Source of the DNA: an uncultured Acidimicrobiia bacterium
GTDB lineage: Bacteria > Actinomycetota > Acidimicrobiia > Spongiisociales > UBA5794
Length of the DNA stretch: 64,000 bases
Direction of reading: 5' to 3'
Assembly (NCBI GenBank): GCA_963823505.1
Contig: CAWGLY010000004.1
Coordinates: forward strand, 68,807-132,806
A model generated the notes under the pieces. That model had not been told where the DNA came from and made no database searches. It was given only the letters and a program-made list of their open reading frames with translations. This document shows positions 1 through 64,000 of the stretch, one piece after another. Each line of letters starts with the position of its first letter. Within the stretch, counting starts at the first letter, position 1. The position numbers and the translations under genes were made by a program.

Positions 1-4
1 CAAC

Positions 5-727
5 GTGCTACCGGCAGCGCTGGCAGGCACGGGAGCCGACGCTCTTGTCACCGGGTCGGCGGCGGGCACGGCCGACTACGTGTCGATCATCGACGGCCGC
101 ACGCCGATCATCTTCACGTTCGTGCTGGGGCTCAGCTTCTTGCTCCTGATGCTGGTGTTTCGATCCATCGTCGTTCCGCTGAAGGCCATCGTGATGAACC
201 TGCTTTCCGTTGGGGCGGCGTACGGACTTCTCGTGCTCGTGTTCCAGCAAGGCGTCGGCGCCGACCTCTTCGGCTTCCAGCAGACCGACGTCATCGAGGC
301 GTGGATTCCGCTCTTCCTGTTCGCCGTCCTCTTCGGTCTGTCGATGGACTACCACATCTTCTTGTTGAGCCGCATCAAGGAGCGCTACGACGTCACAGGC
401 AACAACGACGAGTCCGTGGCGTTTGGGCTCGGGTCAACCGGGGCGATCATCACGGGTGCAGCTCTGATCATGGTTGCGGTGTTCGGCGGGTTTGCCGCAG
501 GCGACCTGGTGATGTTCCAGCAGATGGGGTTCGGGCTCGCAGTTGCCGTGATCCTCGACGCCACCATCGTGCGGTCGATCCTGGTCCCTGCAACGATGAC
601 GCTGCTGGGGGACCGCAACTGGTACTTCCCAAGCTGGCTGAGCTGGTTGCCTGAGATTCACGTCGAGGGTCGACCGGATCACGTCCCGACCGCAGTGGAG
701 TCTGAGCCGGAGCCCGTCCTGGTCTGA
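5..727 (+). CDS. MMPL/RND-superfamily membrane transporter, C-terminal fragment (gene starts upstream of window)
   Basis: The ORF runs from the window edge. It has an MMPL-type transmembrane region (SMDYHIFLLSRIKERYD, several TM helices). Internal antisense and alternate-frame ORFs are ignored. Confidence 0.75.
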   Translation: MLPAALAGTGADALVTGSAAGTADYVSIIDGRTPIIFTFVLGLSFLLLMLVFRSIVVPLKAIVMNLLSVGAAYGLLVLVFQQGVGADLFGFQQTDVIEAWIPLFLFAVLFGLSMDYHIFLLSRIKERYDVTGNNDESVAFGLGSTGAIITGAALIMVAVFGGFAAGDLVMFQQMGFGLAVAVILDATIVRSILVPATMTLLGDRNWYFPSWLSWLPEIHVEGRPDHVPTAVESEPEPVLV

Positions 728-1812
728 GCGTCTTCATCGCCGATGCCCGCCGACTCCCCGGCGGGCATCGCCGCGATGCGGGTGCGGATCCACTCGCCGA
801 AATGGGCGACGAGGCGCTCGGAGTCGAGGAAGAGTGTGCCGTGATCGTGAGTGGCCGCCTCCATGCCTCGGTGCACGGATTCGACGAGCGGCAGATCCTC
901 GGCTCCGACTTGGTCGTCGAATGCCAACATCGACTCGATCCACCCATCGTCTGCATCAGGACCGAAGAAGTAGTCCAGGAAGCGGTGGGTCGTGCCGGGC
1001 GACGTCGGGATCACCGGTCCGATCGACAGGTTCTGCCGTCCCGGCATGATGTTGATCGCCGTCGCAGGGTGGATCACGTGAAACTGACCGCGACCGACGG
1101 GACCCGACGGATCGAACGTCCCGGTCCAGCCGGGTCGAACCGGACCGTACTGCGTGGAGCCTGTCGGTGACGTGATCAGCCGGTAGTCGTCAGGACCCGT
1201 GTCGATGACCCGGGAGAACGCCGGATGCGCAACCCGGCAGTGGTAGCACTCGAGGAAGTTCTCGACACACACTTTCCAATTGCCGCGGTAGTCGGATTCC
1301 GTTCGCCTCCAGAACCGCAGGGCGTCGACATCGACCACTTCCGCCACACGTTCGGGCACGTCACCGATCCATTCCTCGAACGAGGCGTCGGGCTCCACGG
1401 CAACGAATAGGAACGGCCCCCACCGGCCGAGACCGATCGGGGAGAGGGCGTGGGTGGAGGGGTCGAAGTCGGGTTCCCTGTCGGAGCGGGGGGCGTTGCG
1501 AAGGCTCCCATCGAGGTCGTAGGTCCAGGCGTGATACGGACACTGCAGGGTCTCGCCTGCGGCAGCCGACGGGCACACGATCGAGCCGCGGTGCCGGCAC
1601 ACATTGACGAGAGCATGGAACGTATCGGCGGAATCGCGGGTCACCACCACCGGGACCCCGTTCACGTCGATCGGGAGGGCAGCCGCCTGCGCCGGGAACA
1701 TGCCGGTATGGCCGACGTAGTGCCACGCGCCGCGGAAGACCCGCAGTTGCTCTGCCTGGAGAATGGCCGGATCGGTGTACCACGACCACGGGAGCGTCTG
1801 CGCATTGGGCAT
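679..1812 (-). CDS. Rieske [2Fe-2S] aromatic ring-hydroxylating oxygenase alpha subunit
   Basis: Rieske motif CRHRG...CPYHAW is present and the catalytic domain follows it. The likely start is MPNAQTLPWSW (M98 of the 474-aa ORF); the upstream extension is low-complexity. Confidence 0.75.
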   Translation of the reverse strand: MPNAQTLPWSWYTDPAILQAEQLRVFRGAWHYVGHTGMFPAQAAALPIDVNGVPVVVTRDSADTFHALVNVCRHRGSIVCPSAAAGETLQCPYHAWTYDLDGSLRNAPRSDREPDFDPSTHALSPIGLGRWGPFLFVAVEPDASFEEWIGDVPERVAEVVDVDALRFWRRTESDYRGNWKVCVENFLECYHCRVAHPAFSRVIDTGPDDYRLITSPTGSTQYGPVRPGWTGTFDPSGPVGRGQFHVIHPATAINIMPGRQNLSIGPVIPTSPGTTHRFLDYFFGPDADDGWIESMLAFDDQVGAEDLPLVESVHRGMEAATHDHGTLFLDSERLVAHFGEWIRTRIAAMPAGESAGIGDEDAQTRTGSGSDSTAVGT

Positions 1813-1855
1813 GCACCGCAGGCTACCGGTGGTGGAGTGGGGTATCGTTGCGGGC

Positions 1856-2281
1856 ATGCCGCGACGAGACACGGACAGGAGTGCGCTTTCGACGGCGCTG
1901 GCCAGCCGGTTGCGCGACGTCGGCCTCGTGTGGCATCCGCAACCGGGAGACCGCTTTGCGATACCCGATCGTGGTCTCGACGAGCGACTCTTCGCCATCA
2001 GCGACATGGTGATCGAGGTGCGTGATCGTGTCGGCGATCGCGAGCTGGCCTTCAACGGCACCGTTGAATGGGCTCTCGATTCGATCCTGACCGACGAGGT
2101 CATCTGGGTGCCGACCGAGGGTCAGCTCCGCGAGCTGATCGGGGAGAGCTTCATCGCGCTCTACCAGGACGAAGCCATCTACGCCTGTGTCGCCCGCATC
2201 GACGGCGAGCCGAGAACGTTTGCCGCCTCGAGTGCCGCCGAGGCCTATGGGCAGGCGCTCCTGGCGCAGCTCACCGGCTAG
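1856..2281 (+). CDS. hypothetical protein
   Basis: This is a clean 141-aa frame starting at MPRRDTDRS and it does not overlap neighbours. No motif recognised. Confidence 0.4.
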   Translation: MPRRDTDRSALSTALASRLRDVGLVWHPQPGDRFAIPDRGLDERLFAISDMVIEVRDRVGDRELAFNGTVEWALDSILTDEVIWVPTEGQLRELIGESFIALYQDEAIYACVARIDGEPRTFAASSAAEAYGQALLAQLTG

Positions 2282-2338
2282 AGAGCTGCGGCTACGGGGC
2301 GCGGTTGCGCAGCTCGGATCGGTCGTCGCAGCTCGAGA

Positions 2339-4483
2339 TCAGCCACCGAAGAACCCGGTCAAGAGCCCTTCATAGACGACCGCTTGGCTCGGGTCGGCTG
2401 CGACGAGTACGACGCGCGTGCCGTCTGTGGCGGCCGCAAGTGGCGGATGCCCCAACCCGGGGACTTCAAAGCTCTGCCAAGCAGTTCCCTCGAGCGACCA
2501 CGCCACGACCTGCCCGTCGATCGTGCCGAAGGCGACGGTCATGTCCGCAAGTTGCACGATCGAAGTGATGAGATCGGGACTCCCTGCCAGATCGGCGGGA
2601 GTTGCGTCGAGCCAGGTGTCGCGGTCGGGGGAGATGGAAACCCACGAGTCGATCGAGGATTCGCTCTGGCTGGTGCCCCACACCACGACACGGTCGTCGG
2701 TGGTGATGGCGCAATCCTGGACCGAGGCGAACGAGCCGTCCGCCATTCGCACCGTCTGCGTCTCCCATGTCTCGCCGCCGTCTGTCGTGGTCGCGGCCTG
2801 GACCTCCACGCCGGACCCGTCGGTTTGCTCCAGATCCTGACGTCCACCGAGAGCGACCCAGACCTCGGGGTTGATCATGCACAGCGCATCGAGGTTGGTG
2901 AATTGTGAGGCGTCGTTGACGAAGGCCGCAGGCTGAACGACGGTCGGCGGCTGGGTGGTGTCGTTCCACACCACCATGGCGCCTCCCGACCTGCCGTCGA
3001 CTTCCGCATCGTCTCCGTACACGATCACCGTGTCTCCTGAAGCGGCAAGCCCGTTGGCGAAGAAGCCGGTCTCCGCCAGGGCGATGGGCTGCGACTGCCA
3101 CGGTTGCCCCTCGAGCAGAGTGAGAAGCGAAAGATCCGCATCGGTGTTGCTCAGCGCGGCGAAACGGTCATCAGTCACCGCAAGCTGCGCAGTGGGAGCG
3201 CCCACATCGCTCAGTTCCCAAGTGGCGGCGTTCGTCGATCGCCATGCCGGAGCCGGCACCTCGGCTGCGTTGCGCCCGATCACGACGAACACGTCATCGA
3301 GGGCCGCAGTGTCGAGGGCCGCAGGGGCGTCGGTGATGGTCGGTCCGATGGTGCTCGTCACCCAGTCGTTGCCGGCGAGCGTCGCAACCTCGCCGCCGGT
3401 GACGGCGACGAAATCCGACCCGATCCGCGTGGTCTGCACGGCGCCGGGAACCGCAGCTTGCCTGAGCAGCTCCCACGATGCCCCGTCGACAGATGTCCAC
3501 GCCGCGAATTGCGAGGTCGCCACGAATCCTGCCGAGTCACGTGTGACCGCTGTGATGGTCCGGCTCTGCGCATCGCCGCCAAAGCTTCCGATCTGCTCCC
3601 ACGTCAGCCCGTCGGTCGAGCGCCAGATGGCGGGCACCTGCTCGGTGCGGCCGGTTGCTCCGCCGGCGATGATCGTCGTACCGTCGTCGGCAATCGTGGA
3701 GATGGTGGCACCGGGGAAACGCACTGTTGTGTACGTTGCGCCATCTGCGGTCGACGTCAACAGAGCGGTGCCCTCCTCAAAGCCGGCCACTGTGATCTGG
3801 CTCGGGGTGACGGCAACGCCGACAATCGAATCCTCGAGGAGCGGGAATCCGGTTGCCTTGTCCCAATCTCCGCCCCGGTCGCTGATCCACAACGCTCGTT
3901 CGGTGCGGGATGCGGTCACTGCCGCATACCGGTCTCCGTCGGCGTCGACGGCGAGGACGCTTCCCTCCGCCTCGACTGGGAGCTCGAGAAGCTGCCACTG
4001 GCCGCCGTCCCGTTCCCATACCACCGGGTGCGGGTCGCCTTCCCGTGAGGAGCTGCCGCCTGCAAGCGTTACGGTGCCGGTCGAGACCACAGTCGCGACG
4101 CTGCCTGCTGCTCCGGGCTCGAGGCCCGGCAGGGTCGTGGCGGTGAGATCTCCCGCGGTTGGTCCCTCCCAGACCGTCGGGACTCGAACGCCGCCGGCGG
4201 AATCAAAATCGGAGCCGGCGACCACGATCGTGCCCGCCTCGGTCTCTGCAATGCCGGCGAGGCTGACCGGGCCGGACGGCAGCGTCATCCCGTCGGCACG
4301 AACGAGAGTGACCACGGGCGGGCGTGTCGTTGTGGTGGTCGAACTGGCCGTGGAGCTGTCGCCCCCTGCGCTTTCTGTCACCGGGCCGGTCGTTGAGGCT
4401 GAAGAGGTGTCGTCGCCACTGCAGGCGGTGAATGCCAGCAGTAACGCCGCGGCGCAGTATCGAACTCGTTGGGCCGTGAACAC
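2339..4483 (-). CDS. secreted BNR/Asp-box repeat lipoprotein (sialidase/Ycf48-like beta-propeller)
   Basis: A lipoprotein-type signal (AAALLLAFTAC) is present. Repeated S-x-D-x-G-x-T-W Asp-box motifs occur (STDGGETWE, STDGLTWEQ, SVDGASWEL, STNAATWEL). The GTG start was chosen behind an AGGAGC RBS; the long N-terminal extension in the ORF track is unlikely. Confidence 0.65.
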   Translation of the reverse strand: MFTAQRVRYCAAALLLAFTACSGDDTSSASTTGPVTESAGGDSSTASSTTTTTRPPVVTLVRADGMTLPSGPVSLAGIAETEAGTIVVAGSDFDSAGGVRVPTVWEGPTAGDLTATTLPGLEPGAAGSVATVVSTGTVTLAGGSSSREGDPHPVVWERDGGQWQLLELPVEAEGSVLAVDADGDRYAAVTASRTERALWISDRGGDWDKATGFPLLEDSIVGVAVTPSQITVAGFEEGTALLTSTADGATYTTVRFPGATISTIADDGTTIIAGGATGRTEQVPAIWRSTDGLTWEQIGSFGGDAQSRTITAVTRDSAGFVATSQFAAWTSVDGASWELLRQAAVPGAVQTTRIGSDFVAVTGGEVATLAGNDWVTSTIGPTITDAPAALDTAALDDVFVVIGRNAAEVPAPAWRSTNAATWELSDVGAPTAQLAVTDDRFAALSNTDADLSLLTLLEGQPWQSQPIALAETGFFANGLAASGDTVIVYGDDAEVDGRSGGAMVVWNDTTQPPTVVQPAAFVNDASQFTNLDALCMINPEVWVALGGRQDLEQTDGSGVEVQAATTTDGGETWETQTVRMADGSFASVQDCAITTDDRVVVWGTSQSESSIDSWVSISPDRDTWLDATPADLAGSPDLITSIVQLADMTVAFGTIDGQVVAWSLEGTAWQSFEVPGLGHPPLAAATDGTRVVLVAADPSQAVVYEGLLTGFFGG

Positions 4484-4547
4484 GATCGGTCGCTCCTGAT
4501 GCGAGGCTGGCGCAACGGTAACGCCTGGAGCGGGATGTGAGACCGAG

Positions 4548-5195
4548 ATGCACGTCATCTGCACGTATGCTCGGGACCATGTGCGGGATGACCGACGGAC
4601 GTGCCCGGATTGCCGTTGTGGCGAGGTAGCGGTGGGATTCACCCGACAGGAGCTCGAGTCATATCGGGACGCTTCAGTTCCTGACCTGGTTGGACCGGGG
4701 CTGCGTTTGCTGTTTGTCGGCATCAACCCGGGGCTGTGGACGGCGGCAACGCAGACGCACTTCGCGCATCCGGGGAACCGGTTCTACCCGGCCCTGCGGC
4801 TCGCCGGGGTCATCGAACGGGACATCGACCGATCGGCAGGCTTCACCGCGGACGACCGGGCCCACCTGATCGAGCGTGGCATTGGCATCACCAATCTCGT
4901 CAATCGGGCGACGGCACGGGCGAGCGAGCTGTCAGCCGAGGAACTGAAGGCAGGGGGGCAGACGTTGCGTGAATTCGTCGCCGAGCATCGACCGGGCGTG
5001 GTCGCCGTTGCCGGCGTGACCGCGTACCGCACCGCGTTCGGACGCCGGACCGCAACGCTGGGCCGGCAGCCGGAGTCGATCCATGGGGCCGAGCTGTGGG
5101 CGGTTCCCAACCCGAGCGGTCTCAACGCCCACGAGACCACCGAGTCCCTGGCTGCGTGGTATCGCCAGGTGGGTGAAGCCGCGGGCATCGTCTGA
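4548..5195 (+). CDS. mug: G/U mismatch-specific uracil-DNA glycosylase (Mug/family 2 UDG)
   Basis: The GINPG active-site motif is present and the uracil-DNA glycosylase fold is conserved along the length. The true start may be an internal GTG. Confidence 0.7.
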   Translation: MHVICTYARDHVRDDRRTCPDCRCGEVAVGFTRQELESYRDASVPDLVGPGLRLLFVGINPGLWTAATQTHFAHPGNRFYPALRLAGVIERDIDRSAGFTADDRAHLIERGIGITNLVNRATARASELSAEELKAGGQTLREFVAEHRPGVVAVAGVTAYRTAFGRRTATLGRQPESIHGAELWAVPNPSGLNAHETTESLAAWYRQVGEAAGIV

Positions 5196-5209
5196 GCGGA
5201 ACCGTCCGC

Positions 5210-5665
5210 TCAGCCGGCTTCGGCGGCAGCCTTGATGTCGTCCAGGTCCTGTTCGATAGCCTTGCGGGTGGACCCCTGGAACATCCTTCCTATTGTGGCT
5301 GCCATGATCTTGCCCATGATCCCGTCGGGCTCGGCGGCGAACGTCATCCCGACTCGGCAGCGGTCCTCGTCCGCAGCTTCGACAGACATCGTCGACACGT
5401 AGTGGGCTCCGCGAGCATCAGCCTCCACCGTGTACGACACGCCCGGTTCGATGTGGGTGACCACCATCTCTTCGGTCGCGGTCTTGCCAGACATGGTGCG
5501 GGTCTCCCGCCACTTGGTACCGACCCCGAACTCGGAGCCCCCGTCGAGGCGCTCGATCTTGTCGATGCCGGACATACGTGCCGCGGCACCATCGAGGTCG
5601 GTGATGATCTCCCACACCTTCGAAGCCGGCGCCCCGACGTTCTTCCGCATTGCCATCTCAGCCAT
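5210..5665 (-). CDS. SRPBCC-family (polyketide cyclase/START-like) protein
   Basis: About 150 aa with START/Bet-v1-like composition (KVWEIITDLDGAA...). The start was chosen at MAEMAMRK. Confidence 0.5.
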   Translation of the reverse strand: MAEMAMRKNVGAPASKVWEIITDLDGAAARMSGIDKIERLDGGSEFGVGTKWRETRTMSGKTATEEMVVTHIEPGVSYTVEADARGAHYVSTMSVEAADEDRCRVGMTFAAEPDGIMGKIMAATIGRMFQGSTRKAIEQDLDDIKAAAEAG

Positions 5666-5825
5666 GTGCCGCTCCTGTGGTCTGGGGTTTGGCCCAGAGA
5701 CTACATGGCGACCATGACGGGTCGGATGGGCAGCCGCTCTCATCGAATGTGATGAGGAGGTCCAGGGTCGGGCGGCTCATTGAGCCCCCGTGGGCGGTTC
5801 CGGGTGTAAGCACCGGCCGATCGGG

Positions 5826-5963
5826 AGTGTCTCACCTATGTCAGCCGGCGAACAGGGATTCGACGACAGACCGGCCCGGTAGGGCCCGGCGAGAGCCGGT
5901 GGGCCAAGGTTTGTGGAGGCGGACAAACGGGGCTCCTGTGGGAGCCCCTCCGCATTTCTGGGA
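5826..5963 (+). repeat. repeated structured element, copy A (candidate ncRNA or REP-like element)
   Basis: The conserved 5' core is gtgtctcacctatgtcagccggcga..ggattcg. The 3' hairpin is ggggctcc-tgtg-ggagcccc, followed by ctccgcatttctgg. It is homologous to the copies at 7556 and 25441. Confidence 0.6.
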
Positions 5964-6187
5964 GGTCTTCACGTCGCACGCTCCTCTTTCGCACGGTCTA
6001 CCGCACTTCGAGGGGGCCCAGGAATCGGGCGATGACACCGGCGTGATCGGGCGAGGTATGGCCACGCGGATGAGCCGCAAGGCTCATCGTGTGTGGACGG
6101 CCTGCCGCGTACCGTGGCGGCATGGGCCGAATCGTTGGAATGGATCGTGGCCGGGAACCCCGTGACGTCGCACGGCGTCCGACCTTC

Positions 6188-7486
6188 ATGAGAGCCAAGG
6201 TACTTCTGGGATTGGCCGCCGTCGTGTTGAGCGCGTGCGGCGGTGGGGCCACTGCGACTCCTGCGCAGCCGGGCGAGCGGGCGACCACGACAGCGTCCGT
6301 AACGCCGACCTCCTCAGCGACAACACAGCCAACGACGGTGCCGGGAGGCACTGCATCCGACCTCGCCCCGCTCAACGAGGCGAGGAGCCGCTGGGCTGCC
6401 GCAAATATGAGCACCTTCAGCTACGTGTTCGAGGACGATTGTGGCGAGTGCATGCCGGTTTCGCAGCAGGTCGTCGTGTGGGACGGCGTTCTCGCTTCAG
6501 GTGGCGAGCCGGTCCCTTCGATCGAGGCGATGTTCGATGCCATAGAGTCTGCGATTGCTGACGGCCAAGCGGTGGACGTCGTGTACGACGACGAGCTCGG
6601 GTTTCCCGTGGACCTGTGGATCGATCGGGAGGCCCGTGCATATGACGGCGGGATCCACTGGCTGATCGAGGGCTTTTCAGGTCGGCTGCCGGGTGACGGC
6701 AGCTCGCTCGACGGGCTCGACGCGGCAGAGGCAAGATGGCAGGCCATGCGGCCCTTGGCGTACTCCTTCCGCACCACCATCATCTGCGACTGCGAGCTCG
6801 ACGGTTGGCTGCGGACCCGGGTCGAGGGCGTCGAGATCGTCGATTGGGAGATGGATCTGACAGTCGGAGACTCAGCGAGCTTTTCCCCACTCACCGTTGA
6901 CGAGCTGCTCGCCGATCTCCGGGAGCTGTTCTCCGCCGGCGTCGAGCAGCAAGGGGTGCGGGTCGGCGGGTCGGCCGAGTACCACCCTGAGCTCGGGTAC
7001 CCCGTGTGGGTCGGCCTCGACATCGAGGTGCTCGACCCCGAGAGCGAACTCGCCGACCTGCCGCCGCGGCTGATCTTCAGTATCGACCAGTTCAACGCAG
7101 AGGAGCCGAGTGGAGATCTTGGTTCCGCGACGAACCTCGATGAATTCCAAGTGGCAAGAGAGCGCTGGGTGGCCACGGGCCTCGTCGACTATCAGTACTC
7201 GCTCACGGTCCACGACATTCTCAGCGGTGACTACAGCGACCCGTACACCGTGATCGTGCTCGATGGCGCCGTGGCGACGGTCACGGCCGCCGACAACACC
7301 ATCGACGATCCGGAGCTGCCTGCCCTGCCGATCAATGACCTCTTCGACCGCATCGAGGTGTGGAGCCAGTCGGGAACACCGGCCGATGTGATCTACCACG
7401 AGGTGCTCGGCTATCCGGTCGTCGTGGTGCGGCGGTCGGGAGATACGCCCCTTGCGTTCTCCATCAGCGACCTCGTCGAGCGCTGA
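6188..7486 (+). CDS. lipoprotein with three internal repeats of an unknown domain
   Basis: Signal peptide plus lipobox (MRAKVLLGLAAVVLSACGG). Three internal repeats carry a D-V-V/I-Y-x-E-L-G-F/Y-P-V motif (DVVYDDELGFPV, EYHPELGYPVWV, DVIYHEVLGYPVVV). Confidence 0.6.
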   Translation: MRAKVLLGLAAVVLSACGGGATATPAQPGERATTTASVTPTSSATTQPTTVPGGTASDLAPLNEARSRWAAANMSTFSYVFEDDCGECMPVSQQVVVWDGVLASGGEPVPSIEAMFDAIESAIADGQAVDVVYDDELGFPVDLWIDREARAYDGGIHWLIEGFSGRLPGDGSSLDGLDAAEARWQAMRPLAYSFRTTIICDCELDGWLRTRVEGVEIVDWEMDLTVGDSASFSPLTVDELLADLRELFSAGVEQQGVRVGGSAEYHPELGYPVWVGLDIEVLDPESELADLPPRLIFSIDQFNAEEPSGDLGSATNLDEFQVARERWVATGLVDYQYSLTVHDILSGDYSDPYTVIVLDGAVATVTAADNTIDDPELPALPINDLFDRIEVWSQSGTPADVIYHEVLGYPVVVVRRSGDTPLAFSISDLVER

Positions 7487-7555
7487 TTCCCGACCCGGGT
7501 CTGGCGCCTCATTTGCGCCGCCACAGCCGGTCGTGGTGTCAGATCGGGCCTGACC

Positions 7556-7668
7556 GTGTGTCGTACCTATGTCAGCAGCGAGTGAGGATTCGGGCAGACG
7601 GCGGGACGAAGGTCTCAGTACCAACGGCGGATGAACGGGGCTCCTACGGGGCCCCCTCCGCATTTCTG
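7556..7668 (+). repeat. repeated structured element, copy B (short variant)
   Basis: Core gtgtcgtacctatgtcagcagcgagtgaggattcg, then the 3' hairpin ggggctcc-tac-ggggcccc (G-U wobble compatible), then ctccgcatttctgg. Confidence 0.6.
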
Positions 7669-7735
7669 GCCCTCCATCTGGGGGGCAGGGCTGGCCCTCC
7701 ATCTGGGGGGCAGGGCTGGCCCTCCATCTACGCGG
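7668..7735 (+). repeat. 25-bp tandem direct repeat, about 2.6 copies (ggccctccatctggggggcagggct)
   Basis: Two perfect units and a partial third lie immediately 3' of element copy B. Confidence 0.7.
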
Positions 7736-7869
7736 CAGGGATCGCCCCCGGTGGGGGCAACACCGCATGCCAGTGACGGCAACACCCAGTAGCCGGACCG
7801 GGACCCCAAGGCGCACACTTGAACTCTCGGGGATGGTTCGCGCCATCCGTAGCTTCCAATGGGGGAACG

Positions 7870-9291
7870 ATGTCCAGCAAGGTAGACCCAGACGTAGACG
7901 TGCTCGTGATCGGTGGAGGCCCGTCCGGATCGACGGTGTCCACACTTCTGGCGCAGCATGGACATCGAGTGAGGGTGTTCGAACGGGCGAAATTCCCTCG
8001 CGAGCATGTTGGAGAATCGCTGCTGCCGTACTGCTTTGGCATCCTCGATGAATTGGGTGTCCTCGAGCAGATGAAGGACCAGGCGGTCCGCAAGCCTGGT
8101 GTGCGGTTCGTCGACGTCGATGGGCGGCATCACACCACCTGGTGCTTCGGTCATGTGATCAAGGATGAGAGTCATCTGTCGTTCCATGTGCGGCGCGACC
8201 GCTTCGACGACATGCTGCTCCGCAACGCCGAGTCTCATGGCGTCGACGTGTTGGAGGAGACCCGAGTGACGGCAGTCGAACTCGACGGTCCCGACGGGCT
8301 GGTCACGGTCACCGCAACCGGGCCTGACGGCGAGGAGCGCATCCACACCGGGAAGTACGTGGTCGACGCCAGTGGGCGGGACACGTTCATCGCCAACCGG
8401 ATGGGCTGGAAGAAGGCCCACGACGAGCTCGACCGAGTCGCCACCTCCACCCACTGGGAGGACGTCGAGTTCAACGGCGGTCTGGAGGAGGGACTGCTCC
8501 AGATCGTCTATTTGGGCGGCGAGAAGAAGGGGTGGATCTGGGTCATCCCCGTCGGCGCCACCCGCGTTTCGATCGGCATCGTCGTGAACAACGACTACTT
8601 CAAGGCGCAACGCAAGGCGCTGCGAGCCGCCGGATCCGAGGACTGGAAGCGGGACTTCTACGTGCAGGAGCTGGAGTCCTCGCCCTTCGTCGGTGAGGTG
8701 ATCGCTACCGGCCACATGGTGGCGGAGCCGGTGGTCAACGGCGACTATTCCTACAAGAGCGAGACGAAGTACGGAGACAACTTCGCCTTGGTCGGTGACG
8801 CGCACACGTTCATCGACCCCATCTTCGCCAGCGGCATCTTCCTGTCGATGAACAGCGCAAGCCTCGTTGCCGGGGCTTTGCACGAGGGTCTGACCACGTC
8901 GCCGGAGACCGGCAGGAAGGCACTCGACGGTGCGTACGAATCGATCGCCGGTGCCTACGGGCTGGTGGAGAAGGCCATCCGGCTGTTCTACGACCCGACC
9001 GCGATCAACTTCGCCCAGGCGGCTTCGGCCGAGGATCTCATCCACGAACGGCACAAGAATGCGCTTGCCAGCATGCACTACCTACTCGCCGGTGACTTCT
9101 TCAACCGCCACGAGGAGTACAGCAAGGTGATCGATCTCCTGGCTGACCCCAGCCTGTTTGCGAAGTACAAGTCGTTCGTGATCGATCGTCACGACGAGGC
9201 CACTTCATCGTGCGGCATGGACCGCGCCCAGGTGTTCAGCGAGTTCCTGCTCCGGGAGAGCGCCGCATCGTCTTCTTCCCCTCCCTCGTAG
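7870..9291 (+). CDS. FAD-dependent oxidoreductase, flavin-dependent halogenase/geranylgeranyl-reductase-like
   Basis: Dinucleotide-binding motif VLVIGGGPSGS near the N-terminus. GDAHTFIDPIFASGI is characteristic of the Trp-halogenase/GG-reductase clade. The long antisense ORF 7615..9078 is rejected. Confidence 0.75.
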   Translation: MSSKVDPDVDVLVIGGGPSGSTVSTLLAQHGHRVRVFERAKFPREHVGESLLPYCFGILDELGVLEQMKDQAVRKPGVRFVDVDGRHHTTWCFGHVIKDESHLSFHVRRDRFDDMLLRNAESHGVDVLEETRVTAVELDGPDGLVTVTATGPDGEERIHTGKYVVDASGRDTFIANRMGWKKAHDELDRVATSTHWEDVEFNGGLEEGLLQIVYLGGEKKGWIWVIPVGATRVSIGIVVNNDYFKAQRKALRAAGSEDWKRDFYVQELESSPFVGEVIATGHMVAEPVVNGDYSYKSETKYGDNFALVGDAHTFIDPIFASGIFLSMNSASLVAGALHEGLTTSPETGRKALDGAYESIAGAYGLVEKAIRLFYDPTAINFAQAASAEDLIHERHKNALASMHYLLAGDFFNRHEEYSKVIDLLADPSLFAKYKSFVIDRHDEATSSCGMDRAQVFSEFLLRESAASSSSPPS

Positions 9292-9416
9292 GCAGAGGTT
9301 CGGCCACGCCGGGGAGCGGTTCTGACCCGCATCGGCAACCAGCCGTGTCGATCGGCTAGCTCCCGCGTCTCGGCGCTTCGGCGTAGGATGCGTTTGGGAC
9401 TCGAGAGGGAGACGTC

Positions 9417-10313
9417 ATGAGGGACCGCCGCGGCACCCGCCGCCTTGGAATCGTGCTGTTGTTCGTTCTGGTCGCATCGATGGTTGCCTCGGTCGCCCAT
9501 GCGGCGCCGGCTGCCGGCGTGCACGAGCAGGACGTCGCCATTGCCGCTGGTGACCACGACATACCGGGCACGCTGACGATGCCGCAGGGCGTGCGCGGTC
9601 CGGTGCCTGCCGTGTTGATGTTGCACGGCTTCGGCAGTTCCAAGGACGAGGTTGGCGACATGTACGCCAGGGTTGCCGAGGACCTTGCAGCGCTCGGTGT
9701 CGCCAGCTTGCGTATCGACTTCGCCGGAGCTTCGGATGCCGCGCAGCCGTGGGTGGACAACACCTACGACGGCATGGTGGCGGACGGCAGAGTTGCCTTG
9801 GATTGGCTGATCGACCTCCGCCGCGTCGACGATGACCGCGTTGGCCTGCTCGGCTTCAGCCTGGGGACCAAAGTGGCGATGTCTGTGGCGGGCACCGATC
9901 CTCGGGTGGCGGCCTTTGCGTCGTGGTCGGGAAGTGCGGCCAACGGGAGTGAGGATTTCCAGTTCTACTTCGACGAGTACTACGACGATGCCCTGGCCAA
10001 CGGTTCGGTGGTGGTCGACCTCGGCTTCACCGTTGTCGAGCTCAGTATCGAATGGTTCGAGACGATCGCGGCCTCGAACAACCTCGATCTCATCGCCGGC
10101 TACGACAACCCGATCCTTGCCATCGCCGGCTCGGACGACGCCACGGTGGACCCTCGCTGGTCGAGGACGCTCATCCATGCCGCAGGCAGCGACGACACGA
10201 CGTTGCGGATCATTCGCGGGGCGGACCACATCTATCACGTGCTCAGTCCCGACCAATCCTTCGCCGAACGGGTGATGAGTCTCACCGCCAAGTGGTTTGC
10301 GTCACGCCTCTGA
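9417..10313 (+). CDS. secreted alpha/beta hydrolase (dienelactone hydrolase/peptidase S9-like)
   Basis: Signal peptide present. The nucleophile elbow is GFSLG, and HGFGSSKDE is present. Alpha/beta-hydrolase length. Confidence 0.7.
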   Translation: MRDRRGTRRLGIVLLFVLVASMVASVAHAAPAAGVHEQDVAIAAGDHDIPGTLTMPQGVRGPVPAVLMLHGFGSSKDEVGDMYARVAEDLAALGVASLRIDFAGASDAAQPWVDNTYDGMVADGRVALDWLIDLRRVDDDRVGLLGFSLGTKVAMSVAGTDPRVAAFASWSGSAANGSEDFQFYFDEYYDDALANGSVVVDLGFTVVELSIEWFETIAASNNLDLIAGYDNPILAIAGSDDATVDPRWSRTLIHAAGSDDTTLRIIRGADHIYHVLSPDQSFAERVMSLTAKWFASRL

Positions 10314-10349
10314 GGTGACGCGTTTTCCGCCGCACGCCTGAGGGCCGTC

Positions 10350-12035
10350 TCAGCGGCCGGTGCGGGCACGGATCCTGCGGAGCTGTCCGATCCTGCAGTC
10401 CACGAGGGTGTCCACCTCGGCGGAGGCGGCCGCATGGCCACTGACGGCTTCGACGAAGGCCTTGCCGTCGAGCTCGTACAGCTCGACGTCGGTGAGGGTG
10501 CGCACTGTGGCGGTGCGTTGCACGTGACGCAAGAGAGCGATTTCGCCGATCACGTCACCGGCACCCAAGGTTGTGACGAGCTGGCCATCGTGGACGACCG
10601 TCACCTCACCCGATTCGACGACGAAAACCGCGTTGCCGGCCGCACCCTCGCTGATGATTTCGGTCCCGGCGACAACAGTGCGCTGAGTGAGGCGCCGGGC
10701 GATGCGCTCGAGCGTGGGCACGGGCAACGCCGAGAACATGGGGCTGCGACGAAGCGTGTCGAGGCGTAGGTCGGGCACGTCGACCATCGCGTCGACCTGT
10801 TGCAGCTTCACGAGCACGGCAAGTCCGGCGACCGCCCCGATGACCCCGGAGCCGATCAGCGCCGCCTGCACGCCGAAGGCAACGACTCCCCACGACGCCA
10901 ACGCGGCGCCCACACCGAGAGCGCCCCAGTAGACACCTTCGAATGCCCCGAGCACCCTCCCCAGCTCGTCTTCCGGCACGGTGCGCTGGACCAGGGTCAT
11001 GGCGGCGATGTCCACCTGCGCTCCGGCGACGCCAATGGTGAAATGGGCGATGAGCACCGCAGCGGACACCGGAAGCAGACCATTCGCCGCCAACCCCAAT
11101 CCGAACACCACCACGCCGAGGGCGAGGTAGCGGCCGAAAGGTCGATTGCGGGCGAGCGACGCCATGGCGATGCTGCCGGCCAAGCCGCCGATGCCGAGCA
11201 CGGCGTTGAGCCAGCCGACACCTGCCTCACCCCAATCGATGAGATCAAAAGCCACCACTACCAGCAGCACTTCGCTGACGCCGACGAGGATCGACTCGAA
11301 CGCCCAAGTGCCGATCACCAACCCGGTGCCTGGGTTGCGCCGTATCGCCTTCAGTCCGTCGGCGAACTCACGCACGAAGGCGTTGGCGGTGCCTCGATCT
11401 GACGGCGGGCGACGATCGCTGTGGAGGTTGCCGGCCAGCCCGGCCGCGCCGAGCAAGACGGTGGCCGACACTACGAACACCCACGACGGCTCGGCAACGA
11501 GCAGGATGGCAGCGGCGGTCGCAGGCCCGATGATCGTGCCCAGGTTCTCGGTAGCGCTGGCCAGCGCGTTGGCCGTCGTGAGGTCGCTTGCGCTGCGAGC
11601 CAGCTCAGGCACGAGCGCGCCGTAGGCGGGGTAGAAGGTGGAGGCTGCGACTGCGTCGAGCGCAGCCAGCACGTACACGATGGTGGCAGCCGAGTCGGCT
11701 GAGATCGTATATGCCAGCGCCGCTGCGGTAGCCGTTCTCGCAAGGAATCCCATGGCGAGCACAGTCGACCGGGAGCGGCGGTCGGTGACCACGGCGACCA
11801 GCGGGCCGGACAGCAGCGCCGGCAAGGTTCGCACCACGGTGATGACTCCGACTCCGGCGGCGCCGCCGATGTCGAAGGCGTACACCGACAACGCGACAAG
11901 CACGGCGTACTCGACGGTGTTGTGGGCAAGGGAGGTGAGCTGGAGGCGGCGCAGGTTGCGATCGGCCACGCCGCTGCGGAGCGACGCGACCCGCAATTTC
12001 AGATGAAATACGATGGACGCCAGGTGGCGGGACAC
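10350..12035 (-). CDS. MFS transporter fused to a C-terminal cyclic-nucleotide-binding (Crp-like cNMP) domain
   Basis: About 12 TM helices (MFS), then GTEIISEGAAGNAVFVVESGEVTV...GAGDVIGEIALL, which is typical of a cNMP-binding beta-barrel. An alternative GTG start lies at 11969. Confidence 0.7.
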   Translation of the reverse strand: MSRHLASIVFHLKLRVASLRSGVADRNLRRLQLTSLAHNTVEYAVLVALSVYAFDIGGAAGVGVITVVRTLPALLSGPLVAVVTDRRSRSTVLAMGFLARTATAAALAYTISADSAATIVYVLAALDAVAASTFYPAYGALVPELARSASDLTTANALASATENLGTIIGPATAAAILLVAEPSWVFVVSATVLLGAAGLAGNLHSDRRPPSDRGTANAFVREFADGLKAIRRNPGTGLVIGTWAFESILVGVSEVLLVVVAFDLIDWGEAGVGWLNAVLGIGGLAGSIAMASLARNRPFGRYLALGVVVFGLGLAANGLLPVSAAVLIAHFTIGVAGAQVDIAAMTLVQRTVPEDELGRVLGAFEGVYWGALGVGAALASWGVVAFGVQAALIGSGVIGAVAGLAVLVKLQQVDAMVDVPDLRLDTLRRSPMFSALPVPTLERIARRLTQRTVVAGTEIISEGAAGNAVFVVESGEVTVVHDGQLVTTLGAGDVIGEIALLRHVQRTATVRTLTDVELYELDGKAFVEAVSGHAAASAEVDTLVDCRIGQLRRIRARTGR

Positions 12036-12143
12036 AGAACTCCCAGGTCCGGCGAGACCTTAGACGCCGGCGTGGTGAACGTTCCGGGCACTCGAATCGA
12101 CCGTGGGCATCCGGCAGAGGTTCACCCCATGGGATCCTCGCCG

Positions 12144-12881
12144 CTACGCACCCACCGCTCGAGCCGCCAACGTGGGATACGGCATCGACGTCGCAATCCC
12201 GAATTCCTGCTCGATGCGACGGCAGTAGTTTCTGTGCTCCAGGAGCGCCTCGGCGTGGCGGCCGTCGGCCTCGAGGGCGATGACGAGCAGTTGGGCAAAT
12301 CGGTCGCGCAATGGGTGGGTGTGCACCAGGTCACGCAGCTTGTCCAGGATGCAACTGGCATCGCTCAGACGGATAGCGGCCTCACACACATCGGCGAGCG
12401 CCGACAGACGCAGCTCTTCCAGCCGCGCCACGGCATGATTGAGGAACTCCGCGTAGTGGAGAGTGCCGAAGGCCGGCCCCCGCCACAAGCCGAGTGCCGC
12501 GTCGAGCGTGCGTCGGGCGCCGGCCGGGTCGTCGCCAAGCTGGATCCGGGCCATTCCCGAGAGCCGCTCGAAGCGGACAACATCGGTCTCTTCCGGATCG
12601 ATCGCAAGCAGGTAGCCGCCCGTGGTGGTTTGCACGGCGTCGGCCACAGCAGGTGCGAGCGCACGGAGCCGACTGACGTAGACGTGAACAGCATGCCCGG
12701 GATCTCTCGGAAGATCGTCTTCCCAGAGCGCTTCGATGATGACGTCGATCGAGACCTCGCGTTGTGGATGGAGAGCGAGCAGGGTGAAGACCGTCCGCAC
12801 CTGCCGCCGATGTATTGCGGTTTCTGTGCCATCCAACTCGAGCCGGATTGGGCCTAGGAGACCGATGTTGATGCCGCTCAT
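12144..12881 (-). CDS. SARP/AfsR-family transcriptional regulator (OmpR-type winged helix plus BTAD)
   Basis: INIGLLGPIRLE...RRQVRTVFTLLALH winged-helix region, followed by a BTAD helical domain. Start at MSGINIG. Confidence 0.75.
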   Translation of the reverse strand: MSGINIGLLGPIRLELDGTETAIHRRQVRTVFTLLALHPQREVSIDVIIEALWEDDLPRDPGHAVHVYVSRLRALAPAVADAVQTTTGGYLLAIDPEETDVVRFERLSGMARIQLGDDPAGARRTLDAALGLWRGPAFGTLHYAEFLNHAVARLEELRLSALADVCEAAIRLSDASCILDKLRDLVHTHPLRDRFAQLLVIALEADGRHAEALLEHRNYCRRIEQEFGIATSMPYPTLAARAVGA

Positions 12882-13009
12882 GTCGTCCCCTCTGAAAGAC
12901 GCTCCAGGTGCCGGGTCCTCGTCAGGATGCCCGGACGCCGTCAACCTACGGGAGCGAGCTTGGAAACGACTTGGAATGGGCGGCGCCTCGTACGACTGCG
13001 GTCGAGGCC

Positions 13010-15673
13010 TCAGCGGTCGTCACCGCAGGCAGGGTCAAACCGGCTTTCGCCCATCACGTTCGGCCAGCTCCGCGACAGGTCCCAACCGTCGAGCCACTCG
13101 CAGAGCCGGTCGGGCCAGAGCGTCCACTGTGAGTCCCACACCACGGCTCCACCGTTGATATCGACGGCGACGAGTTCGCGTCCCTCGTCGGCGAACACCA
13201 TCGCTCGGACCGCCCCCGAATGGCGCATCTCCCCGACCTGACTCCACGTTGCGACTTCCCACAGACGGATGGCGTTGTCCTGGCTACCCGAGGCGAGCGT
13301 AAGCCCGTCCGGCGACACGGCCATGCCTCGGATGGCGTTGGTGTGGGCGCTCCAGTCCCGGACGACCGTGCCGGTACCCGCATCGACGACAGTGATGACT
13401 CCCAGTTCGTCGCCGACCGCGACGAGGCCATCGCCCAGCGCAACCACTGCATTGGCCTCGTTTTCGACGATCGGGACATCGATCGTCTGCGTACGGGTCG
13501 TGAGGTCCCAGACGCGCAGATGCCCGTCGGCGCCGGCGGTGGCGAGGGTCTCATCGTCGAGGAAGGTCGCTGCCTTGAAGCCTTTGCGGTCCTCGACGGG
13601 CAAGCCAAAGGCGGGGTAGAGCGGCTGCAACGTGCGGGGATCTCTGATCACGATCGTGTAGTTGCCGCCAACGCTGACGACCGCTTCGCCACCGGGCGCC
13701 GTTTCGATGTCCCAGACGCCGCCCGGATGATCGGCCAAGAAGCGGACCCCTTCTTCGTCGGCAACTCCCAATTCCCCCTCACTCGTCCCGAAATACGCAG
13801 AACCGGGCTCGAGTCCGCTGGTCACGGAAAAGACGTAATCGTCGAGATCGAACGAACGGCCCTCTCCGCTGCTGCGGTCCCAGTGGTAGATCCCCGCCGC
13901 TCCTCCGATCCACGTTGCTTGATCGGTGACCACAACTGACCGGTAGTCGGCGGCGATGCTGCTGGGTGGCGGTTCGGTTCCGAGATGCAGCCGATAGAGA
14001 CGAACGCGATCGCTCACCGCTGCGACGAGAGAGTCGCCACCGGGAGAAAGGGCATGATGCTGCGTCGCCAGTGCTGTCGTGCTCCCGATGGGTACCGGGT
14101 TCGCCAGGTTGCCTTCGCTGTACGTCCACACCAACACCCCACCGGTACCGGACGAGATGAGTGTCCGACCGTCCGGCGAGAAGGACAGCGATCTCTGCTG
14201 GGCGTCCAGCGGGCCGATCGGCAGTCCGACCGGGGCCAGTGTGCCGGCGTCCCGGACGACGAGGGTCCGGTCTTGGTGCCCGGTGATCACATGATCGTCA
14301 CCTGGTGAGAAGGCCGCGCTCCACACAATCTGCTCCAGGTCCCCGAGGTGGTACGCCAGCAGATCTCCGCTCCTGATGTCCCAGGACGCAATCATCAGGG
14401 GAGAGCCCATCGTCAAGAGCCGCTTCCCATCTCCGCTGACGGCGACACGTCGGATCTCGAGCGTCTCGGCCCGTGTCTCCGACTCGGATAGGGGGATCTC
14501 GTCGAGGGCGTATTCCAGGACCATGGAAGGTCCGCCTGGTCCGACGCTGAACAAGGTCACCGAAGCCGTCGTGGCCACCACCACGGCGTCATCTGGGGCG
14601 ACCACGATGTCGACGATGAGATCGTCGGTGTGCATGATGGGCGTCGCGGCGCGTTGATCGACGTCCCACACCAGGATGTTCCCATCGCTGTCGCCCGTCA
14701 CCAATGAGCCATCGTTCGTGAAGGCGATCGCCGAACCATGACCCGAGAGTGGCAGCTCGCCCAAACGGGCCCCGTCGGCGACATCCAGCAGCACCACCTG
14801 ATTGGCTGCACCGGTCACGGCGGCGACGCCGCGGTCCCAGTCGACGGCAACGTGCCCGGCAGCGGATTCGCCGTCATCACCAACCGCTGCACCCCACACC
14901 TCGCGGCCGTTGACGATCCGGCCGATGGGAATCAAGGCCGTCGGCGACGCCTCGATGGCATGCGACTCTGCCAGCCCTATCGCTGCCCCTTCGGTATCGC
15001 CGATGGTCATGAGGTATTCGGCGTCGCCAACCAGCGCAAGTGCCGCCAGCGAGCGCGCCCGTGTCGCCGATGAGGTCGCAAGGACGGCAAGCACCATGGC
15101 GATGAGCGCGGCCGAAGCGAAGGCTCCCATGATCACGCGGCGGCGGGTGCGGCGGGACCGTGCCTCCTGGTCTCGGTGGGTGATTCCCGCATCGATGAAC
15201 TCGCGCTCTGAGCTGGTCAATGGGAACACTGGTTCTGCGGACCACTCCTCGAACTGCAGGAGCCGCCGGCCGCGGGGGAGCAGGTCGGCGTCGCGGGAGC
15301 CCTTCTCCCACTCGTCGACGGCCGCCGTCAGCCGGCGCTGGATGATCAGAGCCTCGCGTTGTTCCGAGATCCACGTCCTCAGCAGCGACCACTCGCGCAG
15401 CAGCGCCTCGTGAGCGACCTCGACCGTCGGGCCGCGGGACACCGGGTCGCGGTCAAACGTCACCAGCCGGGCTTCCCCGTAGTCGCTCAGCACCCGATCC
15501 AGCCCTTCTCTGTCGAGCCCGAGACTGCGAAGCTCAGACAGGCGGACTCGATGCCGCACGTCGTCGGCGTCATCGGTGACGGACACCAAGCGGAGGAACA
15601 CCTGCCGTGCGACCGCCTGGGTCGGCGCATCGAGACTCGGCGTAGATCTGCGTGGCTCGCTGTTCGACGGCAC
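13010..15673 (-). CDS. C-terminal part of the same giant protein: STAND helical region, transmembrane segment, WD40 beta-propeller repeats
   Basis: It begins, in the adjacent frame, with QAVARQVFLRLVSV, the canonical continuation of nSTAND NTPases. Multiple WD40 repeats end in WD/WS dipeptides (IRLWEV, LRVWDL, ILVWDV). Confidence 0.7.
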   Translation of the reverse strand: MPSNSEPRRSTPSLDAPTQAVARQVFLRLVSVTDDADDVRHRVRLSELRSLGLDREGLDRVLSDYGEARLVTFDRDPVSRGPTVEVAHEALLREWSLLRTWISEQREALIIQRRLTAAVDEWEKGSRDADLLPRGRRLLQFEEWSAEPVFPLTSSEREFIDAGITHRDQEARSRRTRRRVIMGAFASAALIAMVLAVLATSSATRARSLAALALVGDAEYLMTIGDTEGAAIGLAESHAIEASPTALIPIGRIVNGREVWGAAVGDDGESAAGHVAVDWDRGVAAVTGAANQVVLLDVADGARLGELPLSGHGSAIAFTNDGSLVTGDSDGNILVWDVDQRAATPIMHTDDLIVDIVVAPDDAVVVATTASVTLFSVGPGGPSMVLEYALDEIPLSESETRAETLEIRRVAVSGDGKRLLTMGSPLMIASWDIRSGDLLAYHLGDLEQIVWSAAFSPGDDHVITGHQDRTLVVRDAGTLAPVGLPIGPLDAQQRSLSFSPDGRTLISSGTGGVLVWTYSEGNLANPVPIGSTTALATQHHALSPGGDSLVAAVSDRVRLYRLHLGTEPPPSSIAADYRSVVVTDQATWIGGAAGIYHWDRSSGEGRSFDLDDYVFSVTSGLEPGSAYFGTSEGELGVADEEGVRFLADHPGGVWDIETAPGGEAVVSVGGNYTIVIRDPRTLQPLYPAFGLPVEDRKGFKAATFLDDETLATAGADGHLRVWDLTTRTQTIDVPIVENEANAVVALGDGLVAVGDELGVITVVDAGTGTVVRDWSAHTNAIRGMAVSPDGLTLASGSQDNAIRLWEVATWSQVGEMRHSGAVRAMVFADEGRELVAVDINGGAVVWDSQWTLWPDRLCEWLDGWDLSRSWPNVMGESRFDPACGDDR

Positions 15674-18557
15674 CGCGAACTCCGCCGACGCTGTTGTAGG
15701 CGGCGACGGTGATCGAGCCGTCGGTCGATGCTGCTACCAGACCGGCCAGCACGAACTGCATGAGCGGAAGTGCCCCCGGTTGGCCGCGCACGTCGGCCAC
15801 GATACGATCCGCCAGCCCCGGCTCGAGACGAATCCCTGCGGCTTCAGCCGGGCGGACGATGGCCTCGGTGAGCTGGTCGGCGTCGGGCGTTCCGATGGCC
15901 AGGTGCGCATCCCGGACTCGCCCAGACAGCATGTCGTCGACGAGCGGCCGGTCGAAGAAGTCGGCGCGTATCGTTGCGACGACCTCGAGCCGTGACTGTG
16001 GAGCATCCACAGCCTCGACGAGCGCCGCGACGAAAGCCCGGCGAGTGGCTTCGTCGGTGAGCGAATACAACTCCTCGAACTGGTCGATGACGAGCACGAG
16101 ATCGCCGCGGACTCCCTCCACTATGCGTGCGACGAGCCGCGAGAGCCCATCCACATGTGAGCGAAGACTGTCCGCAGCATTCTCCAGCGGCGTCGTCGCG
16201 ACCCGGCCCAGTGCGGTGGCGAGCTCATCGAACGGATGTTTGCCCGGCGTCATCACCACCGAGGTCCAAGTTGCGACGTTCCGGCCATGGTTCGAGGACA
16301 ACGCCGGCAGCAACCCGGCCCGCACCAGAGAGGACTTGCCCGATCCCGACGGTCCGACCACCGTCACGAACCGATGGTGGGCGACGAGGTCGGCGAGCTG
16401 CTGGATCTCGGTGTTCCGTCCGTAGAAGTCGCGGGCGTCCGCGACGTCGAATGCGGCCAGTCCCTTGTACGGGTTGCGTACCGCCACGGCAGCTACCGGG
16501 CCTGGGGAGACCGACAGGTCGCCGGCAGACTGCAGCGCCTCCAGGAACTCGCCAACGGACCCAAAGCGCTCACTCGGGTCTACGGCGCAAGCTCGCCGCA
16601 GCGCGTCGGCCATGCCGTGGGGGAGCTGGTCGGTGCCGGCGGTGTCGGGAAATCGACCCGTCAACAAAGCGACAGCCACCGCTCCGAGTGAGTAGATGTC
16701 GGTGCGCTCGTCGATGGGATCCCCGGAGCGCTCCTCGGGCGCCCGGAACGTGGGGGCCGTGGTCGGAATCTCGGAGACCTGTTTCAGGGTCGGTAGGGCA
16801 ACGCCGAAGTCGGCGACATAGGCATTGCCGTCCGCATCGAGGAGGATGTTGGCCGGTTTGATGTCGCGGTGGATCACCCCCTCCCGGTGGGCGTAGCTGA
16901 GCGCCGAGCCGACCTGAGCCAGCAACGTCATCGCACGCTCGACGGTCATCTCCCGGTCGGTTGCGTCGGCCAGGCTGCCGCCTGCCATGTGGGGCATCAC
17001 GAAGTAGGCCCCTTCGGCGTCACGCCAGAAATCGTGGAGGGAGACGATGTGGGGGTGCTCCAGCCTGGCGACGAGGCGGGCTTCGCTTTCGAACCTGCGC
17101 ACGTACTCGGGGTGGTTGGCGAAGTCGCCACGGATTGCCTTGATGGCGACCTCGCGGCCGACAGACGGCTGGTATGCCCGGTAGACCACGCCGAAGCGGC
17201 CGGCGCCGATCCGTTCTCGCAGCTCGTAGCCGCGGATGGCGTCGCCGGACCCACGTCCCATCTCGGTTGCGGAGGCGTCGGTGCGGAGAGCTGGGAAGTC
17301 GGAGTTCATGCCCTCTGCAACGAGTTGATACGCCGGCAGCGGCGCACCCAGCCCACGAAAGCCATGCTCGCCGAGGTTCAAGATCTGGATGCCGGCCTCG
17401 CTACGCAGTGCGTCCCGGGCCGCCTCAGTCAGGACGATTTGGCCAGGATGACCGGCGGCCATGAACCGCAACGCTCGGAGTAGCGGGGGGCCGTGGAAGT
17501 CACCGGCCTGGGCCTCCACCTCTCCGGCGTCAATCGCCATCCGGACCTCGACGGGCACGAGTCGGTCCCCTTCTGAGTTGAGCCGCCGATGGGCTGCGAC
17601 CGCCACCGTGGCGGCAGATCGCACGTCGGCAAACGCCGCCACGGTGGTGTCGCCGGTCCTGCGAAAGATCCGACCGCCGGCTGCTTCCACTGCGTCGGTG
17701 ATGACCCGGTCGTGAAGCGCCATTGCTTCGCGTACAGCCTCGCTGCGGAGCTCCCAGAGCTCGGCCGGCACCGAGACGTCGACGGCCAGGAACGTCACGT
17801 TCTGGGTCACCACGTCAGACGCACGCAGCAGATCCGGATCGTGGGTCAAGATCCGATGCTCGAGGTCCTGCAGTTCTGGCGAAGGGTCGACGCCGAGTTC
17901 TTCAACGAGCACATCACGGGTCGCCTGATAGGCGCGCAACGCTTCCGCTTGGCGCCCGTCGCGATAGAGGGCGAGCATGTGGCGCGCACGGGACCCTTCG
18001 TTCAGTGGGTGCTCCGCTGCCAGTGCTTCCAACTCGCCGATCACCTCACGGTGCCGGCCGTTGGCGAGATCGGCGTCGATGCGCGCCATCACAGTGGCGA
18101 TCCGCAAGTCCTCGAGTCGGCGCACTTCACCCTCGAGGCCTGGCACGTCGACGAGGTCCGCGTACGGCCGTCCCCGCCACAACGACAAGGCCTCCCGTAG
18201 CCGCTCGGCAGCTGCGGGTGCGTTGGTCGCCACCAGATCACGACCTTCGCTCGCCAGGCTCTCGAAGAGGACAGCATCGATGTCACCAGGCGTGGCCTCG
18301 AGTCGGTAGGTGCCGCCGTTCCGTTCGATACCGCCACCCAACACCGCTCTGAGGTTTGACACGTAGGAGTGGATCGAAGCGCGCACGGCACTCGGTGGCG
18401 ACTCACCCCACACCCCGTCGATGATCTGGTCTGTGGACACGGGTTTGGTGGCGGCGGCGATCAGCATCGCCAACACCGCACGCTGCTTGGGTCCGCCCAG
18501 TGGTGCAGGCGTCCCGTCGGACTCTGCAGCCATCGGCCCCAGCACCAGGAACCTCAT
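15570..18557 (-). CDS. N-terminal part of a giant signalling protein: SARP/BTAD, class III adenylate/guanylate cyclase, Ser/Thr protein kinase, STAND P-loop NTPase (reading frame broken at its 3' end)
   Basis: SARP region: MRFLVLGPMAAESDG...WRGRPYADL. Cyclase domain: VTFLAVDVSVP...RRTGDTTVAAFAD. Kinase motifs: GAGRFGVVYRA, HRDIKPANILL, DFGVA. Walker A: VVGPSGSGKSSLVRAGLLPAL. The ORF ends at a frameshift; see the finding. Confidence 0.75.
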   Translation of the reverse strand: MRFLVLGPMAAESDGTPAPLGGPKQRAVLAMLIAAATKPVSTDQIIDGVWGESPPSAVRASIHSYVSNLRAVLGGGIERNGGTYRLEATPGDIDAVLFESLASEGRDLVATNAPAAAERLREALSLWRGRPYADLVDVPGLEGEVRRLEDLRIATVMARIDADLANGRHREVIGELEALAAEHPLNEGSRARHMLALYRDGRQAEALRAYQATRDVLVEELGVDPSPELQDLEHRILTHDPDLLRASDVVTQNVTFLAVDVSVPAELWELRSEAVREAMALHDRVITDAVEAAGGRIFRRTGDTTVAAFADVRSAATVAVAAHRRLNSEGDRLVPVEVRMAIDAGEVEAQAGDFHGPPLLRALRFMAAGHPGQIVLTEAARDALRSEAGIQILNLGEHGFRGLGAPLPAYQLVAEGMNSDFPALRTDASATEMGRGSGDAIRGYELRERIGAGRFGVVYRAYQPSVGREVAIKAIRGDFANHPEYVRRFESEARLVARLEHPHIVSLHDFWRDAEGAYFVMPHMAGGSLADATDREMTVERAMTLLAQVGSALSYAHREGVIHRDIKPANILLDADGNAYVADFGVALPTLKQVSEIPTTAPTFRAPEERSGDPIDERTDIYSLGAVAVALLTGRFPDTAGTDQLPHGMADALRRACAVDPSERFGSVGEFLEALQSAGDLSVSPGPVAAVAVRNPYKGLAAFDVADARDFYGRNTEIQQLADLVAHHRFVTVVGPSGSGKSSLVRAGLLPALSSNHGRNVATWTSVVMTPGKHPFDELATALGRVATTPLENAADSLRSHVDGLSRLVARIVEGVRGDLVLVIDQFEELYSLTDEATRRAFVAALVEAVDAPQSRLEVVATIRADFFDRPLVDDMLSGRVRDAHLAIGTPDADQLTEAIVRPAEAAGIRLEPGLADRIVADVRGQPGALPLMQFVLAGLVAASTDGSITVAAYNSVGGVRGAVEQRATQIYAESRCADPGGRTAGVPPLGVRHR

Positions 18558-18807
18558 ACGGTCACCCTGAGAGGCTCAGCGGATAGGCGAGCCTCTTGGC
18601 GAGCCGGCCGTTGATGCCGGGGCCTGAGCGGCCCGCCCGAAGGGCAGGAGCGGACAGTATCTCTTCGTCCGGCGAGACGACAGCTTGCCCTATTCACTCG
18701 GCTCCTACGCGGCGGCCGCAATCGACAGTCCTGCACAGCCGACTCCCCTCTGTCACAACTACGACCCTACCGAAGGCGGCTTGAAGAGATCTTGGAACGG
18801 GTCTCGG

Positions 18808-19131
18808 TCAGTACAGGATGTCGAGTGCGTAGCGAAGCGCCCGGTCGACCGCCATCCGTTGGCCCTCATCGAGGCGACCGACGGGAGCGTCGTCGAGCGA
18901 ACTCGCAGGCACCGTGATCACGTTGTCACAATTCACTGCGCACGGTTCTGGGAGGCCTTGATCGGGCCCGATCTCGACCTCGGACCGAATCCCCCTGATC
19001 GTGCGTGTGATCGGAGCACACGTGACCGAGGTCAGCACCGCGATCGCTGCGTTTCGTGTGAGTACACACACAGGCCTTCGACCAGCCGGCGGGCCGAGGT
19101 CAGCCCAGTAGATGTCGTTGCGAGCTACCAC
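18808..19131 (-). CDS. mazF: type II toxin MazF/PemK-family mRNA interferase
   Basis: DIYWADLGPPAGRRPVCVLT is typical of MazF. It overlaps the upstream antitoxin by 7 nt. Confidence 0.75.
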   Translation of the reverse strand: MVARNDIYWADLGPPAGRRPVCVLTRNAAIAVLTSVTCAPITRTIRGIRSEVEIGPDQGLPEPCAVNCDNVITVPASSLDDAPVGRLDEGQRMAVDRALRYALDILY

Positions 19132-19370
19132 TCCGGGGCGGTTCCGGCAGCAAGTCGGCGAGCGGACTCAATCAACGATGGATCGGCTGGTTGGCGCCGG
19201 TAGGCAGCGACCAACTCCTGGTCGGCAGTTGCGAGTTCTTCGGCGCTGATCAATGCCTGGGCGCCTCGGCGGAGCAGCTCCGATCGGTTGGTGCCCAACC
19301 GAGTCGCGAGCGCGTCGAGTTGTTCGACGAGAGCATCGTCCAGCTGCACGAGAACTTGCCGTCTGGCCAT
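19125..19370 (-). CDS. mazE: ribbon-helix-helix antitoxin (MazE/CopG-like)
   Basis: An 81-aa RHH-type protein (MARRQVLVQLDDALVEQLDALA) immediately upstream of and overlapping mazF. Confidence 0.65.
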   Translation of the reverse strand: MARRQVLVQLDDALVEQLDALATRLGTNRSELLRRGAQALISAEELATADQELVAAYRRQPADPSLIESARRLAAGTAPEW

Positions 19371-19371
19371 G

Positions 19372-19391
19372 ACCATATGGTATCACATATG
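19372..19391. promoter_or_regulatory. two adjacent palindromic half-sites CCATATGG / CATATGG at the mazEF start (candidate antitoxin operator)
   Basis: The sequence ccatatggtatcacatatgg lies directly upstream of the mazE start codon. RHH antitoxins autoregulate through such repeats. Confidence 0.5.
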
Positions 19392-19530
19392 GGTTCGGGG
19401 GTTTGGGAGCTGCAAGTGCCGAGACGTCGGTTCTTCTATTTCGTAGACGTATCGCCGGCCAGTGACACGACCTCACTCGCCGGCGCGTGTGCGTAAGGTC
19501 GGTGGAGGGCATCTACTGGGAGGTTGGCGC

Positions 19531-19920
19531 ATGAAGCATCCGAACTTGGAGAACATCGAGAAGGCGTATGCCGCGTTTGCCGAGGGAGACATCGCCACGA
19601 TCATGGAGTTGTGGACGGACGACATCGTCTGGCACACGGCCGGGAACCACCCGCTGGCGGGCGATCATGCGGGGAAGGATGCGGTGGCCGCCTACCTCGG
19701 TGGTGTGGTGCAGACAACGGGCGGGACGTTCCGTGCCGAGCTGCAGCACGCCCTCGCCGATGACACCAATGGCTACAGCCTGCACAAGGGCACGGGGACG
19801 AAGGACGGGGAGGAGCTGGAGGGATGGTCCATCCTCGGGTATCGCTTCAGGGACGGCAAGGTCGACGAGATCTGGACCTTCGACTACGACCAGCGCATCA
19901 CCGACCGTCTCCTCGGCTGA
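19531..19920 (+). CDS. SnoaL-like/NTF2-fold protein (ketosteroid-isomerase-like)
   Basis: About 130 aa with NTF2-like features (KAYAAFAEGDIATIMELWTDDIVWH). Start at MKHPNLEN. Confidence 0.6.
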   Translation: MKHPNLENIEKAYAAFAEGDIATIMELWTDDIVWHTAGNHPLAGDHAGKDAVAAYLGGVVQTTGGTFRAELQHALADDTNGYSLHKGTGTKDGEELEGWSILGYRFRDGKVDEIWTFDYDQRITDRLLG

Positions 19921-20986
19921 TCTCGCCGGACTGCAGCAGGTCCCTGAGATCCGCCAGGAACCTGGCGGCCGGAGTCCCGTCGACAAATGCATGGTCGAAC
20001 GTCAGGCTCAGTGTCATCACCTTGCGCGCCACGACCTCGCCATCGCCGTCGAAGCCCGGCACGACGCGGACCGCACCGATGCCGAGTACCGCCACCTGCG
20101 GGAGGTTGATGATCGGGGTGAAGCCATCGATGCCGTATGCGCCGAGATTGGTCACGGTGAAGGTGCCACCTTCGTAGTCTGCCGTCGCCAGTTCGCCCGC
20201 TCGGGCCCGATCCGCCAAGCCGGCGATGGATGCGGCCACGTCATCGGCGGAAGCGCCGGCAGGATCCCGCACCACAGGGGTGACGAGTCCGCCGTCGGTC
20301 TGTATCGCCACCGCCACATGTGCAGTGTCCGATCCGGTGAATCGATCGCCGTCCCGCGTACCGTTCAGGTCGGGGTGGTCGCCCAACACGATGGCGGCGG
20401 CGCGGACGACCCATGCGGTGACGGGCGGGCCGGCCGTCTGTGTCACGTCGACGGTGGTGGTGAGGGTGACCGGCGCCGTTTCCCGTGCGCTGCGGCGCAT
20501 GTTGCGTGCGATCACGGCCCGCAACCCGCTCATTCCCGCGACGGCCGGGGCCTCGCCACTCGCTGCCGCATGAACGTCGGCCTCGGTGATGCGACCTGCC
20601 GGGCCCGTGCCGGCCACTGTGGTGAGGTCGACTCCGAGCTCCCGGGCCACCCGCTTCGCCGAGGGTGAGGCCACGACTCTCCGTGTCGCTGCAGCAGGGA
20701 CGGTTGCGCCGGCCGGGGAGCCGTGCGGAGGCGCAGTTGTTGCAGCCTCGCCTTCCTCAAACAGAGCACACATCGCAGCGCCCTGCGGCACGGGCTGGTT
20801 GATGGCGACCAGGCCACGCACGATCCCGTCGCCGGGGGCATGCACGTCCGCAGCGACCTTCTCCGCCTGGACTTCCGCAATCAGCTGGCCGGCGGTGACC
20901 CGACCGCCTTCGTCCACGAGCCACGCGGTGACGACCCCGTCATCACCTGGCTCGGTGATGACGGGCATCAACACCTCTGTCGACAT
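19898..20986 (-). CDS. acoC: dihydrolipoamide acyltransferase, E2 component of a 2-oxoacid/acetoin dehydrogenase complex
   Basis: The N-terminal lipoyl domain has the lysine in EVQAEKVAADV. An E3-binding region and a C-terminal catalytic domain with DHAFVDG follow. Confidence 0.8.
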   Translation of the reverse strand: MSTEVLMPVITEPGDDGVVTAWLVDEGGRVTAGQLIAEVQAEKVAADVHAPGDGIVRGLVAINQPVPQGAAMCALFEEGEAATTAPPHGSPAGATVPAAATRRVVASPSAKRVARELGVDLTTVAGTGPAGRITEADVHAAASGEAPAVAGMSGLRAVIARNMRRSARETAPVTLTTTVDVTQTAGPPVTAWVVRAAAIVLGDHPDLNGTRDGDRFTGSDTAHVAVAIQTDGGLVTPVVRDPAGASADDVAASIAGLADRARAGELATADYEGGTFTVTNLGAYGIDGFTPIINLPQVAVLGIGAVRVVPGFDGDGEVVARKVMTLSLTFDHAFVDGTPAARFLADLRDLLQSGEISRGDGR

Positions 20987-20996
20987 GGCGCCTCTT

Positions 20997-22016
20997 TCAG
21001 TCCGAGAGCAGCGACTTCACTCCCGCAACGATCTTGTCCGCGTCGGGCATCACGAACTGCTCGAGCACCCTGGCGTACGGGATCGGCACGTCCGGGATGG
21101 CGATGCGCGCAGGAGGTGCATCGAGATAGTCGAAGGCACCTTCTACGGCAGTGGTGATCACTTCGCCGGTCATCCCGAAGCTGCGGTAGTCCTCGTCGAC
21201 CACCAGCAGCCGGTGGGTCTTGCGCACCGATTCGAGGATCGCTTCCCGGTCGAGCGGCACGAGCGACCGGAGGTCGAGGACCTCTGTCGAGATGCCGTCG
21301 CCTTCCAGCCGCTCAGCCGCGTCGAGCGCACGGTGCACCGACAGGCTGATGGTGGCGACGGTGACGTCTGTGCCCTCCCGGGCGACGGCCGCCTTGCCGA
21401 TGGGCACGGTGTACGCCTCCTCCGGCACGGCACCGGTGGCGCGAGGGTTGTTCGTCATCCAGCCAAGGCCGAGGACGCCCTTGTGGAACATGTACAGCAC
21501 CGGGTTGTCGTCCCGAATGGCCGAGATCATCAGCCCTTTTGCGTCGTGAGGGTTCGAGGGAGCCACGACCTTCATTCCCGGCAGGTGAGCGAACGTGCCC
21601 CACAAGGTCTGGGAGTGCTGGCCGGCGTCTGAGTAGCCGCCGCCCACGGCGGTGGTCAGCACCATCGGCACCTTGATGTTGCCGCCCGAGAAGTAGTGGA
21701 TCTTCGCCATGTTGTTGTAGATCTGATCCATACACACGCCGAAGAAGTCGACGAACATCAACTCTGCGATCGGCCGCATCCCGTTGGTGGCCGCACCAAT
21801 CGCCGCTCCGATGAATCCTGTCTCCGAGATGGGCGTGTCCATGACCCGCTCAGGCCCGAAACGATCGAGGAGACCTTCCGTGGCGCCGAAGATCCCGCCG
21901 TATACGCCGATGTCCTCACCGAGGACGAAGACAGTTTCGTCCCGCTCCATCTCCTGGGCGATGGCCTCGGCGATGGCCTTCTGGGTGGTGAGCTTGCGCT
22001 CGGTCATCGTGGTCAT
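20997..22016 (-). CDS. acoB: TPP-dependent dehydrogenase E1 component, beta subunit
   Basis: Transketolase-like pyrimidine-binding and C-terminal domains; conserved along the length with PDH/acetoin E1-beta. Confidence 0.85.
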   Translation of the reverse strand: MTTMTERKLTTQKAIAEAIAQEMERDETVFVLGEDIGVYGGIFGATEGLLDRFGPERVMDTPISETGFIGAAIGAATNGMRPIAELMFVDFFGVCMDQIYNNMAKIHYFSGGNIKVPMVLTTAVGGGYSDAGQHSQTLWGTFAHLPGMKVVAPSNPHDAKGLMISAIRDDNPVLYMFHKGVLGLGWMTNNPRATGAVPEEAYTVPIGKAAVAREGTDVTVATISLSVHRALDAAERLEGDGISTEVLDLRSLVPLDREAILESVRKTHRLLVVDEDYRSFGMTGEVITTAVEGAFDYLDAPPARIAIPDVPIPYARVLEQFVMPDADKIVAGVKSLLSD

Positions 22017-22024
22017 CGTCCCTC

Positions 22025-23011
22025 CTATGCGAATACGTGGAGGAGCGCGTCCTCCGGGGCGGGCGCAGGGCTGGTGCGGGCGAAGGCGATGGCCGCATCC
22101 ACTTCGCCGTGCATCCGCTCGGCGATGGTGTCGCGGTCCGCGTCGGTCAGGACGCCCTCCTCGATGAGGCGGGCGCCGAACACGGTGATCGGATCCCGCT
22201 CGCCCATGGTCTCCTTGAACTCATCGCTGCGGTAGGCGTCGGCATCTCCCTCGAAGTGACCCCACAACCGGTCGGTCTTCACCTCGATGAGGCTGGGACC
22301 GCCGCCGGCGCGGGCCCTGGCGATGGCTTCGCGGGCGACCTCGTATACCGCAACGGGGTCGTTCTCCGGCACGAGCACCCCCGGCATGCCGTAGGCGGAG
22401 GCCCGGTCGCTGTTGTCGGGGATGGCCGTCGACGCCTCCTTCGGCACCGAGATTGCGTAGGCGTTGTCTTCGCAGATGAACACCACGGGGAGATTCCACA
22501 ACGCGGCCAGGTTCAGCGACTCGTGGAATGCACCCTGGTTGGCTGCGCCCTCGCCGAAGAACGAGATCGCCACGTTGTCCTTGCCCAGCTTCTTGAATGC
22601 GAGCGCGGCGCCGACCGCAACCGGCATGCCCTCGGCGATGATGCCGGAGCACCCGAAGTTGGGTGCAGCCGAGTAGAGGTGCATGTGGCCGCCCTTGCCG
22701 TGGCCAAGCCCAGTGTCCTTGCCGAATATCTCGGCGGCCATCTTGTTCAGGTCGAGGCCTTGGGCGATGGCGACGTGGTGCGGCCGGTGGGTGGCCGTGA
22801 TGGCGTCGCCTGCTTTCAGGTGCGGCATGACTCCGACGGCCACCGGTTCCTGCCCTGCTGCGAGGTGCATCTCGCCGGGAACCTCGCCGGCTGCGATATC
22901 GAAGGCGGGAAGCTTGTCCGCAAAGTAGATCTCGCGGATACGCTCCTCGAAGTAGCGGATCTTGACCATCGTCGTGTACATGTCGACCAGGTGCTCTCGA
23001 GGTATCTGCAT
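22025..23011 (-). CDS. acoA: TPP-dependent dehydrogenase E1 component, alpha subunit
   Basis: TPP-binding motif GDGAANQG-like (FFGEGAANQGAFHE). Start at MQIPREHL behind a GGAAGGGAG RBS. Confidence 0.85.
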   Translation of the reverse strand: MQIPREHLVDMYTTMVKIRYFEERIREIYFADKLPAFDIAAGEVPGEMHLAAGQEPVAVGVMPHLKAGDAITATHRPHHVAIAQGLDLNKMAAEIFGKDTGLGHGKGGHMHLYSAAPNFGCSGIIAEGMPVAVGAALAFKKLGKDNVAISFFGEGAANQGAFHESLNLAALWNLPVVFICEDNAYAISVPKEASTAIPDNSDRASAYGMPGVLVPENDPVAVYEVAREAIARARAGGGPSLIEVKTDRLWGHFEGDADAYRSDEFKETMGERDPITVFGARLIEEGVLTDADRDTIAERMHGEVDAAIAFARTSPAPAPEDALLHVFA

Positions 23012-23084
23012 GCAGGCTCCCTTCCGTCGGCGGCCCACCGCGCGCAGGCCGGACGTTCGCATGATCTCGTGTCGACCCTACGCG

Positions 23085-24122
23085 TCAGGAACGGCCGGTG
23101 GTCGGGCCGAACGGCACGTTCTCTTGCCGCGCCTGCGAGTTGGCGGCGAGCGCCCTCGACACCGAGAGGAGGAAGGCCCCAGCAGTGACCTCGATGAAGG
23201 GGTTGTCGCCGCGAACCAGGCGCCGCTCCCCGTCGAGGGCGACGACGCGGGTGGCCGGTTGCAGGTCGATCGTCGTGCCTTCGGGGATCGTGTCGTGTTC
23301 CGCCACCGAGATCTCGCCGACGAGCCCGGGCCCGAAGATCGCCCGCACGCGGTGCCCGCCACCGAAGCGGATGTAGCGGGCGTGTCGTGGCGGTATCGGG
23401 CCGAGGGCGGATGCGACCGATGCGATACCCACCGCTTCCGGGCGGGCGTTTGCGACGACGGCTTCAACCAGATCGTCCGGTTCCCACAGCGCCCGGGCCC
23501 CCGTCCAGTGGGTGCGCACGCCCACTGCGTCGACGACCGCAGTGCTGGGTTCTGCATCTCCGGTGCGGAGGATCATCGTGGTGAGCTGGTCGTACGTGTG
23601 GTCAGGCACACAGCCTGCCGCGGCCAGCGCGGTTGCGTAGCCCACCATCGTCGGCTCGTGACCGATGGCCACCGCATTGTTCGTGCCGGCAGCGAGGGGG
23701 ACGAGCCGGGCGTCCGGCCAGGCTTCGACGGCGGAGCGGATCGTGCCGTCTCCACCGACGGTGACGAGAGCGCGGGCTCCCATGGCGGCCAGGAGGCGGG
23801 CTGCGTCGTACGTGTCGCGCTCGGTGGCGGTGGCTGCCATGGGGAGGAAGCGCACCGGTGGGCTCGTGCCTCGCGACATGCGGAGCGCTCTTTGCACCAT
23901 GCCGCCCGAGTCGTCGAGCGCCACGACCTCGACGGGGGGCCCGGCGGTCATGCCGACGAGGAGCCGTGCGATGAGGTTGGCCTTCTCCTCGACGTCGACC
24001 ACGCGCGCCAGACCGACGAGGCGCCGGATGTCCTTCGACGCCATCGGGTTTGCGATCAACCCGACGACGGGCAGCCTCTCATCGACGGGGCCCGAACCTT
24101 CCGTAGCCGTCGCAGGTGACAT
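23085..24122 (-). CDS. acoX: ATP-NAD kinase/diacylglycerol-kinase-fold protein (AcoX-like), upstream in the E1-E2 operon
   Basis: GGDGT motif in the NAD-kinase fold. Its position upstream of the E1 alpha/beta/E2 genes matches acetoin operons. Start at MSPATATEG. Confidence 0.6.
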   Translation of the reverse strand: MSPATATEGSGPVDERLPVVGLIANPMASKDIRRLVGLARVVDVEEKANLIARLLVGMTAGPPVEVVALDDSGGMVQRALRMSRGTSPPVRFLPMAATATERDTYDAARLLAAMGARALVTVGGDGTIRSAVEAWPDARLVPLAAGTNNAVAIGHEPTMVGYATALAAAGCVPDHTYDQLTTMILRTGDAEPSTAVVDAVGVRTHWTGARALWEPDDLVEAVVANARPEAVGIASVASALGPIPPRHARYIRFGGGHRVRAIFGPGLVGEISVAEHDTIPEGTTIDLQPATRVVALDGERRLVRGDNPFIEVTAGAFLLSVSRALAANSQARQENVPFGPTTGRS

Positions 24123-24190
24123 GCCACCCACCCTATTGCCCCGTTGCCGCCGGCGCCCCTGCGGCTGGGCGCCACCGGCAGGCGTCGTCG

Positions 24191-24628
24191 TCAGTTGTCC
24201 AGCTCGATCGCCACCATCACGACGGCGTCCGCAACTCGAGCCAGCTCGGCATCGTCGGGGTGCCATCGTTTCCCGAAGAACTTCGGTCGACCTGAGGGCG
24301 TCGTGTAGGGGAATCGGCTCACGTACTCGCGGACATACCGGGCTCGCGCCGCAGCGTTGGTGATGAGGTGCGCCGTGCCCGCTCGATCCACGCCGCGCAG
24401 CCGGACCGTCACCGCCTCAGGAGTCTCGAAGTTGCGCCACCACGTCTTGCCGCCGGGTGCCCCTGCCCAGATGGCCAGCGTGGTGCCATCCTCGAGGTAC
24501 TGCAACGGCAGGGTGAACTGCTTGCCCGAGCGCCGGCCGGTGTAGGTGAGCAAGAGCAGGCTGCGGCTCATCATGCCGTGGAGCGGTGAACGCAGCACGG
24601 CTGCCATGATCGAGTTGCCAAAGCTCAC
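24191..24628 (-). CDS. deazaflavin(F420)-dependent nitroreductase-family protein (DUF385 family)
   Basis: The LLLLTYTGRRSGKQFTLPLQY signature of the F420-binding nitroreductase family is present. Confidence 0.7.
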   Translation of the reverse strand: MSFGNSIMAAVLRSPLHGMMSRSLLLLTYTGRRSGKQFTLPLQYLEDGTTLAIWAGAPGGKTWWRNFETPEAVTVRLRGVDRAGTAHLITNAAARARYVREYVSRFPYTTPSGRPKFFGKRWHPDDAELARVADAVVMVAIELDN

Positions 24629-24641
24629 GGTGCGCTCCTTC

Positions 24642-25220
24642 TCAACGTTCCAGCAGGTGATGGATCTCTCTCACTTCCTCCAGCAGCGCGTGCAGATCGG
24701 TCGTCCCGCCATTGCCTGTTGCCGGATCATGGTGCGGCTCCAGCCTTCTGATGCGGTTGCGCAACTCCTGGTGCAGCTCGGCGGGATGATGCTGTCCCGC
24801 AATGCGGCCCTCGTAGCCCGTGGCCGTCTGGTTCTGCCCGGCGGTCTGAACGTCGATCGAGCCGATGTGCAGCCACCGGTCGTACAGCGAGCGGTGGAGC
24901 CGGAAGTCGGTGATCATCCGGAACGGGATGTTCTGGTCGACCTTGGAGAGGATGCCCTTGTGGATGATGACCTCGTCCGCAGTGACCTCGTAGGACAGGT
25001 TGCGAATCCACAACCATGCGATGGGGGCACCGATGATCCACATCGCGGCCAGCGCCGAGCCGACGACGATCCACATGATGGGCACCGCCTGGCCCGGGTC
25101 GTCAGCGGCGAGATTGATGATGAGCGTGGCGACCCCGGCCCCGGCTGCGACGAACGTGGTGATCGTGGCGAACGTCATCCATGCCTTGGTGTAGAGCTTC
25201 CGCACGGGTGTGAGCTTCAT
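24642..25220 (-). CDS. membrane protein with bacterial PH (bPH_2/YdbS-like) domain
   Basis: Two TM helices followed by a PH-like domain (EVTADEVIIHKGILSKVDQNIPFRMITDF). Confidence 0.6.
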   Translation of the reverse strand: MKLTPVRKLYTKAWMTFATITTFVAAGAGVATLIINLAADDPGQAVPIMWIVVGSALAAMWIIGAPIAWLWIRNLSYEVTADEVIIHKGILSKVDQNIPFRMITDFRLHRSLYDRWLHIGSIDVQTAGQNQTATGYEGRIAGQHHPAELHQELRNRIRRLEPHHDPATGNGGTTDLHALLEEVREIHHLLER

Positions 25221-25440
25221 GCTTCCTCCTCGACAGCGCACCTCCCCATTGGACCTCAGTGGACTTGCGGCAGATAGGGGAAGTCGTCGATGGCGATCGG
25301 GACCGCAACCCGCGGCTCGCCGGACCGAGAGCGACGCCGGCGAGGGTTCCCGGCACGTTCCCTGCGATCACCCCTAGGTCGATCGGCTCGGGGTCGGTCG
25401 ACTCATTCCGGCTGGGAGGGTGACAGACGGGTGGTCGGGG

Positions 25441-25585
25441 AGTGTCTTACCTATGTCGGCAGCGAATGAGGATTCGGAAGCAGGCAGGCCCGGTAGGGAC
25501 CCGCAGGTAGGAACGGGTGGGCCAAGGTTTCATACAAAGGGCGGATGAACGGGGCTCCGAGAGGGGCCCCCTCCGCACGTCTGGG
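25441..25585 (+). repeat. repeated structured element, copy C
   Basis: Core agtgtcttacctatgtcggcagcgaatgaggattcg. It shares cccggtaggg and ggtgggccaaggttt with copy A. The 3' hairpin is ggggctcc-gaga-ggggcccc, then ctccgcacgtctgg. Confidence 0.6.
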
Positions 25586-25683
25586 GCCAGTCCGCCGGCA
25601 CAGCTCTTTGGTGACTTCAGACATGAACCCACCGAAACGCCCGCCCGCGCGGGCGGACGTTTGGTGCGAGCCGGGGTTCGTTC

Positions 25684-26511
25684 TCAGCTCTCGGTGAAGC
25701 GGAACGTCATGCGAGCCAAACCGAGGCCGATGACGATCCAGGCTCCGATCAGCGCCAGCTCCGAGCCGATGTCGCCGATCCCGGCACCCATCAGGGCGAT
25801 GGCTCGCATCGAGTCGATCAGCGGCGTCAGCGGCAGCAGATCGGCGATGGGTTGCAGCCATGCCGGCATCGAGTCGATCGGGAAGAAGCTGCCCGACAGG
25901 AACATCAGCGGGGTCGTCGCCAGCCCGGCCATGTTGTTGGCGGCGTCGACGCTTCTCACACGGCCGGCAATGGCGAAGCCCAACGACAAGAAGATCAGGT
26001 TGCCCAGCGCCGAGATGACGAACAGCAGTGGCCAGCCCGACCCGAGGCTGCCGCCGACGAGGAGGCCGACGAGCATGATGATGGCCGTCTGCACTGCAGC
26101 CAGCACGAGCCGGGCACCAACCTGGCCCACGATGAATCGCGACGGTGGCAGCGGCGTCACGACGATTCGCTTCAGGATCTTCAGTTCCCTGTAACGAGCG
26201 ACCGATGCTGCGGTGCCGACCATGGCGAAGTTCATCAGACCGATGGCCAGCAGGGCGGGGAGCACGTACTCGAAGTAGTCGACCCCCGGCAGCGCACCCT
26301 CGGCCGAGAAGCTGACGTCGAATACGGCAAAGGCGAGAACGAAGACGACGGGGAAGATCAAGGCCATCAAGAAGGCGGTCTTGTCGCGCACGAGCATCTT
26401 GACGGATGAGGTGAAGAGCTGGATGGTGGGCTTCACGGGTGGTGTCCTTTCAGGGTTGGTGCGGAGAGCTGCCGGGAGCTCATCGAGCGATACGGCTCGC
26501 CCTTCAGTCAC
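25684..26511 (-). CDS. ABC-2 type transporter permease
   Basis: Six TM helices with ABC-2 family composition. Overlaps the upstream ATPase gene by 8 nt. Confidence 0.75.
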   Translation of the reverse strand: MTEGRAVSLDELPAALRTNPERTPPVKPTIQLFTSSVKMLVRDKTAFLMALIFPVVFVLAFAVFDVSFSAEGALPGVDYFEYVLPALLAIGLMNFAMVGTAASVARYRELKILKRIVVTPLPPSRFIVGQVGARLVLAAVQTAIIMLVGLLVGGSLGSGWPLLFVISALGNLIFLSLGFAIAGRVRSVDAANNMAGLATTPLMFLSGSFFPIDSMPAWLQPIADLLPLTPLIDSMRAIALMGAGIGDIGSELALIGAWIVIGLGLARMTFRFTES

Positions 26512-27442
26512 GGAGCCGGCGTCCTGTCACGTTGAGGAACACGTCCTCGAGGGTCGGTGCGTGCACGGCGAGGTCGTCGACCTCGAAGCGCCGCACCGCG
26601 GCCAGCTGGAAGAGGGCGGGGACCGTCTGCTGGGGCGAACCGGTGCTGAGCACGTGGGAGGCAATGCCGTTGGCCTTGGTGGCGACGGCGGTGACGCCCG
26701 GCAACGTCGCCAGGACGTTGTCGCCGACTTCCTGCGGTGAGGTGAATACGACCGAGTGGTCGGTGGCGAGGGTGTTGATGAGACCGGCAGGGGTGTCGAG
26801 CGCCTGGATCTGGCCGGCGTCGATGATCGCCACCCGGTGGCTCAGTTCGCTCGCCTCTTCCATGTAGTGCGTCGTCAGCACAACGGTCTTGCCATCGTGC
26901 TCGTTGATGGTGCGGATCAGGTCCCACAGGTTGCGGCGCGCTTGCGGGTCGAGACCGGTCGTCGGCTCATCGAGAAAGACGATGTCGGGGTCGTTGACGA
27001 GGGCGGCAACGATCGAAAAGCGCTGTGCCTGGCCTCCTGACAACTGACCCACCAGCGCTCGGCGTTTCGGTAGCAGCCCCACCTTGTCCAGCAGCGCTCC
27101 GGCCGGAAGGGACCTCGGGTAGAAGGAGCCGAACAGGTCGAGCAGCTCCTGCAGCGTCAGGTATTCGAAGTACGACGAGGCTTGGAGCTGAACCCCGATC
27201 CGGGTCTTCACCGCCCCAGTGTCGACTTGCGAGTCGAGACCGAAGACGGACGTCGTCCCGCTGGACGCGGTGTTGAGTCCCTCGATGATCTCGAGCGTGG
27301 TGCTCTTGCCTGCGCCGTTCGGGCCGAGGATCCCGAACACCTCGCCTGCTGTGACGTCGAACGACAGGCCGTCGACGGCATTGAAGGCGCCTCCGTCGGG
27401 GTCGGGATACGTCTTGACCAGGTCCTGGACCCGGACGGCCAT
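26504..27442 (-). CDS. ABC transporter ATP-binding protein
   Basis: Walker A GPNGAGKST, signature LSGGQAQR, Walker B IVFLDEPTTGLD. Confidence 0.9.
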   Translation of the reverse strand: MAVRVQDLVKTYPDPDGGAFNAVDGLSFDVTAGEVFGILGPNGAGKSTTLEIIEGLNTASSGTTSVFGLDSQVDTGAVKTRIGVQLQASSYFEYLTLQELLDLFGSFYPRSLPAGALLDKVGLLPKRRALVGQLSGGQAQRFSIVAALVNDPDIVFLDEPTTGLDPQARRNLWDLIRTINEHDGKTVVLTTHYMEEASELSHRVAIIDAGQIQALDTPAGLINTLATDHSVVFTSPQEVGDNVLATLPGVTAVATKANGIASHVLSTGSPQQTVPALFQLAAVRRFEVDDLAVHAPTLEDVFLNVTGRRLRD

Positions 27443-27720
27443 CGTCTCGTGCGCATCGTTGTCGATGTCAGGTCTGGGGTTGGTCGAGCGTGGTCATGTT
27501 GGCTCCCTTCAGTGCTTGCCTGCAGCGTGCAACGTGGGGCTGACACCGCGCTGACCTCCCGCTGACAGCGGGCGAAGGGGCCGTCAGCGAGTCCTCAACC
27601 ATCGACCGCGGCCCTGGAGGACCGCGTTGAACGTGGCTCCTGGGCGAACGACCTCCCGGGCAGGCCTCGAGCTCTCGATCCGCGGCGACAGCGCCCGCGA
27701 CGGTGCCCTAGGTTGCGCCT

Positions 27721-30700
27721 GTGGAGATTCGCATCCTGGGCCCGATCGAGGCGACTGCCGGCGGCGAAGCATTGCCGCTCGGCGGGCTGCGGGAACGTGC
27801 CCTCTTGGCGGTCATGGCGCTGTCGCCCGGCCGGGTGCTCGGTTCGGACCGCCTGATCGACGAGCTGTGGGGCGAGGATCTCCCCGCCAATCCGGCCAAT
27901 GCCCTGCAGGCTCTGGTGTCGCGGCTGCGGCGGTCGGTTGGCGCCGAGGTCATCGTCACGCGCCCTCCGGGATACGTGCTCGACGTCCCGCCCGATGCGG
28001 TCGACGCCGTGCGTTTCCGGACCATGGTCGCGGCAGCACGACACGAGCCCGACCCGGCCGAGCGCGGGCGGCGATACCGGCAGGCGCTGGCGCTGTGGCG
28101 GGGACCGGCCCTGGCCGAGTTCACCGGCGAGGAGTCTCTCGTCCGTGAGCGCGCCCTCCTCGAGGAGCTGCGGTTGCAGGCCGTCGAAAGCCGAATCGCC
28201 GCGGATCTGGAGGTTGGAGACGCATCTGAGGTCGTTCCGGAGTTGGAACGGCTCATCGCCGATCACCCGTTGCGCGAGGGTCTGCGAGCCAGCCACATGC
28301 TGGCCTTGTACCGGCAGGGGAGACAGGCAGACGCGCTGCGCGCGTACACCGAGGCGAGCCGCCTCCTCGGCGAGGAGCTCGGCATCGAACCGGGCCCGGA
28401 GCTGCGGGCGATGGAGGAGGCGATCCTCATGCAAGAGCCCCGCCTGGGGGCGATGCCCGTCACGAGTCCACGGCGAGTGGCGGCACCGGCCCTTCCCGCC
28501 CGTATCGCCAGTTTTGTCGGACGGACCGAGGAGATGGCAGAGGTACGGGCTGCCTTCGGTGGGAGCCGTCTCGTCACGCTGACCGGAGCGGGCGGGGCCG
28601 GCAAGACCAGCCTCGCGATCGAGGCGGCTCGCGCGCTCGAGCAGGAGTATCCAGATGGGGTGTGGCTGATCGAGCTGGCACCGGTGATGGAGGCGACCAG
28701 CGTTCCCGACGCCTTGGTGGCGGCGCTCCACCTCGAGCTCGGTGGCGAGATCCGGGGGCGGCACGACCTCGATCCACTCGTCGCCGTGGTCGAGTTTCTC
28801 CGGCATCGCTCCGCGTTGCTCATCCTCGACAACTGTGAACACGTGGTGCACGCTGCGGCGGCGGCCGCTGAGCAGGTGCTGCTGGCGTGTCCGGCGGTCG
28901 ACGTGCTCGCCACGAGCCGGGATCGCCTTGGCATCCCTGGCGAGGTCTTGTGGCGGGTGCCGCCGCTCGGCGTAGGCGACGACCGGTCGGATGCGGTGAC
29001 GCTGTTCGTGGAACGGGCCCGGGCAGTCAATCCCTCGTTTGCACCCGATGCCGACGATGTGGCCGCCGTCGCCGATATCTGCCGGAGGGTCGACGGCATG
29101 CCGCTGGCGATCGAGCTGGCCGCCGCCCGCACCAGGACGCTGGCGGTCCACGAGATCGCCAGGCGGCTCCACGACGGCATCGGCGTCCTCAGCGGCGGCC
29201 CTCGCCACGGGTCGAAGCGGCAACAAACGCTGGCCGCAACGATCGACTGGAGCTATCGCCTGCTGCGTTCCGAGGATCGTGAGCTGTTCGCCCGGCTGGC
29301 GGCGTTCCGCAACAGCTTCTCCCTCGAGGCGGCGGAGAACGTGGCGCCTACGGGCTGGACGGCAGCGGCGGTTCTCGAGTCGATGGAGCGCCTCATCGAC
29401 GCCTCGATGGTGGCGCCTGTAGCGGCGGTGGCCTCGATGCGATACCGACTGTTGGACACGCTCGCCGCCTACGCAAGCGAACGGCTTGCCGAGACCGACG
29501 AGACCGACGAGGTCATCGCACGATTGCTCGACCACTACCTGGGCATGGTGGCGGATGCCGAAGACGGTCTGCGCGGTCCTGAGCAGCTCGAATGGATCGA
29601 ACGGATCGAAGCCGATCTCCCCACGGTGCGCAGCGTGCTCGATTGGGCTGCATCGCATGAGCCCACCGAGGGGTTGCGGCTGGCAGGGATGCTCGGTTGG
29701 TTCTGGTACCTGAGGGGCAGCGGCCAGGAAGCGCGGCAGCACTTCGAGACCTTGCTCGACGCAGTGGGCGAGGCAGTCGACGCTCGGACCCGGGCGCAGG
29801 CGCTCTTCTTCCGTGCGCTCCACGACCCGCACATCGAGGCAGCCCGGGAGGATTTTGAGGCTGCTCGCGACGCCTATCTCGAGGCCGGCGACACTGCTGG
29901 GGTGGCGCACTCGCTTGCGATGATGGCCGCATGGGGCTTCGATCGTGTGGAGACCGGGGCACTCATCGAAGAAGCTGCGGCGTTGTGCGCCGAGTCCGGC
30001 TACGCGTGGGGGGCGGCGCTGATCAGCTTCCTCTCGGCGGGCGTTGCCGCGGTCGCCAACGATGTCGACGCATCGGCCCGGTTCGCCGAGGATGCCGCAA
30101 CGCGGTTCGCTGCGCTCGGCGACCGCTGGGGACAGGGGTACAGCCTCTACTCGCTCGGCGTGGCCAGGCGTGCCATGGGTGACTATCCCGGAGCGTCTGC
30201 GGCGCTACTCGCCGCGCTGGATCATGCGCGCCCGATGCGGCTGCGCAGGGAGATGGCGCCGGTGCTGAGTGAGCTGGCCAGCATCGCCATGATGCAAGGC
30301 GAGTTCGCAGAGGCAGCGAGTCTCCTCGCCAGGGCACGGGAGTATGCGGATGAGGTTCCGTTCGCCGGGTCGCAGGGCATGGTGCGCAACGCCCAGGGTC
30401 GCCTTGCGCGCCTCCAGGGGGATCACGAGTCGGCGCGGCGGCTGCACCGTGAGGCGGTGGCGTTGTACGAGGAGAGCCGCAATCCGGGTGGGCTGGCCTA
30501 CTCGCTGTCGTGTCTGGGGTTCGCCGAGGAGTGGGGAGGTGACTTTGCGGCCGCGACGCGCCATCACCTCGATGCGCTGCACCACGCCGAGGCGTCCGGC
30601 GACGTGTTCGCCGTAGCGCTGGCGTTGGAGGGCGTGGGGGCAGCGGCGATCGTTGCGGGGGACGCCGGGCGCGGGGTGACGCTGGTGCATGCCGGGTTGG

Positions 30701-30882
30701 CGCTCCGCGAGGCCGCCGGTGTGCCGCTGCCGCCGGGCGAGTGGGTGGAGGTCGAGCGGGCGTTCGACGCCGCGCAGCACGTCCTCACTGCCGACGAGAT
30801 GGAGGCGGCTCGACAGTCAGCTCGCCGCCTGGACCTCGATCAGGCGACGGCGCTGGCTCGGCAGCAGCACCAAGCGCCGTGA
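27721..30882 (+). CDS. large SARP/AfsR-family regulator: winged helix plus BTAD, NB-ARC ATPase, TPR repeats
   Basis: Winged-helix region VEIRILGPIEATAGG, a BTAD domain, Walker A GAGGAGKTSLA, and a long TPR-like C-terminus. GTG start. Confidence 0.8.
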   Translation: MEIRILGPIEATAGGEALPLGGLRERALLAVMALSPGRVLGSDRLIDELWGEDLPANPANALQALVSRLRRSVGAEVIVTRPPGYVLDVPPDAVDAVRFRTMVAAARHEPDPAERGRRYRQALALWRGPALAEFTGEESLVRERALLEELRLQAVESRIAADLEVGDASEVVPELERLIADHPLREGLRASHMLALYRQGRQADALRAYTEASRLLGEELGIEPGPELRAMEEAILMQEPRLGAMPVTSPRRVAAPALPARIASFVGRTEEMAEVRAAFGGSRLVTLTGAGGAGKTSLAIEAARALEQEYPDGVWLIELAPVMEATSVPDALVAALHLELGGEIRGRHDLDPLVAVVEFLRHRSALLILDNCEHVVHAAAAAAEQVLLACPAVDVLATSRDRLGIPGEVLWRVPPLGVGDDRSDAVTLFVERARAVNPSFAPDADDVAAVADICRRVDGMPLAIELAAARTRTLAVHEIARRLHDGIGVLSGGPRHGSKRQQTLAATIDWSYRLLRSEDRELFARLAAFRNSFSLEAAENVAPTGWTAAAVLESMERLIDASMVAPVAAVASMRYRLLDTLAAYASERLAETDETDEVIARLLDHYLGMVADAEDGLRGPEQLEWIERIEADLPTVRSVLDWAASHEPTEGLRLAGMLGWFWYLRGSGQEARQHFETLLDAVGEAVDARTRAQALFFRALHDPHIEAAREDFEAARDAYLEAGDTAGVAHSLAMMAAWGFDRVETGALIEEAAALCAESGYAWGAALISFLSAGVAAVANDVDASARFAEDAATRFAALGDRWGQGYSLYSLGVARRAMGDYPGASAALLAALDHARPMRLRREMAPVLSELASIAMMQGEFAEAASLLARAREYADEVPFAGSQGMVRNAQGRLARLQGDHESARRLHREAVALYEESRNPGGLAYSLSCLGFAEEWGGDFAAATRHHLDALHHAEASGDVFAVALALEGVGAAAIVAGDAGRGVTLVHAGLALREAAGVPLPPGEWVEVERAFDAAQHVLTADEMEAARQSARRLDLDQATALARQQHQAP

Positions 30883-30890
30883 AGGGCCGG

Positions 30891-31292
30891 CTACGTTTCC
30901 GCAAGCCGTAGCGGGACGATGCGGGCCATGGCCCCGAAGTCGCGGTCGGCGGTCAGCAATTCGGACCCACTGCGGATGGCCACGTTGGCGATCATGCAGT
31001 CGATCAAGCCACGTGGGCTGATGCCTGCGGCCCGGCAGCTTCGATAGATCTTGGCGGCACCCTCGAAGTCGGCGACGGCGTCGAAGGGCACCCACCGGAA
31101 GGAGGTGAGGAGGCGGCGGAGCTGGTGCGTGCGATGGCCGTCGGCGGCGCCGGCGAGGACTTCCATCAGTACCGGCTCGGTGACCGCAAGGTCGTCACCA
31201 CCCTGCCGGATCAGATCGGTGAGGGACAGGTCGACACTCGAGCCGGTGGCGCGGTCGTATTCGACCCATGCCGACGTGTCGGCGAGGATCAC
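30891..31292 (-). CDS. vapC: PIN-domain toxin VapC
   Basis: PIN acidic residues are present (ILADTS...D...TADRDF). GTG start overlaps the vapB stop. Confidence 0.75.
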   Translation of the reverse strand: MILADTSAWVEYDRATGSSVDLSLTDLIRQGGDDLAVTEPVLMEVLAGAADGHRTHQLRRLLTSFRWVPFDAVADFEGAAKIYRSCRAAGISPRGLIDCMIANVAIRSGSELLTADRDFGAMARIVPLRLAET

Positions 31293-31483
31293 GGGCCCGT
31301 GTCGGCGGGCGGGTCGCCGATCGCGTGTGCGCCGCGCATCTCGAGCGCCTCTTTGATGGTCATCGGCTGACCGGCGAGTCGACGGAGGGCGAGATCGACG
31401 GCCTCCTTCTTGGTGTGCACGCCGAGGCGTTGCATGACGCGGGCGAGCAGCTCATCGTCGATATCGATGTTGGTTCTCGCCAT
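31289..31483 (-). CDS. vapB: VapB antitoxin (RHH/SpoVT-AbrB-like)
   Basis: MARTNIDIDDELLARVMQRLGV is the VapB signature. A 4-nt overlap with vapC. Confidence 0.7.
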   Translation of the reverse strand: MARTNIDIDDELLARVMQRLGVHTKKEAVDLALRRLAGQPMTIKEALEMRGAHAIGDPPADTGP

Positions 31484-31577
31484 TCTCCGAGCATACACCA
31501 TGTCTACACCTCGTACCTTCAACTGGTGTATCGGCCGGCGTGCAGTACCCGCCGGTGCAGCGCGCGAGGCTTGCGGG

Positions 31578-32114
31578 TCAGTCCAGTAGTCCAGCAGGGT
31601 CGAGCGTGACCTCGACCGGACCCGCATCGAGTGTTGCCTCCGAGCCTGGACCGTGTCGGGCCTGTTCGACGAGCACCCCGTCGACCAGTCGGTACACGAT
31701 GACGATGGGTCCCTCCGGATCGATGATCCAGTAACGCTCCAGGCCGGCGGCGGCGTACTTGGCCGCCTTGCGGATGATGTCGGCGGCCGGGTCCGTGGAG
31801 AGGATCTCGACGGCGACGTGAGGCGTGCTTGTGAGGCGGCTTGTCTCGCCGGCGTCGTCGAACACCATCAGGTCCGGTACAAACTCGTCGCTCCCCGGCT
31901 TCCACGCCCAGCCTTCTACGACCATTGTCGGCGGCCGCAGCGCCGCTTTCAACGCAATCGCAAGGTTGAGCGAGATCGTCTGGTGGGGCAACGTCGGCGA
32001 AGGGCTCATCACGAGCGCCCCGTCGATGTATTCGCCGCGGACGCCGGGACCCAAGGCCGCGTACTCGTCCCAGGACATCGCTGTCCGGTCACCGGGCCGC
32101 GTCGTGGTTGCCAT
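31578..32114 (-). CDS. Uma2-family (DUF820) putative restriction-endonuclease-like protein, paralog 1
   Basis: PD-(D/E)xK-like motifs conserved with the four paralogs downstream ([32 protein letters not shown]). A conserved leader lies upstream. Confidence 0.7.
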   Translation of the reverse strand: MATTTRPGDRTAMSWDEYAALGPGVRGEYIDGALVMSPSPTLPHQTISLNLAIALKAALRPPTMVVEGWAWKPGSDEFVPDLMVFDDAGETSRLTSTPHVAVEILSTDPAADIIRKAAKYAAAGLERYWIIDPEGPIVIVYRLVDGVLVEQARHGPGSEATLDAGPVEVTLDPAGLLD

Positions 32115-32256
32115 GTCATGCACCGTACACCTCCGGTGTCCTCCAAACGTCCGATCCTGTTGTTCCCATCCTGTCCGCCCGGTGTGACAGATCCACAGGG
32201 GTCGGGCTGCAGGTTGCGGGGTCACAGTGCGGTCATTGCGGCGCCGAGGTCGCGGC

Positions 32257-34005
32257 TCACGTGGAAGTCAGCGACTCCAGGAACTCATCCTGCAGCTCCC
32301 GGAAGACCCGGTTTCCTTCTCGCAGCTCCTGGCTGAGGGTGCGGAAGGTCTCGTCGAGGCGTGCGGCGTCGCTATCTTCCTCGATGGGAGACTGCCCGGA
32401 TTCGATCAAATCGATGAGCTGCTCCACAACGGCTGTTTGGTCCTCTTGGATCGTCCGGAGCGTTCCGTCGAGTTGCCACATCTCCCGATAGGCGTCGGGT
32501 GCGTCAGGTTTCTCCATGGCCTCATACTGCGCCGCCGTGACTTCGAGCTCATTGCGTGCTTCCGCCGCTGCCGTTCGAGCAGCGGCGACATCGTCCTCGA
32601 ACGGCTCTCCGGCGAGCTGGGCGTTCACCGCATCGATGTACGCCGAGAATGCGTCGTTGATGGGGGCGCTCACCTGGTTGATCAGGTCGGTGAGGATATT
32701 CGTGTCGTCCCTGAAAGCATCGATGTTGATGTCGTCGAGGATCTGATCGAGCTCGTCGCCGGTGTCCGCGAAGAGGCTTTCACCATTGACACTCTGGGCG
32801 AGGGTTCGCAGTTCATCCTGCGTTTCGTCGTCCACTCGGAAGCCAATCACCTGGAAGTCGAGTTGCACTCCGATGCCCTCAGCTTCTTTCTGCAATGCGG
32901 CGAGATCCCCTCCACAGCCATCGGACGATGACGTGATGACTACGACCTTCGTTGCGACGTGTTCTCGATCGACGTTCGACGGGTAGATCGTCGGATCTGC
33001 AAATACGTCCACAGATGCCCGGACGGCAGAAACCAGATCGGCGTCACCGGACGGCTCGATCCCCGCCACGGCCTCGGAGACGCGTTCGCCGTTGCCCACG
33101 CCCAATGGGACGAGCCGGGCGGGATCGTCGGCGCACTCGTTGCCGAACGCAGAGAGCCCGAGCGCGGTGTGGGTCGCTCCGTCGGTGAACGAGGCAACTG
33201 CGTCGTTGAGCTCGACCAGTCGAGGTGTGCCGTTGTACTCCGCCGCCATCGCCGACGAGCTGTCTACGACGAGCTCGATGTTGCGCGTCGAGGTCTTCGT
33301 GCCGCCGAGCAACGCCGCACCCAGCAGCACTGCAAGCGCAACGGCCACGACCCCACCACCGGCCACCGCCCGGCGGCTGCGCTCTTGCAGCCATGAATCA
33401 CCCCGCACGTCGAGGCTGCTCGGGTCGGTGCCGGGCTTCGCAACCAGGCAAGGGGTGGCACCGTCGGGCAAGTCGAGCATGTCGACCTCGTTGGTGCCCA
33501 GTTTGAACGCGGATTCGACGTCTTTCCCGTTTGAGATGCCACGGTAGAACCCTGCCGCAAACCGCCGGGCACCATCGTCGGTGATGGCTCGTCGGGTGCC
33601 GATCACCGCGGCAACGTGCGCAGCGATGGCCTCCGCCTGCTGTTCGGTGTAGCACGCGTTGAGCACGACACACTGCAAGCGATCTCCAACGATGGCCAGG
33701 AGATCTGCCAGCGCTTCGCCATCCACCGGCTGGCTGTTTCCAGACTCGTCCTGCAACACGATGCCGGCGGACTGGCCATGTCCGGAGAAGTGGACGATGT
33801 GCGGCTTGAGCCGCAGCAGGACCTCGCCGAGGTCGTCTCTGCGCGTCGCCCAGTGCGAGACGAAGGAGATCTTCGAGCCGTGCTTGCCTTCGCGAAGCCG
33901 CTGCTCGATGAGCCGTGCTTCCTCGCCAAGCCGCAGCGGCTCCGTGTCAACCGGATTCGCCGCCAAATAGAGGATTCGCACGCTCATTGGGCAGCCAACC
34001 TGCAC
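32257..34005 (-). CDS. membrane protein: N-terminal caspase-like CHAT-type domain (His/Cys dyad), one TM helix, vWA (MIDAS) domain, coiled-coil tail
   Basis: HFSGHG and LNACYT are dyad-like motifs in a CHAT/EAD-type module. TM helix VVAVALAVLLGAALLGG. The vWA domain has DSSSAM (DxSxS). The C-terminus is coiled-coil rich. Confidence 0.6.
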   Translation of the reverse strand: MQVGCPMSVRILYLAANPVDTEPLRLGEEARLIEQRLREGKHGSKISFVSHWATRRDDLGEVLLRLKPHIVHFSGHGQSAGIVLQDESGNSQPVDGEALADLLAIVGDRLQCVVLNACYTEQQAEAIAAHVAAVIGTRRAITDDGARRFAAGFYRGISNGKDVESAFKLGTNEVDMLDLPDGATPCLVAKPGTDPSSLDVRGDSWLQERSRRAVAGGGVVAVALAVLLGAALLGGTKTSTRNIELVVDSSSAMAAEYNGTPRLVELNDAVASFTDGATHTALGLSAFGNECADDPARLVPLGVGNGERVSEAVAGIEPSGDADLVSAVRASVDVFADPTIYPSNVDREHVATKVVVITSSSDGCGGDLAALQKEAEGIGVQLDFQVIGFRVDDETQDELRTLAQSVNGESLFADTGDELDQILDDINIDAFRDDTNILTDLINQVSAPINDAFSAYIDAVNAQLAGEPFEDDVAAARTAAAEARNELEVTAAQYEAMEKPDAPDAYREMWQLDGTLRTIQEDQTAVVEQLIDLIESGQSPIEEDSDAARLDETFRTLSQELREGNRVFRELQDEFLESLTST

Positions 34006-34188
34006 CGCGTTTCACGCACGATCCGCACGCGACGCGAATCGCCGGCTGCCCACCTCACTCTGGGCGTGAACATGCTCCCTCCGCCTCCTGTTGTCTGCTC
34101 GGTCACTGCACGAGACGTACACCATCGGCGCCGAGATACATCGAATCTCGATGCACCCGGAGCGCAATCCCGCCGGTAGGCTCTCGAC

Positions 34189-35277
34189 GTGCCCCATCAC
34201 ATCAAGACCCTCGAGGTCCGCCGCGACGACTTGCGCATGACACGGGTCGTCAGCGACCCGCTGCCGGAGGTCGGCGCAGGCGAGGTGTTGCTGGCGGTGG
34301 ACCGGTTCGGCCTCACGACGAACAACATCACGTACGGTGTTGCAGGCGACATGATCGGCTACTGGGGCTTCTTTCCGTCGACCGACGGTTGGGGTCGCAT
34401 CCCCGTGTGGGGGTTCGCCGACGTTGTGGCGAGCGACATCGAGGACTTGCCCGAGGGCACCCGCGTCTTCGGCTACCTCCCGATGTCGACGCACCTCGTC
34501 GTGGCGCCATCCAGGGTCTCGCCCCACGGGTTCACCGACGGCGCCGCCCACCGGAGCCAACTACCCGCTCTCTACAACCGGTATCAGCGCACCGATGCCG
34601 ACCCGATGTACCTGCCCGAAACCGAGGACCTGCAGGCGATTCTGTTTCCGCTGTTCGCCACGTCGTTCGTGATCGACGACTTCCTGGCCGACAACGACGA
34701 CTTCGGTGCCGACCGTATCGTGCTGACGAGCGCATCCAGCAAGACCGCTGCCGGGACCGCGCTGTGCATCTCGCAGCGGGAGGGGCATCGGCCGCAGGTG
34801 GTGGGGCTGACGTCGGCGCGGCATGTCGACCTCGTGGCAGGACTGGGCTGGTACGACCAGGTCGTTGGGTACGACGACATTGCGACGCTTGATCCGTCGC
34901 TGCTGAGCGTGCTGGTGGACATCGCCGGCAACGCCGAGGTGCGGTTGGCGGTTCACCAGCTCAGCGGCGACCGGCTGACGGCGAGCCACACCGTCGGCAT
35001 GACGCATTGGGAGGCGCGGCCGACATCGGCACCGCTGCCGGGCCCGACGCCGGCGATGTTCTTCGCCCCCACCCAGGTCGACAAGCGGATCGCCGAGTGG
35101 GGCGTGGCCGGCTACCAGGAGAGGTTCGGTGCCGCGTGGTCGCGGGCTGTCGCCGTGGCTCCGCAGTGGCTCGACATCGTCGACGTCGCCGGCTTCGATG
35201 CGCTGCAAGCCACCTACCGTCGCCTCCTCGAGGGCGCAGCGAGCCCGGCCGAGGGATTCATCGTGCACGTCGGGTGA
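34189..35277 (+). CDS. hypothetical protein (DUF2855-like, possible MDR/Rossmann-like fold)
   Basis: This is a clean 362-aa frame. Its composition resembles actinobacterial DUF2855 proteins. The assignment is tentative. Confidence 0.4.
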   Translation: MPHHIKTLEVRRDDLRMTRVVSDPLPEVGAGEVLLAVDRFGLTTNNITYGVAGDMIGYWGFFPSTDGWGRIPVWGFADVVASDIEDLPEGTRVFGYLPMSTHLVVAPSRVSPHGFTDGAAHRSQLPALYNRYQRTDADPMYLPETEDLQAILFPLFATSFVIDDFLADNDDFGADRIVLTSASSKTAAGTALCISQREGHRPQVVGLTSARHVDLVAGLGWYDQVVGYDDIATLDPSLLSVLVDIAGNAEVRLAVHQLSGDRLTASHTVGMTHWEARPTSAPLPGPTPAMFFAPTQVDKRIAEWGVAGYQERFGAAWSRAVAVAPQWLDIVDVAGFDALQATYRRLLEGAASPAEGFIVHVG

Positions 35278-35313
35278 GCTTGACGGGAGTCACGACGTCC
35301 TCGGACGGCGCAC

Positions 35314-35850
35314 TCAGTCCAGCAACTGGGCGGGGTCGAGCGTGACCTGCACCGGCCCGGCATCGAGTGTTGCCTCCGAGCCTGGACCGTGTCGCGCTTG
35401 TTCAACGAGCACGTCCTCCACGAGGTGGTAGACGATGACCTGGGGGCCATCGGGATCGATGATCCAGTAACGCTCCAGGCCTGCGGCGGCGTACTTGGCG
35501 GCTTTGCGGATGATGTCGGCGGCCAGATCGGACGAGAGGATCTCGACGGCGAGATGAGGCGTCTCCGTGAAGTGGGCCGTTTCGCCGGCATGGTCGAAGA
35601 CCAGGAGGTCCGGGACGAACTCGTCGCTTCCTGGTTTCCACGCCCAGCCCTCTACGACCATGGCGGGAGCGCGCAGCACCGTGTCGAGAGCAACCGCCAG
35701 CCTGAACGAGATTCTCTGGTGGGGGAGCGTTGGCGAGGGACGCATCACCAGGGCTCCGTCGATGTACTCGCCGCGGACCTCCGGGCCCAGCGCCATGTAG
35801 TCATCCCACGGCATGGGGACCCGGTCACCCGGTCGCATCGTCGTTGCCAT
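35314..35850 (-). CDS. Uma2-family (DUF820) protein, paralog 2
   Basis: About 75% identical to paralog 1 and shares the identical leader (gccatgtcatgcaccgtacacctcc). Confidence 0.7.
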   Translation of the reverse strand: MATTMRPGDRVPMPWDDYMALGPEVRGEYIDGALVMRPSPTLPHQRISFRLAVALDTVLRAPAMVVEGWAWKPGSDEFVPDLLVFDHAGETAHFTETPHLAVEILSSDLAADIIRKAAKYAAAGLERYWIIDPDGPQVIVYHLVEDVLVEQARHGPGSEATLDAGPVQVTLDPAQLLD

Positions 35851-36031
35851 GTCATGCACCGTACACCTCCGATGTCCTCCGCAGGTCGGCATCGTCCCCC
35901 GCATCGTGGTCGACGGGTGTGACGTGATCCGGCCACTGGAGCGTACTTCCAGCACGCCGCGGATCAGATGGGTAGGATCGAAATCAGGCGGCGGCGGTTC
36001 CGTCGTCTGGGCGCGACAGGGGAGGACACAG

Positions 36032-37654
36032 ATGCGTATGCGAATCGTTCTCGTTTCGGCGATGCTTCTCCTGGCGGCAGCGACACCGGTGCAGGCGAAG
36101 CCGCTACCGGAGCCGTTCGATGTCAGCCAGGCACAAGAGGTCGGCAGGGGCGCAGAGACCAACTCGCTCAACGGGATCTACGTGTCGCCCTACGACGGCA
36201 ACGTGTATGTCGCCAGCGTCGGCGGGGACGAGATCACCGTGCATGACCCCGAGACCGGAGATCTGCTCGACCGCATCGGTCCCGAGCGCGGGGTGCACGG
36301 TCCCGACGACGTCTTCGTCGCCGACGACGGAACGATCTACTGGACCGAGATCCTCCTGGGTTACGTCGGGATGCTCCGGCCGGGCGAGGAGCCCGTCTAT
36401 CGGTTCGTGGGACCGGGCGTGAACCCGATCACGATGTCCGACGACGGCCGTCTCTTCGTGGGACGCCTCTTCTTCGGCACGGGTCTGTACGAACTCGATG
36501 CCGACCTGGCAAACGATCCCGTGCTGCTGAACGAGGATCTCCAGGTCAACTCGTTCGACTTCGGGCCCGACGGCCACCTGTATGCCCCGTCGTTCTTCAC
36601 GGGCGAGGTCTTGAGGATCGACGTCGACTCTGCGGTCCCGGTGACGGCCGATGTCGTGGCGAGCGTCGGCGGGGTTTCGTCTGCCGTGAAGTTCAACTCG
36701 CTGGGCGAGGCCTACGCCGTGAACATCGGCGAGGGTCTCGTCTTGAAGCTCGACCTCTCGGGGGCGAACAACCACGAGGTCGTGCTGGACATCGAAGGCA
36801 CCATCGACAACATCGCATTCGCCACCGACGATCGCCTCTTCGTTGCGGCCGGCGTCGACAACCAGATCATCCGCGTCGACACCCGGGGTCGCGCCAAGGC
36901 CCTCACCCCGGCCGGTCTCGGACTTCCGGGCGGCGTCGCGGTGTCGCCGGACGGCACGGTGTGGGTCACCGAGCTCTTTGCGATGCGCGGCTTTGCGGGC
37001 AACAAGCGGTGGACGTCCTCGTTCTACGACCGGTTCGACCCGCCGGGTACGGGCTACGCCGGTTCGACGACCGTGTCGGCCGACGGCGACAACCTGATCA
37101 TCACGAGCGGCTTCGCCAACACCGTGCAGGTGATGGACCCTGCGACGGGCGCGATCTCGTTCGATGAGCGGAGGCTGGCCGTGGTGACCAATGCGGTCCG
37201 CCATGGCGAGGCGATCGCAGCGGCGCAGCTGGGCCTCGGCAACGTCGCCAACGCCGCCGATCCGGCTGAGGTGTTCATCGACGGTCTCGTCGTACCGTTG
37301 GGGTTGGCCTCCGATGGCGAGACGCTCTATGTGAGCGACTGGGCGACAGGCATCGTGTGGGCCGTGGGCGACACCGGACCGAGCGTGCTGGCGTCGGGGC
37401 TGCTGCTGCCGGAGGGTATCGCCGTGGACGGCGATCGCCTCCTCGTCGTCGAACCTCTCCTCGGGCAGGTGACGGCGATCGATCTGGCCACCGGAGCGAC
37501 GTTCCCCGTCATCGTCGGTCTCGACTACTCGGACCGGGTTCCGGAAGGGTTCTTCCCGTTCGGCAACATGGCCGGGGTAGCCGTCGGTGATCGGTCGATC
37601 TACGTATCGGACGACGGCGTCAACAAGGTCTACGAGTTCCCCAGGAACCCCTGA
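36032..37654 (+). CDS. secreted beta-propeller repeat protein (NHL/SMP-30/YncE-like)
   Basis: Signal peptide MRMRIVLVSAMLLLAAATPVQA behind a GGAGGA RBS. Repeated GxxxxSPDG/VSDDG blades occur. The antisense ORF 36104..38002 is rejected. Confidence 0.6.
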   Translation: MRMRIVLVSAMLLLAAATPVQAKPLPEPFDVSQAQEVGRGAETNSLNGIYVSPYDGNVYVASVGGDEITVHDPETGDLLDRIGPERGVHGPDDVFVADDGTIYWTEILLGYVGMLRPGEEPVYRFVGPGVNPITMSDDGRLFVGRLFFGTGLYELDADLANDPVLLNEDLQVNSFDFGPDGHLYAPSFFTGEVLRIDVDSAVPVTADVVASVGGVSSAVKFNSLGEAYAVNIGEGLVLKLDLSGANNHEVVLDIEGTIDNIAFATDDRLFVAAGVDNQIIRVDTRGRAKALTPAGLGLPGGVAVSPDGTVWVTELFAMRGFAGNKRWTSSFYDRFDPPGTGYAGSTTVSADGDNLIITSGFANTVQVMDPATGAISFDERRLAVVTNAVRHGEAIAAAQLGLGNVANAADPAEVFIDGLVVPLGLASDGETLYVSDWATGIVWAVGDTGPSVLASGLLLPEGIAVDGDRLLVVEPLLGQVTAIDLATGATFPVIVGLDYSDRVPEGFFPFGNMAGVAVGDRSIYVSDDGVNKVYEFPRNP

Positions 37655-37721
37655 CCGAGGCTCGAACAGGCAGCTGCGGGTCCGGGAGGGCCCGCCGCTT
37701 GCCATGTCACGGCACGCGCGG

Positions 37722-38120
37722 CTACGCCCGCAGCTCCACGAAGCCGGCTGCGCCGAAATCCCCGTCGAAGGCGAGCGCCGACGTGATGCGCTCACGACGC
37801 ATCGTTGCGAAGCTCGTTGCGTCGACGAACGAGTATTCCCGCTCATCGTGCCGTCGGAGCCATGTAGCCGCATCGCTCTCGTCTTCGGCGCTCGAGTGGA
37901 TTGCATGAATGCGTGGCGAGGCGTCGACGGCGTCGAGTAGGGCCACGGCAGCACCGTGGCCGGCCCGCCGTCTGAGGTAGGTCCAGGATTCGCCGACGAC
38001 ATGGTTCGTCGTGAGCCACCCGGCTGCGGCGTGCCGATTGGCGAGTTCGACGGCCTCGGCGTGGTGGGGATCCTTGGCGAGCAGCAAGCCCACGAAGAAC
38101 GAGGTGTCGACGAAGATCAT
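37722..38120 (-). CDS. vapC: PIN-domain toxin VapC (second pair)
   Basis: MIFVDTSFFVGLL is the PIN N-terminus and conserved acidic residues are present. Overlaps the upstream antitoxin. Confidence 0.75.
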   Translation of the reverse strand: MIFVDTSFFVGLLLAKDPHHAEAVELANRHAAAGWLTTNHVVGESWTYLRRRAGHGAAVALLDAVDASPRIHAIHSSAEDESDAATWLRRHDEREYSFVDATSFATMRRERITSALAFDGDFGAAGFVELRA

Positions 38121-38332
38121 CGGCCGTATACGACCTCGTCGATGCTCGCCGGCTCGGCATCCACCGACCCGATCAAGCGAAAGAGGGGATCGCTGCTCAA
38201 TGGCGGCAGCGGCTCCAGCGCAGTACGCAGGATCCGACGGATGACCGCCGCCTTGGATATGCCCTCGTCACGGGCGACCCGTCCGACGGACTCGTCGAGG
38301 TCCTCGTCGATCATGATCTGGAGTCGTTTCAT
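38117..38332 (-). CDS. vapB: CopG/RHH-family antitoxin VapB (second pair)
   Basis: A 71-aa protein (MKRLQIMIDEDLDESVGRVARDEGISKAAVIRRILR) with a 4-nt overlap with vapC. Confidence 0.7.
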   Translation of the reverse strand: MKRLQIMIDEDLDESVGRVARDEGISKAAVIRRILRTALEPLPPLSSDPLFRLIGSVDAEPASIDEVVYGR

Positions 38333-38484
38333 GGGTAGAAGCTTACATCACTCTCCTTACGCTGACGTAGGATTCCTCCGCTACCGGCGGCCCGATGAGG
38401 CAGGTGAGTTCAGCATGCAGTGGGAGAGTGACAGAAACCTGCTGATGTCTCGCCGGAACCCTTCGTCCACCGCTCGCTGGGGTG

Positions 38485-40153
38485 TCACCCCGCGACGGCC
38501 ACGGCTGCCGGCTCGTCCTGCGCCGGTGCGGTGGTCTGCGCTTCGTGGCCGCCTGCGACGCCGGCCATGGACACGCCGACCAGCTCCCCAGCCAGCACCA
38601 GGAGCAAACCCACGACGACGAAGGTCTCGGGCAGCTCCGAGCCGGGGTTGCCCGGCCGGGGTTGGGCCAGCGACAAGAAGATGTCGACCGCCGGCACCAC
38701 CATCACGGCGGTCACTGCGGACACGACTACCAGCCGCACCCATCGCGCCACCTCACCCGCCGCCGGCCACGCCACGAGCGCGATGCCGGCCACGATCGCC
38801 GGCCAGGTGAAGAGGTAGGCCGCCCCCGGCATCCCCACCGCCGCCACTACAGCGAACGCAGCCCACACCAGCACGACACCTCCGGGTGCGGGCCTACTTC
38901 GGCGGCGTGCCAGCCAGAGCCGCATCGCCAGGCCCGCAGCTCCTATCCCCGCCAGGTACAGGTATGCCTCGCCTGCGCCCATTTCGGGTCGGGCTGCTGC
39001 GATGCCCATCCACACCAGCCCCGCTACGAGTGCGGCCCCCACCGCACCGAGCGTCAACCATGTCGCGCTGGCCAGTACGGCCCGGAGCCGGAGGCCTCGG
39101 CGCCGCACGTCGACGGCCACCGTAGCCGCCGCCATCGCAGCGGCCACCAAAGCCAGCGGCAGCGTCCACATGCTCCGGTAGCGCACCAGCACCCCAGGCC
39201 ACACGGTGAAGAACGTGGCGTCGGCGGTCGACGGTGTCTCGGTCAGGTCCATGTTCCCCAGCTCGTGCGCCATGCCCACTGCATAGTCACCGTGATGCTG
39301 CACGCTGGCGAGCGACACACTGTCGAGCGCGTCCCGCGGCGTGTGGTAGATCGAGGAGCCCCGCAGGTAGGCGACGTTGAGGCCTCGCACACCGGCTGCG
39401 TTGAACGGGTCGAGGTCGGTGCCGATCTCGCCCATCAGCTCGACGGTGGCGGTGAGGAACGAGAAGGCAACCGGCCGCGAGGTCGCGGAGGCCAGCCGGT
39501 CGATCGTCCACGCTTGCGCTACGCCGGTTTCCGCCGCGATCGATGGGCCCGAACCTCCCAGCGCCTCGAAGTTCATCACGAATGCGACGTCGTCCATCCA
39601 CGGGTGTTGCGTGACGAACGCAGTCGAGCCGTACCGCGGCGCCGGCTCTTCCGCATCGGTGAACAGCACCACCACGTCGTTGCCCAACGGCTCACCCGCA
39701 ACCAGCGCCCGGGCGGTCTCCAGCAGCACCGCCACGCCTGATGAGTTGTCGTTCGCCCCGGGCGTCGGTGGATCGGTGTCGTAGTGCGCCATCAACACCA
39801 CCGCCCCCGTCGTCGACGTTCCGCGGATGCGAGCCATCACGTTGACCACCTCGACGGTCGTGGCAGACGGCGAGAAGTAGTCCGGAGCCTCGACCGCCTG
39901 CAATTCGGGATCGAGGCCGAGCGACTCGAGCTGTGCCACCAGGTAGCCGCGCACTGCTTGGTTCTCCTCAGATCCCATTGGATGTGGGTCTGCGGGCGAC
40001 GGCGGCCACATGGGTCATGGCCCGGTCGGCGGAGAACTCGTCGGGTGCAGGGTCGGCCGGTATCGACGGCGTGGCGAGGGTCCGTGCGCCGAGCAGCAGC
40101 GCCGCTCCCACGGCTGCGGCGCACCACGCATATCGCCCAGCACGGCTGATCAC
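38485..40153 (-). pseudogene. M28-family zinc aminopeptidase with C-terminal multi-TM region; N-terminal signal peptide lies in a different frame (frameshift near 39980-40010)
   Basis: M28 motifs AHYDTD, NDNSSG and FTDAEE lie in frame 38485..40011. The signal peptide plus peptidase start (AAAVGAALLLGARTLA...AMTHVAAVARRP) lies in ORF 39968..40153. Confidence 0.6.
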
Positions 40154-40257
40154 CCCGCAACCGTCCCACGCCTGGCGGCGGCGCGGCTAGGGCCCAACGA
40201 TGCCTACCCGAGTGAGGACCCGGCGCCGGCGGCGTTGTGGCGGGCGTTGGGATGGTG

Positions 40258-40800
40258 TCAGCCGAGGAGATCCGCAGGGTCGAAGGTGACGCTTGCTGGT
40301 CCCATGTCGAGCGTGATCGCCTCGCCGGGTCCATGCCGTGCCCGCTCGACGAGCACGCCGTCGACAAGGCGGTACACGATCACCAGGGGCCCGTCGGGAT
40401 CGATGATCCAGTAGCGCTCGAGCTCAGCGGCGGCGTACTTGTGTGCCTTGCGAATGATGTCGGCGGCCGGGTCGGACGACAGGATCTCGACCGCCAGATG
40501 TGGGGTTGCCGTGAGGCGCCGGTCGTCGTAGTGCTCGTCGACGGCATACATCATCACGTCCGGGATGAACTCGTCGCGGCCCGGTTTCCATCCCCACGCC
40601 TCCCGCACTTGGACGCCGTCGGGGAGGACCCGCTCGATGAGGTTGGCCAGGCGGCGTGAGATGTCCTGATGCCGCCCCGTGGGTGAAGGGCTCATCACGA
40701 GTGCCCCGTCGACGTATTCGCCGCGGACGTCGGGGTCGAGCGCCTCGTAGTCGTCCCAGGACATCGGGATTCGGTCCCCGGGTTGCATCGTCGTGGCCAT
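40258..40800 (-). CDS. Uma2-family (DUF820) protein, paralog 3
   Basis: Same family motifs and leader as paralogs 1 and 2. The 332-aa ORF in the track is an upstream run-on. Confidence 0.7.
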
Positions 40801-40999
40801 GTCATGCACCGTACACCTCCGGTGTCCTCCGGTGGTCAATGCGGCCATGGTGCCGGGTGGGTGTGACAGGAATCCGGTGGGGGATGGGCGTTTGGACGTA
40901 TCAGCACCACAGGAGCCGCCTCCCGTCGCACGGCAGAGTCCACCAGTTGGGTGAGACGCGTGCCATGCTTGGAGTACGAAGGCGAAAGGGAGGGATTCG

Positions 41000-41488
41000 A
41001 TGAAGGGGAATGTGCGATTCGTGGCGGTTGTGGCGCTGCTCGTGCTTGCAGCGGCGTGCGGGGGCGATGACTCAGCCGATGCAGGAGACGACGCAGGCGG
41101 CGGCAGCGATGCGCAGACCGCAACGACGTTCCCGTCGACCGTCGGCGACATTCCGGGCGTCAGCGGCGAATGCGAGGCGCTCGCCAACCTGTCGCTGGCC
41201 ATCTCCGGCGTTCTCACCGGGACCTTCGACGGCCTGCCTGATGACGTGGTGGGCAACCTGCCGGGCGATGCGCAGGCTGATGGCGAGATCGTCGCCGACG
41301 CAGTTCAGGAGTTCAGCGATCGCCTCGACGAACTCGGCATCGATCTGTCCCAGGGTCTGGGGAACCTCAGCGCAGAGCAGCTCCAGGCGTTCAGCGACAT
41401 CTCGGGCGAGGTGTTCAACGACGACGTCGACGCCGCAGTCAACCGGATCGGCATCACCATGGCCGACGACTGCGCCCCGGGCGGCTGA
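41000..41488 (+). CDS. acidic lipoprotein
   Basis: Signal plus lipobox ([12 protein letters not shown]). Asp/Gly-rich mature protein. Confidence 0.55.
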
Positions 41489-41587
41489 GAGAAGGCGCTG
41501 CGGGAGGGCAGGCCCACCGGGGAGCGGGTGCGCCCGCAACGCAGCGCGGAGTCGCATAGGGTGCGATCACCGAAGCGAAGGGATGAG

Positions 41588-42001
41588 ATGGAGATCGACA
41601 CCGCCCTCGAGTTTGCCGCCGCCACGAAGAAGGGCGTACTGGCGACTCACAAGCGAGACGGCCGCCCGCAGCTGTCGAATGTCGTGTTCGCCGTCGCCGA
41701 CGGCGAGGTTCGGATCTCTGTCACGGACGGTCGGGCGAAGACCGCCAACCTGCGCCGCGACCCGCGGGCCTCGCTCCACGTCACCTCCGCGGACTTCTGG
41801 TCCTACGTCGTCATCGACGCCGACGTGGAGTTGACCGACGTGATGACGGACCCCGGCGACGAGGCAGCGGAGCTGCTCCGCAGCACGTACCGTGCCGTCT
41901 CGGGCGAGCACCCGGATTGGGACGAGTTCGACCAGGCCATGATCGACGACCGCCGCCTCGTCGTCCGGCTCCGGCCCAACCACGCCTACGGCATGGGGTG
42001 A
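41588..42001 (+). CDS. PPOX-class F420-dependent oxidoreductase (pyridoxamine-5'-phosphate-oxidase fold)
   Basis: GVLATHKRDGRPQLSNVVFAV and LRRDPRASLHV are typical of the Rv1155/F420 PPOX family. Start at MEIDTALEF. Confidence 0.65.
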   Translation: MEIDTALEFAAATKKGVLATHKRDGRPQLSNVVFAVADGEVRISVTDGRAKTANLRRDPRASLHVTSADFWSYVVIDADVELTDVMTDPGDEAAELLRSTYRAVSGEHPDWDEFDQAMIDDRRLVVRLRPNHAYGMG

Positions 42002-42101
42002 GCCGAAGAGGTTCGGGACTCCACGGGACTCGGAAAGGTCATGCGGCCGAGCGTACCGGCTGTGCCATCGACGGACGATGGAACCGGGAAAGGAGGCAAC
42101 C

Positions 42102-42602
42102 ATGAAGCGGTTGCTCACTGCACTCGCTGCCTTGCTGCTCCTCATCGTGACGGCGGCGCCCGCCTCGGCCGAGGTGGAGCGGATTCCAATCGAGGTCGAG
42201 ACCGAGGTCGTCGGCATCGTTGACTTCGGCAGCTACAGCGAGACCGGTCAGGTGATCCATGTCGTGGACATCGTGTGGCTGTTCAACGGCACTGGCCACG
42301 ATCTCTTCGAAGGCGAGCTCTACACGACGCTCAGCTTCACGGCCAACCGGGTGACTGGCAAGGGTGCCGGCCACGGAACCTTCGTCGCTCTGTCTTCGAA
42401 CTACCCCGATTCCGGATGGGAGGGAACGCTCCTGACGAAGTACGAGAACTTCGACTTCAACACAGGGTTCGGGGACCTGACGACCGATAGCGTATCCCAC
42501 GGCTTCGGTGCGTTCGAAGGGATGCAGATGCGCCTCGAGAGCGGTGCCGAAGGTGGACTGGTCGGCGAGATTCTGATTCCGCCGTCGGCTCCCGGCGTCT
42601 GA
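42102..42602 (+). CDS. secreted hypothetical protein
   Basis: Signal peptide MKRLLTALAALLLLIVTAAPASA. No recognised motif. Confidence 0.5.
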   Translation: MKRLLTALAALLLLIVTAAPASAEVERIPIEVETEVVGIVDFGSYSETGQVIHVVDIVWLFNGTGHDLFEGELYTTLSFTANRVTGKGAGHGTFVALSSNYPDSGWEGTLLTKYENFDFNTGFGDLTTDSVSHGFGAFEGMQMRLESGAEGGLVGEILIPPSAPGV

Positions 42603-42636
42603 GTCGCCGGTCACCCGGCGCCCGCGGTCGTGGTGC

Positions 42637-43183
42637 CTAGTCCAGCAATCGAGCCGGATCGAAAGTCACCTCGCAAGGCCCGACGTCGAGGGTCACCACC
42701 GCTCCCGGTCCGTGCCGCCCTTGCTCGACGAACACGCCGTCGATGAGATGGTGGACGATGACCTCGGGACCTTCCGGGTCGATGATCCAGTAGCGCTCGA
42801 GGCCCGTCGCCGCGTACTTGGCGGCCTTGCGGACGATGTCGGCGGCAGGGTCCGTGGACAGCACCTCGACGGCGAGGTTCGGTGTCGCTCCGAGGCGGCG
42901 GTCGTCGTAGTGCTCGTCGACTCCGAAGACCACGACGTCGGGGATGAACTCGTCGCTGCCGGGCTTCCATCCCCAACCTTGTCTCACCCGAACACCGTCC
43001 GGCAAAGCCTCGCTCTATCACGTTGGTCAGGCGATGCGAGATGTCCTGGTGACGGCCGCTCGGGGCGGGCGACATCACCAGCTCCCCGTCGATGTATTCG
43101 CCGCGCACGTCGGGCCCCAGCGCCTCGTACTCGTCCCACGACATCGGGATCCGGTCTCCCGGTCGCATCGTCGTCGTTGCCAT
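42637..43183 (-). pseudogene. Uma2-family (DUF820) paralog 4, disrupted by a single-nucleotide insertion
   Basis: The N-terminal half is in frame 42611..43240 and the C-terminal half in frame 42637..43005. The shift falls at NVIER|LPDGVRV within a T-run. Confidence 0.6.
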
Positions 43184-43236
43184 GTCATGCACCGTACACC
43201 TCCGATGTCCTCCAGGGTTGTGTGGTGACGGTCCGA

Positions 43237-43600
43237 TCATCTCAGCTGCGGGTGACAGATTCGGAGGCCACTGTCGCGTCTCGGCTGGACCAAGGTCATC
43301 GGCGGAGAAGGCGGACGAGCCGGCCGATGGCCCACGGCATGTATTGCGTAGTCCCGCCGCCGGTACAGCGCGGACACCGGTGCCAGCACGATGTGCTGCA
43401 TACCGGCATCCGCATAGTCACGGAGTTGGGTCGCGACCGCCTGGGGCGTGCCGAAGAGGAAGGAAGAGCGAACGATCTTTCTGGGCACGCAGGAGAACGG
43501 CGGCCTCCAGCGCCGCCCGGTCGATCGTCTCGGGCTCGGCGTCGATGTAGCCGCGGAACTCCGGATCGAGCAACGCATCCAGGCCGATCCGGAGCGTCAT
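43237..43600 (-). pseudogene. remnant of a luciferase-like (LLM) F420-dependent oxidoreductase, C-terminal fragment
   Basis: [25 protein letters not shown] and LDALLDPEFRGYIDAEPE are typical of the LLM C-terminus. No N-terminal domain is present. Confidence 0.4.
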
Positions 43601-43705
43601 GCACGCTCTCCGAATCGAGCTATTGCGACTGTGAGCTCGGCGAGCAAGGCGCCGTAGGGCCGAAGGGCATCAGCGGTTTGTGGTGGTCGTGCCCGTACAG
43701 GCGCG

Positions 43706-44251
43706 TCAGCCGACGAGCCGGTCTGGGACCAGGGTCACGATGGTCTCGCCGATGTCGATGGTGACGAGCTCGGCGCCCGTGTGCCGGCCGGCTTCGGTGT
43801 AGGCGGCGGTGCCGGGGACGAGGTTGTACTCGATGATCTCCGGGCCCTCGGGGTCGACCACCCAGTAGCGGGGAAGTCCGGCGGCGGCGTACTTGTGGAG
43901 CTTGCGCAGCAGGTCTCGGCCCCGGTCCGACGACAGGATCTCCACCACGAGGTGCGGGGTGCCGGTGAAGCGGTGCAGCACATCGGCACGGCTTCCGCTG
44001 TAGACGATGAGGTCGGGAATGAACTCGTCGTCTCCGGGCTTCCACGCAAACTCGTGGCTCACGAGCACGCCAGGCGGCACCGCCGCCTCGAGGATCGCCC
44101 GTAGGCGGTGCTCGATGTCTTGGTGCCGGTTGGTGGGCGACGGGCTCACGACGAAGGCGCCGTCGATGTATTCGCCCCTCGGATACACCGGGAGGGCTGC
44201 GTATTCGTCCCACGACATGGGCAACCGATCGCCGGCCTGCAATGTAGACAT
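43706..44251 (-). CDS. Uma2-family (DUF820) protein, paralog 5 (divergent, different leader)
   Basis: Family motifs [15 protein letters not shown] and [15 protein letters not shown] are present. The start was chosen by alignment with the paralogs ([17 protein letters not shown]); in-frame starts exist at 44281 and 44305. Confidence 0.6.
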
Positions 44252-44303
44252 AGCGTCATTCACGATACCCCTCGCCGTCATGTCCTCCTCTCGGTTTCCT
44301 GCC

Positions 44304-45233
44304 ATGCAACGTATGCGGAGGGTGCGACAGGAACGGAGGCGGTCAGACGAGGGCATCGCAACGGGCGGCGGGTACCGGGCGATAGGGCGCACCCTGCCTA
44401 CGCTCACGATCGTGAACGACACCGAACCGAGCCTGAAGCTACGCATTCGCCACATCATCTTCGATCACGACACGCCGGCGGCGAAGACGTTCGACGTGGT
44501 GCTGATGGTGCTGATCGTCTTCAGTGTGCTGCTCGTGATGCTGGAGACGGTCGAGGAGATCGAGGCGCGCTACGGCACGCTGCTGCTGGTGCTGGAGTGG
44601 ATCGTGACGATCCTCTTCTCGATCGAGTACATCCTCCGGCTGGGACGGTCGAGAACCGGCGGCAGTACGCCACGAGCTTCTTCGGCGATCATCGATCTGC
44701 TGTCGATCCTGCCGGTGTATCTGAGTCTGATCCTGCCGGGTGCGCAGTCGCTGCTCGTGATCCGTTCGTTGCGCCTGCTGCGGGTGTTCCGAGTGTTCAA
44801 GATGGCGCCGTGGCTGAGCGAGGCGAACTACCTGACCCGGGCAATCCGGGCCAGCTCCCGCAAGATCGTGGTGTTTCTCATCGTCGTCGTCCTGATCAAC
44901 GTCATCGTGGGGTCAACGATGTACGTCATCGAAGGCCCGGAGCACGGCTACGACTCGATGTTCCGCGGCGTCTACTGGTCGATCGTGACGATGAGCACTG
45001 TCGGCTTCGGCGACATCGCGCCGTCGACACCGCTCGGCCAGGTCTTGGCGGCGATCCTGATGATCACCGGCTATGCCGTCATCGCCGTCCCCACCGGGAT
45101 CGTGGCGGCTGAAGTGGCGTCGACCGGCAACGAGCAGCGTGAGCTGTCATGCCCCGGCTGCGGTTCGGCGGCCCACGGTGCGACGGCGCGGTTCTGTGAT
45201 GCGTGCGGCACGGCGCTGCCGGGGCGGGGGTGA
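44304..45233 (+). CDS. voltage-gated K+ channel (6TM, S4 sensor, TVGFGD filter) with C-terminal zinc ribbon
   Basis: S4 segment [13 protein letters not shown]. Pore with TVGFGD. A C-terminal CPGCG...CDACG motif is present. The start is uncertain (M92, M100 or M103 of the ORF). Confidence 0.7.
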
Positions 45234-45293
45234 TGGCAGACGCGGAAGTCGCCCCGGCGCGAGGCCGGGGCGACTCTCGCATTGCTGTCTTGG

Positions 45294-46160
45294 CTACAGG
45301 TCCGACAGATCGAAGATCCCGAGCACGAAGTGATCGCCTGCCGCGGCGGGCACTCCGGGGAACGGAAAGATCGGGAGTCCGGGGTTGATGCCGTGGGTCA
45401 TGCCGTCGGTGTGGATGATCAGCAGCATGAACGCCGCCGGCACCGGGCTGCGGACCAGCTCGGGCACTCCGTCGGCGTCGAGCACCTGGAATCCGTTGCT
45501 GTCAAAGACCCGCAGGTAGGAGCTGCCTACGGCCTGAGTCTTACCCAAACAGCACGTCGGCTGCTCGCCGCCGCTTCCGGCCGGTGCGTCCGCTTGATGC
45601 GTGTTCGTCAGCGTGTTGCGCAGCGGACCCTGGTTGGCGGCGAGCGGGTTGTAGTCCAATTCGATCTTCAGCTCGCCGTTGCCGTTCGGTTGCACAACCA
45701 TCTGGTTGGGTTCGATGCCAAGCCCCTCGGTGAAGGCGGCCGTCGTCGCGGCGACCGGAGCCGAAACACCTGCAATGCCCGGCGATACGCCATCACCGAA
45801 GATCGGGTCGGGCGGAACCACGCCGGGGCCCGGGTAGTAGTACGAGATCCAGGCCGTGATGACCCAATCTGGGTCGAGGCCGTCAGCGGCGAACTTGGCG
45901 ACGGCGGTGCCATCGTCCTCGATCTCGAGCTTCAACTCACCCGACGTCCCGTCCAGTGTCGCCGGGTCGAGGCCTGCGGGAACGATGCACGGAGGCACCG
46001 TCGGTGCCCCGGGGGCCGGGAAGCAGGTCATGGGGATCTTGTGGTTGATCGTGTTGCCTGCATAGGCGCCCACTGCGGGGTCGACGATCACCAAGAGCCC
46101 GGCGAGTAGAGCCAGCGCAATCAAGAACCTGCCACCGCGCCTGGGATGAATCCGTACCAC
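45294..46160 (-). CDS. secreted/membrane-anchored hypothetical protein
   Basis: N-terminal hydrophobic anchor FLIALALLAGLLVIV. Pro/Gly-rich; no motif. Confidence 0.5.
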   Translation of the reverse strand: MVRIHPRRGGRFLIALALLAGLLVIVDPAVGAYAGNTINHKIPMTCFPAPGAPTVPPCIVPAGLDPATLDGTSGELKLEIEDDGTAVAKFAADGLDPDWVITAWISYYYPGPGVVPPDPIFGDGVSPGIAGVSAPVAATTAAFTEGLGIEPNQMVVQPNGNGELKIELDYNPLAANQGPLRNTLTNTHQADAPAGSGGEQPTCCLGKTQAVGSSYLRVFDSNGFQVLDADGVPELVRSPVPAAFMLLIIHTDGMTHGINPGLPIFPFPGVPAAAGDHFVLGIFDLSDL

Positions 46161-46325
46161 TGCATGCCCTCCTGGTGCGTCACCTCCGGCCGATCCGGAG
46201 GCGTGCGCCGACGGTGACAGAGGGGTGTAACCGGGCGGTCACCGGGGGGTCGCCAAGACGACTCCGCGATAGTCAGTGGCCGCCTCAGCATCGAGCTGGG
46301 GCGGCCACTCTGCCGAAGTGTTGCG

Positions 46326-48701
46326 TCAGTTCACGCTGATGCAGGTGAACGATTCGGGTGCAGGCTCGTATGCGTCCAGCAGGGCTCCCGGTACGTTTTC
46401 CCGATACGAGTCGGCGTAGTAGTTAACTGCGCACCACTTGTCATCTGGCTCGACGTAAGTCCTTTCGTTGCCGGCGAGTAGCCACAGATTGCCGTTGATG
46501 TCTTCGGCCACTGTTCCTACCCCCGGTTCTGGGAGCAGGTACTCGCCCGTGGTGCATTCATCGATCGAGTCACCTTCCACCATGCCGAGGATGATTCCTA
46601 GCTCATCTACGGGGTACCGGTAGCTCAAGCATTCAAAGACCCCGGGTGCGAGCGGGTGGTACAGCCCGGTTAAGTAGTCGAAGAACCACTCGTCGCCATT
46701 CGCTTCTCGGACGAGTTCGCCCGGGCCGAGGTCAGTTGTTACACCGGAGCCGGGATCGCCTCCGGGGTTTGTGAGCTCCTCAACCCATTCGCTCTGACAC
46801 TGCAGGTCCAATCGCCACCCCGCGTCGTTGAAAATCGAGAGACAGTGCGACCCGACCGGAAAACCGCCATACGATGTCGGCTTTGCAGCGGCGTACTCCA
46901 TGAATACGAGGCCATTCGGCAGCTGGAGGGTCCCGATCAGATCCACGGCGACAGTTCCCGCCTTGAGTATGTCCTGTCCGGTGTTGACGGTGCTCGTGAT
47001 AGCTTCGATCGAGGCCTTCCAACGCTCCGTGGCGCGAAGCGCATAGGTCCTTGTGGCCTCACCACCGAATTGCCCGATCGCCTCGATGAGGTCGTCGTAG
47101 GAATCGGGAAGACAAGAGCCCAGTGCGGGGACCAGACCTGCAAGGTGCGAGTTCGATGCAGTCCAGGCGCACTCTGCGAGTTCGTACGTCTCATCGTCGA
47201 ATACGAATTCGATCGCACTGCCGTCGGGAAACAGATCACCCATCCAGTCGAAGATTTCGCCAACAGTCACGTCAAGTGCGATCGCGACCGAGGTGCGCAG
47301 CTGGCTGGCAGAGAAGTTGACGCTCGCCACGGTGGAGGGCCATGTCGCATGGTTCACGCTCACCACCGGGGATGCTGGGCTCAATCGAACGTGCAGTTCA
47401 CCCTCCGGCGCAACCGCCGGACCAAACGCGACGATCTCAGCAATGATGTCTGATCCTCCTACTTCGCTGAGATCGACTGCCGAGGCTGGATTGGCAAGCA
47501 CCAACGTTCGGTCGAAGATGACCGTCGACCGGTTCCGAAGCTTGACGACGGCATCGCTGGCAGAGAACAGCGAGCATGCTCCGAACAGCGGACCTCCGGC
47601 AATGCCGGGATCGACCATCCCTCCTTCGATCGACACCCGAGCGACGGCGGACGGTGAGCAATCTGGAGGCGAAATCGCTGTTCCTCCCGCCCAGTCGATC
47701 ACGTCGTAGAAGCGGTTGTACCAGGGCGTCTCAATCGTCTCTACGGTTGACAGCGATGTGAGCGGAGTCGACACCATATTGGCTGTGAATGTCAGTCCGT
47801 GGTCGGGTGTGATCAGTTCGGTGCCATCGACCGTCTCGTGATAGACGGCCGGAACTGTCGGTAGGCCGAGTCCGTCCCACTGGAAAGTATCCCTCGGTAG
47901 GCCGACCTCCACCTCGCCGATCCACGGACCCTCGATGTGGGCATCCATGCGCGGCCAATCTGCGGTCTCGCTGATATCCGGAAGGACCGTCACTGACGCC
48001 CAAGCGCCGACGGGGTCCGTGATCGCACCTGGCGGGACGGCAAGGGAGTAGTTTCCCCGGCTGCCCTCAATGTCGACCTCCGCCCCTATGGAGGCATAGA
48101 CCCACCGGTACGCCACAGAGTTCCCGTCGTCATCCACTGCTTCGAACGGCGCCGGGGTGATGCACAGGTCACCGGCGAGCTTCTTCAGGCGACCATCGCC
48201 CACCCCGGAGATGATCGTCGCATGCTCCAAGGTCGGGAACGGATGAAGCGCCCGCCACTCGACGAGGCTCTCGGCCACGGGCTCCGACGCAAAGACGTCG
48301 GCGATCTCATCGACGCTTGCCGTTTGGAGGTCGATCTGCTCATCCGACTCGCAGACGTCTGCTGGAATCGGGGGCGGCAGAGTGAGGGTGGCGCATGCAT
48401 CAACCGCTGCGATGAGCTGGCTCATCCGGCCTGGCCCAATCCCAGCGACGATCAGCGCATCCTCGAGCGAGTAGTGAGGCCGAGATTCCACGATCCGTTC
48501 TGCTATCGGCGTGGCGACATCGAGGGTTGTCTGCAGATCCTCCAGCGACGCCGTGTTCATGTCGAGTTGCCCCTCGGCGCAAACCAACTCCACGACCGGG
48601 ATTGCTGCGCCGGGATCCGTTGTAACACCACCTTGCGCCGACGCACGATCGGTTGATGCAACCAAGACTGATCCGACCAGCAAAGAAATGACCAACGGCA
48701 T
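46326..48701 (-). CDS. large secreted protein with two ComEA-like helix-hairpin-helix DNA-binding repeats and a long C-terminal domain
   Basis: Signal peptide MPLVISLLVGSVLVAS. Two HhH repeats of ComEA type (LDMNTASLEDLQTT...IVAGIGPGRMSQLI; IDLQTASVDEIADV...IISGVGDGRLKKL). Confidence 0.6.
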   Translation of the reverse strand: MPLVISLLVGSVLVASTDRASAQGGVTTDPGAAIPVVELVCAEGQLDMNTASLEDLQTTLDVATPIAERIVESRPHYSLEDALIVAGIGPGRMSQLIAAVDACATLTLPPPIPADVCESDEQIDLQTASVDEIADVFASEPVAESLVEWRALHPFPTLEHATIISGVGDGRLKKLAGDLCITPAPFEAVDDDGNSVAYRWVYASIGAEVDIEGSRGNYSLAVPPGAITDPVGAWASVTVLPDISETADWPRMDAHIEGPWIGEVEVGLPRDTFQWDGLGLPTVPAVYHETVDGTELITPDHGLTFTANMVSTPLTSLSTVETIETPWYNRFYDVIDWAGGTAISPPDCSPSAVARVSIEGGMVDPGIAGGPLFGACSLFSASDAVVKLRNRSTVIFDRTLVLANPASAVDLSEVGGSDIIAEIVAFGPAVAPEGELHVRLSPASPVVSVNHATWPSTVASVNFSASQLRTSVAIALDVTVGEIFDWMGDLFPDGSAIEFVFDDETYELAECAWTASNSHLAGLVPALGSCLPDSYDDLIEAIGQFGGEATRTYALRATERWKASIEAITSTVNTGQDILKAGTVAVDLIGTLQLPNGLVFMEYAAAKPTSYGGFPVGSHCLSIFNDAGWRLDLQCQSEWVEELTNPGGDPGSGVTTDLGPGELVREANGDEWFFDYLTGLYHPLAPGVFECLSYRYPVDELGIILGMVEGDSIDECTTGEYLLPEPGVGTVAEDINGNLWLLAGNERTYVEPDDKWCAVNYYADSYRENVPGALLDAYEPAPESFTCISVN

Positions 48702-48984
48702 GAGATGCCGGTGCAACGAAACAGACACTTTGAGCCCCCCTCTACGTGTCGAATTCTCTCCTTTCGCATCATCAGCCATATGCCCTAGCGCATCATCATC
48801 AAAATTGATGAAACTCCATCCGAATGAAATCAACCCGTGAGCTTCACGGCCCGCCCTTGATCTCGAACCACCAGTTGCTCGCTAGACGAAGCCACCGGAC
48901 CCTGACGCCCAGTGACCATTGCCCAGTGCCGCCCATCCATGCGCGCTGTAGGCTCGTGGTCGCCAGGACTCCCGAGGGGGGAGA

Positions 48985-50944
48985 GTGGAACATCACTCTG
49001 AGCTGACCAACTTCATCTGGACCGTCGCCGATCTGCTCCGCGGCGACTACAAGCAGTCCGAGTACGGGCGCGTCATCCTGCCGCTCACGGTGATCCGCCG
49101 CCTCGACTCGGTCCTCGCACCGACCAAGGCCAAGGTCCTCGCCGAGCACGACCGCTACCGGGACAAGCTCGGCGACGAGGCTCTCGCCGACCTCCTCAAC
49201 CGGGCCGCCGGGCACACCTTCCACAACACCTCGACGCCTCGACTTCGAGACCCTGGTCGCCGACGCCCCCAACATCGCCGCCAACCTGAAGTCCTACCTC
49301 GCCGGGTTCTCCGAGAACGCCCGGCGGATCCTCGACAACTTCCGGTTCAACGAGCACATCAACCGGCTCGACCGGGCCGGGATCCTCTACCTCATCATCC
49401 AGCGGTTCAACCAGGTCGACCTCCACCCCGACCGGGTCTCCAACGTCCAGATGGGCTACATCTACGAGGACCTCATCCGCCGCTTCTCGGAGCAGTCCAA
49501 CGAGACCGCCGGCGAGCACTTCACCCCCCGTGAGGTCATCAAGCTCATGGTCAACCTGCTCTTCGCCCCCGACCAGGACGTGCTCACCGACCGCCACATC
49601 GTCCGCACCATCTACGACCCCGCCTGCGGCACCGGCGGCATGCTGTCGGTCGCCGAGAACCACCTCCGCAACCTCAACCCCGACGCCACCCTCGAAGCCT
49701 TCGGCCAGGAGATCAACCCCGAGACCTACGCCACCTGCGTCTCCGACATGATGTTGAAGGGCCACGACACCGACAACATCGTCTTCGGCAACACCTTCAC
49801 CGAAGACGGCCTCCCCACCAAACGCTTCGACTACATGCTCACCAACCCGCCCTTCGGCGTCGACTGGAAGAAGTACCAGCAGCAGGTCAAGGACGAGCAC
49901 GAGCAACACGGCTGGCAGGGACGATTCGGCGCCGGCCTGCCCCGAGTCTCCGACGGATCGCTCCTCTTCCTCCAACACATGATGTCGAAGATGAAGGCGC
50001 CCCAGCACGGCGGCAGCCGCCTCGCCATCGTCTTCAACGCCTCGCCGCTGTTCACCGGCGCCGCCGGCTCCGGCGAGTCGGAGATCCGCCGCTGGATCAT
50101 CGAGAACGACTGGCTCGACGCCATCGTCGCCCTGCCCGACCAGCTCTTCTACAACACCGGCATCTCCACCTACGTCTGGGTGCTCACCAACCGCAAGACC
50201 GACGCCCGCAAAGGCAAGGTCCAGCTCATCGACGCCCGCGACCTGTTCCAGAAGATGCGCAAGAGCCTCGGCGACAAACGCAACGAGCTGTCCGACGACC
50301 ACATCGCCGAGATCACCCAGATCTACGCCGACTTCGCCGAGTCCGACCGCTCGAAGATCTTCCCCAACGAGCACTTCGGCTTCCGCCGCATCACCGTCGA
50401 GCGCCCGATGCGGGGCAGTTGGGTCATCGACGACGAGGCGATCGAGTCGATCCAGGCACACCGGTCGTTCGAGAAGATGAAGCCCGACCAGCAGGCGGCG
50501 CTGCTCGATGCGGTGACGGCGATCCGGGACGACTACGGCACCGACGAGGCGGCGCTGGTCGACAAGCTGAAGGCGGCCACCGCCGAGCGAGGGCTCAAGC
50601 TGACGGCGACGATCAAGAAGCTGGTGCTCGGCGCCGCCTACCGCTACGACCCCGACGGCGAGCTGCTCCTCGACAAGGACGGCAACCCGCAGCCCGACTC
50701 CGATCTGCGCGACTACGAGAACGTGCCGCTCGCCGAGACGATCGAGGAGTACATGCAGCGCGAGGTGCTGCCCCATGTCCCCGGCGCCTGGGTCGACGAG
50801 TCGAAGACCAAGATCGGCTACGAGATCCCCTTCACTCGGGAGTTCTACGTCTACGAGCCGCCCCGACCGCTGGCGGAGATCGACGCCGAGATTGAGGCGC
50901 TCGAGGGCGAGATCCTGGAGCTGCTCCGCGAGGTCGCGACTTGA
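48985..50944 (+). pseudogene. hsdM: type I restriction-modification DNA methyltransferase HsdM, single frameshift near 49235
   Basis: N-terminus FIWTVADLLRGDYKQSEYGRVILPLTV (frame 48985). The remainder, with NPPFG and DPACGTGG, is in frame 49451..50944. A 1-nt insertion falls after FHNTS. Confidence 0.8.
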
Positions 50945-51039
50945 CCGTTCAACTCGCGGCCGCCGTGTCCGTTGACAGCGCCGACGTACTCGCAGATCCG
51001 ATGGACGGCTCGACGCTCTCCGGTCGCTCCGTGACGGCA

Positions 51040-52230
51040 CGTTGAGTCGACGGCACCGGTCGCCTCGTCGACTGGACTGGCGATCGCCCGGAGCACACGA
51101 TCGAATCGGACGAGGCGGCCAGACGGCTTCGACGCATCGTGGCGGGCGACACGATCATGCTCGACGAAGTCGCGGACGTACCTGCACGAGGTCTGGCATG
51201 TCTGATCGGTCCGGACCACTGCTCGCTCACGAGCTAGTGGTCGTGCGTCCGAACCGCATGGATCTCGACAGCACGCTACCTCTACTACGTCGTTCTGTCG
51301 TCTACGTTCGTCGAAGTGGTCGGATGCGCTCGTCCTATGGCACGACGATGCCGCGCACCTCAGTCGGAAGCGCCGTGGCAAGCTCGAGAGTCGAGCTGCC
51401 GTCCCTGCCGGCAACTCAGCAGCACCATCGCCGACTTCCTTGATCGGGAGACGGGGCGGATTGATGCGTTGGTGGAGAAGAAGCGGCGGCTGATCGAGCT
51501 GCTCGAAGAGAAGCGGACGGCGCTGATCAGCCACGTCGTCACCAAGGGCCTCGACCCAACCGTCCCGATGAAGGACTCCGGCATCCCCTGGCTCGGCGAG
51601 ATCCCAGCGCATTGGGAGCGTTACCAAGCACGTGCTCGTCCACATTGCCGAAGGTCAGGTCGGAGCATCGACGTCTCGAGCCGTCGGACGCATCGATGCC
51701 GCTCGTAGCATCCGTAACTACATGCGTCCAGGCCGAGTCGACGAGTTGACCGACGTCGCATCATGCTCCAGGAGCAGGATGCCATCAGCGGTAAGTACCT
51801 GTGCGAAGCCGGGCGATCGTCGATCTATTCGAAGATCCGCACCCGGCCGACGAAGGTTGTGTTGGCTCCAGGCGAGTGCCTCTGTAGCGCCGACATCGTA
51901 CCCAATGCGTGTCGCCATGGGCTTCGCCCCGGGTTCTTGCGTTGGTGCTTGCTAGGCGATCGCTTCTCGACGCAGGCCGCAGCTTGGGTCTCTGAACGGT
52001 GCGGCTATGCCGAAGGTCAACCGGGGACGCTCGTCGACGTGACGATTCCCGAGCCGCCCGGCGACGAGCAGGCCAGCGATGTCTGGGACTTGCAGGAGCG
52101 CTGGAGCAGACTGGACGAGTGATGCGGCTTGATCGAGCAGCAGCTCGACCTGCTCGCCGAGTACCGCCAAGCCCTCATCACCGCCGCCGTGACCGGCCAG
52201 ATCGACGTCGAGCGCCGAGACGCCCGAGCC
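51040..52230 (+). pseudogene. hsdS: type I R-M specificity subunit HsdS, fragmented by multiple frameshifts
   Basis: Conserved HsdS pieces lie in different frames: GTTMP...[70 protein letters not shown]. Confidence 0.65.
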
Positions 52231-52245
52231 CGAGGAGGCACTGGC

Positions 52246-55200
52246 ATGAGCGTCCACAAGGAGGGCACCTTCGAGGCGGCGATCGAGTCGCACCTCCTCG
52301 CCAACGGCTACTTGTCTCGCCGACTCCGTACGACGCCGACCTCGCCCTCGACACCGGCCACCTGTTCGCCTTCATCGAGGCGACCCAGCCCGAAGCCTGG
52401 GCCGAATACGTCAGCCTCCACGGCGACCAGGCACGCTCCACCCTCCTCAAGCGCATCGTCTCCGAGCTGGACCGCCAAGGCTCGCTCGGAGTACTGCGCA
52501 ACGGCGTCGTCGACTACGGACAGACGTTCAAGCTCGCCTTCTACCGGCCCGCCACCACGCTGGCTCCCGACGTGCAGCAGCTGTACGACGCCAACCGGCT
52601 TGTCGGTGATGCGGCAGGTGCCGCTGTCGGGCACGCAACGAGACCGTCGACATGGTGCTGTTCGTCAACGGCATACCTGTCGTCACCATCGAGTTGAAGA
52701 CGCCGACCACCAACCAGACCGTCGAGGACGCCGTCAAGCAGTACAAGGCACGAGACCATCGCCAGCAGCTGTTCCGCTACGCCGAGCGGGCGCTCGTCCA
52801 CTTCGCCGTCGATCCCGAGTCTGCCTACATGGCGACCAGGCTCAGCGGCAAGCAGACCCGGTTCCTGCCGTTCAACATCGGCCGGGACGGCGGCGCCGGC
52901 AACCCCGACAACCCCGCCGGCTACAAGACCGCCTACCTGTGGGAAGACGTCTGGCAACGCGACTCGCTGCTCGACCTGGTGCAGCGCTTCATCAACATCG
53001 AGTACCCGCCCGGCACCAAGAAGAAGGACCCGAAGAAGGGCGTCCACATCTTCCCTCGCTATCACCAGCGGGACGTCGTGAGGCAACTCGAAGCCCACGC
53101 CCGCCAGACCGGACCCGGCCACAACTACCTGGTGCAGCACTCGGCCGGGTCGGGCAAGTCGAACTCGATCGCCTGGACCGCCCACCGGCTCTACTCGCTG
53201 CACAACGAGGCCAACGAGCGGGTGTTCCACTCGGTGGTGGTGATCACCGACCGGCGGGTGCTCGACCAGCAGCTCCAGGACACGATCTACGGCATCGAGC
53301 ACCAGTTCGGTGTGGTGCACCGCATCGACGAGAACTCGCAGCAGCTCGCCGATGCGCTGGCGACCGGGGCGCCGATCATCATCTCGACGCTGCAGAAGTT
53401 CCCGGTGGTGATCGAGAAGATCGGCGGCCTGCCCGACCGCAACTACGCCGTGATCGTCGACGAGGCCCATTCCAGCCAGACCGGCGAGGCGGCCCGCAAG
53501 CTGCGCCAGGTGCTCACCACCGGCGGCATCGCCAACCTGCGCCGACGACGACGAGGAAGGCATCGACACCGAAGAGGCGGTGCTGCGGGTCATCGAAGCG
53601 TCGGGCCGCCAGCCCAACCTGAGCTTCTTCGCCTTCACCGCCACCCCGAAGCCGAAGACGCTGGAGATGTTCGGCACGGTCGGCGACGACGGCAAGCCCC
53701 GCCCGTTCCACGTGTACTCGATGCGCCAGGCCATCGAGGAGGGCTTCATCCTGGATGTGCTCGCCAACTACACGACGTACGACCGGTTCTTCAAGCTCAC
53801 CAAGGCCATCGAGGACGACCCGGAGTTCGAGTCACGCAAGGCGCAGCGGGCGATCGCCCGGTTCGTGCGACTTCCACCCCACCAACCTGGCGCAGAAGGC
53901 CGAGGTGATCGTCGAGCACTTCCGCCAGCACGTCCGGCACCGGATCGACGGGCGGGCCAAGGCGATGGTGGTGACGAAGCTCGCGGCTGCAGGCGGTGCG
54001 CTTCTAGCAGGCGATCAACGAGTACTGCGACGCCAACGAGTACCACGACATCGGGACGCTGGTGGCGTTCTCCGGGTCGCTGGACGACGTGACGGCGGTC
54101 GCGTACACCGAGACGTCGCTGAACGGGTTCTCCGAGCGGGAGCTGCCCGGCCAAGTTCGACACCGACGAGTACCAGGTGCTGGTGGTGGCCGAGAAGTAC
54201 CAGACCGGGTTCGACCAGCCGCTGCTGCACACGATGTACGTGGACAAGAAGCTCGACGGGGTGCAGGCCGTGCAGACGCTGTCCCGGCTGAACCGCACCA
54301 TGCCCGGGCAAGGACGGACACGTTCGTCCTCGACTTCGTCAACGACGCCGAGGACATCCAGGGCGGCCTTCGAGCCGTACTACGAGGCAGACGGTGCTGG
54401 AGTCGCGGACGGATCCCAGCAATGCTGTACGACTTGAAGCACACGCTGGATGAGTGGGGGATCTACTGGCCACAGGAGGTGGAGGACTTCGCGGCGATCT
54501 TCTTCAAGCGGACGATGGACGCAAGCGACCAGGGACTCCTGTACGCCATCGTCGACAAGGCGGTGAGCCGTTTCGCAACGAGCTGCAGCATGACGAAGAA
54601 CGAGAGGACTTCAAGAGCCTGCTCGACTCGTACTTGCGGATGTATGGGTTCCTCACCCACGTTGTCAGCTTCAAGGACACGAGCCTGGAGAAGCTCTACG
54701 CCTATGGCAAGTGGCTGCGCCGGCTGCTGCCCAGTAGCCGGGAAGTCTCGATCGTCGACCTCGGTGAGGACATCGATCTGGCTGCGATCCGCATCCAGTT
54801 TGCCGGTTCCGGCGCCATCGAGCTTGGCGAAGGACGGGAGCTGACGCCGCCCCGGCCGGGTGGCCGGAAGGCGGAGGAGCTGTATGTCTCACTTAGCGAG
54901 CTGATCAAGGAGTTCAACCAGCGGTTTGGCACCGATTTCACCGAGGCCGACATGTTGCTGCCAGAGGCGGTCCACTTGGACATGCTGGCAGACGACAGAC
55001 TGGCCGAGCAGGCCAGGGCCAACACGCCGGCGAACTTCCGCATCGTGTACGAGGATGCCTACCGGGATGCGCTGTTCGACCGTAAGGACCGCAATGAGGA
55101 GGTGTTCCTCAAGCTGGTCGACAACAACAAGCTGCTGCAGGCGATGATGGATGCGTACTTCCAGGCGACGTACAAGAAGCTGCAGGACCAGAAGACCGCG

Positions 55201-55692
55201 CCGGAGCTGATCGAGGCAGGCGAGTCCGACAGGGTCGAGTTCAAAGCGTCGGCGCGGTGGGGCTACAAGGCAGGCAAGCTGCTGCCGGAGGTCGAAGATG
55301 CCTTCGTGAAGACGGTCGCAGGCTTCCTGAATGCCGATGGCGGCACGCTGCTGATTGGTGTCGAGGACCGCACGGGCGGGGTGGTCGGCTTGGACCGGGA
55401 CGTGGCATCGGTGAAGGGCAAGGACCTCGACGGCTACGAGAACTGGATGACCGACAAGCTGGTGGCTGCGCTCGACCCGGGTGCGACGTCGGTGGCTCGA
55501 GTTGCAGTGTCGTTCGCTTCGGTCGACGGGGTTGAGGTGGCTCGCCTCGAGGTGGCGCCGAGCCCCGAGCCTGTCTACGCCAAGACATCGAAGAGCAGCG
55601 AAGCCTTCTACGCCCGTATCAACAACTCAACGAGGGAGCTATCGCCAAGCGAGACGGTCAAGTACGTAGGCGAAAGGTGGGGTACGGGATGA
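52246..55692 (+). pseudogene. hsdR: type I R-M restriction subunit HsdR with C-terminal Schlafen/AlbA_2-like domain, at least 6 frameshifts
   Basis: Start MSVHKEGTFEAAIESHLLANGY. Helicase motifs (SAGSGKSNSIAWTA, DEAH as VIVDEAHSSQ, TATPKPKT) and HsdR C-terminal pieces are spread over four or more frames. The tail ESDRVEFK...FLNADGGTLLIGVED is AlbA_2/Schlafen-like. Confidence 0.7.
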
Positions 55693-55735
55693 GTGGAGCA
55701 CCTTTGATTTCGAAGACCGTTCGAAGGAGGATGCA

Positions 55736-56629
55736 ATGCCGCTCTACGAGGTGAAAGAAAGCGAACTGGTTGGTTTTCGGAAGCTCCACGGAGGCGCCGA
55801 CCTCTATGAGCAAGAGATCGAAGACCTGCTTTGGTCCAACCTCGATGACTTCACAGGAGAGTCCTTCTTCCGTATTCAGCGCCAAGCCCTAATCAAGGGT
55901 GGGGGCCGTCCAGACATCGTTGCGCTCGATGACACGGCGCGTGTGGTCGTTATCGAGGTGAAGCGCGATGTAGACCGGGGGCAGCTCGCACAATGCCTCG
56001 AATACGCCGGATGGGCCAAGACCACATCGCTCGACGAGCTGGCCGGGTTGTACTTCCGGGGACCGGACAAGTTCTTTAGCGATTGGCAGGAGTTCACGGA
56101 GTCAGACGCCCCGGTCGTCATCAATTCCAATCCGCGCCTAATCCTCGTGGCTCGCGACTTCCACGATCGTACGTTCTCTGCGTTTGAGTTCCTTACCCAG
56201 GGTCAGCTGCCTATCGGCCTCATCCGGGTCGCCGTCTACGAGGATGCGAGCGGCCGTAGGTTCGTCGACGTCGAGGGCGACCACGAGCCCGAGTTCGCCG
56301 CAAGCCAAGAGGCTGCTGGCATCGACCACACCAAGATTGTCGGGCGGAGGATCAGGCTTGCAGACCTGTTGGATGCCGGACTTCTTGAGGTCGGCGACGC
56401 GTTGACCTGGAAGCGGCCGAAGCTCGGGGACTCCTACACGGCCCACGTGAATGCGCAGGGAGCGATTCAGCTCCCTGATGGACGATCGTTCACGTCGCCG
56501 TCCCGGGCAGCAATGGAGGCGGCCGACATCGTGTCGTACGACGGTTGGTACGCGTGGCGGCTCGATCGGAATGGCAAGCTGGTGAACGATCTCCGCAAGG
56601 AGCTCGTCGACGAACGCAATTCAAACTGA
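55736..56629 (+). CDS. NucS/DUF91-like PD-(D/E)xK nuclease with C-terminal RAMA-like (putative modified-DNA reader) domain
   Basis: DIVALDD...VVIEVKR...QCLEY gives the D-EVK and QxxxY motifs of NucS-type nucleases. The C-terminus has SPSRAA and DGWYAWR motifs reminiscent of RAMA domains. Intact frame; lower GC than the flanks. Confidence 0.55.
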   Translation: MPLYEVKESELVGFRKLHGGADLYEQEIEDLLWSNLDDFTGESFFRIQRQALIKGGGRPDIVALDDTARVVVIEVKRDVDRGQLAQCLEYAGWAKTTSLDELAGLYFRGPDKFFSDWQEFTESDAPVVINSNPRLILVARDFHDRTFSAFEFLTQGQLPIGLIRVAVYEDASGRRFVDVEGDHEPEFAASQEAAGIDHTKIVGRRIRLADLLDAGLLEVGDALTWKRPKLGDSYTAHVNAQGAIQLPDGRSFTSPSRAAMEAADIVSYDGWYAWRLDRNGKLVNDLRKELVDERNSN

Positions 56630-56644
56630 TTGGTAGGAGTTCAA

Positions 56645-57316
56645 ATGGCGCTTGCGAACGGAGTGTCGGAATTCGTTGAGAGACAACGCTCGCTGTACGG
56701 CAAAGACCTGGTCCCGTCTCGACGGGATGCCGAACAGCAAGCCAGAGAACTGCTGGACGATCGCGCTGGCACGATGACCGAGGACGACGCTCTCGAGCTT
56801 GGGCGACTCCTTAACTCTGGGTCGTGGGACGGCCGCCCGATGCGCAATCGCTTCGCACCCATGTTCCAGGGCGGCGCCATTGCGAAACTGACGGCGGACC
56901 TCGACCGCTTCAATGCAGTGACTGCTGGATTGTGGCGGGGCTCAGACGAGGAGGCGCTCAGCGCCCTTGACCGCATCTACAAGGACCACTCCACCCTGCC
57001 GAGCGCAGGAAGGTCCTATCCCTCGATCCTGATGTACCTTCGAGACCCGGAGCGGTTCGCAGTGCACTACAGCTCCACTGACGAGGGCCTGACGGCACTC
57101 GTCGGTGTGGAATTGCCGGACCGGCAGATTGGCAAGGACGGATTTCTCGCCTTCTGTGCACAAGTGCGGAAACTCCGAGTCGAGTACGACCTCGCCCCGC
57201 AAGAGGTCGATGCCGTCCTAGCGTCGGCCCAGAGAGAGCTGTGCACTTCGACGAGCGTCGACACTGATGAAGTGCCAGTCGTGGGCGCAGGCGCTGTCCG
57301 GGGAGGAGACGCATGA
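56645..57316 (+). CDS. hypothetical protein (defence-island resident)
   Basis: An intact 224-aa frame immediately downstream of the NucS-like gene. No recognised motif. Confidence 0.4.
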   Translation: MALANGVSEFVERQRSLYGKDLVPSRRDAEQQARELLDDRAGTMTEDDALELGRLLNSGSWDGRPMRNRFAPMFQGGAIAKLTADLDRFNAVTAGLWRGSDEEALSALDRIYKDHSTLPSAGRSYPSILMYLRDPERFAVHYSSTDEGLTALVGVELPDRQIGKDGFLAFCAQVRKLRVEYDLAPQEVDAVLASAQRELCTSTSVDTDEVPVVGAGAVRGGDA

Positions 57317-58560
57317 CCCCGGAGGAGTTCAGTCGGAGCTGGGGGGCCTCACCGAAGAGGCTGAAGCGATGGCTGCGGGACACCTTCCCGCGACCTCCGG
57401 GAGAGGAGAACCAACCGTGGATCATGTCCGAAGATCAGATCGCTCAGGCACGGCGGCCTTCACGTCCAGTGAGACAACGCCGTGGGACGAGTTCATCCAC
57501 TGGGCTGCGCGGTTCTTCCAGCGGCCCGACTACGACAGCATCGAACGCAACTACAAGCTCGAGATCGCAGACCACCTCCGCTCCGTCAGGGAGGCTGTGC
57601 GCCGAGCGGACGAGGACTGGCCGGTGAAGCTGAAGCGTGCGTTTGGGTCGCCCAACAACCTCACGTACTTCATTACCCACACGACATACCTTGACTGGGT
57701 CAACTCCAATCCTGACGAGGCGCGGGCAGGGCTGCTCGCGATCTGGGACGAAGACGCCGGAATCCAGGAGCGGCTCCTCGGGTTCCTTGATTCACTTCCG
57801 CACGAGGCGCTTGCAGGCGGGGCATCGGCAATCGTCTGCAGATTGCCTCGTTCCTCCTGCTCGCTGATCCGACCGAGTTCGTGATCTTCCGCCCTTCGCC
57901 GATTCAACGAAGGGTGTCGCCGTCGGGAGTTCCCGGTTGGCACCGAGGTTGACGAGTATCTGAGGGCGCTCTGCCTTCGTCGATAAGGTGGTCGAGGAGT
58001 GCGCCCGGGGATTGGAGCTCAGGGACCAATTCGACGCGCAAGGTCTCGTGTGGTCGGTAGTCACGCAGAGGAGGCCTGATCCATCGACAGAGGAGCACGG
58101 AAGCCCTGCACCGCTTCCGTGGCGAACCTACCACGGTCTGGTGGGTGAATCAGGGGATCAACGAAGAGTGGGAAGCCGGCGTAGTGACGCTCCGTTGCGG
58201 AACAAATCAGGACGACCTCCAGCACTGGACGAACCTGTACGCGCCCCGTCGATGTGATCGTGCTCACTACGTTGCAGGCGAGGTCCGGGCAATCAGCAAG
58301 TGCCCAAAGTGCACGGCAGCCAACCGTCGGAAAGAGTGAGGGTCGATTGGAGCTCGTCCGACTCCGCTACCACGACCTCGAGGTTCCGATCGGCAAAGAC
58401 GAGATTCCTCGGAGTGGAGCTCGAGGATCGGGCCCATTCAATCGGAAGGGCGAGGTCAAACAGGGCTACGTCTACCTGGAGCCGGAACGTGCCGCGATCT
58501 CGGATTCGCTGCGCCGACGCGGGCCCGGTTCGCCGACCGGTGGCCCGACGGGTCGCCTTG
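57313..58560 (+). pseudogene. degraded gene, possibly an N-terminal sensor (DUF3578/MrcB_N-like) region of a McrB-type protein; multiple frameshifts
   Basis: Fragments PWDEFIHWAARFFQRPDYDSIERNYKLEIADHLRSVREAV and IASFLLLADPTEFVIFRP lie in different frames. There is no long intact ORF. Confidence 0.3.
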
Positions 58561-58567
58561 GGCGCCC

Positions 58568-59950
58568 GTGCAGAGGACGACGTGGCTGTTCCAGGCCAAT
58601 CCACAAGTCTGGAATCTCGAAGAGAAGCTCGAACCGATGCAGATCGGCGACGAAGACACGTGGACGGTCTCTCGGTACAAAGCAGAGATTGCGGAAGGCG
58701 ACCGCGTGCTGCTCTGGCAATCTGGACCGCACGCAGGGTTGTATGCCGTCGGTCAGGTTGTCGGGGAGCTGTTCGAGCGCGACATCGAAGAGTCCCAAGC
58801 CAGCGGAGACAGCACCACCGCCATCGCCTATCGCCTGACCCGCAAGGTCGATCCACCGATTCTCCGGTCCGACGTCGTCAACCATCCGGTGCTCAAGGGC
58901 CTCCAGATCATCACGGCACCGCAGGGCTCGAACTTCAGAGTCACCGACGAGCAATGGGTGGAGCTGAAGAGGCTCATCGACGGCGGTCAGCGAATCGAGA
59001 AGGGTGTCGAAGAGCTCCCGGCGCGGACCTTCGACGAGATCTCGCTGTACATCGCCAATCAGGGACTCATCCTGACGGAACGCACGCTCCGGCGGTTCCA
59101 CGTTTCGCTCGCGACCCGTGGCTTCGTGGTGCTCAGCGGCGTCAGCGGTACGGGGAAGACGTGGCTCACCGAGGTGTACGCCGACGCCATCGGGGCGCGC
59201 TACCTGCTGGTTCCGGTCGCTCCCAACTGGACGACCAATGAAGATCTGCTGGGCTACCTCAACCCGCTGGACTCGGTTTACCACGACACAGTCTTCGGTC
59301 AGTTCCTGCGGGAGGCTGCCGAGGAGTGGGCCGCCGCAACCTCGGCCCAGCGAGAACCTCGCAAGTTCATCCTGACGCTGGACGAGATGAACCTGGCACG
59401 CGTGGAGTACTACTTCGCCAAGTTCCTCTCCGCAATGGAAGTGCGCTCACGCCGGGGGACCGCCGGCATCGAGCTTGCCCCCGACAAAACCGTAGAACTC
59501 ACCCCCAATCTGCTCTTCATCGGCACTGTCAACATCGACGAGACCACGCACGGTTTTGCGGACAAGGTGTTCGACAGGGCACAGCTGATCGAGCTCGAGG
59601 CGCCTCGCGAGGCGATCGCAGACCACATTGGCCAAGCGGCGTTTCGGGACACGCTGCTCGATGTCTACGACGCCGTGGCGACAGCCAAGCCTTTTGCGTT
59701 CCGGGTCGTCGACGAGATCAAGAGCTACGTTGGCGAGTCCGAGGGCCTCGACGTCGACTGGCCGGAATCTGTCGATGAGCAGATTCTCCAGAAGGTCCTC
59801 CCCAAGCTCACAGGAGCCGACCCGGCAGTGCGGTTTGCCCTGGAACAGCTCGTCAACATGGCCGAAGAGAATGGCTTGGGTTTGACCCTGGCCAAAGGGA
59901 AGCGGATGCTCGATGACTACGACCGAGACGGTTTCACCTCCTACTTCTGA
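58568..59950 (+). CDS. mcrB: McrB-family GTPase (AAA+) with N-terminal EVE/PUA-like modified-base-binding domain
   Basis: N-terminal EVE-like domain: WLFQANPQVWNLEE...RVLLWQSGPHAGLYAVGQV. AAA+ Walker A GVSGTGKT. McrB-specific motifs: NWTTNEDLLGY, TVNIDET. Confidence 0.8.
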   Translation: MQRTTWLFQANPQVWNLEEKLEPMQIGDEDTWTVSRYKAEIAEGDRVLLWQSGPHAGLYAVGQVVGELFERDIEESQASGDSTTAIAYRLTRKVDPPILRSDVVNHPVLKGLQIITAPQGSNFRVTDEQWVELKRLIDGGQRIEKGVEELPARTFDEISLYIANQGLILTERTLRRFHVSLATRGFVVLSGVSGTGKTWLTEVYADAIGARYLLVPVAPNWTTNEDLLGYLNPLDSVYHDTVFGQFLREAAEEWAAATSAQREPRKFILTLDEMNLARVEYYFAKFLSAMEVRSRRGTAGIELAPDKTVELTPNLLFIGTVNIDETTHGFADKVFDRAQLIELEAPREAIADHIGQAAFRDTLLDVYDAVATAKPFAFRVVDEIKSYVGESEGLDVDWPESVDEQILQKVLPKLTGADPAVRFALEQLVNMAEENGLGLTLAKGKRMLDDYDRDGFTSYF

Positions 59951-61505
59951 CCTCGCGTTCCTCGATCGGACCGGGGTCGTCGTCGACGTCCCCGCCGAGT
60001 GGGAGCCCGCGCACGTGGTGCTTCCCGTTGAGGCGCAGGATGTGTCCGGCGTCGCCGTGATGGTGAACGGCCGGCCAGTCGAGGTGATCGTCAAATCGGT
60101 GGCAGGGTCGCTGCGCGTTGTGGCGCTCTGGCAACGCGCCGGGCCCGGATGGTTCGACATCGAGGTCACGCTCCCCAGTCACAATCTGCGGCGCCGGATC
60201 CGGGTGGAGCCAGGCAAGATCGACCATGCGGCGTTCGCACACCTCCTCCAGGATCTGGAGATCCGCCTTCCCGTCGCACTGGCCATCGCGCTGCGGGACG
60301 GTGGAGCCCGATTGGGTGTCCACCTCACTGATCCGGCCGAGCAAACGCTGGCCACGGAGGTCGCTCGCCTGCGGCGGGCTGTCGAAGGCGGAGGGAGGCC
60401 GGGGCTGGTCTCTGTGCTCGAAGAACTCGCCGAAGACCCTCATCGGATGCTCGTCAATGTGGGCCAGTGGGTGCGACGGGAGAGGGCCAGGCGACCGCAC
60501 GGTGCAGATCTGGCGCGATCGTTGTGGCGGGCCGGAAATGTCGAAGACGGGAAGATCCAGCAGGTTCTGGATCGGCGGGTAGAGCACACGGTCGATCTGT
60601 ACGAAAACCGATTGGTCAAGGCGTTCACGACCGAGGTCGACCGGCGGCTGCGGCGGCTCGGCGGTGTCCTCTCGGAGAGCGGGAACACGGATCTCCACGA
60701 CGAGATCTCCGGCTTGCTCGTCAAACTGACGAGGGCACAGCGGGCAGCCTTCTTCCTCAGTGAGGTTGGCCAGCTCCGCAGCGCGCCTGATCGAGTGACG
60801 ATGGTGCTCCTCAAACGCAGGGAGTATCGGGCGGCGTACGAGGGCTTCCTCGAGTTCCGCCGGCGGATGAGCGTGCACCTCGACGAGCCTGCGCTGGCCG
60901 AGCCATTGCGAAACCTGCCCTACCTGTATCAAGTGTGGGGTGCGTTGTTGGTGGTCGAGGCGGTCCTGGCGGCCGGCGTCGCCTCCGGTTTCCGTGTGGT
61001 GAGCCAGCGGATCGTCTGGCCCAATCGTGGCGGGATGTACCTCAAGGTTCTGAAAGACAACCAACCGGCAGTGGAGCTTCGCAATTCTGTGGGGGATCGG
61101 CTGCGACTGTACTCAGAGCGGCAGTACGGCGGACAGACAAGTCCCTTCCGCTCGATCAGCTTTGCGCAACGTCCCGACGTTGCCTTGGAACTCCAGCGAT
61201 TCGACGGGACACATGAGGTGTATCTGTTCGACCCGAAGTACAAGCTCGACAGCGAGTTCGGCGCCGACGCAGCGGATGGCAAGCCGAAGAAGGTCGACAT
61301 CGACAAGATGCATGCATACCGGGACGCCATCCGAGACACCGAGGGCCTGCACTTGGTCCGACACGCCGCGACGCTGTATCCGGGAACCTCTGTGACCTAC
61401 GGCTCAGATGTCGCTGCGCTGCGGATGTATCCGGGGGAGGAAAGCGAGTTGCACCGATGGTTGGTGCGGGACCTGTCGGACTGGATCATGGGAGGCGGAC
61501 TATGA
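59913..61505 (+). CDS. mcrC: McrC-like nuclease (DUF2357 plus PD-(D/E)xK)
   Basis: Overlaps the mcrB stop. The C-terminal PD-(D/E)xK motif is DVALEL...VYLFDPKYK. The upstream region is DUF2357-like. Confidence 0.7.
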   Translation: MTTTETVSPPTSDLAFLDRTGVVVDVPAEWEPAHVVLPVEAQDVSGVAVMVNGRPVEVIVKSVAGSLRVVALWQRAGPGWFDIEVTLPSHNLRRRIRVEPGKIDHAAFAHLLQDLEIRLPVALAIALRDGGARLGVHLTDPAEQTLATEVARLRRAVEGGGRPGLVSVLEELAEDPHRMLVNVGQWVRRERARRPHGADLARSLWRAGNVEDGKIQQVLDRRVEHTVDLYENRLVKAFTTEVDRRLRRLGGVLSESGNTDLHDEISGLLVKLTRAQRAAFFLSEVGQLRSAPDRVTMVLLKRREYRAAYEGFLEFRRRMSVHLDEPALAEPLRNLPYLYQVWGALLVVEAVLAAGVASGFRVVSQRIVWPNRGGMYLKVLKDNQPAVELRNSVGDRLRLYSERQYGGQTSPFRSISFAQRPDVALELQRFDGTHEVYLFDPKYKLDSEFGADAADGKPKKVDIDKMHAYRDAIRDTEGLHLVRHAATLYPGTSVTYGSDVAALRMYPGEESELHRWLVRDLSDWIMGGGL

Positions 61506-61828
61506 GGCAAGTGATTGCGTCGGCCTGGCACGGTGGCTACTCATCGACCAGCGACGGTACATACGGTGTTCGGTTTCGCGGAGATGATCGATACGCGATG
61601 GTCGACGGCGACCGGGCCACGGTCATACTGCGGTTGTCGGGCAGAGCGTCAGCAGTAACGGTCGACGTGACCCCGGGCTTCTGGCGGAAGTGCCCGGAAC
61701 TCCGCCATCGTGAGATCGGACGATGGCTTCGCGAGCTCGGCCTGGTGCCATGGCCGAAGGGTCGGCCCCCGAAGCTTCGTGTGTCTCGCACGGAAGGCAA
61801 GGCTGAGCTGTACGTCGAACCGGCGTAG
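61502..61828 (+). CDS. small hypothetical protein translationally coupled to mcrC
   Basis: The ATGA overlap puts its start on the mcrC stop. A 108-aa intact frame (MRQVIASAWHGGYSS...). Confidence 0.45.
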   Translation: MRQVIASAWHGGYSSTSDGTYGVRFRGDDRYAMVDGDRATVILRLSGRASAVTVDVTPGFWRKCPELRHREIGRWLRELGLVPWPKGRPPKLRVSRTEGKAELYVEPA

Positions 61829-61949
61829 GAGCGATGGCCGGCGGATCGACCGTCCTACAGCGGCGGGTCGTCCAGACTCTCGACGGCCACGCGAGACGGT
61901 CGATTCATTGTCGGTGACGATTCTGAGGTTCCGTTCGTCCACGTGCCGA

Positions 61950-62324
61950 TCACAGAACGATTGCCTCGCTGAGGGGTTTGTCGAGGTATGCAAACCATCC
62001 GGCGAGTGGGGCGCAAAGCGGGCCGACGACGACCTTGTTGATGCGCCCCCGACGGTTCTCGATGACGCACCAACGAACAAGAGGGTCCTGGTCGTGCATG
62101 GCGATGACCTGCTCGACGGCTTGCCTCGTTGTATCAGCATTGAGGTGGATGCGGTGATCGCCGACGGTCGAGTAGACCCAAGGTTGGCCGCCGAAGGAGG
62201 CGGTGCTTCCGATCGTGTTTGCCTTCGATTCGCTGAGCCACCAACCCAGAGCGTCGAGCAGTTCCGTCTTGCTCGTCAACTGCAGCCGCCGAGGGAGATG
62301 TCCCTGTGCGTCCAGTTCGTACAT
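61950..62324 (-). CDS. hypothetical protein
   Basis: An intact frame starting at MYELDAQGHLPRR. The upstream part of the 188-aa ORF is low-complexity. Confidence 0.35.
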   Translation of the reverse strand: MYELDAQGHLPRRLQLTSKTELLDALGWWLSESKANTIGSTASFGGQPWVYSTVGDHRIHLNADTTRQAVEQVIAMHDQDPLVRWCVIENRRGRINKVVVGPLCAPLAGWFAYLDKPLSEAIVL

Positions 62325-62576
62325 GGAATGCGTCCTTTCGCGAGGTCGGTTGCCCCATGCTCTACGTTCGCCTCGACTTCTCCCAAATGATCGTCGGCTG
62401 CGCACAAGGGACAGAAAGCAGGCATGGTTCGATCCTTCCTGGTCTTCACGAACTCTCGCAGCCGATGCCGTCGTTGTCGCCATCGAGGCCGTATTCGTCC
62501 CAGCCCACCACCGCACCGTCGTGGTTGTGGTCCACGTGCATTTGGCGAGGGAAAACGTCGTCGTGGTCCGCCCCCC

Positions 62577-62753
62577 TCATCGCCTCCGGTCGTGGACGGA
62601 TATCGAGACGATCGGGGAATCGGCGGCTCCCACCCGCAGCGCCTCCTTCAGGAGGGCCTCGACTTCCGCCTTCGACAGCACCGGTGTCGGCAGGAACTCG
62701 TCGGTGAGCTTGACCCTGATGGATGCGCCGTATTCCTTCGTCGGTTCGGCCAT
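62577..62753 (-). CDS. small hypothetical protein (DUF3107-like?)
   Basis: A 58-aa frame, MAEPTKEYGASIRVKLTDEFLPTPVLSKAEVEALLKEALRV. The upstream ORF portion is low-complexity. Confidence 0.3.
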   Translation of the reverse strand: MAEPTKEYGASIRVKLTDEFLPTPVLSKAEVEALLKEALRVGAADSPIVSISVHDRRR

Positions 62754-62860
62754 GCGAATCTCCTCGTGCGACCGGCCCAAGCTACCGCGCTGACGGAGAA
62801 TCCACCCCTCGCGCGCACTCCTAACCTCCGCGTGGTAGCGCGCCGAGCCAGGGAGCATCG

Positions 62861-64000
62861 ATGACCCTTCTCCATCCCCGTCACCTCGATCGGTCTTACC
62901 CCGACGAGCGGTCCGCCGAGGTGATGGCCAAACTCGTCGAGTTCTTCGAGGCGAAGGGCAAAGCCGCGCCTCAAGGACGACGACCACGATGCCGTCTGGT
63001 ACCAGGACTTCCTCGACTTCGTCGCCGCCGAGGGCATCTTCGCCACCATGTGCACGCCCGCCGGCTACGGCGCCGCCGACGCCCGCTGGGACACCTGGCG
63101 CATCTGCGAGTTCGCCGAGATCCTCGGCTTCTACGGCCTGCCCTACTGGTACACCTGGCAGGTCACCGTGCTCGGCCTCGGGCCCATCTGGATGTCCGAC
63201 AACGAGGCCGTCAAGCAGCGGACGGCGCAGCTCGCTGCAGGACGGCGCCATCTTCGCCTTCGGGCTGTCGGAGAAGGCGCACGGCGCCGACCTCTACTCC
63301 TCGGAGATGACGCTCACCCCCACCGGCGACGGCACCTACGTGGCCAACGGCTCCAAGTACTACATCGGCAACGGCAACCAGGCCGCCCTCGTCTCCACCT
63401 TCGGCAAGATGGCCGACACCGGCGAGTACGTGTTCTTCGCCGCCGAATCCGAGCCACCCCAACTACCGGCTGGTCAAGAACGTCGTCCACTCCCAGAACT
63501 ACGTGTCCGAGTTCGAGCTGGACGACTACCCGGTCACCGACGCCGACATCCTCCACGGCGGCGACGACGCCTGGGACGCCGCCCTCAACACCGTCAACAT
63601 CGGCAAGTACAACCTGGGCTGGGCGTCGATCGGCATCTGCACCCACGCCTTCTACGAGGCGATCCACCACGCCGCCCACCGCCACCTCTACGGCATGGCC
63701 GTCACCGACTTCCCCCACGTCAAGCGGCTCTTCACCGACGCCTACGCCCGCCTCGTCGCCATGAAGCTGTTCGCGCTGCGGGCCGCCGACTACATGCGGT
63801 CCGCCGCCGCCGACGACCGCCGCTACCTGCTGTACAACCCGGTGGTGAAGATGAAGGTCACCACCCAGGGCGAGGACGTCATCAACCACCTGTGGGACGT
63901 CATCGCCGCCAAGGGCTTCGAGAAGGACATGTACTTCGAGATGGCGGCCCGCGACATCCGGGCGCTGCCCAAGCTCGAGGGCACGGTGCACGTCAACATC
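62861..64000 (+). pseudogene. acyl-CoA dehydrogenase-family gene, at least 3 frameshifts, continues beyond window
   Basis: ACAD-like segments lie in three frames: ERSAEVMAKLVEFFEAKGKA; MCTPAGYGAADARWDTWRICEFAE...LGPIWMSDNEAVKQRTAQL; GAIFAFGLSEKAHGADLYSSEMTLTP...YYIGNGN; then NLGWASIGICTHAFYEAIHHA. Confidence 0.6.

Follow-up and report, generated by a model that had tools for sequence, protein, structure and literature searches.

Five Uma2 paralogs of an Acidimicrobiia bacterium share a conserved initiation region and a two-part promoter resembling PafBC-dependent promoters

Introduction

The window, the 64,000-nucleotide stretch of DNA from an uncultured Acidimicrobiia bacterium analysed here, contains five minus-strand genes at 31.5-44.3 kb whose 5' regions are near-identical or related; by sequence, these genes clearly belong to the Uma2 / DUF820 / TT1808 family (PF05685, COG4636). 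Their 5' regions resemble one another more closely than their coding sequences do, which raises the question of what is conserved there and which signal the genes might obey. A preliminary description of the locus had offered common regulation or recent gene conversion as the explanation. The Uma2 family typically expands into paralogs within particular lineages: Thermus has 15 copies and cyanobacteria have many. The literature searched yielded no account of how the family is regulated.

Results

The gene coordinates, corrected to run from the GTG start through the stop codon, are 31578-32123 (c1, with the GTG start at 32123 and an in-frame ATG at 32114), 35314-35859 (c2), 40258-40809 (c3), 42637-43192 (c4) and 43706-44263 (c5, a divergent copy 53% identical to c1), all on the minus strand. 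Pfam and tblastn bear out the earlier count of five genes, one of them frameshifted, and tblastn detects no further copy in the 64-kb window. PF05685 scores of c1, c2, c3 and c5 reach 91-99 bits (92 for c1) against a cut-off of 27, with matches spanning positions ~1-169 of 172. The 556-nt c4 is a pseudogene or a sequencing frameshift: compared with c3, one inserted nucleotide near 43010 shifts the frame, so that the 27.4 bits of c4 come from the N-terminal frame alone and the remainder lies in a second frame. In an 11-sequence alignment the acidic and lysine residues of the nuclease core are invariant (DEFxPD, VEILS, K..KY). The products are PD-(D/E)XK nuclease-like proteins in which these residues are intact, and they may cut DNA. 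The homologous Uma2-type structures, 9y1l_A (E = 1.7e-9) and 6okh and 3ot2 (~1e-5), are all uncharacterised.

Unrelated genes are interleaved between the copies. The CHAT+VWA, beta-propeller, VapBC, peptidase and ion channel genes named in the preliminary description are confirmed, the complete set comprising CHAT+VWA, DUF2855 and beta-propeller genes, two VapBC/RHH-PIN pairs, an M28 peptidase, PNPOx, the ion channel and, in addition, a luciferase-like gene fragment.

Each Uma2 copy is preceded on the coding strand by a two-part promoter, TGTCAC-N10-(C/T/G)ANNNT, whose box begins 59-66 nt 5' of the GTG, matching the upstream motif placed earlier at 60-70 nt. The site itself, formerly described as a "GTGTGACAG box", is present and is here redefined as the reverse complement of the TGTCAC element, 10 nt from a -10 hexamer. 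The instances, all on the minus strand, are TGTCAC-N10-CAGGAT in c1 (-26 element and -10, 32168-32189, PWM 23.0 bits), CGTCAC-N10-CACGAT in c2 (35903-35924, 22.3 bits), TGTCAC-N10-CACCAT in c3 (40847-40868, 32.6 bits), TGTCAC-N10-GATGAT in c4 (43236-43257, 24.8 bits) and TGTCGC-N10-TACGTT in c5 (44308-44329, 26.4 bits). The box thus varies to CGTCAC in c2 and TGTCGC in c5, and GTC followed by 12 nt and NANNNT is found in all five, with a spacer of exactly 10 nt between box and hexamer in every case. The bases 5' of the box read nTTCy, and the hexamer opens with C or G, not T, in c1-c4 and their close relatives. In a PWM scan of the whole window, no more than six sites score 14 bits or above, namely those of the five Uma2 promoters and TGTCAC-N10-CATGCT (38412-38433, minus strand, 20.1 bits), ~80 nt upstream of an RHH antitoxin/PIN toxin operon (38332-37722; Pfam RHH_1 and PIN). 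Between 31 and 45 kb, a scan for the sigma-70 consensus detects no -35/-10 pair 5' of a Uma2 copy, and none of the Uma2 upstream regions contains a LexA box (TCGAAC-N4-GTTCGA) with two or fewer mismatches.

Relatives in other genomes, at just 50-80% protein identity, have the same promoter and initiation core. Eighty metagenomic loci were picked by protein patterns only, and window, genome and metagenome loci were pooled into 85 unique upstream regions, 71 of which carry the motif 25-88 nt 5' of the start (chance estimate ~1.5). The 10-nt spacer is kept in all 71 motif-bearing homologues; in one relative, L099, it measures 9 nt. Of the 68 metagenomic loci, chosen by protein alone, that have 130 nt or more of upstream sequence, 55 (~80%) score at least 18 bits. 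Conservation extends beyond the search pattern to TT at -5/-4, T at -1, ACCC after GTCAC and G after the hexamer. Across 466 kb of loci, 92 sites reach 18 bits compared with 0.1 in shuffles, the PWM having been trained on the same sequences that it then counted. The search for further leader copies proposed in the preliminary description returned, besides the five in the window, reference-genome matches from Acidimicrobiia / Actinomycetota MAGs. The dedicated promoter and initiation region characterise an Acidimicrobiia-type Uma2 subfamily; a distant homologue carried by a Streptomyces plasmid has neither, and since the motif is absent there, the promoter link holds for this subfamily and not for all Uma2 genes.

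Only a small set of genes carries the motif, among them dinB, recC and an HNH gene with a LexA box. Its non-Uma2 sites in the same lineage precede a DinB/IMS gene, RecC and a DUF222+HNH gene (L073), in which the -10 is followed by a perfect LexA box, TCGAACATATGTTCGA. Two more recC orthologues, 56-57% identical, carry the motif directly 5' (L108, 18.3 bits; L110, 18.1 bits), bringing the recC association to three lineages in all; L110 additionally carries the classical form TGTCAGTG-N8-TAGGTT, and the orthologues L107 and L109 have GTG in place of GTC or lack the motif. Several VapB/RHH-PIN operons of the same lineage, including the one in the window, also have the motif upstream.

This architecture is that of the PafBC-dependent promoters of Actinomycetota. 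In mycobacteria these read tGTCgg(N10)tA(N3)T, with a strictly conserved GTC, a 5' part at -23 to -28 and no -35 (PMC8635444); the RecA-NDp / sigma-adaptation promoters of Mycobacterium and Streptomyces share with the Uma2 promoters the GTC element at -28 to -23, the 10-nt spacer, nANNNT and the missing -35. As with PafBC promoters, the motif also stands before DNA-repair genes and alongside a LexA box. Given this promoter architecture, the Uma2 genes most likely belong to a PafBC-type, probably DNA-damage-activated regulon of candidate nucleases, a sequence-based reading to which we assign a probability of about 0.6. PafBC, reported from almost every actinobacterial species, or an orthologous -26-binding activator would then bind the TGTCAC element, and the Uma2 genes would be induced by DNA damage. 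No WYL-domain gene is present among the scanned ORFs of the window.

The sequences around the triplet differ from those of PafBC promoters: the flanks are TGTCACACCC here and tGTCgg / TTGTCRgtg there, the bases after GTC are ACACCC as opposed to the mycobacterial "gg"/"Rgtg", and the -10 often begins with C or G. Since the post-GTC bases depart from the mycobacterial consensus, another -26-binding factor could read the same architecture, either a WYL-family or an unrelated activator responding to phage or other stress, in which case the Uma2 genes, toxin-antitoxin operons and HNH genes would form a defence or abortive-infection regulon and not a DNA-repair one. Other WYL activators do use a -26 element. 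SiwR, which acts at the M. smegmatis msmeg_1357-56 promoter in the genotoxic-stress response, couples such an element to the -10 as in the motif here, but it recognises GGA within a 19-bp imperfect palindrome next to dinB-like genes only, whereas the present motif contains GTC, lacks palindromic symmetry and is spread across many genes; the GTC triplet and 10-nt spacing are those of PafBC and not of SiwR. A defence role also draws on a defence-type island 5 kb away (HsdM, an HsdR fragment, Schlafen/AlbA_2, RAMA and DUF2357+PDDEXK_7) and on matches of the Uma2 proteins to the four models of the PADLOC candidate PDC-S03 (75-81 bits). PDC-S03 is, however, only a candidate family; such families are defined by embedding in BREX, DISARM or type I R-M systems, and no window copy sits within a defence operon. 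The preliminary description had likened the genes to a dispersed addiction or defence-associated family, for which the PDC-S03 match and the promoter shared with toxin-antitoxin operons provide indirect support, while dinB, recC and the LexA-boxed HNH gene point to a DNA-damage regulon. With the motif lying 5' of these three genes, we consider an activator of the defence type unlikely.

Downstream of the promoter, c1-c4 share a 35-nt block, GGAGGACAYCGGAGGTGTACGGTGCATGACATGGC, with a pairwise identity of 94-100%, compared with 72-80% in coding DNA, 50-57% in the variable UTR and ~52%, equal to background, in the flanks; the near identity of four 5' regions and its excess over coding identity, both noted earlier, are thereby upheld. 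On the minus strand the block occupies 32110-32144 in c1 (GGAGGACACCGGAGGTGTACGGTGCATGACATGGC, composed of two SD-like boxes, the GTG start and an out-of-frame ATG at +5), 35846-35880 in c2, 40796-40830 in c3 and 43179-43213 in c4, with c2 identical to c4 and c1 to c3. The fifth copy, described from the outset as divergent, carries a recognisable variant at 44249-44288, GGAGGACATGACGGCGAGGGGTATCGTGAATGACGCTATG, in which the spacer between the two boxes is 4 nt longer. The leader combines an invariant core, AGGnGTAnnGTGnATG, with one or two GGAGG boxes. The core pattern has five matches in the window where 0.14-0.5 are expected; none of 100 shuffles reaches five.

The GTG start of c1 is assigned from its SD spacing and its in-frame conservation in 81 homologues, [GT]TG.[AC]TG being found at the expected position in 81 of 85 sequences. 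The downstream ATG shares the frame of the GTG in every case, although the spacer is 6, 9 or 12 nt. Coding sequence accounts for the final 14 nt of the block alone (GTG CAT GAC ATG GC), and the 21 nt 5' of the GTG are non-coding. Codon 2 is always NAT, with CAT in 29 of 29 cases as against 30 CAT to 38 CAC in a later His column, and the out-of-frame ATG at +5 to +7 is almost invariant and conserved at the nucleotide level. Synonymous sites vary freely from codon 5 on, and nucleotide-level constraint is confined to -9 to +12. The leader is a translation-initiation region, predicted to be unstructured, with GTG as its start codon.

An alternative is that the block is a structured cis-acting RNA, such as a riboswitch, thermometer or SD-sequestering hairpin, or a target of antisense or small RNA. 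A subgroup with 49 nt between -10 and GTG does fold into a hairpin that encloses the GTG together with the two SD boxes (z -1.5 to -2.1), and c1-c4 could form a 5-bp stem, ACAYC/GGUGU, in which the C/T difference fits a G-U pair. Against this, RNAalifold predicts 0 consensus pairs over 36 diverse leaders, and the folding z-score averages +0.13 over 71 leaders (+0.1 to +0.9 in the window copies). With an Rfam search of the leader also empty, a structured RNA or an sRNA target is very unlikely, and the structured RNA was rejected.

Recent duplication or gene conversion would make the leader identity a by-product without function of its own, as the 100% identity within the c2/c4 and c1/c3 pairs of blocks and the mutual closeness of c1 and c2 (82%) might indicate. 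High identity ends abruptly at the variable UTR and the coding sequence, however, and c3 and c5 have nearer relatives in other genomes (c3 in L066, 76%; c5 in a second Uma2 gene of L020, 73%); by these sequence comparisons the window paralogs are old. The AGGnGTAnnGTGnATG core is kept in 61 of 68 distant relatives, and the promoter in the 55 counted above. Gene conversion alone is highly improbable and was rejected on this conservation across genomes, although some within-genome homogenisation may have contributed, as the identity of the c2 and c4 blocks would allow. Of the two causes first proposed, common regulation is thus retained, and conversion is not needed to account for old paralogs whose features recur in other genomes.

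Uma2 paralogs cluster among unrelated genes here and on other contigs (at least four copies in 57 kb of Ga0214472_10000015; two each in L006, L019 and L031), and hairpin elements have been inserted repeatedly into the leader, as might be expected if promoter, leader and gene formed a mobile cassette with the block as its recombination or insertion site. Homology, however, extends to the stop codon and no further, neither a conserved 3' site nor flanking repeats being present, and the window is devoid of integrase, transposase and tRNA genes, which leaves such a cassette scarcely credible.

The preliminary description would have failed if the block only encoded the N-terminus of a longer protein initiated upstream. 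This reading is extremely improbable and was rejected: ORFs extend upstream past the GTG in all copies, as expected because the DNA is 65-69% GC, but a 4-nt indel between the boxes separates c5 from c1-c4, the first GGAGG box lies 20, 21, 25 or 39 nt from the GTG among homologues so that no reading frame is preserved upstream, a GGAGG stands 6 nt 5' of the GTG, and identity upstream of the block is at background.

Discussion

Under the PafBC-type reading, each Uma2 gene would form its own transcription unit behind a promoter without a -35, in which a TGTCAC element at about -28 to -23, with its invariant GTC triplet, is followed exactly 10 nt downstream by a (C/T/G)ANNNT -10. The trigger of the regulon would be a build-up of single-stranded DNA, arising from DNA damage and possibly also from phage or plasmid DNA. 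The transcript leader, predicted to be ~30-40 nt long and unstructured, would end in the conserved translation-initiation region, ordered as an optional first GGAGGAC box, the SD AGG(N)G and an invariant TA at -4/-3. The GTG start lies 6 nt past the SD and is followed by the out-of-frame ATG at +5 to +7, which may modulate, perhaps damp, productive initiation.

The REP13E12 / DUF222-HNH genes of M. tuberculosis are multi-copy and damage-induced. The Uma2 genes resemble them as a nuclease-like family with a damage-type promoter before each copy, and a DUF222-HNH gene on a related contig shares its motif with the Uma2 genes. The fold differs, being HNH in REP13E12 and PD-(D/E)XK in Uma2, and no common leader was observed. 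As a further difference from the PafBC-dependent promoters of Mycobacterium and Streptomyces, the motif-bearing genes sampled here are mostly Uma2 paralogs and toxin-antitoxin operons, and no report of either under PafBC promoters was found in the literature searched. The promoter carried by the five paralogs suggests that a nuclease-like family of unknown function is switched on by DNA damage.

Five Uma2 genes interleaved with unrelated cargo

A tblastn search with two of the copies recovered exactly five Uma2 genes, all minus-strand and spread over 31.5–44.3 kb, matching the number in the preliminary description, and Pfam confirmed PF05685 in all five. From GTG start to stop on the minus strand, the copies occupy 32123–31578 (c1), 35859–35314 (c2), 40809–40258 (c3), 43192–42637 (c4), and 44263–43706 (c5). 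c4 is indeed frameshifted, carrying a 1-nt insertion near 43010 relative to c3 and measuring 556 nt, which is not a multiple of three; only its first 60 residues match Pfam, within a single frame. The conserved DEFxPD, E.LS, and K..KY positions are retained in the proteins, which match both solved Uma2 structures, themselves uncharacterized, and PADLOC PDC-S03, which is a candidate defense family only. An exact-protein look-up with c1 returned no match on record. Uma2/DUF820 is a large family with many paralogs in cyanobacteria, Thermus, and actinobacteria, with solved structures and no known function or regulation. Clustering of its paralogs, already known from the family literature, was also found on other contigs.

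The GC content of the window is 61–69%. The genes between the copies agree with the earlier listing and encode VapB/VapC, CHAT+VWA, DUF2855, beta-propeller, RHH/PIN, M28 peptidase, lipoprotein, PNPOx, secreted, luciferase-like, and ion channel proteins. The luciferase-like fragment, a C-terminal monooxygenase remnant (43237–43578, minus strand; Pfam 23.7 bits, below cut-off), is located between c5 and the promoter of c4 and, together with the frameshifted c4, indicates local gene decay. Downstream of the array, a restriction/defense-type cluster (49094–61505) contains HsdM (49094–50944), an N-terminal HsdR fragment (52652–53908), Schlafen/AlbA_2 (54454–55692), a RAMA-domain protein matching PADLOC PDC-S11/S14 (55736–56629), and a McrC-like DUF2357+PDDEXK_7 protein (59913–61505). 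The region upstream of the array holds STAND/BTAD regulators alongside ordinary metabolic genes. Several large signaling NTPases fall within 12144–18557 and 27721–30882, where a short BTAD regulator (12144–12944), an nSTAND1 C terminus with WD40 (13010–15673), a BTAD-kinase-nSTAND1 protein (15570–18557), and a BTAD-NB-ARC-TPR protein (27721–30882) are encoded. The window contains no tRNA gene, and no integrase or transposase was found among the window ORFs scanned.

A PafBC-type promoter precedes every copy

The upstream box first noticed as GTGTGACAG reads cTGTCAC on the coding strand. In 5/5 copies it is separated by exactly 10 nt from a hexamer whose second base is A and whose sixth is T (CAGGAT, CACGAT, CACCAT, GATGAT, and TACGTT for c1–c5). 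The in vivo consensus of mycobacterial PafBC is tGTCgg(N10)tA(N3)T, with its 5′ part at −23 to −28 and no −35 element; the GTC triplet, read by PafB, is almost absolutely conserved across actinobacteria (PMC8635444). The geometry of the Uma2 promoters is identical to this consensus. A sigma-70 scan detected no −35/−10 pair before any Uma2 copy, and no LexA box (TCGAAC-N4-GTTCGA, up to two mismatches) is present near the Uma2 genes. Across the whole window the same LexA pattern occurs 15 times against 4.5 expected, mostly, it appears, inside ORFs, an excess that base composition or codon usage may account for.

A simple promoter pattern, with 19 matches against 12 expected, is too degenerate for window-wide enrichment, and a position weight matrix was therefore built. 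Only six sites in the window score at least 14 bits: the five Uma2 promoters and a sixth at 38412–38433 on the minus strand (TGTCAC-N10-CATGCT, 20.1 bits), which precedes an RHH antitoxin/PIN toxin operon (38332–37722). The 94-nt gap between c1 and the window vapB (31483–31289, minus strand) lacks a TGTCAC promoter, unlike the orthologous L006 locus, so c1 and vapB may share a transcript. A direct repeat, GGTGTAGACATGGTGTA, immediately precedes the VapB start (~31486–31525, minus strand); it is conserved upstream of the vapB orthologues of L006 and L060 and, judged from sequence, is probably the antitoxin's own operator.

The motif is shared by Uma2 relatives and DNA-damage genes

A leader-core scan of 185,579 species genomes, a collection separate from the window's own genome, gave true matches only upstream of Uma2 genes, in Acidimicrobiia/Actinomycetota MAGs and in two other bins, one labeled Gemmatimonadota and one unclassified; the upstream box was also present at all of them. 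Metagenomes were searched by protein patterns alone (RGEY[IV]DG.. and LERYWI[VI]D), so that the leader was not selected on, yielding 80 loci with 50–80% protein identity. Among the 85 unique upstream regions from the window, genomes, and metagenomes, 71 carry GTC..N10..nAnnnT 25–88 nt before the start, against an estimated ~1.5 by chance. Bases that the search pattern left unfixed are conserved as well, giving nTTCyTGTCACACCC-N6-(C/T/G)A(C/T)nnTG, and more distant relatives have textbook −10 hexamers (TACGTT, TACGGT). Sites of at least 18 bits occur in 55 of the 68 metagenomic loci that have 130 nt or more of upstream sequence, a descriptive figure since the matrix was trained on these loci, and number 92 in 466 kb of fetched DNA versus 0.1 in shuffles. 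A Streptomyces plasmid Uma2 gene, 34% identical, has neither promoter nor initiation core. Four Uma2 relatives (L057, L068, L081, and L094) keep the initiation core without the TGTCAC element and share an upstream (C)GATATGTTCGAC / ACATACGTTCG sequence, half a LexA-like box plus a −10.

Besides a few ORFs without assigned function in the flanks of fetched loci, the motif precedes a DinB (IMS) gene divergent from a Uma2 gene (L076), RecC (L047/L048), and six VapB/RHH-type antitoxin genes (L006, L028, L034, L060, L062, and L078). It also precedes a leaderless DUF222+HNH gene (L073, site 4915, minus strand; TGTCAC-N10-TAACAT), where a perfect LexA box of the actinobacterial type, TCGAACATATGTTCGA, comes directly after the −10. 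In two of four further recC orthologues, 56–57% identical, the motif lies directly upstream (18.3 and 18.1 bits); of the remaining two, one has a degenerate motif with GTG in place of GTC and one lacks it. At one of these recC loci (L110, 6734, plus strand), a 67-aa ORF is also preceded by TGTCAGTG-N8-TAGGTT, the form classical in mycobacteria and Streptomyces. The presence of recognized DNA-damage genes among its carriers argues that the motif marks a specific regulon and links the window Uma2 genes to a PafBC-type response. From these sequence comparisons, we infer that PafBC binds the Uma2 promoters and that they are induced by damage; the shared motif further suggests that the toxin-antitoxin operons are co-regulated with the Uma2 nucleases.

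A conserved initiation block around the GTG start

Four copies had been described as sharing a near-identical leader whose identity exceeds that of the coding regions, and both statements hold. c1–c4 have GGAGGACAYCGGAGGTGTACGGTGCATGACATGGC in common, and their 35-nt block, composed of a first GGAGG (box 1), a Shine-Dalgarno (SD) box, the GTG start, and an out-of-frame ATG at +5, is 94–100% identical pairwise, compared with 72–80% for the coding sequences. The variable part of the UTR is 50–57% identical, and the 200 nt upstream and 150 nt downstream are at alignment background (~52%). The c5 leader is a recognizable variant with a 4-nt longer gap between its two GGAGG-like boxes.

Common regulation and recent gene conversion had both been offered for this pattern. 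c1 and c2 are mutually closest (82%); the nearest relative of c3 is L066 (76%), and that of c5 is a second Uma2 gene of L020 (73%). The leader elements are shared among old paralogs and with homologues from other genomes, so selection explains their conservation. Conversion alone is rejected as the cause, though it may add the last few percent of identity within this genome. Homology among the copies stops at the stop codon, with no similarity remaining in the 3′ flanks, which argues against a two-ended mobile element.

[GT]TG.[AC]TG is found at the expected start in 81 of 85 sequences, with GGAGG or AGGnG 6 nt upstream of GTG. The GTG is always in frame with a downstream ATG(GC) despite a spacer of 6, 9, 12, or 15 nt, identifying it as the start codon. 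The alternative that the leader is a translated N terminus is contradicted by the region upstream of GTG, where no frame is kept and box 1 lies 20, 21, 25, or 39 nt away. The conservation profile comprises A−9 G−8 G−7, T−4 A−3 (78/81), GTG, and A+5 T+6 G+7. Codon 2 is always NAT (His, Asn, Asp, or Tyr); where it is His it is CAT in 29/29, compared with 30 CAT versus 38 CAC at a later His column, and synonymous positions are free to vary from codon 5 on. Nucleotide-level constraint is therefore confined to about −9 to +12, plus an optional first GGAGGAC box.

No conserved RNA structure emerged: single folds of 71 leaders gave a mean z of +0.13, RNAalifold predicted 0 pairs across 36 diverse leaders, and an Rfam scan of 30–46 kb (E ≤ 1) gave only one chance miRNA match. 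We therefore read the block as a strong, unstructured region for translation initiation, containing an invariant TA and an out-of-frame ATG. Our preferred guess is that the +5 ATG is a decoy start damping nuclease synthesis. As a minor idea, TAnnGT (−4 to +2) could be an internal −10 for a leaderless mRNA isoform, which suits c1–c4 and close relatives, where the in-frame ATG is 7 nt away; it misfits relatives with a distance of 10–13 nt, in which the TA is nevertheless conserved. The +5 ATG opens a 32–38-codon alternative frame in nearly all homologues, but its peptide is not conserved and the Uma2 third positions, second positions of this frame, vary from codon 5, so a conserved overlapping coding sequence is rejected.

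Some relatives carry leader structures of their own. In a long-leader subgroup with 49 nt between −10 and GTG (L002, L009, L019, L022, L041, and L105), a conserved stretch further upstream, GCGCGG..CACCATTCC, has the potential to base-pair with the two SD boxes as well as the GTG (z −1.4 to −2.1); the predicted SD-sequestering hairpin, absent from the window copies, is a possible translational lock. Four independent loci carry an inserted short two-hairpin element, either within the Uma2 leader or immediately downstream of the start (L020 ~4330–4460, minus strand; L031 1820–1900; L034 1070–1150; L054 ~760–830). Its parts are GCGGACTTGC..GCAAGTCC or GTGCCGC..GCGGC, plus GCAGTTTCC..GGAAACTGC, and the pattern used found none elsewhere in ~530 kb of sequence. 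A different hairpin separates the two SD boxes of L066. Such insertions may favor the conserved leader.

Discussion

The original observation stands, and its interpretation is refined to a PafBC-type promoter and a dedicated initiation region on each copy of an expanded nuclease-like family. Neither the kind of promoter nor the protein family is new by itself; their association, the lineage-specific consensus, the suggested toxin-antitoxin co-regulation, and the invariant initiation core appear undescribed in the literature searched. That search found no paper tying Uma2/DUF820 to PafBC or DNA damage and none pairing PafBC with Acidimicrobiia, and no Uma2/DUF820 entry appears in one supplement to the M. 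smegmatis PafBC study.

A far-reaching reading, which we consider unlikely (probability roughly 0.15), is that Uma2 and VapBC/RHH-PIN genes are the most numerous output of ssDNA-sensing PafBC in a clade of Acidimicrobiia-like Actinomycetota, with synthesis gated by an out-of-frame-AUG initiation module. This dedicated, sequence-invariant module would act as an extra gate on Uma2 synthesis: a strong AUG, out of frame and located 4 nt past the GUG start, would compete for the same SD, and this competition would hold a potentially toxic nuclease low until needed. If so, it would be a new kind of translational damper, and Uma2/DUF820 would gain its first physiological role, as a damage- or invader-triggered DNA-cutting effector.

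With a PafBC-type promoter on a whole Uma2 subfamily, and the same motif before dinB, recC, and a LexA-boxed HNH gene, damage induction and PafBC control become directly testable. Beyond Mycobacterium and Streptomyces, the PafBC-type motif would reach an Acidimicrobiia-like lineage, where its consensus is a distinct one (TGTCACACCC), and the invariant AGGnGTAnnGTGnATG initiation core, with an out-of-frame ATG conserved at the nucleotide level, presents a small, well-defined puzzle.

Follow-up and report, generated by a model that had tools for sequence, protein, structure and literature searches.

What kind of defence locus is this, and has one of its restriction systems displaced another? In the window, the 64,000-nt stretch of DNA from an uncultured Acidimicrobiia bacterium that was analysed as a whole, a preliminary description had proposed that an intact EVE-McrB/McrC pair, possibly with a small accessory subunit, displaced a decayed type I restriction-modification (R-M) system, and that a nuclease of NucS type with a RAMA-like C-terminus could form a separate module with a 224-aa neighbour. 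We examined the gene content, composition and relatives of this region, and weigh that model below together with other explanations for the small gene and for the frameshifts.

Gene content and composition of the island

Profile matches for every component of the proposed co-oriented island (type I R-M, NucS-like/RAMA nuclease, EVE-McrB/McrC) are present, and the features of the region are as follows:

48803..48984, no strand: AT-richer divergent intergenic region, from direct reading of the sequence (GC 0.58 in 48500-48999)
48985..50944, plus: hsdM, type I methyltransferase, in two frames (HsdM_N, N6_Mtase, PADLOC MTase_I)
50950..52215, plus: hsdS, type I specificity subunit, fragmented by stops and frame changes (PADLOC Specificity_I)
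52245..55692, plus: hsdR with a C-terminal Schlafen/AlbA_2 domain (frame track; profile matches on successive-frame pieces)
55736..56629, plus: candidate single-gene nuclease, intact, with a NucS-like PD-(D/E)xK N-half and a RAMA C-terminus
56645..57316, plus: McrB N-terminal module as a separate 223-224-aa ORF, its stop overlapping ATG 57313
57313..58567, plus: McrB body, N-terminal part, in at least six frame pieces (tblastn of the relatives P0002/P0004)
58568..59950, plus: McrB C-terminal part, open 460-aa ORF with EVE (PF01878) and AAA+ GTPase
59913..61505, plus: McrC, intact, DUF2357 and PD-(D/E)xK nuclease, overlapping mcrB by 38 nt
61502..61828, plus: 108-aa stand-alone B3-like protein (predicted DNA-binding pseudobarrel), ATGA overlap with mcrC, GGGAGG upstream
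61950..62324, minus: convergent 124-aa ORF, called identically on a Logan contig (GC3 0.736)

On the left, the intergenic region separates an 835-aa minus-strand ORF from hsdM, and the AT-rich string that had been quoted as breaking a 70% GC background was located at 48803-48836, but the window average is 0.665 (positions 1-46000). On the right, the 124-aa ORF has no match in Pfam, NCBIfam or PADLOC and is probably the border of the island. The lower GC ascribed to the island holds for 55736-61828 as a whole (0.628 vs 0.665), but GC3 is a mosaic: against a background of 0.816 +/- 0.037, the hsdM and hsdR core lies above (0.95, z about +3.7; hsdM alone 0.954), the nuclease gene (0.74), the McrB N-module (0.71) and the 108-aa ORF (0.71) lie below, and the C-terminal part of McrB (0.80) and McrC (0.77) fall within about 1 sd. 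The differences in GC across the island are real but modest.

The type I cluster holds HsdM, HsdS and HsdR (HSDR_N nuclease and SF2 motor), with the broken reading frames that had been reported. hsdM starts at GTG 48985 behind a ribosome-binding site (GAGGGGGGA) and matches HsdM_N at 48985-49275 (E=3.1e-16) and, at 49451-50944, N6_Mtase (7.8e-65) and PADLOC MTase_I (5.7e-225), its one frame switch falling near 49200-49275 in the frame track. For hsdS, the PADLOC profiles give no match in the opening ~350 nt and then three Specificity_I fragments with stops between them (at least two interruptions), namely the central conserved region at 51316-51705 (6e-41), a piece at 51763-52119 (1e-9) and the C-terminal conserved region at 52129-52330 (3e-11). 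hsdR, previously credited with at least six frameshifts and a Schlafen/AlbA_2-like tail, shows about eight switches over its length; its pieces in successive frames match HSDR_N, SWI2_SNF2, ResIII, DEAD and T1R_D3-like, and the tail is SLFN_AlbA_2 (8.3e-17).

The nuclease that follows also bears out its earlier description. Its ATG stands behind a ribosome-binding site (GAAGGAGG), the gene occupies the same position in the close relative L092, and the protein reads RPDIVAL...VIEVKR at the nuclease motif and matches RAMA PF18755 at 3.1e-21 (75.8 bits vs a gathering cut-off of 35.2). PADLOC PDC-S11 (7e-20, residues 25-179) and PDC-S18 match its N-half and PDC-S14 (7e-15, residues 202-294) its C-half, the PDC families being unvalidated predictions. 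It shares with NucS/EndoMS the PD-(D/E)xK motif of NucS type (RPD...EVK), but the N-terminal DNA-binding domain is missing and a C-terminal RAMA domain is present instead; the order is nuclease half and then RAMA, where NucS/EndoMS has N-terminal dimerisation/DNA-binding and C-terminal PD-(D/E)xK domains. Orthology to NucS itself was rejected, as the NCBIfam NucS model reaches only E=0.021 and 13.9 bits (cut-off 216), over residues 25-78.

One long, modular McrB and its McrC

Judged by alignment to relatives, the "224-aa unknown", the "degraded gene" and the "intact EVE-McrB" of the preliminary description are one McrB unit. The McrB proteins of relatives, 843-1091 aa long, span all three supposed features, and these EVE+AAA_5 proteins align with the whole (100%) of the frame-joined 782-aa window sequence, at 67% identity for P0002 (~85% in the C-terminal part). 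Residues 1-196 of P0004 match the 224-aa ORF; the N-module is fused to McrB in P0004, P0005, P0006 and L092, in the last of which N-module and body lie in a single ORF of at least 571 aa. Because the relatives' proteins cover all three features, McrB is broken in this record and the partner proposed for the NucS-RAMA protein does not exist. No full-length relatives were seen to pair a 224-aa homologue consistently with NucS-RAMA instead of McrB. A two-gene NucS-RAMA module beside an intact McrB is refuted by the fusion in relatives and by the frame breaks here, although only 15 nt lie between the nuclease stop and the start of the 224-aa ORF.

In the window, the N-module is a separate ORF translationally coupled to the McrB body, whose 1.25-kb N-terminal part, formerly the separate degraded gene, runs through at least six frame switches in the order linker, helical domain (about 57471-58060) and VcaM4I-type EVE (about 58120-58510). 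The ORF that had been called an intact EVE-McrB does carry the expected domains (EVE 3.5e-11, AAA_5 6.5e-10, PADLOC PDC-M26A 3.8e-50), but it is only the last 460 codons of the longer gene; its GTG at 58568 is the first possible start in 76 codons, and inspection of the sequence upstream found no Shine-Dalgarno sequence. The AAA+ motifs of an McrBC NTPase can be read in it (Walker A GVSGTGKT, Walker B LTLDEMN), as can the signature GTVNIDETTH (VNIDE).

In full length, this McrB reads as an HhH-glycosylase-like N-module, a helical domain, a VcaM4I-type EVE, a Pfam EVE and an NxD-motif GTPase. With moderate confidence, the all-helical N-module is predicted to resemble the HhH-GPD DNA-glycosylase fold (Tm1821/AGOG, MutY, EndoIII, AlkA) in a model built from a 4-sequence alignment (pLDDT 75.6); the likeness is at fold level, and a comparison of sequences found no link to glycosylases. 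The first of the two EVE-type domains, as a profile of the relatives, matches residues 3-139 of VcaM4I (E=4.7e-11; PDB 6YEX), an EVE-HNH modification-dependent endonuclease that flips 5mC/5hmC (PMC7897488). In the long McrB family this domain reads 'VWWVNQG...GPF..GxVKQVYL' and, in an informal mapping by eye, conserves the VcaM4I pocket residues (NQ, E, AP, KQxY). Whereas the EVE of VcaM4I is joined to an HNH nuclease, here a second EVE and the McrB GTPase follow in the fused protein; in the window the domain is scrambled by indels, and a 5mC/5hmC specificity may be proposed for it by analogy.

Directly downstream of mcrB, McrC matches PDDEXK_7 (1.7e-21) and DUF2357 (9.1e-17) as had been predicted, and its catalytic D and K columns (D422, D440, K442 and K444) do not vary across 4 relatives. 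The system is closest to the NxD-branch McrBC with EVE-fused McrB (Bell et al. 2024, PMC11090510; EVE survey PMC7641849), a branch in which no NxD-type McrB has been characterised according to PMC11090510. The two have in common the AAA_5 GTPase with an N-terminal EVE, the DUF2357 and PD-(D/E)xK McrC from an overlapping downstream gene, and adjacency to a same-strand type I R-M; the signature, N-I-D-E here, fits the 'NxD followed by E/D' variant when read by eye. The window's family differs in its far longer McrB, with a predicted HhH-glycosylase-like module, an additional helical domain and two different tandem EVE-type domains, and in the small B3-like gene (in some relatives a DUF7662 gene) appended after mcrC; in the window record, moreover, the N-terminal half of McrB is frameshifted.

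A small B3-like protein at the end of the operon

The 108-aa ORF overlapping the mcrC stop is, as had been supposed, a real conserved gene, with a family of 510 cluster representatives that has no Pfam model. Neither this ORF nor 22 relatives match any Pfam model even at E<=1, B3 and EcoRII-N included, and a search by sequence gave no PDB match for the ORF. Its AlphaFold model (pLDDT 92.5) predicts a seven-stranded open pseudobarrel and matches the B3-like domains of restriction enzymes, namely the LlaJI.R1 N-domain (6C5D), R.NgoAVII (4RD5), BfiI-C (3ZI5), EcoRII-N (3HQF/1NA6) and UbaLAI (5O63), as well as plant B3 factors. Sequence identity to these is 6-14%, and in contrast to the restriction-enzyme domains the 108-aa protein is free-standing, without fusion, and its family is found with defence operons of many kinds. 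Indeed, members stand at or near the operon end with an HmaA-like helicase-nuclease, HsdR and a PD-T4-6 kinase, HerA and HNH, another McrBC, an Mrr-nSTAND protein and an MmeI-type enzyme. The gene thus encodes a predicted stand-alone DNA-binding protein of B3-like type, not described before, whose family recurs as the closing gene of many defence operons.

Its conservation next to mcrC extends to the closest relative, L001, and no further: the gene follows mcrC only there and in the window, it is absent from 80/80 genomic McrC loci examined, and in three close relatives (L002, L004, L005) an unrelated DUF7662 gene takes the slot. With its occurrence beside other defence systems, these counts speak against an accessory subunit of McrBC. 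Most likely, the predicted B3-like protein is a portable sequence-specific DNA-binding accessory; of its two candidate roles, autoregulator of the operon is rated somewhat above trans-acting targeting subunit. Against the regulator reading, regulator genes are more often first in an operon than last.

It is possible, if doubtful, that the protein is no transcriptional regulator and acts in trans as a specificity subunit, binding a defined DNA sequence and recruiting or licensing the adjacent motor-nuclease, the counterpart, on a polypeptide of its own, of the B3 domains that are fused to LlaJI.R1 (an McrB-like GTPase), R.NgoAVII, BfiI and EcoRII. Those recognition domains are among the nearest matches of the predicted structure, and elsewhere in defence, for instance in Menshen NsnA (PMC12065111), B3-like domains act as sensor modules. 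In 8 of 11 annotated contexts the small gene is preceded by a nuclease, helicase or NTPase gene, and the two overlap by 4 nt in the window and by 14-31 nt in L001 and L096, which favours stoichiometric co-expression; in the remaining contexts it lies 100-500 nt from its neighbour or follows small unannotated ORFs. However, the partners are so diverse (kinase, HerA/HNH, SNF2-NOV_C, McrC, FGE-sulfatase, Mrr-nSTAND) that a conserved protein-protein interface is unlikely, in L088-L090 the gene sits among non-defence genes, and the McrB of this locus already has reader domains of its own. The placing of this gene also bears on the displacement model, which we hold to be highly improbable. Its domain matches came out as predicted, and the small ORF does overlap the mcrC stop and is kept there in L001; yet the dedicated subunit is missing from the McrC loci surveyed, the supposed nuclease partner belongs to McrB, and the N-terminal 1.25 kb of that McrB is frameshifted as densely as hsdR. 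We see no evidence of displacement. A type I R-M beside McrBC is, furthermore, a known, common pairing (PMC11090510).

Origin of the frameshifts

Compared with near-identical sequences, the frameshifts in hsdM, hsdS, hsdR and the N-terminal 1.25 kb of McrB are specific to the window record. L092 is 97.3% identical to the window over 52243-57281 and about 99.7% over the clean stretch 54750-57281, and its HsdR frame stays open for 685 aa across a stretch in which the window shows 14 single-base insertions. Against L092 we count 21 indels in hsdR, mostly 1-nt insertions in the window (16 insertions, 15 of them single-base and one of 3 nt, vs 5 deletions), and 33 in the McrB body (57313..58567); they fall in the stretches 52314-54414 and 57816-58493. 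A Logan contig encodes an McrC 100% identical to the window's and, for McrB, at least 640 aa of uninterrupted frame. Given these open frames, the decay in the window either set in very recently or was introduced by the assembly. Most of the indels insert a single nucleotide outside any homopolymer, and they cluster in patches that also hold mismatches; 60% of these mismatches are at third codon positions, which indicates divergence between functional alleles with indels superimposed. In the rest of the window, long reading frames of up to 1056 aa remain unbroken.

We lean towards errors in the consensus of a long-read or strain-mixed assembly, while granting a sizeable chance that the frameshifts are genuine and then very recent pseudogenisation. 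Against an artefact, the McrB C-terminal part and all that follows (58.57-62.3 kb), the NucS-RAMA gene and the N-module are wholly spared where neighbouring kilobases are hit ~1 per 100-250 nt; the divergence in the patch 57750-58516 (about 15-18%) is above the usual consensus error; and the hsdR of L092 is itself broken (ORFs of 685 and 267 aa, its N-terminal part uncalled). In L091, an independent Illumina megahit contig, the McrB N-terminus is disrupted by an IS, a frameshift and an in-frame stop while an open 435-aa EVE-AAA ORF and McrC are retained, so real loss of the McrB N-terminus does occur in the family. Perhaps, then, many small indels inactivated the type I R-M and the N-terminal readers of McrB in this strain, while selection keeps NucS-RAMA, the N-module ORF, a 460-aa EVE-GTPase McrB from GTG 58568, McrC and the B3-like gene, and the shortened McrB would still restrict modified DNA via its remaining EVE domain. 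Open frames of 0.9, 0.67 and 3.3 kb between heavily frameshifted stretches are what gene-selective selection would give, and the indels, not being homopolymer-linked, do not look like the usual nanopore or 454 errors. We nonetheless consider this strain-specific decay unlikely. Dozens of indels crowd the broken patches although the flanks match L092 at about 99.7% identity, a contrast too patchy for neutral decay in so short a time. Bacterial pseudogenes show a deletion bias, the opposite of the insertion excess in hsdR. An McrC identical to the window's occurs in a sample whose McrB is open well beyond 460 aa, the GTG from which a shortened McrB would start has no ribosome-binding site, and GC3 in hsdM and the hsdR core is still high.

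Overall, the island is a fairly ordinary anti-phage set of a type I R-M, a single-gene nuclease and an McrBC-type modified-DNA enzyme. As a joint explanation we favour, with some reserve, a four-part co-oriented restriction array with a long modular McrB and a B3-like accessory, in which the frameshifts are likelier to be consensus errors. Its parts would be the type I R-M hsdM-hsdS-hsdR, with a Schlafen/AlbA_2 tail on HsdR; the single-gene NucS-like PD-(D/E)xK nuclease with its RAMA domain; the type IV McrBC-like modification-dependent system, an McrB with a row of predicted base-reading modules and then McrC; and, coupled to the stop of mcrC, the predicted 108-aa B3-like DNA-binding protein. 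By analogy with characterised McrBC and with VcaM4I, the EVE modules would read modified cytosines (5mC/5hmC-like) by flipping them, hexamers of McrB would translocate DNA using GTP, and McrC would stimulate the GTPase and cut.

Gene order and composition of the island

Every gene between 48985 and 61828 lies on the plus strand, and profile matches across this stretch show the domain calls of the preliminary description to be essentially right. The features, with those flanking them, are:

48803-48836, AT-rich string singled out in the preliminary description, in the divergent intergenic region between an 835-aa ORF and hsdM
48985, plus strand, GTG start of hsdM with the ribosome-binding site GAGGGGGGA ahead of it
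48985-49275, plus strand, HsdM_N part of hsdM (domain match)
49451-50944, plus strand, N6_Mtase part of hsdM (N6_Mtase / PADLOC MTase_I, 5.7e-225)
hsdS, plus strand, three fragments with PADLOC Specificity_I matches and stops between them
hsdR, plus strand, HSDR_N, SWI2_SNF2/ResIII and T1R_D3-like pieces, successive pieces in different frames (about 8 switches)
55736-56629, plus strand, NucS-RAMA gene, intact, with its own ribosome-binding site GAAGGAGG
58568-59950, plus strand, McrB-C, the 460-aa EVE + AAA_5 ORF
59913-61505, plus strand, McrC (DUF2357 + PD-(D/E)xK)
61502-61828, plus strand, the 108-aa small ORF, its start in an ATGA overlap with the mcrC stop and GGGAGG upstream
61950-62324, minus strand, convergent 124-aa ORF, called likewise on the Logan contig, which encodes an McrC identical to the window's

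The hsdM gene spans two frames, consistent with a single frameshift near 49200-49275, and the C-terminus of hsdR is a Schlafen/AlbA_2 (SLFN) domain. The island is of a known kind, the familiar combination of a type I R-M system, an McrBC and a single-gene nuclease; what the preliminary description observed was largely right, and its gene model and story hold in part. McrBC and type I R-M commonly adjoin each other on one strand (PMC11090510), and the adjacency here calls for no displacement of the R-M system by McrBC.

The GC background, put at 70% in the preliminary description, measures 0.665, compared with 0.628 for 55736-61828. Third-position composition does not support a uniformly low-GC block. 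Background GC3 is 0.816 +/- 0.037 (mean, 28 ORFs); hsdM and the core of hsdR, at 0.95 (z about +3.7), lie far above it. McrB-C, McrC and the SLFN tail stay close to it (0.77-0.80), and low values (0.69-0.74, z -2 to -3.3) belong to the NucS-RAMA gene, the 224-aa ORF at 56645-57316, the small ORF, and the 124-aa and 835-aa ORFs. On these values the island is a mosaic of modules differing in history. The 835-aa ORF (46326-48833, minus strand) has a GC3 of 0.69 (z -3.3), so foreign composition starts about 2.5 kb left of the island as first delimited. The island edges are placed by composition alone, and no tRNA was found in the window.

Around the island, the 835-aa ORF carries a signal/TM-like N-terminal segment and two HHH_3 (ComEA-like helix-hairpin-helix) repeats. 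Immediately left, stop-to-stop ORFs for a Uma2-family putative endonuclease (43709-44464, minus) and an ion-transport channel (44004-45230, plus) overlap on opposite strands. To the right, 61950-62753 (minus) holds a convergent series of small ORFs without a family match, including a possible 58-aa ORF at 62577-62753; the 124-aa ORF had zero matches in Pfam, NCBIfam and PADLOC, and the Logan contig has three others downstream of that ORF (49, 44 and 69 aa), again small and on the minus strand.

The McrB gene and its domain architecture

The PADLOC profile PDC-M26A matches the 460-aa ORF only from profile position 306, which raised the suspicion that N-terminal McrB sequence was missing. On the Logan contig the McrB frame is open upstream for at least 640 aa. 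When the coding-looking pieces of 57471-58567 were joined across frames to the 460-aa ORF, the resulting 782-aa query was covered in full (100%) by its alignments with EVE + AAA_5 proteins of 843-1091 aa, with 67% identity to the relative P0002 and 60% to P0004. By tblastn, P0002 runs through window positions 57313-58567 in the frame order 1/3/2/1/2/3/2, and residues 1-196 of P0004 fall at 56651-57235, inside the 224-aa ORF; an ATG at 57313 overlaps the stop of that ORF and matches the P0002 start (MTPE...). By these alignments one McrB takes in the EVE-McrB of the preliminary description together with its 224-aa unknown and its degraded gene, and 58568-59950, there called intact, is only a fragment of a longer gene. 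The 224-aa ORF and the frame-joined N-terminal pieces have no match in Pfam, NCBIfam or PADLOC, and the best McrC identity among GTDB species representatives is 55%.

The N-terminal module, predicted with moderate confidence to be HhH-glycosylase-like, is fused to McrB in P0004, P0005, P0006 and L092 (an ENA contig of 8.7 kb on which hsdR-SLFN, NucS-RAMA and McrB follow one another as in the window), absent in P0007 and P0012, and a separate coupled ORF in the window. At position 7590/7591 L092 lacks 187 nt present at window 57282-57468, and these nucleotides hold the module's stop and an 'MTPEEF...' segment. Without them the module reads exactly in frame into the McrB sequence downstream, so the fused and split forms differ by one segment.

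Assigning the 224-aa ORF to McrB removes the supposed partner from the proposed two-gene NucS-RAMA module, and the NucS-RAMA gene makes best sense as a unit of one gene, which agrees with its PADLOC single-gene candidate matches. Its N-terminal half matches PDC-S11/S18 with a NucS-type RPD...EVK motif, and its C-terminal half is a RAMA domain; NucS orthology was rejected. A literature search of incomplete coverage found no paper on NucS-RAMA fusions.

Within McrB, a helical mid-domain of about 200 aa has no detectable relatives; we do not claim it as a repeat of the N-terminal module, since hhalign (E=0.023, probability 2%) aligns the two only at a common '...L(R/A)DP..F.V' motif. A VcaM4I-type EVE, a Pfam EVE domain and the GTPase follow in that order. 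The first of these, the 'VWWVNQG...VKQVYL' domain, matches by profile the EVE of VcaM4I (6YEX, residues 3-139; E=4.7e-11), an enzyme whose pocket takes up flipped-out 5mC/5hmC (PMC7897488). The idea that this domain duplicates the Pfam EVE was rejected, as hhalign shows no similarity between the two. The GTPase signature, VNIDE, would fit the NxD(E/D) variant, a major and uncharacterised McrB branch (Bell et al., PMC11090510).

Origin of the frameshifts

The contig L092 is 97.3% identical to the window over 52243-57281 (about 99.7% over 54750-57281), and its frames are open where the window's are broken: HsdR is a 685-aa open frame where the window has 14 single-base insertions, and McrB is open for at least 571 aa, a part in which 33 indels of 1-7 nt set the window apart. 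The hsdR indels are biased to insertion (16 insertions, namely 15 single-base and one of 3 nt, against 5 deletions). Homopolymer error was rejected as their cause, the junctions lying mostly outside runs of at least 4 identical bases. The indels are patchy and the patches also hold nearly all mismatches, 60% of which in hsdR are at third codon positions, which points to functional genes whose alleles have truly diverged, the indels coming on top of that divergence. Elsewhere in the window, long ORFs are intact.

Together, L092 and the Logan contig leave two readings: either the consensus is faulty at a locus that varies between strains, or the decay is very recent and strain-specific. We consider the frameshifts probably an artefact of the consensus, in keeping with the open HsdR and McrB frames in L092 and the McrB frame of at least 640 aa on the Logan contig. 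Real decay nevertheless keeps a sizeable share of the probability, somewhat short of an even chance: the block at 58.57-62.3 kb is error-free, the patch at 57.75-58.5 kb is highly divergent, L092 has breaks of its own, and the Illumina contig L091 shows an independent disruption of the McrB N-terminus, in which an IS, a frameshift and a stop all take part. Here the gene first called intact is a fragment, and near-identical relatives do not show the decay. Calls of decayed or intact genes made from frameshifts in one record can err both ways, a caution for genome scans.

In L091 (117-4179) the McrB N-terminal half is disrupted by a frameshift and an in-frame stop as well as by an ISL3 transposase; a 435-aa EVE-AAA ORF and McrC remain open, and a further ORF, at least 145 aa long, overlaps the end of mcrC. 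At the right edge of the window, immediately past the end of the Logan contig (about 58026-62786), an acyl-CoA dehydrogenase-like gene (62861-64000, plus; Acyl-CoA_dh_1 C-terminal domain at 63311-63997; GC3 0.90-1.0) runs through frames 2, 0 and 2, implying one frameshift and, about 260 nt on, a second that compensates for it, the type of lesion seen in hsdR and mcrB.

A free-standing B3-like family in defence operons

A word-indexed homology search with the small ORF returned only itself. In the closest full-length relative locus, L001, an uncalled homologue of 38% identity overlaps the mcrC end, and an exhaustive HMMER search brought the family to light, with 510 cluster representatives at E<=1e-3 (83 at E<=1e-10) and thus at least 510 clusters at 50% identity. 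Members are mostly about 105 aa and share the motif AW.NG..YG.R..DRD..F...V.L.L....V.I.PSFWR.CPELR..EIG.WL...GL.PWPKG.PP; a few are fused to larger proteins (e.g., P0090, P0124, and L134 at 462 aa). The family is without a Pfam or NCBIfam model, a PADLOC match or a sequence relative in the PDB, and gene callers often miss its members, as at L001.

An AlphaFold model from a 103-sequence alignment (pLDDT 92.5, pTM 0.85) has LlaJI.R1-N as its top Foldseek match (probability 0.89), and on this model a B3-like DNA-binding fold can be assigned to the family, as a prediction. In LlaJI.R1 the B3-like domain is fused to a McrB-like GTPase, whereas the small ORF encodes a free-standing protein; a B3-McrBC partnership thus has precedent, though as a fusion. 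We found no paper describing free-standing B3-like defence-island proteins in a literature search of incomplete coverage.

Conservation of the small ORF after mcrC, which the preliminary description had left to be checked, holds at L001 and at 0 of 80 genomic loci with McrC relatives. In L002/L003, L004 and L005 the slot after mcrC is taken by an unrelated DUF7662 gene, a hint that the 3' end of this McrBC clade offers a slot in which the small gene varies; these DUF7662 (PF24698) genes encode 60-80 aa and lie at 12026-12268 in L002, 14131-14313 in L004 and 3800-4099 in L005. A degenerate DNA pattern was used in locating loci with B3-like genes; it had no match in viral contigs, a weak negative given how narrow the pattern is. 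The genes are last or near-last in defence operons, among them those at L096, L116/L133, L126, L135, L095, L094, L086 and L085. The contexts are:

an HmaA-like SNF2/NOV_C protein
HsdR, then a PD-T4-6-type kinase
HsdR and an unknown protein, then AbiEi
HerA and HNH
another McrBC (AAA_5 McrB and PF10117 McrC)
an Mrr-nSTAND protein (Mrr-nSTAND3, PDC-S73)
an MmeI-type enzyme and an FGE-sulfatase
a GmrSD island

Absence at the 80 McrC loci, DUF7662 in the slot elsewhere and the diversity of operons indicate that the family is not tied to McrBC. One set of loci, L088-L090, has surroundings that look non-defensive. A similar nSTAND regulator to that at window 27712-30879 (plus; 1056 aa, BTAD/Trans_reg_C + nSTAND/NB-ARC + TPR) adjoins the B3-like gene there, probably by coincidence.

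From its modelled fold and these positions, we read the family as a putative portable DNA-binding accessory of defence operons, which may act as a regulator or as a trans-acting specificity factor, both roles being possible. Our fuller proposal is tentative, and we rate it as less likely than not: an undescribed, widespread, free-standing B3-like DNA-binding family would be a portable defence-operon module that either gives DNA-sequence specificity in trans to unrelated nucleases and motors (McrBC, HmaA-like, HerA/HNH, kinase-linked type I systems) or serves as a shared defence-island regulator, and the adjoining McrB would join a glycosylase-like base-flipping module and two EVE readers on an NxD GTPase. 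A predicted glycosylase-like module with two distinct EVE domains on one NxD-type GTPase is an uncharacterised architecture for the McrB family, and such a multi-reader McrB offers a way to ask how one motor integrates several base readers. The B3-like fold, together with a consistent 3'-end place in diverse defence operons, makes the small protein a concrete candidate, open to test, for the role of a regulator or specificity factor that defence islands share.
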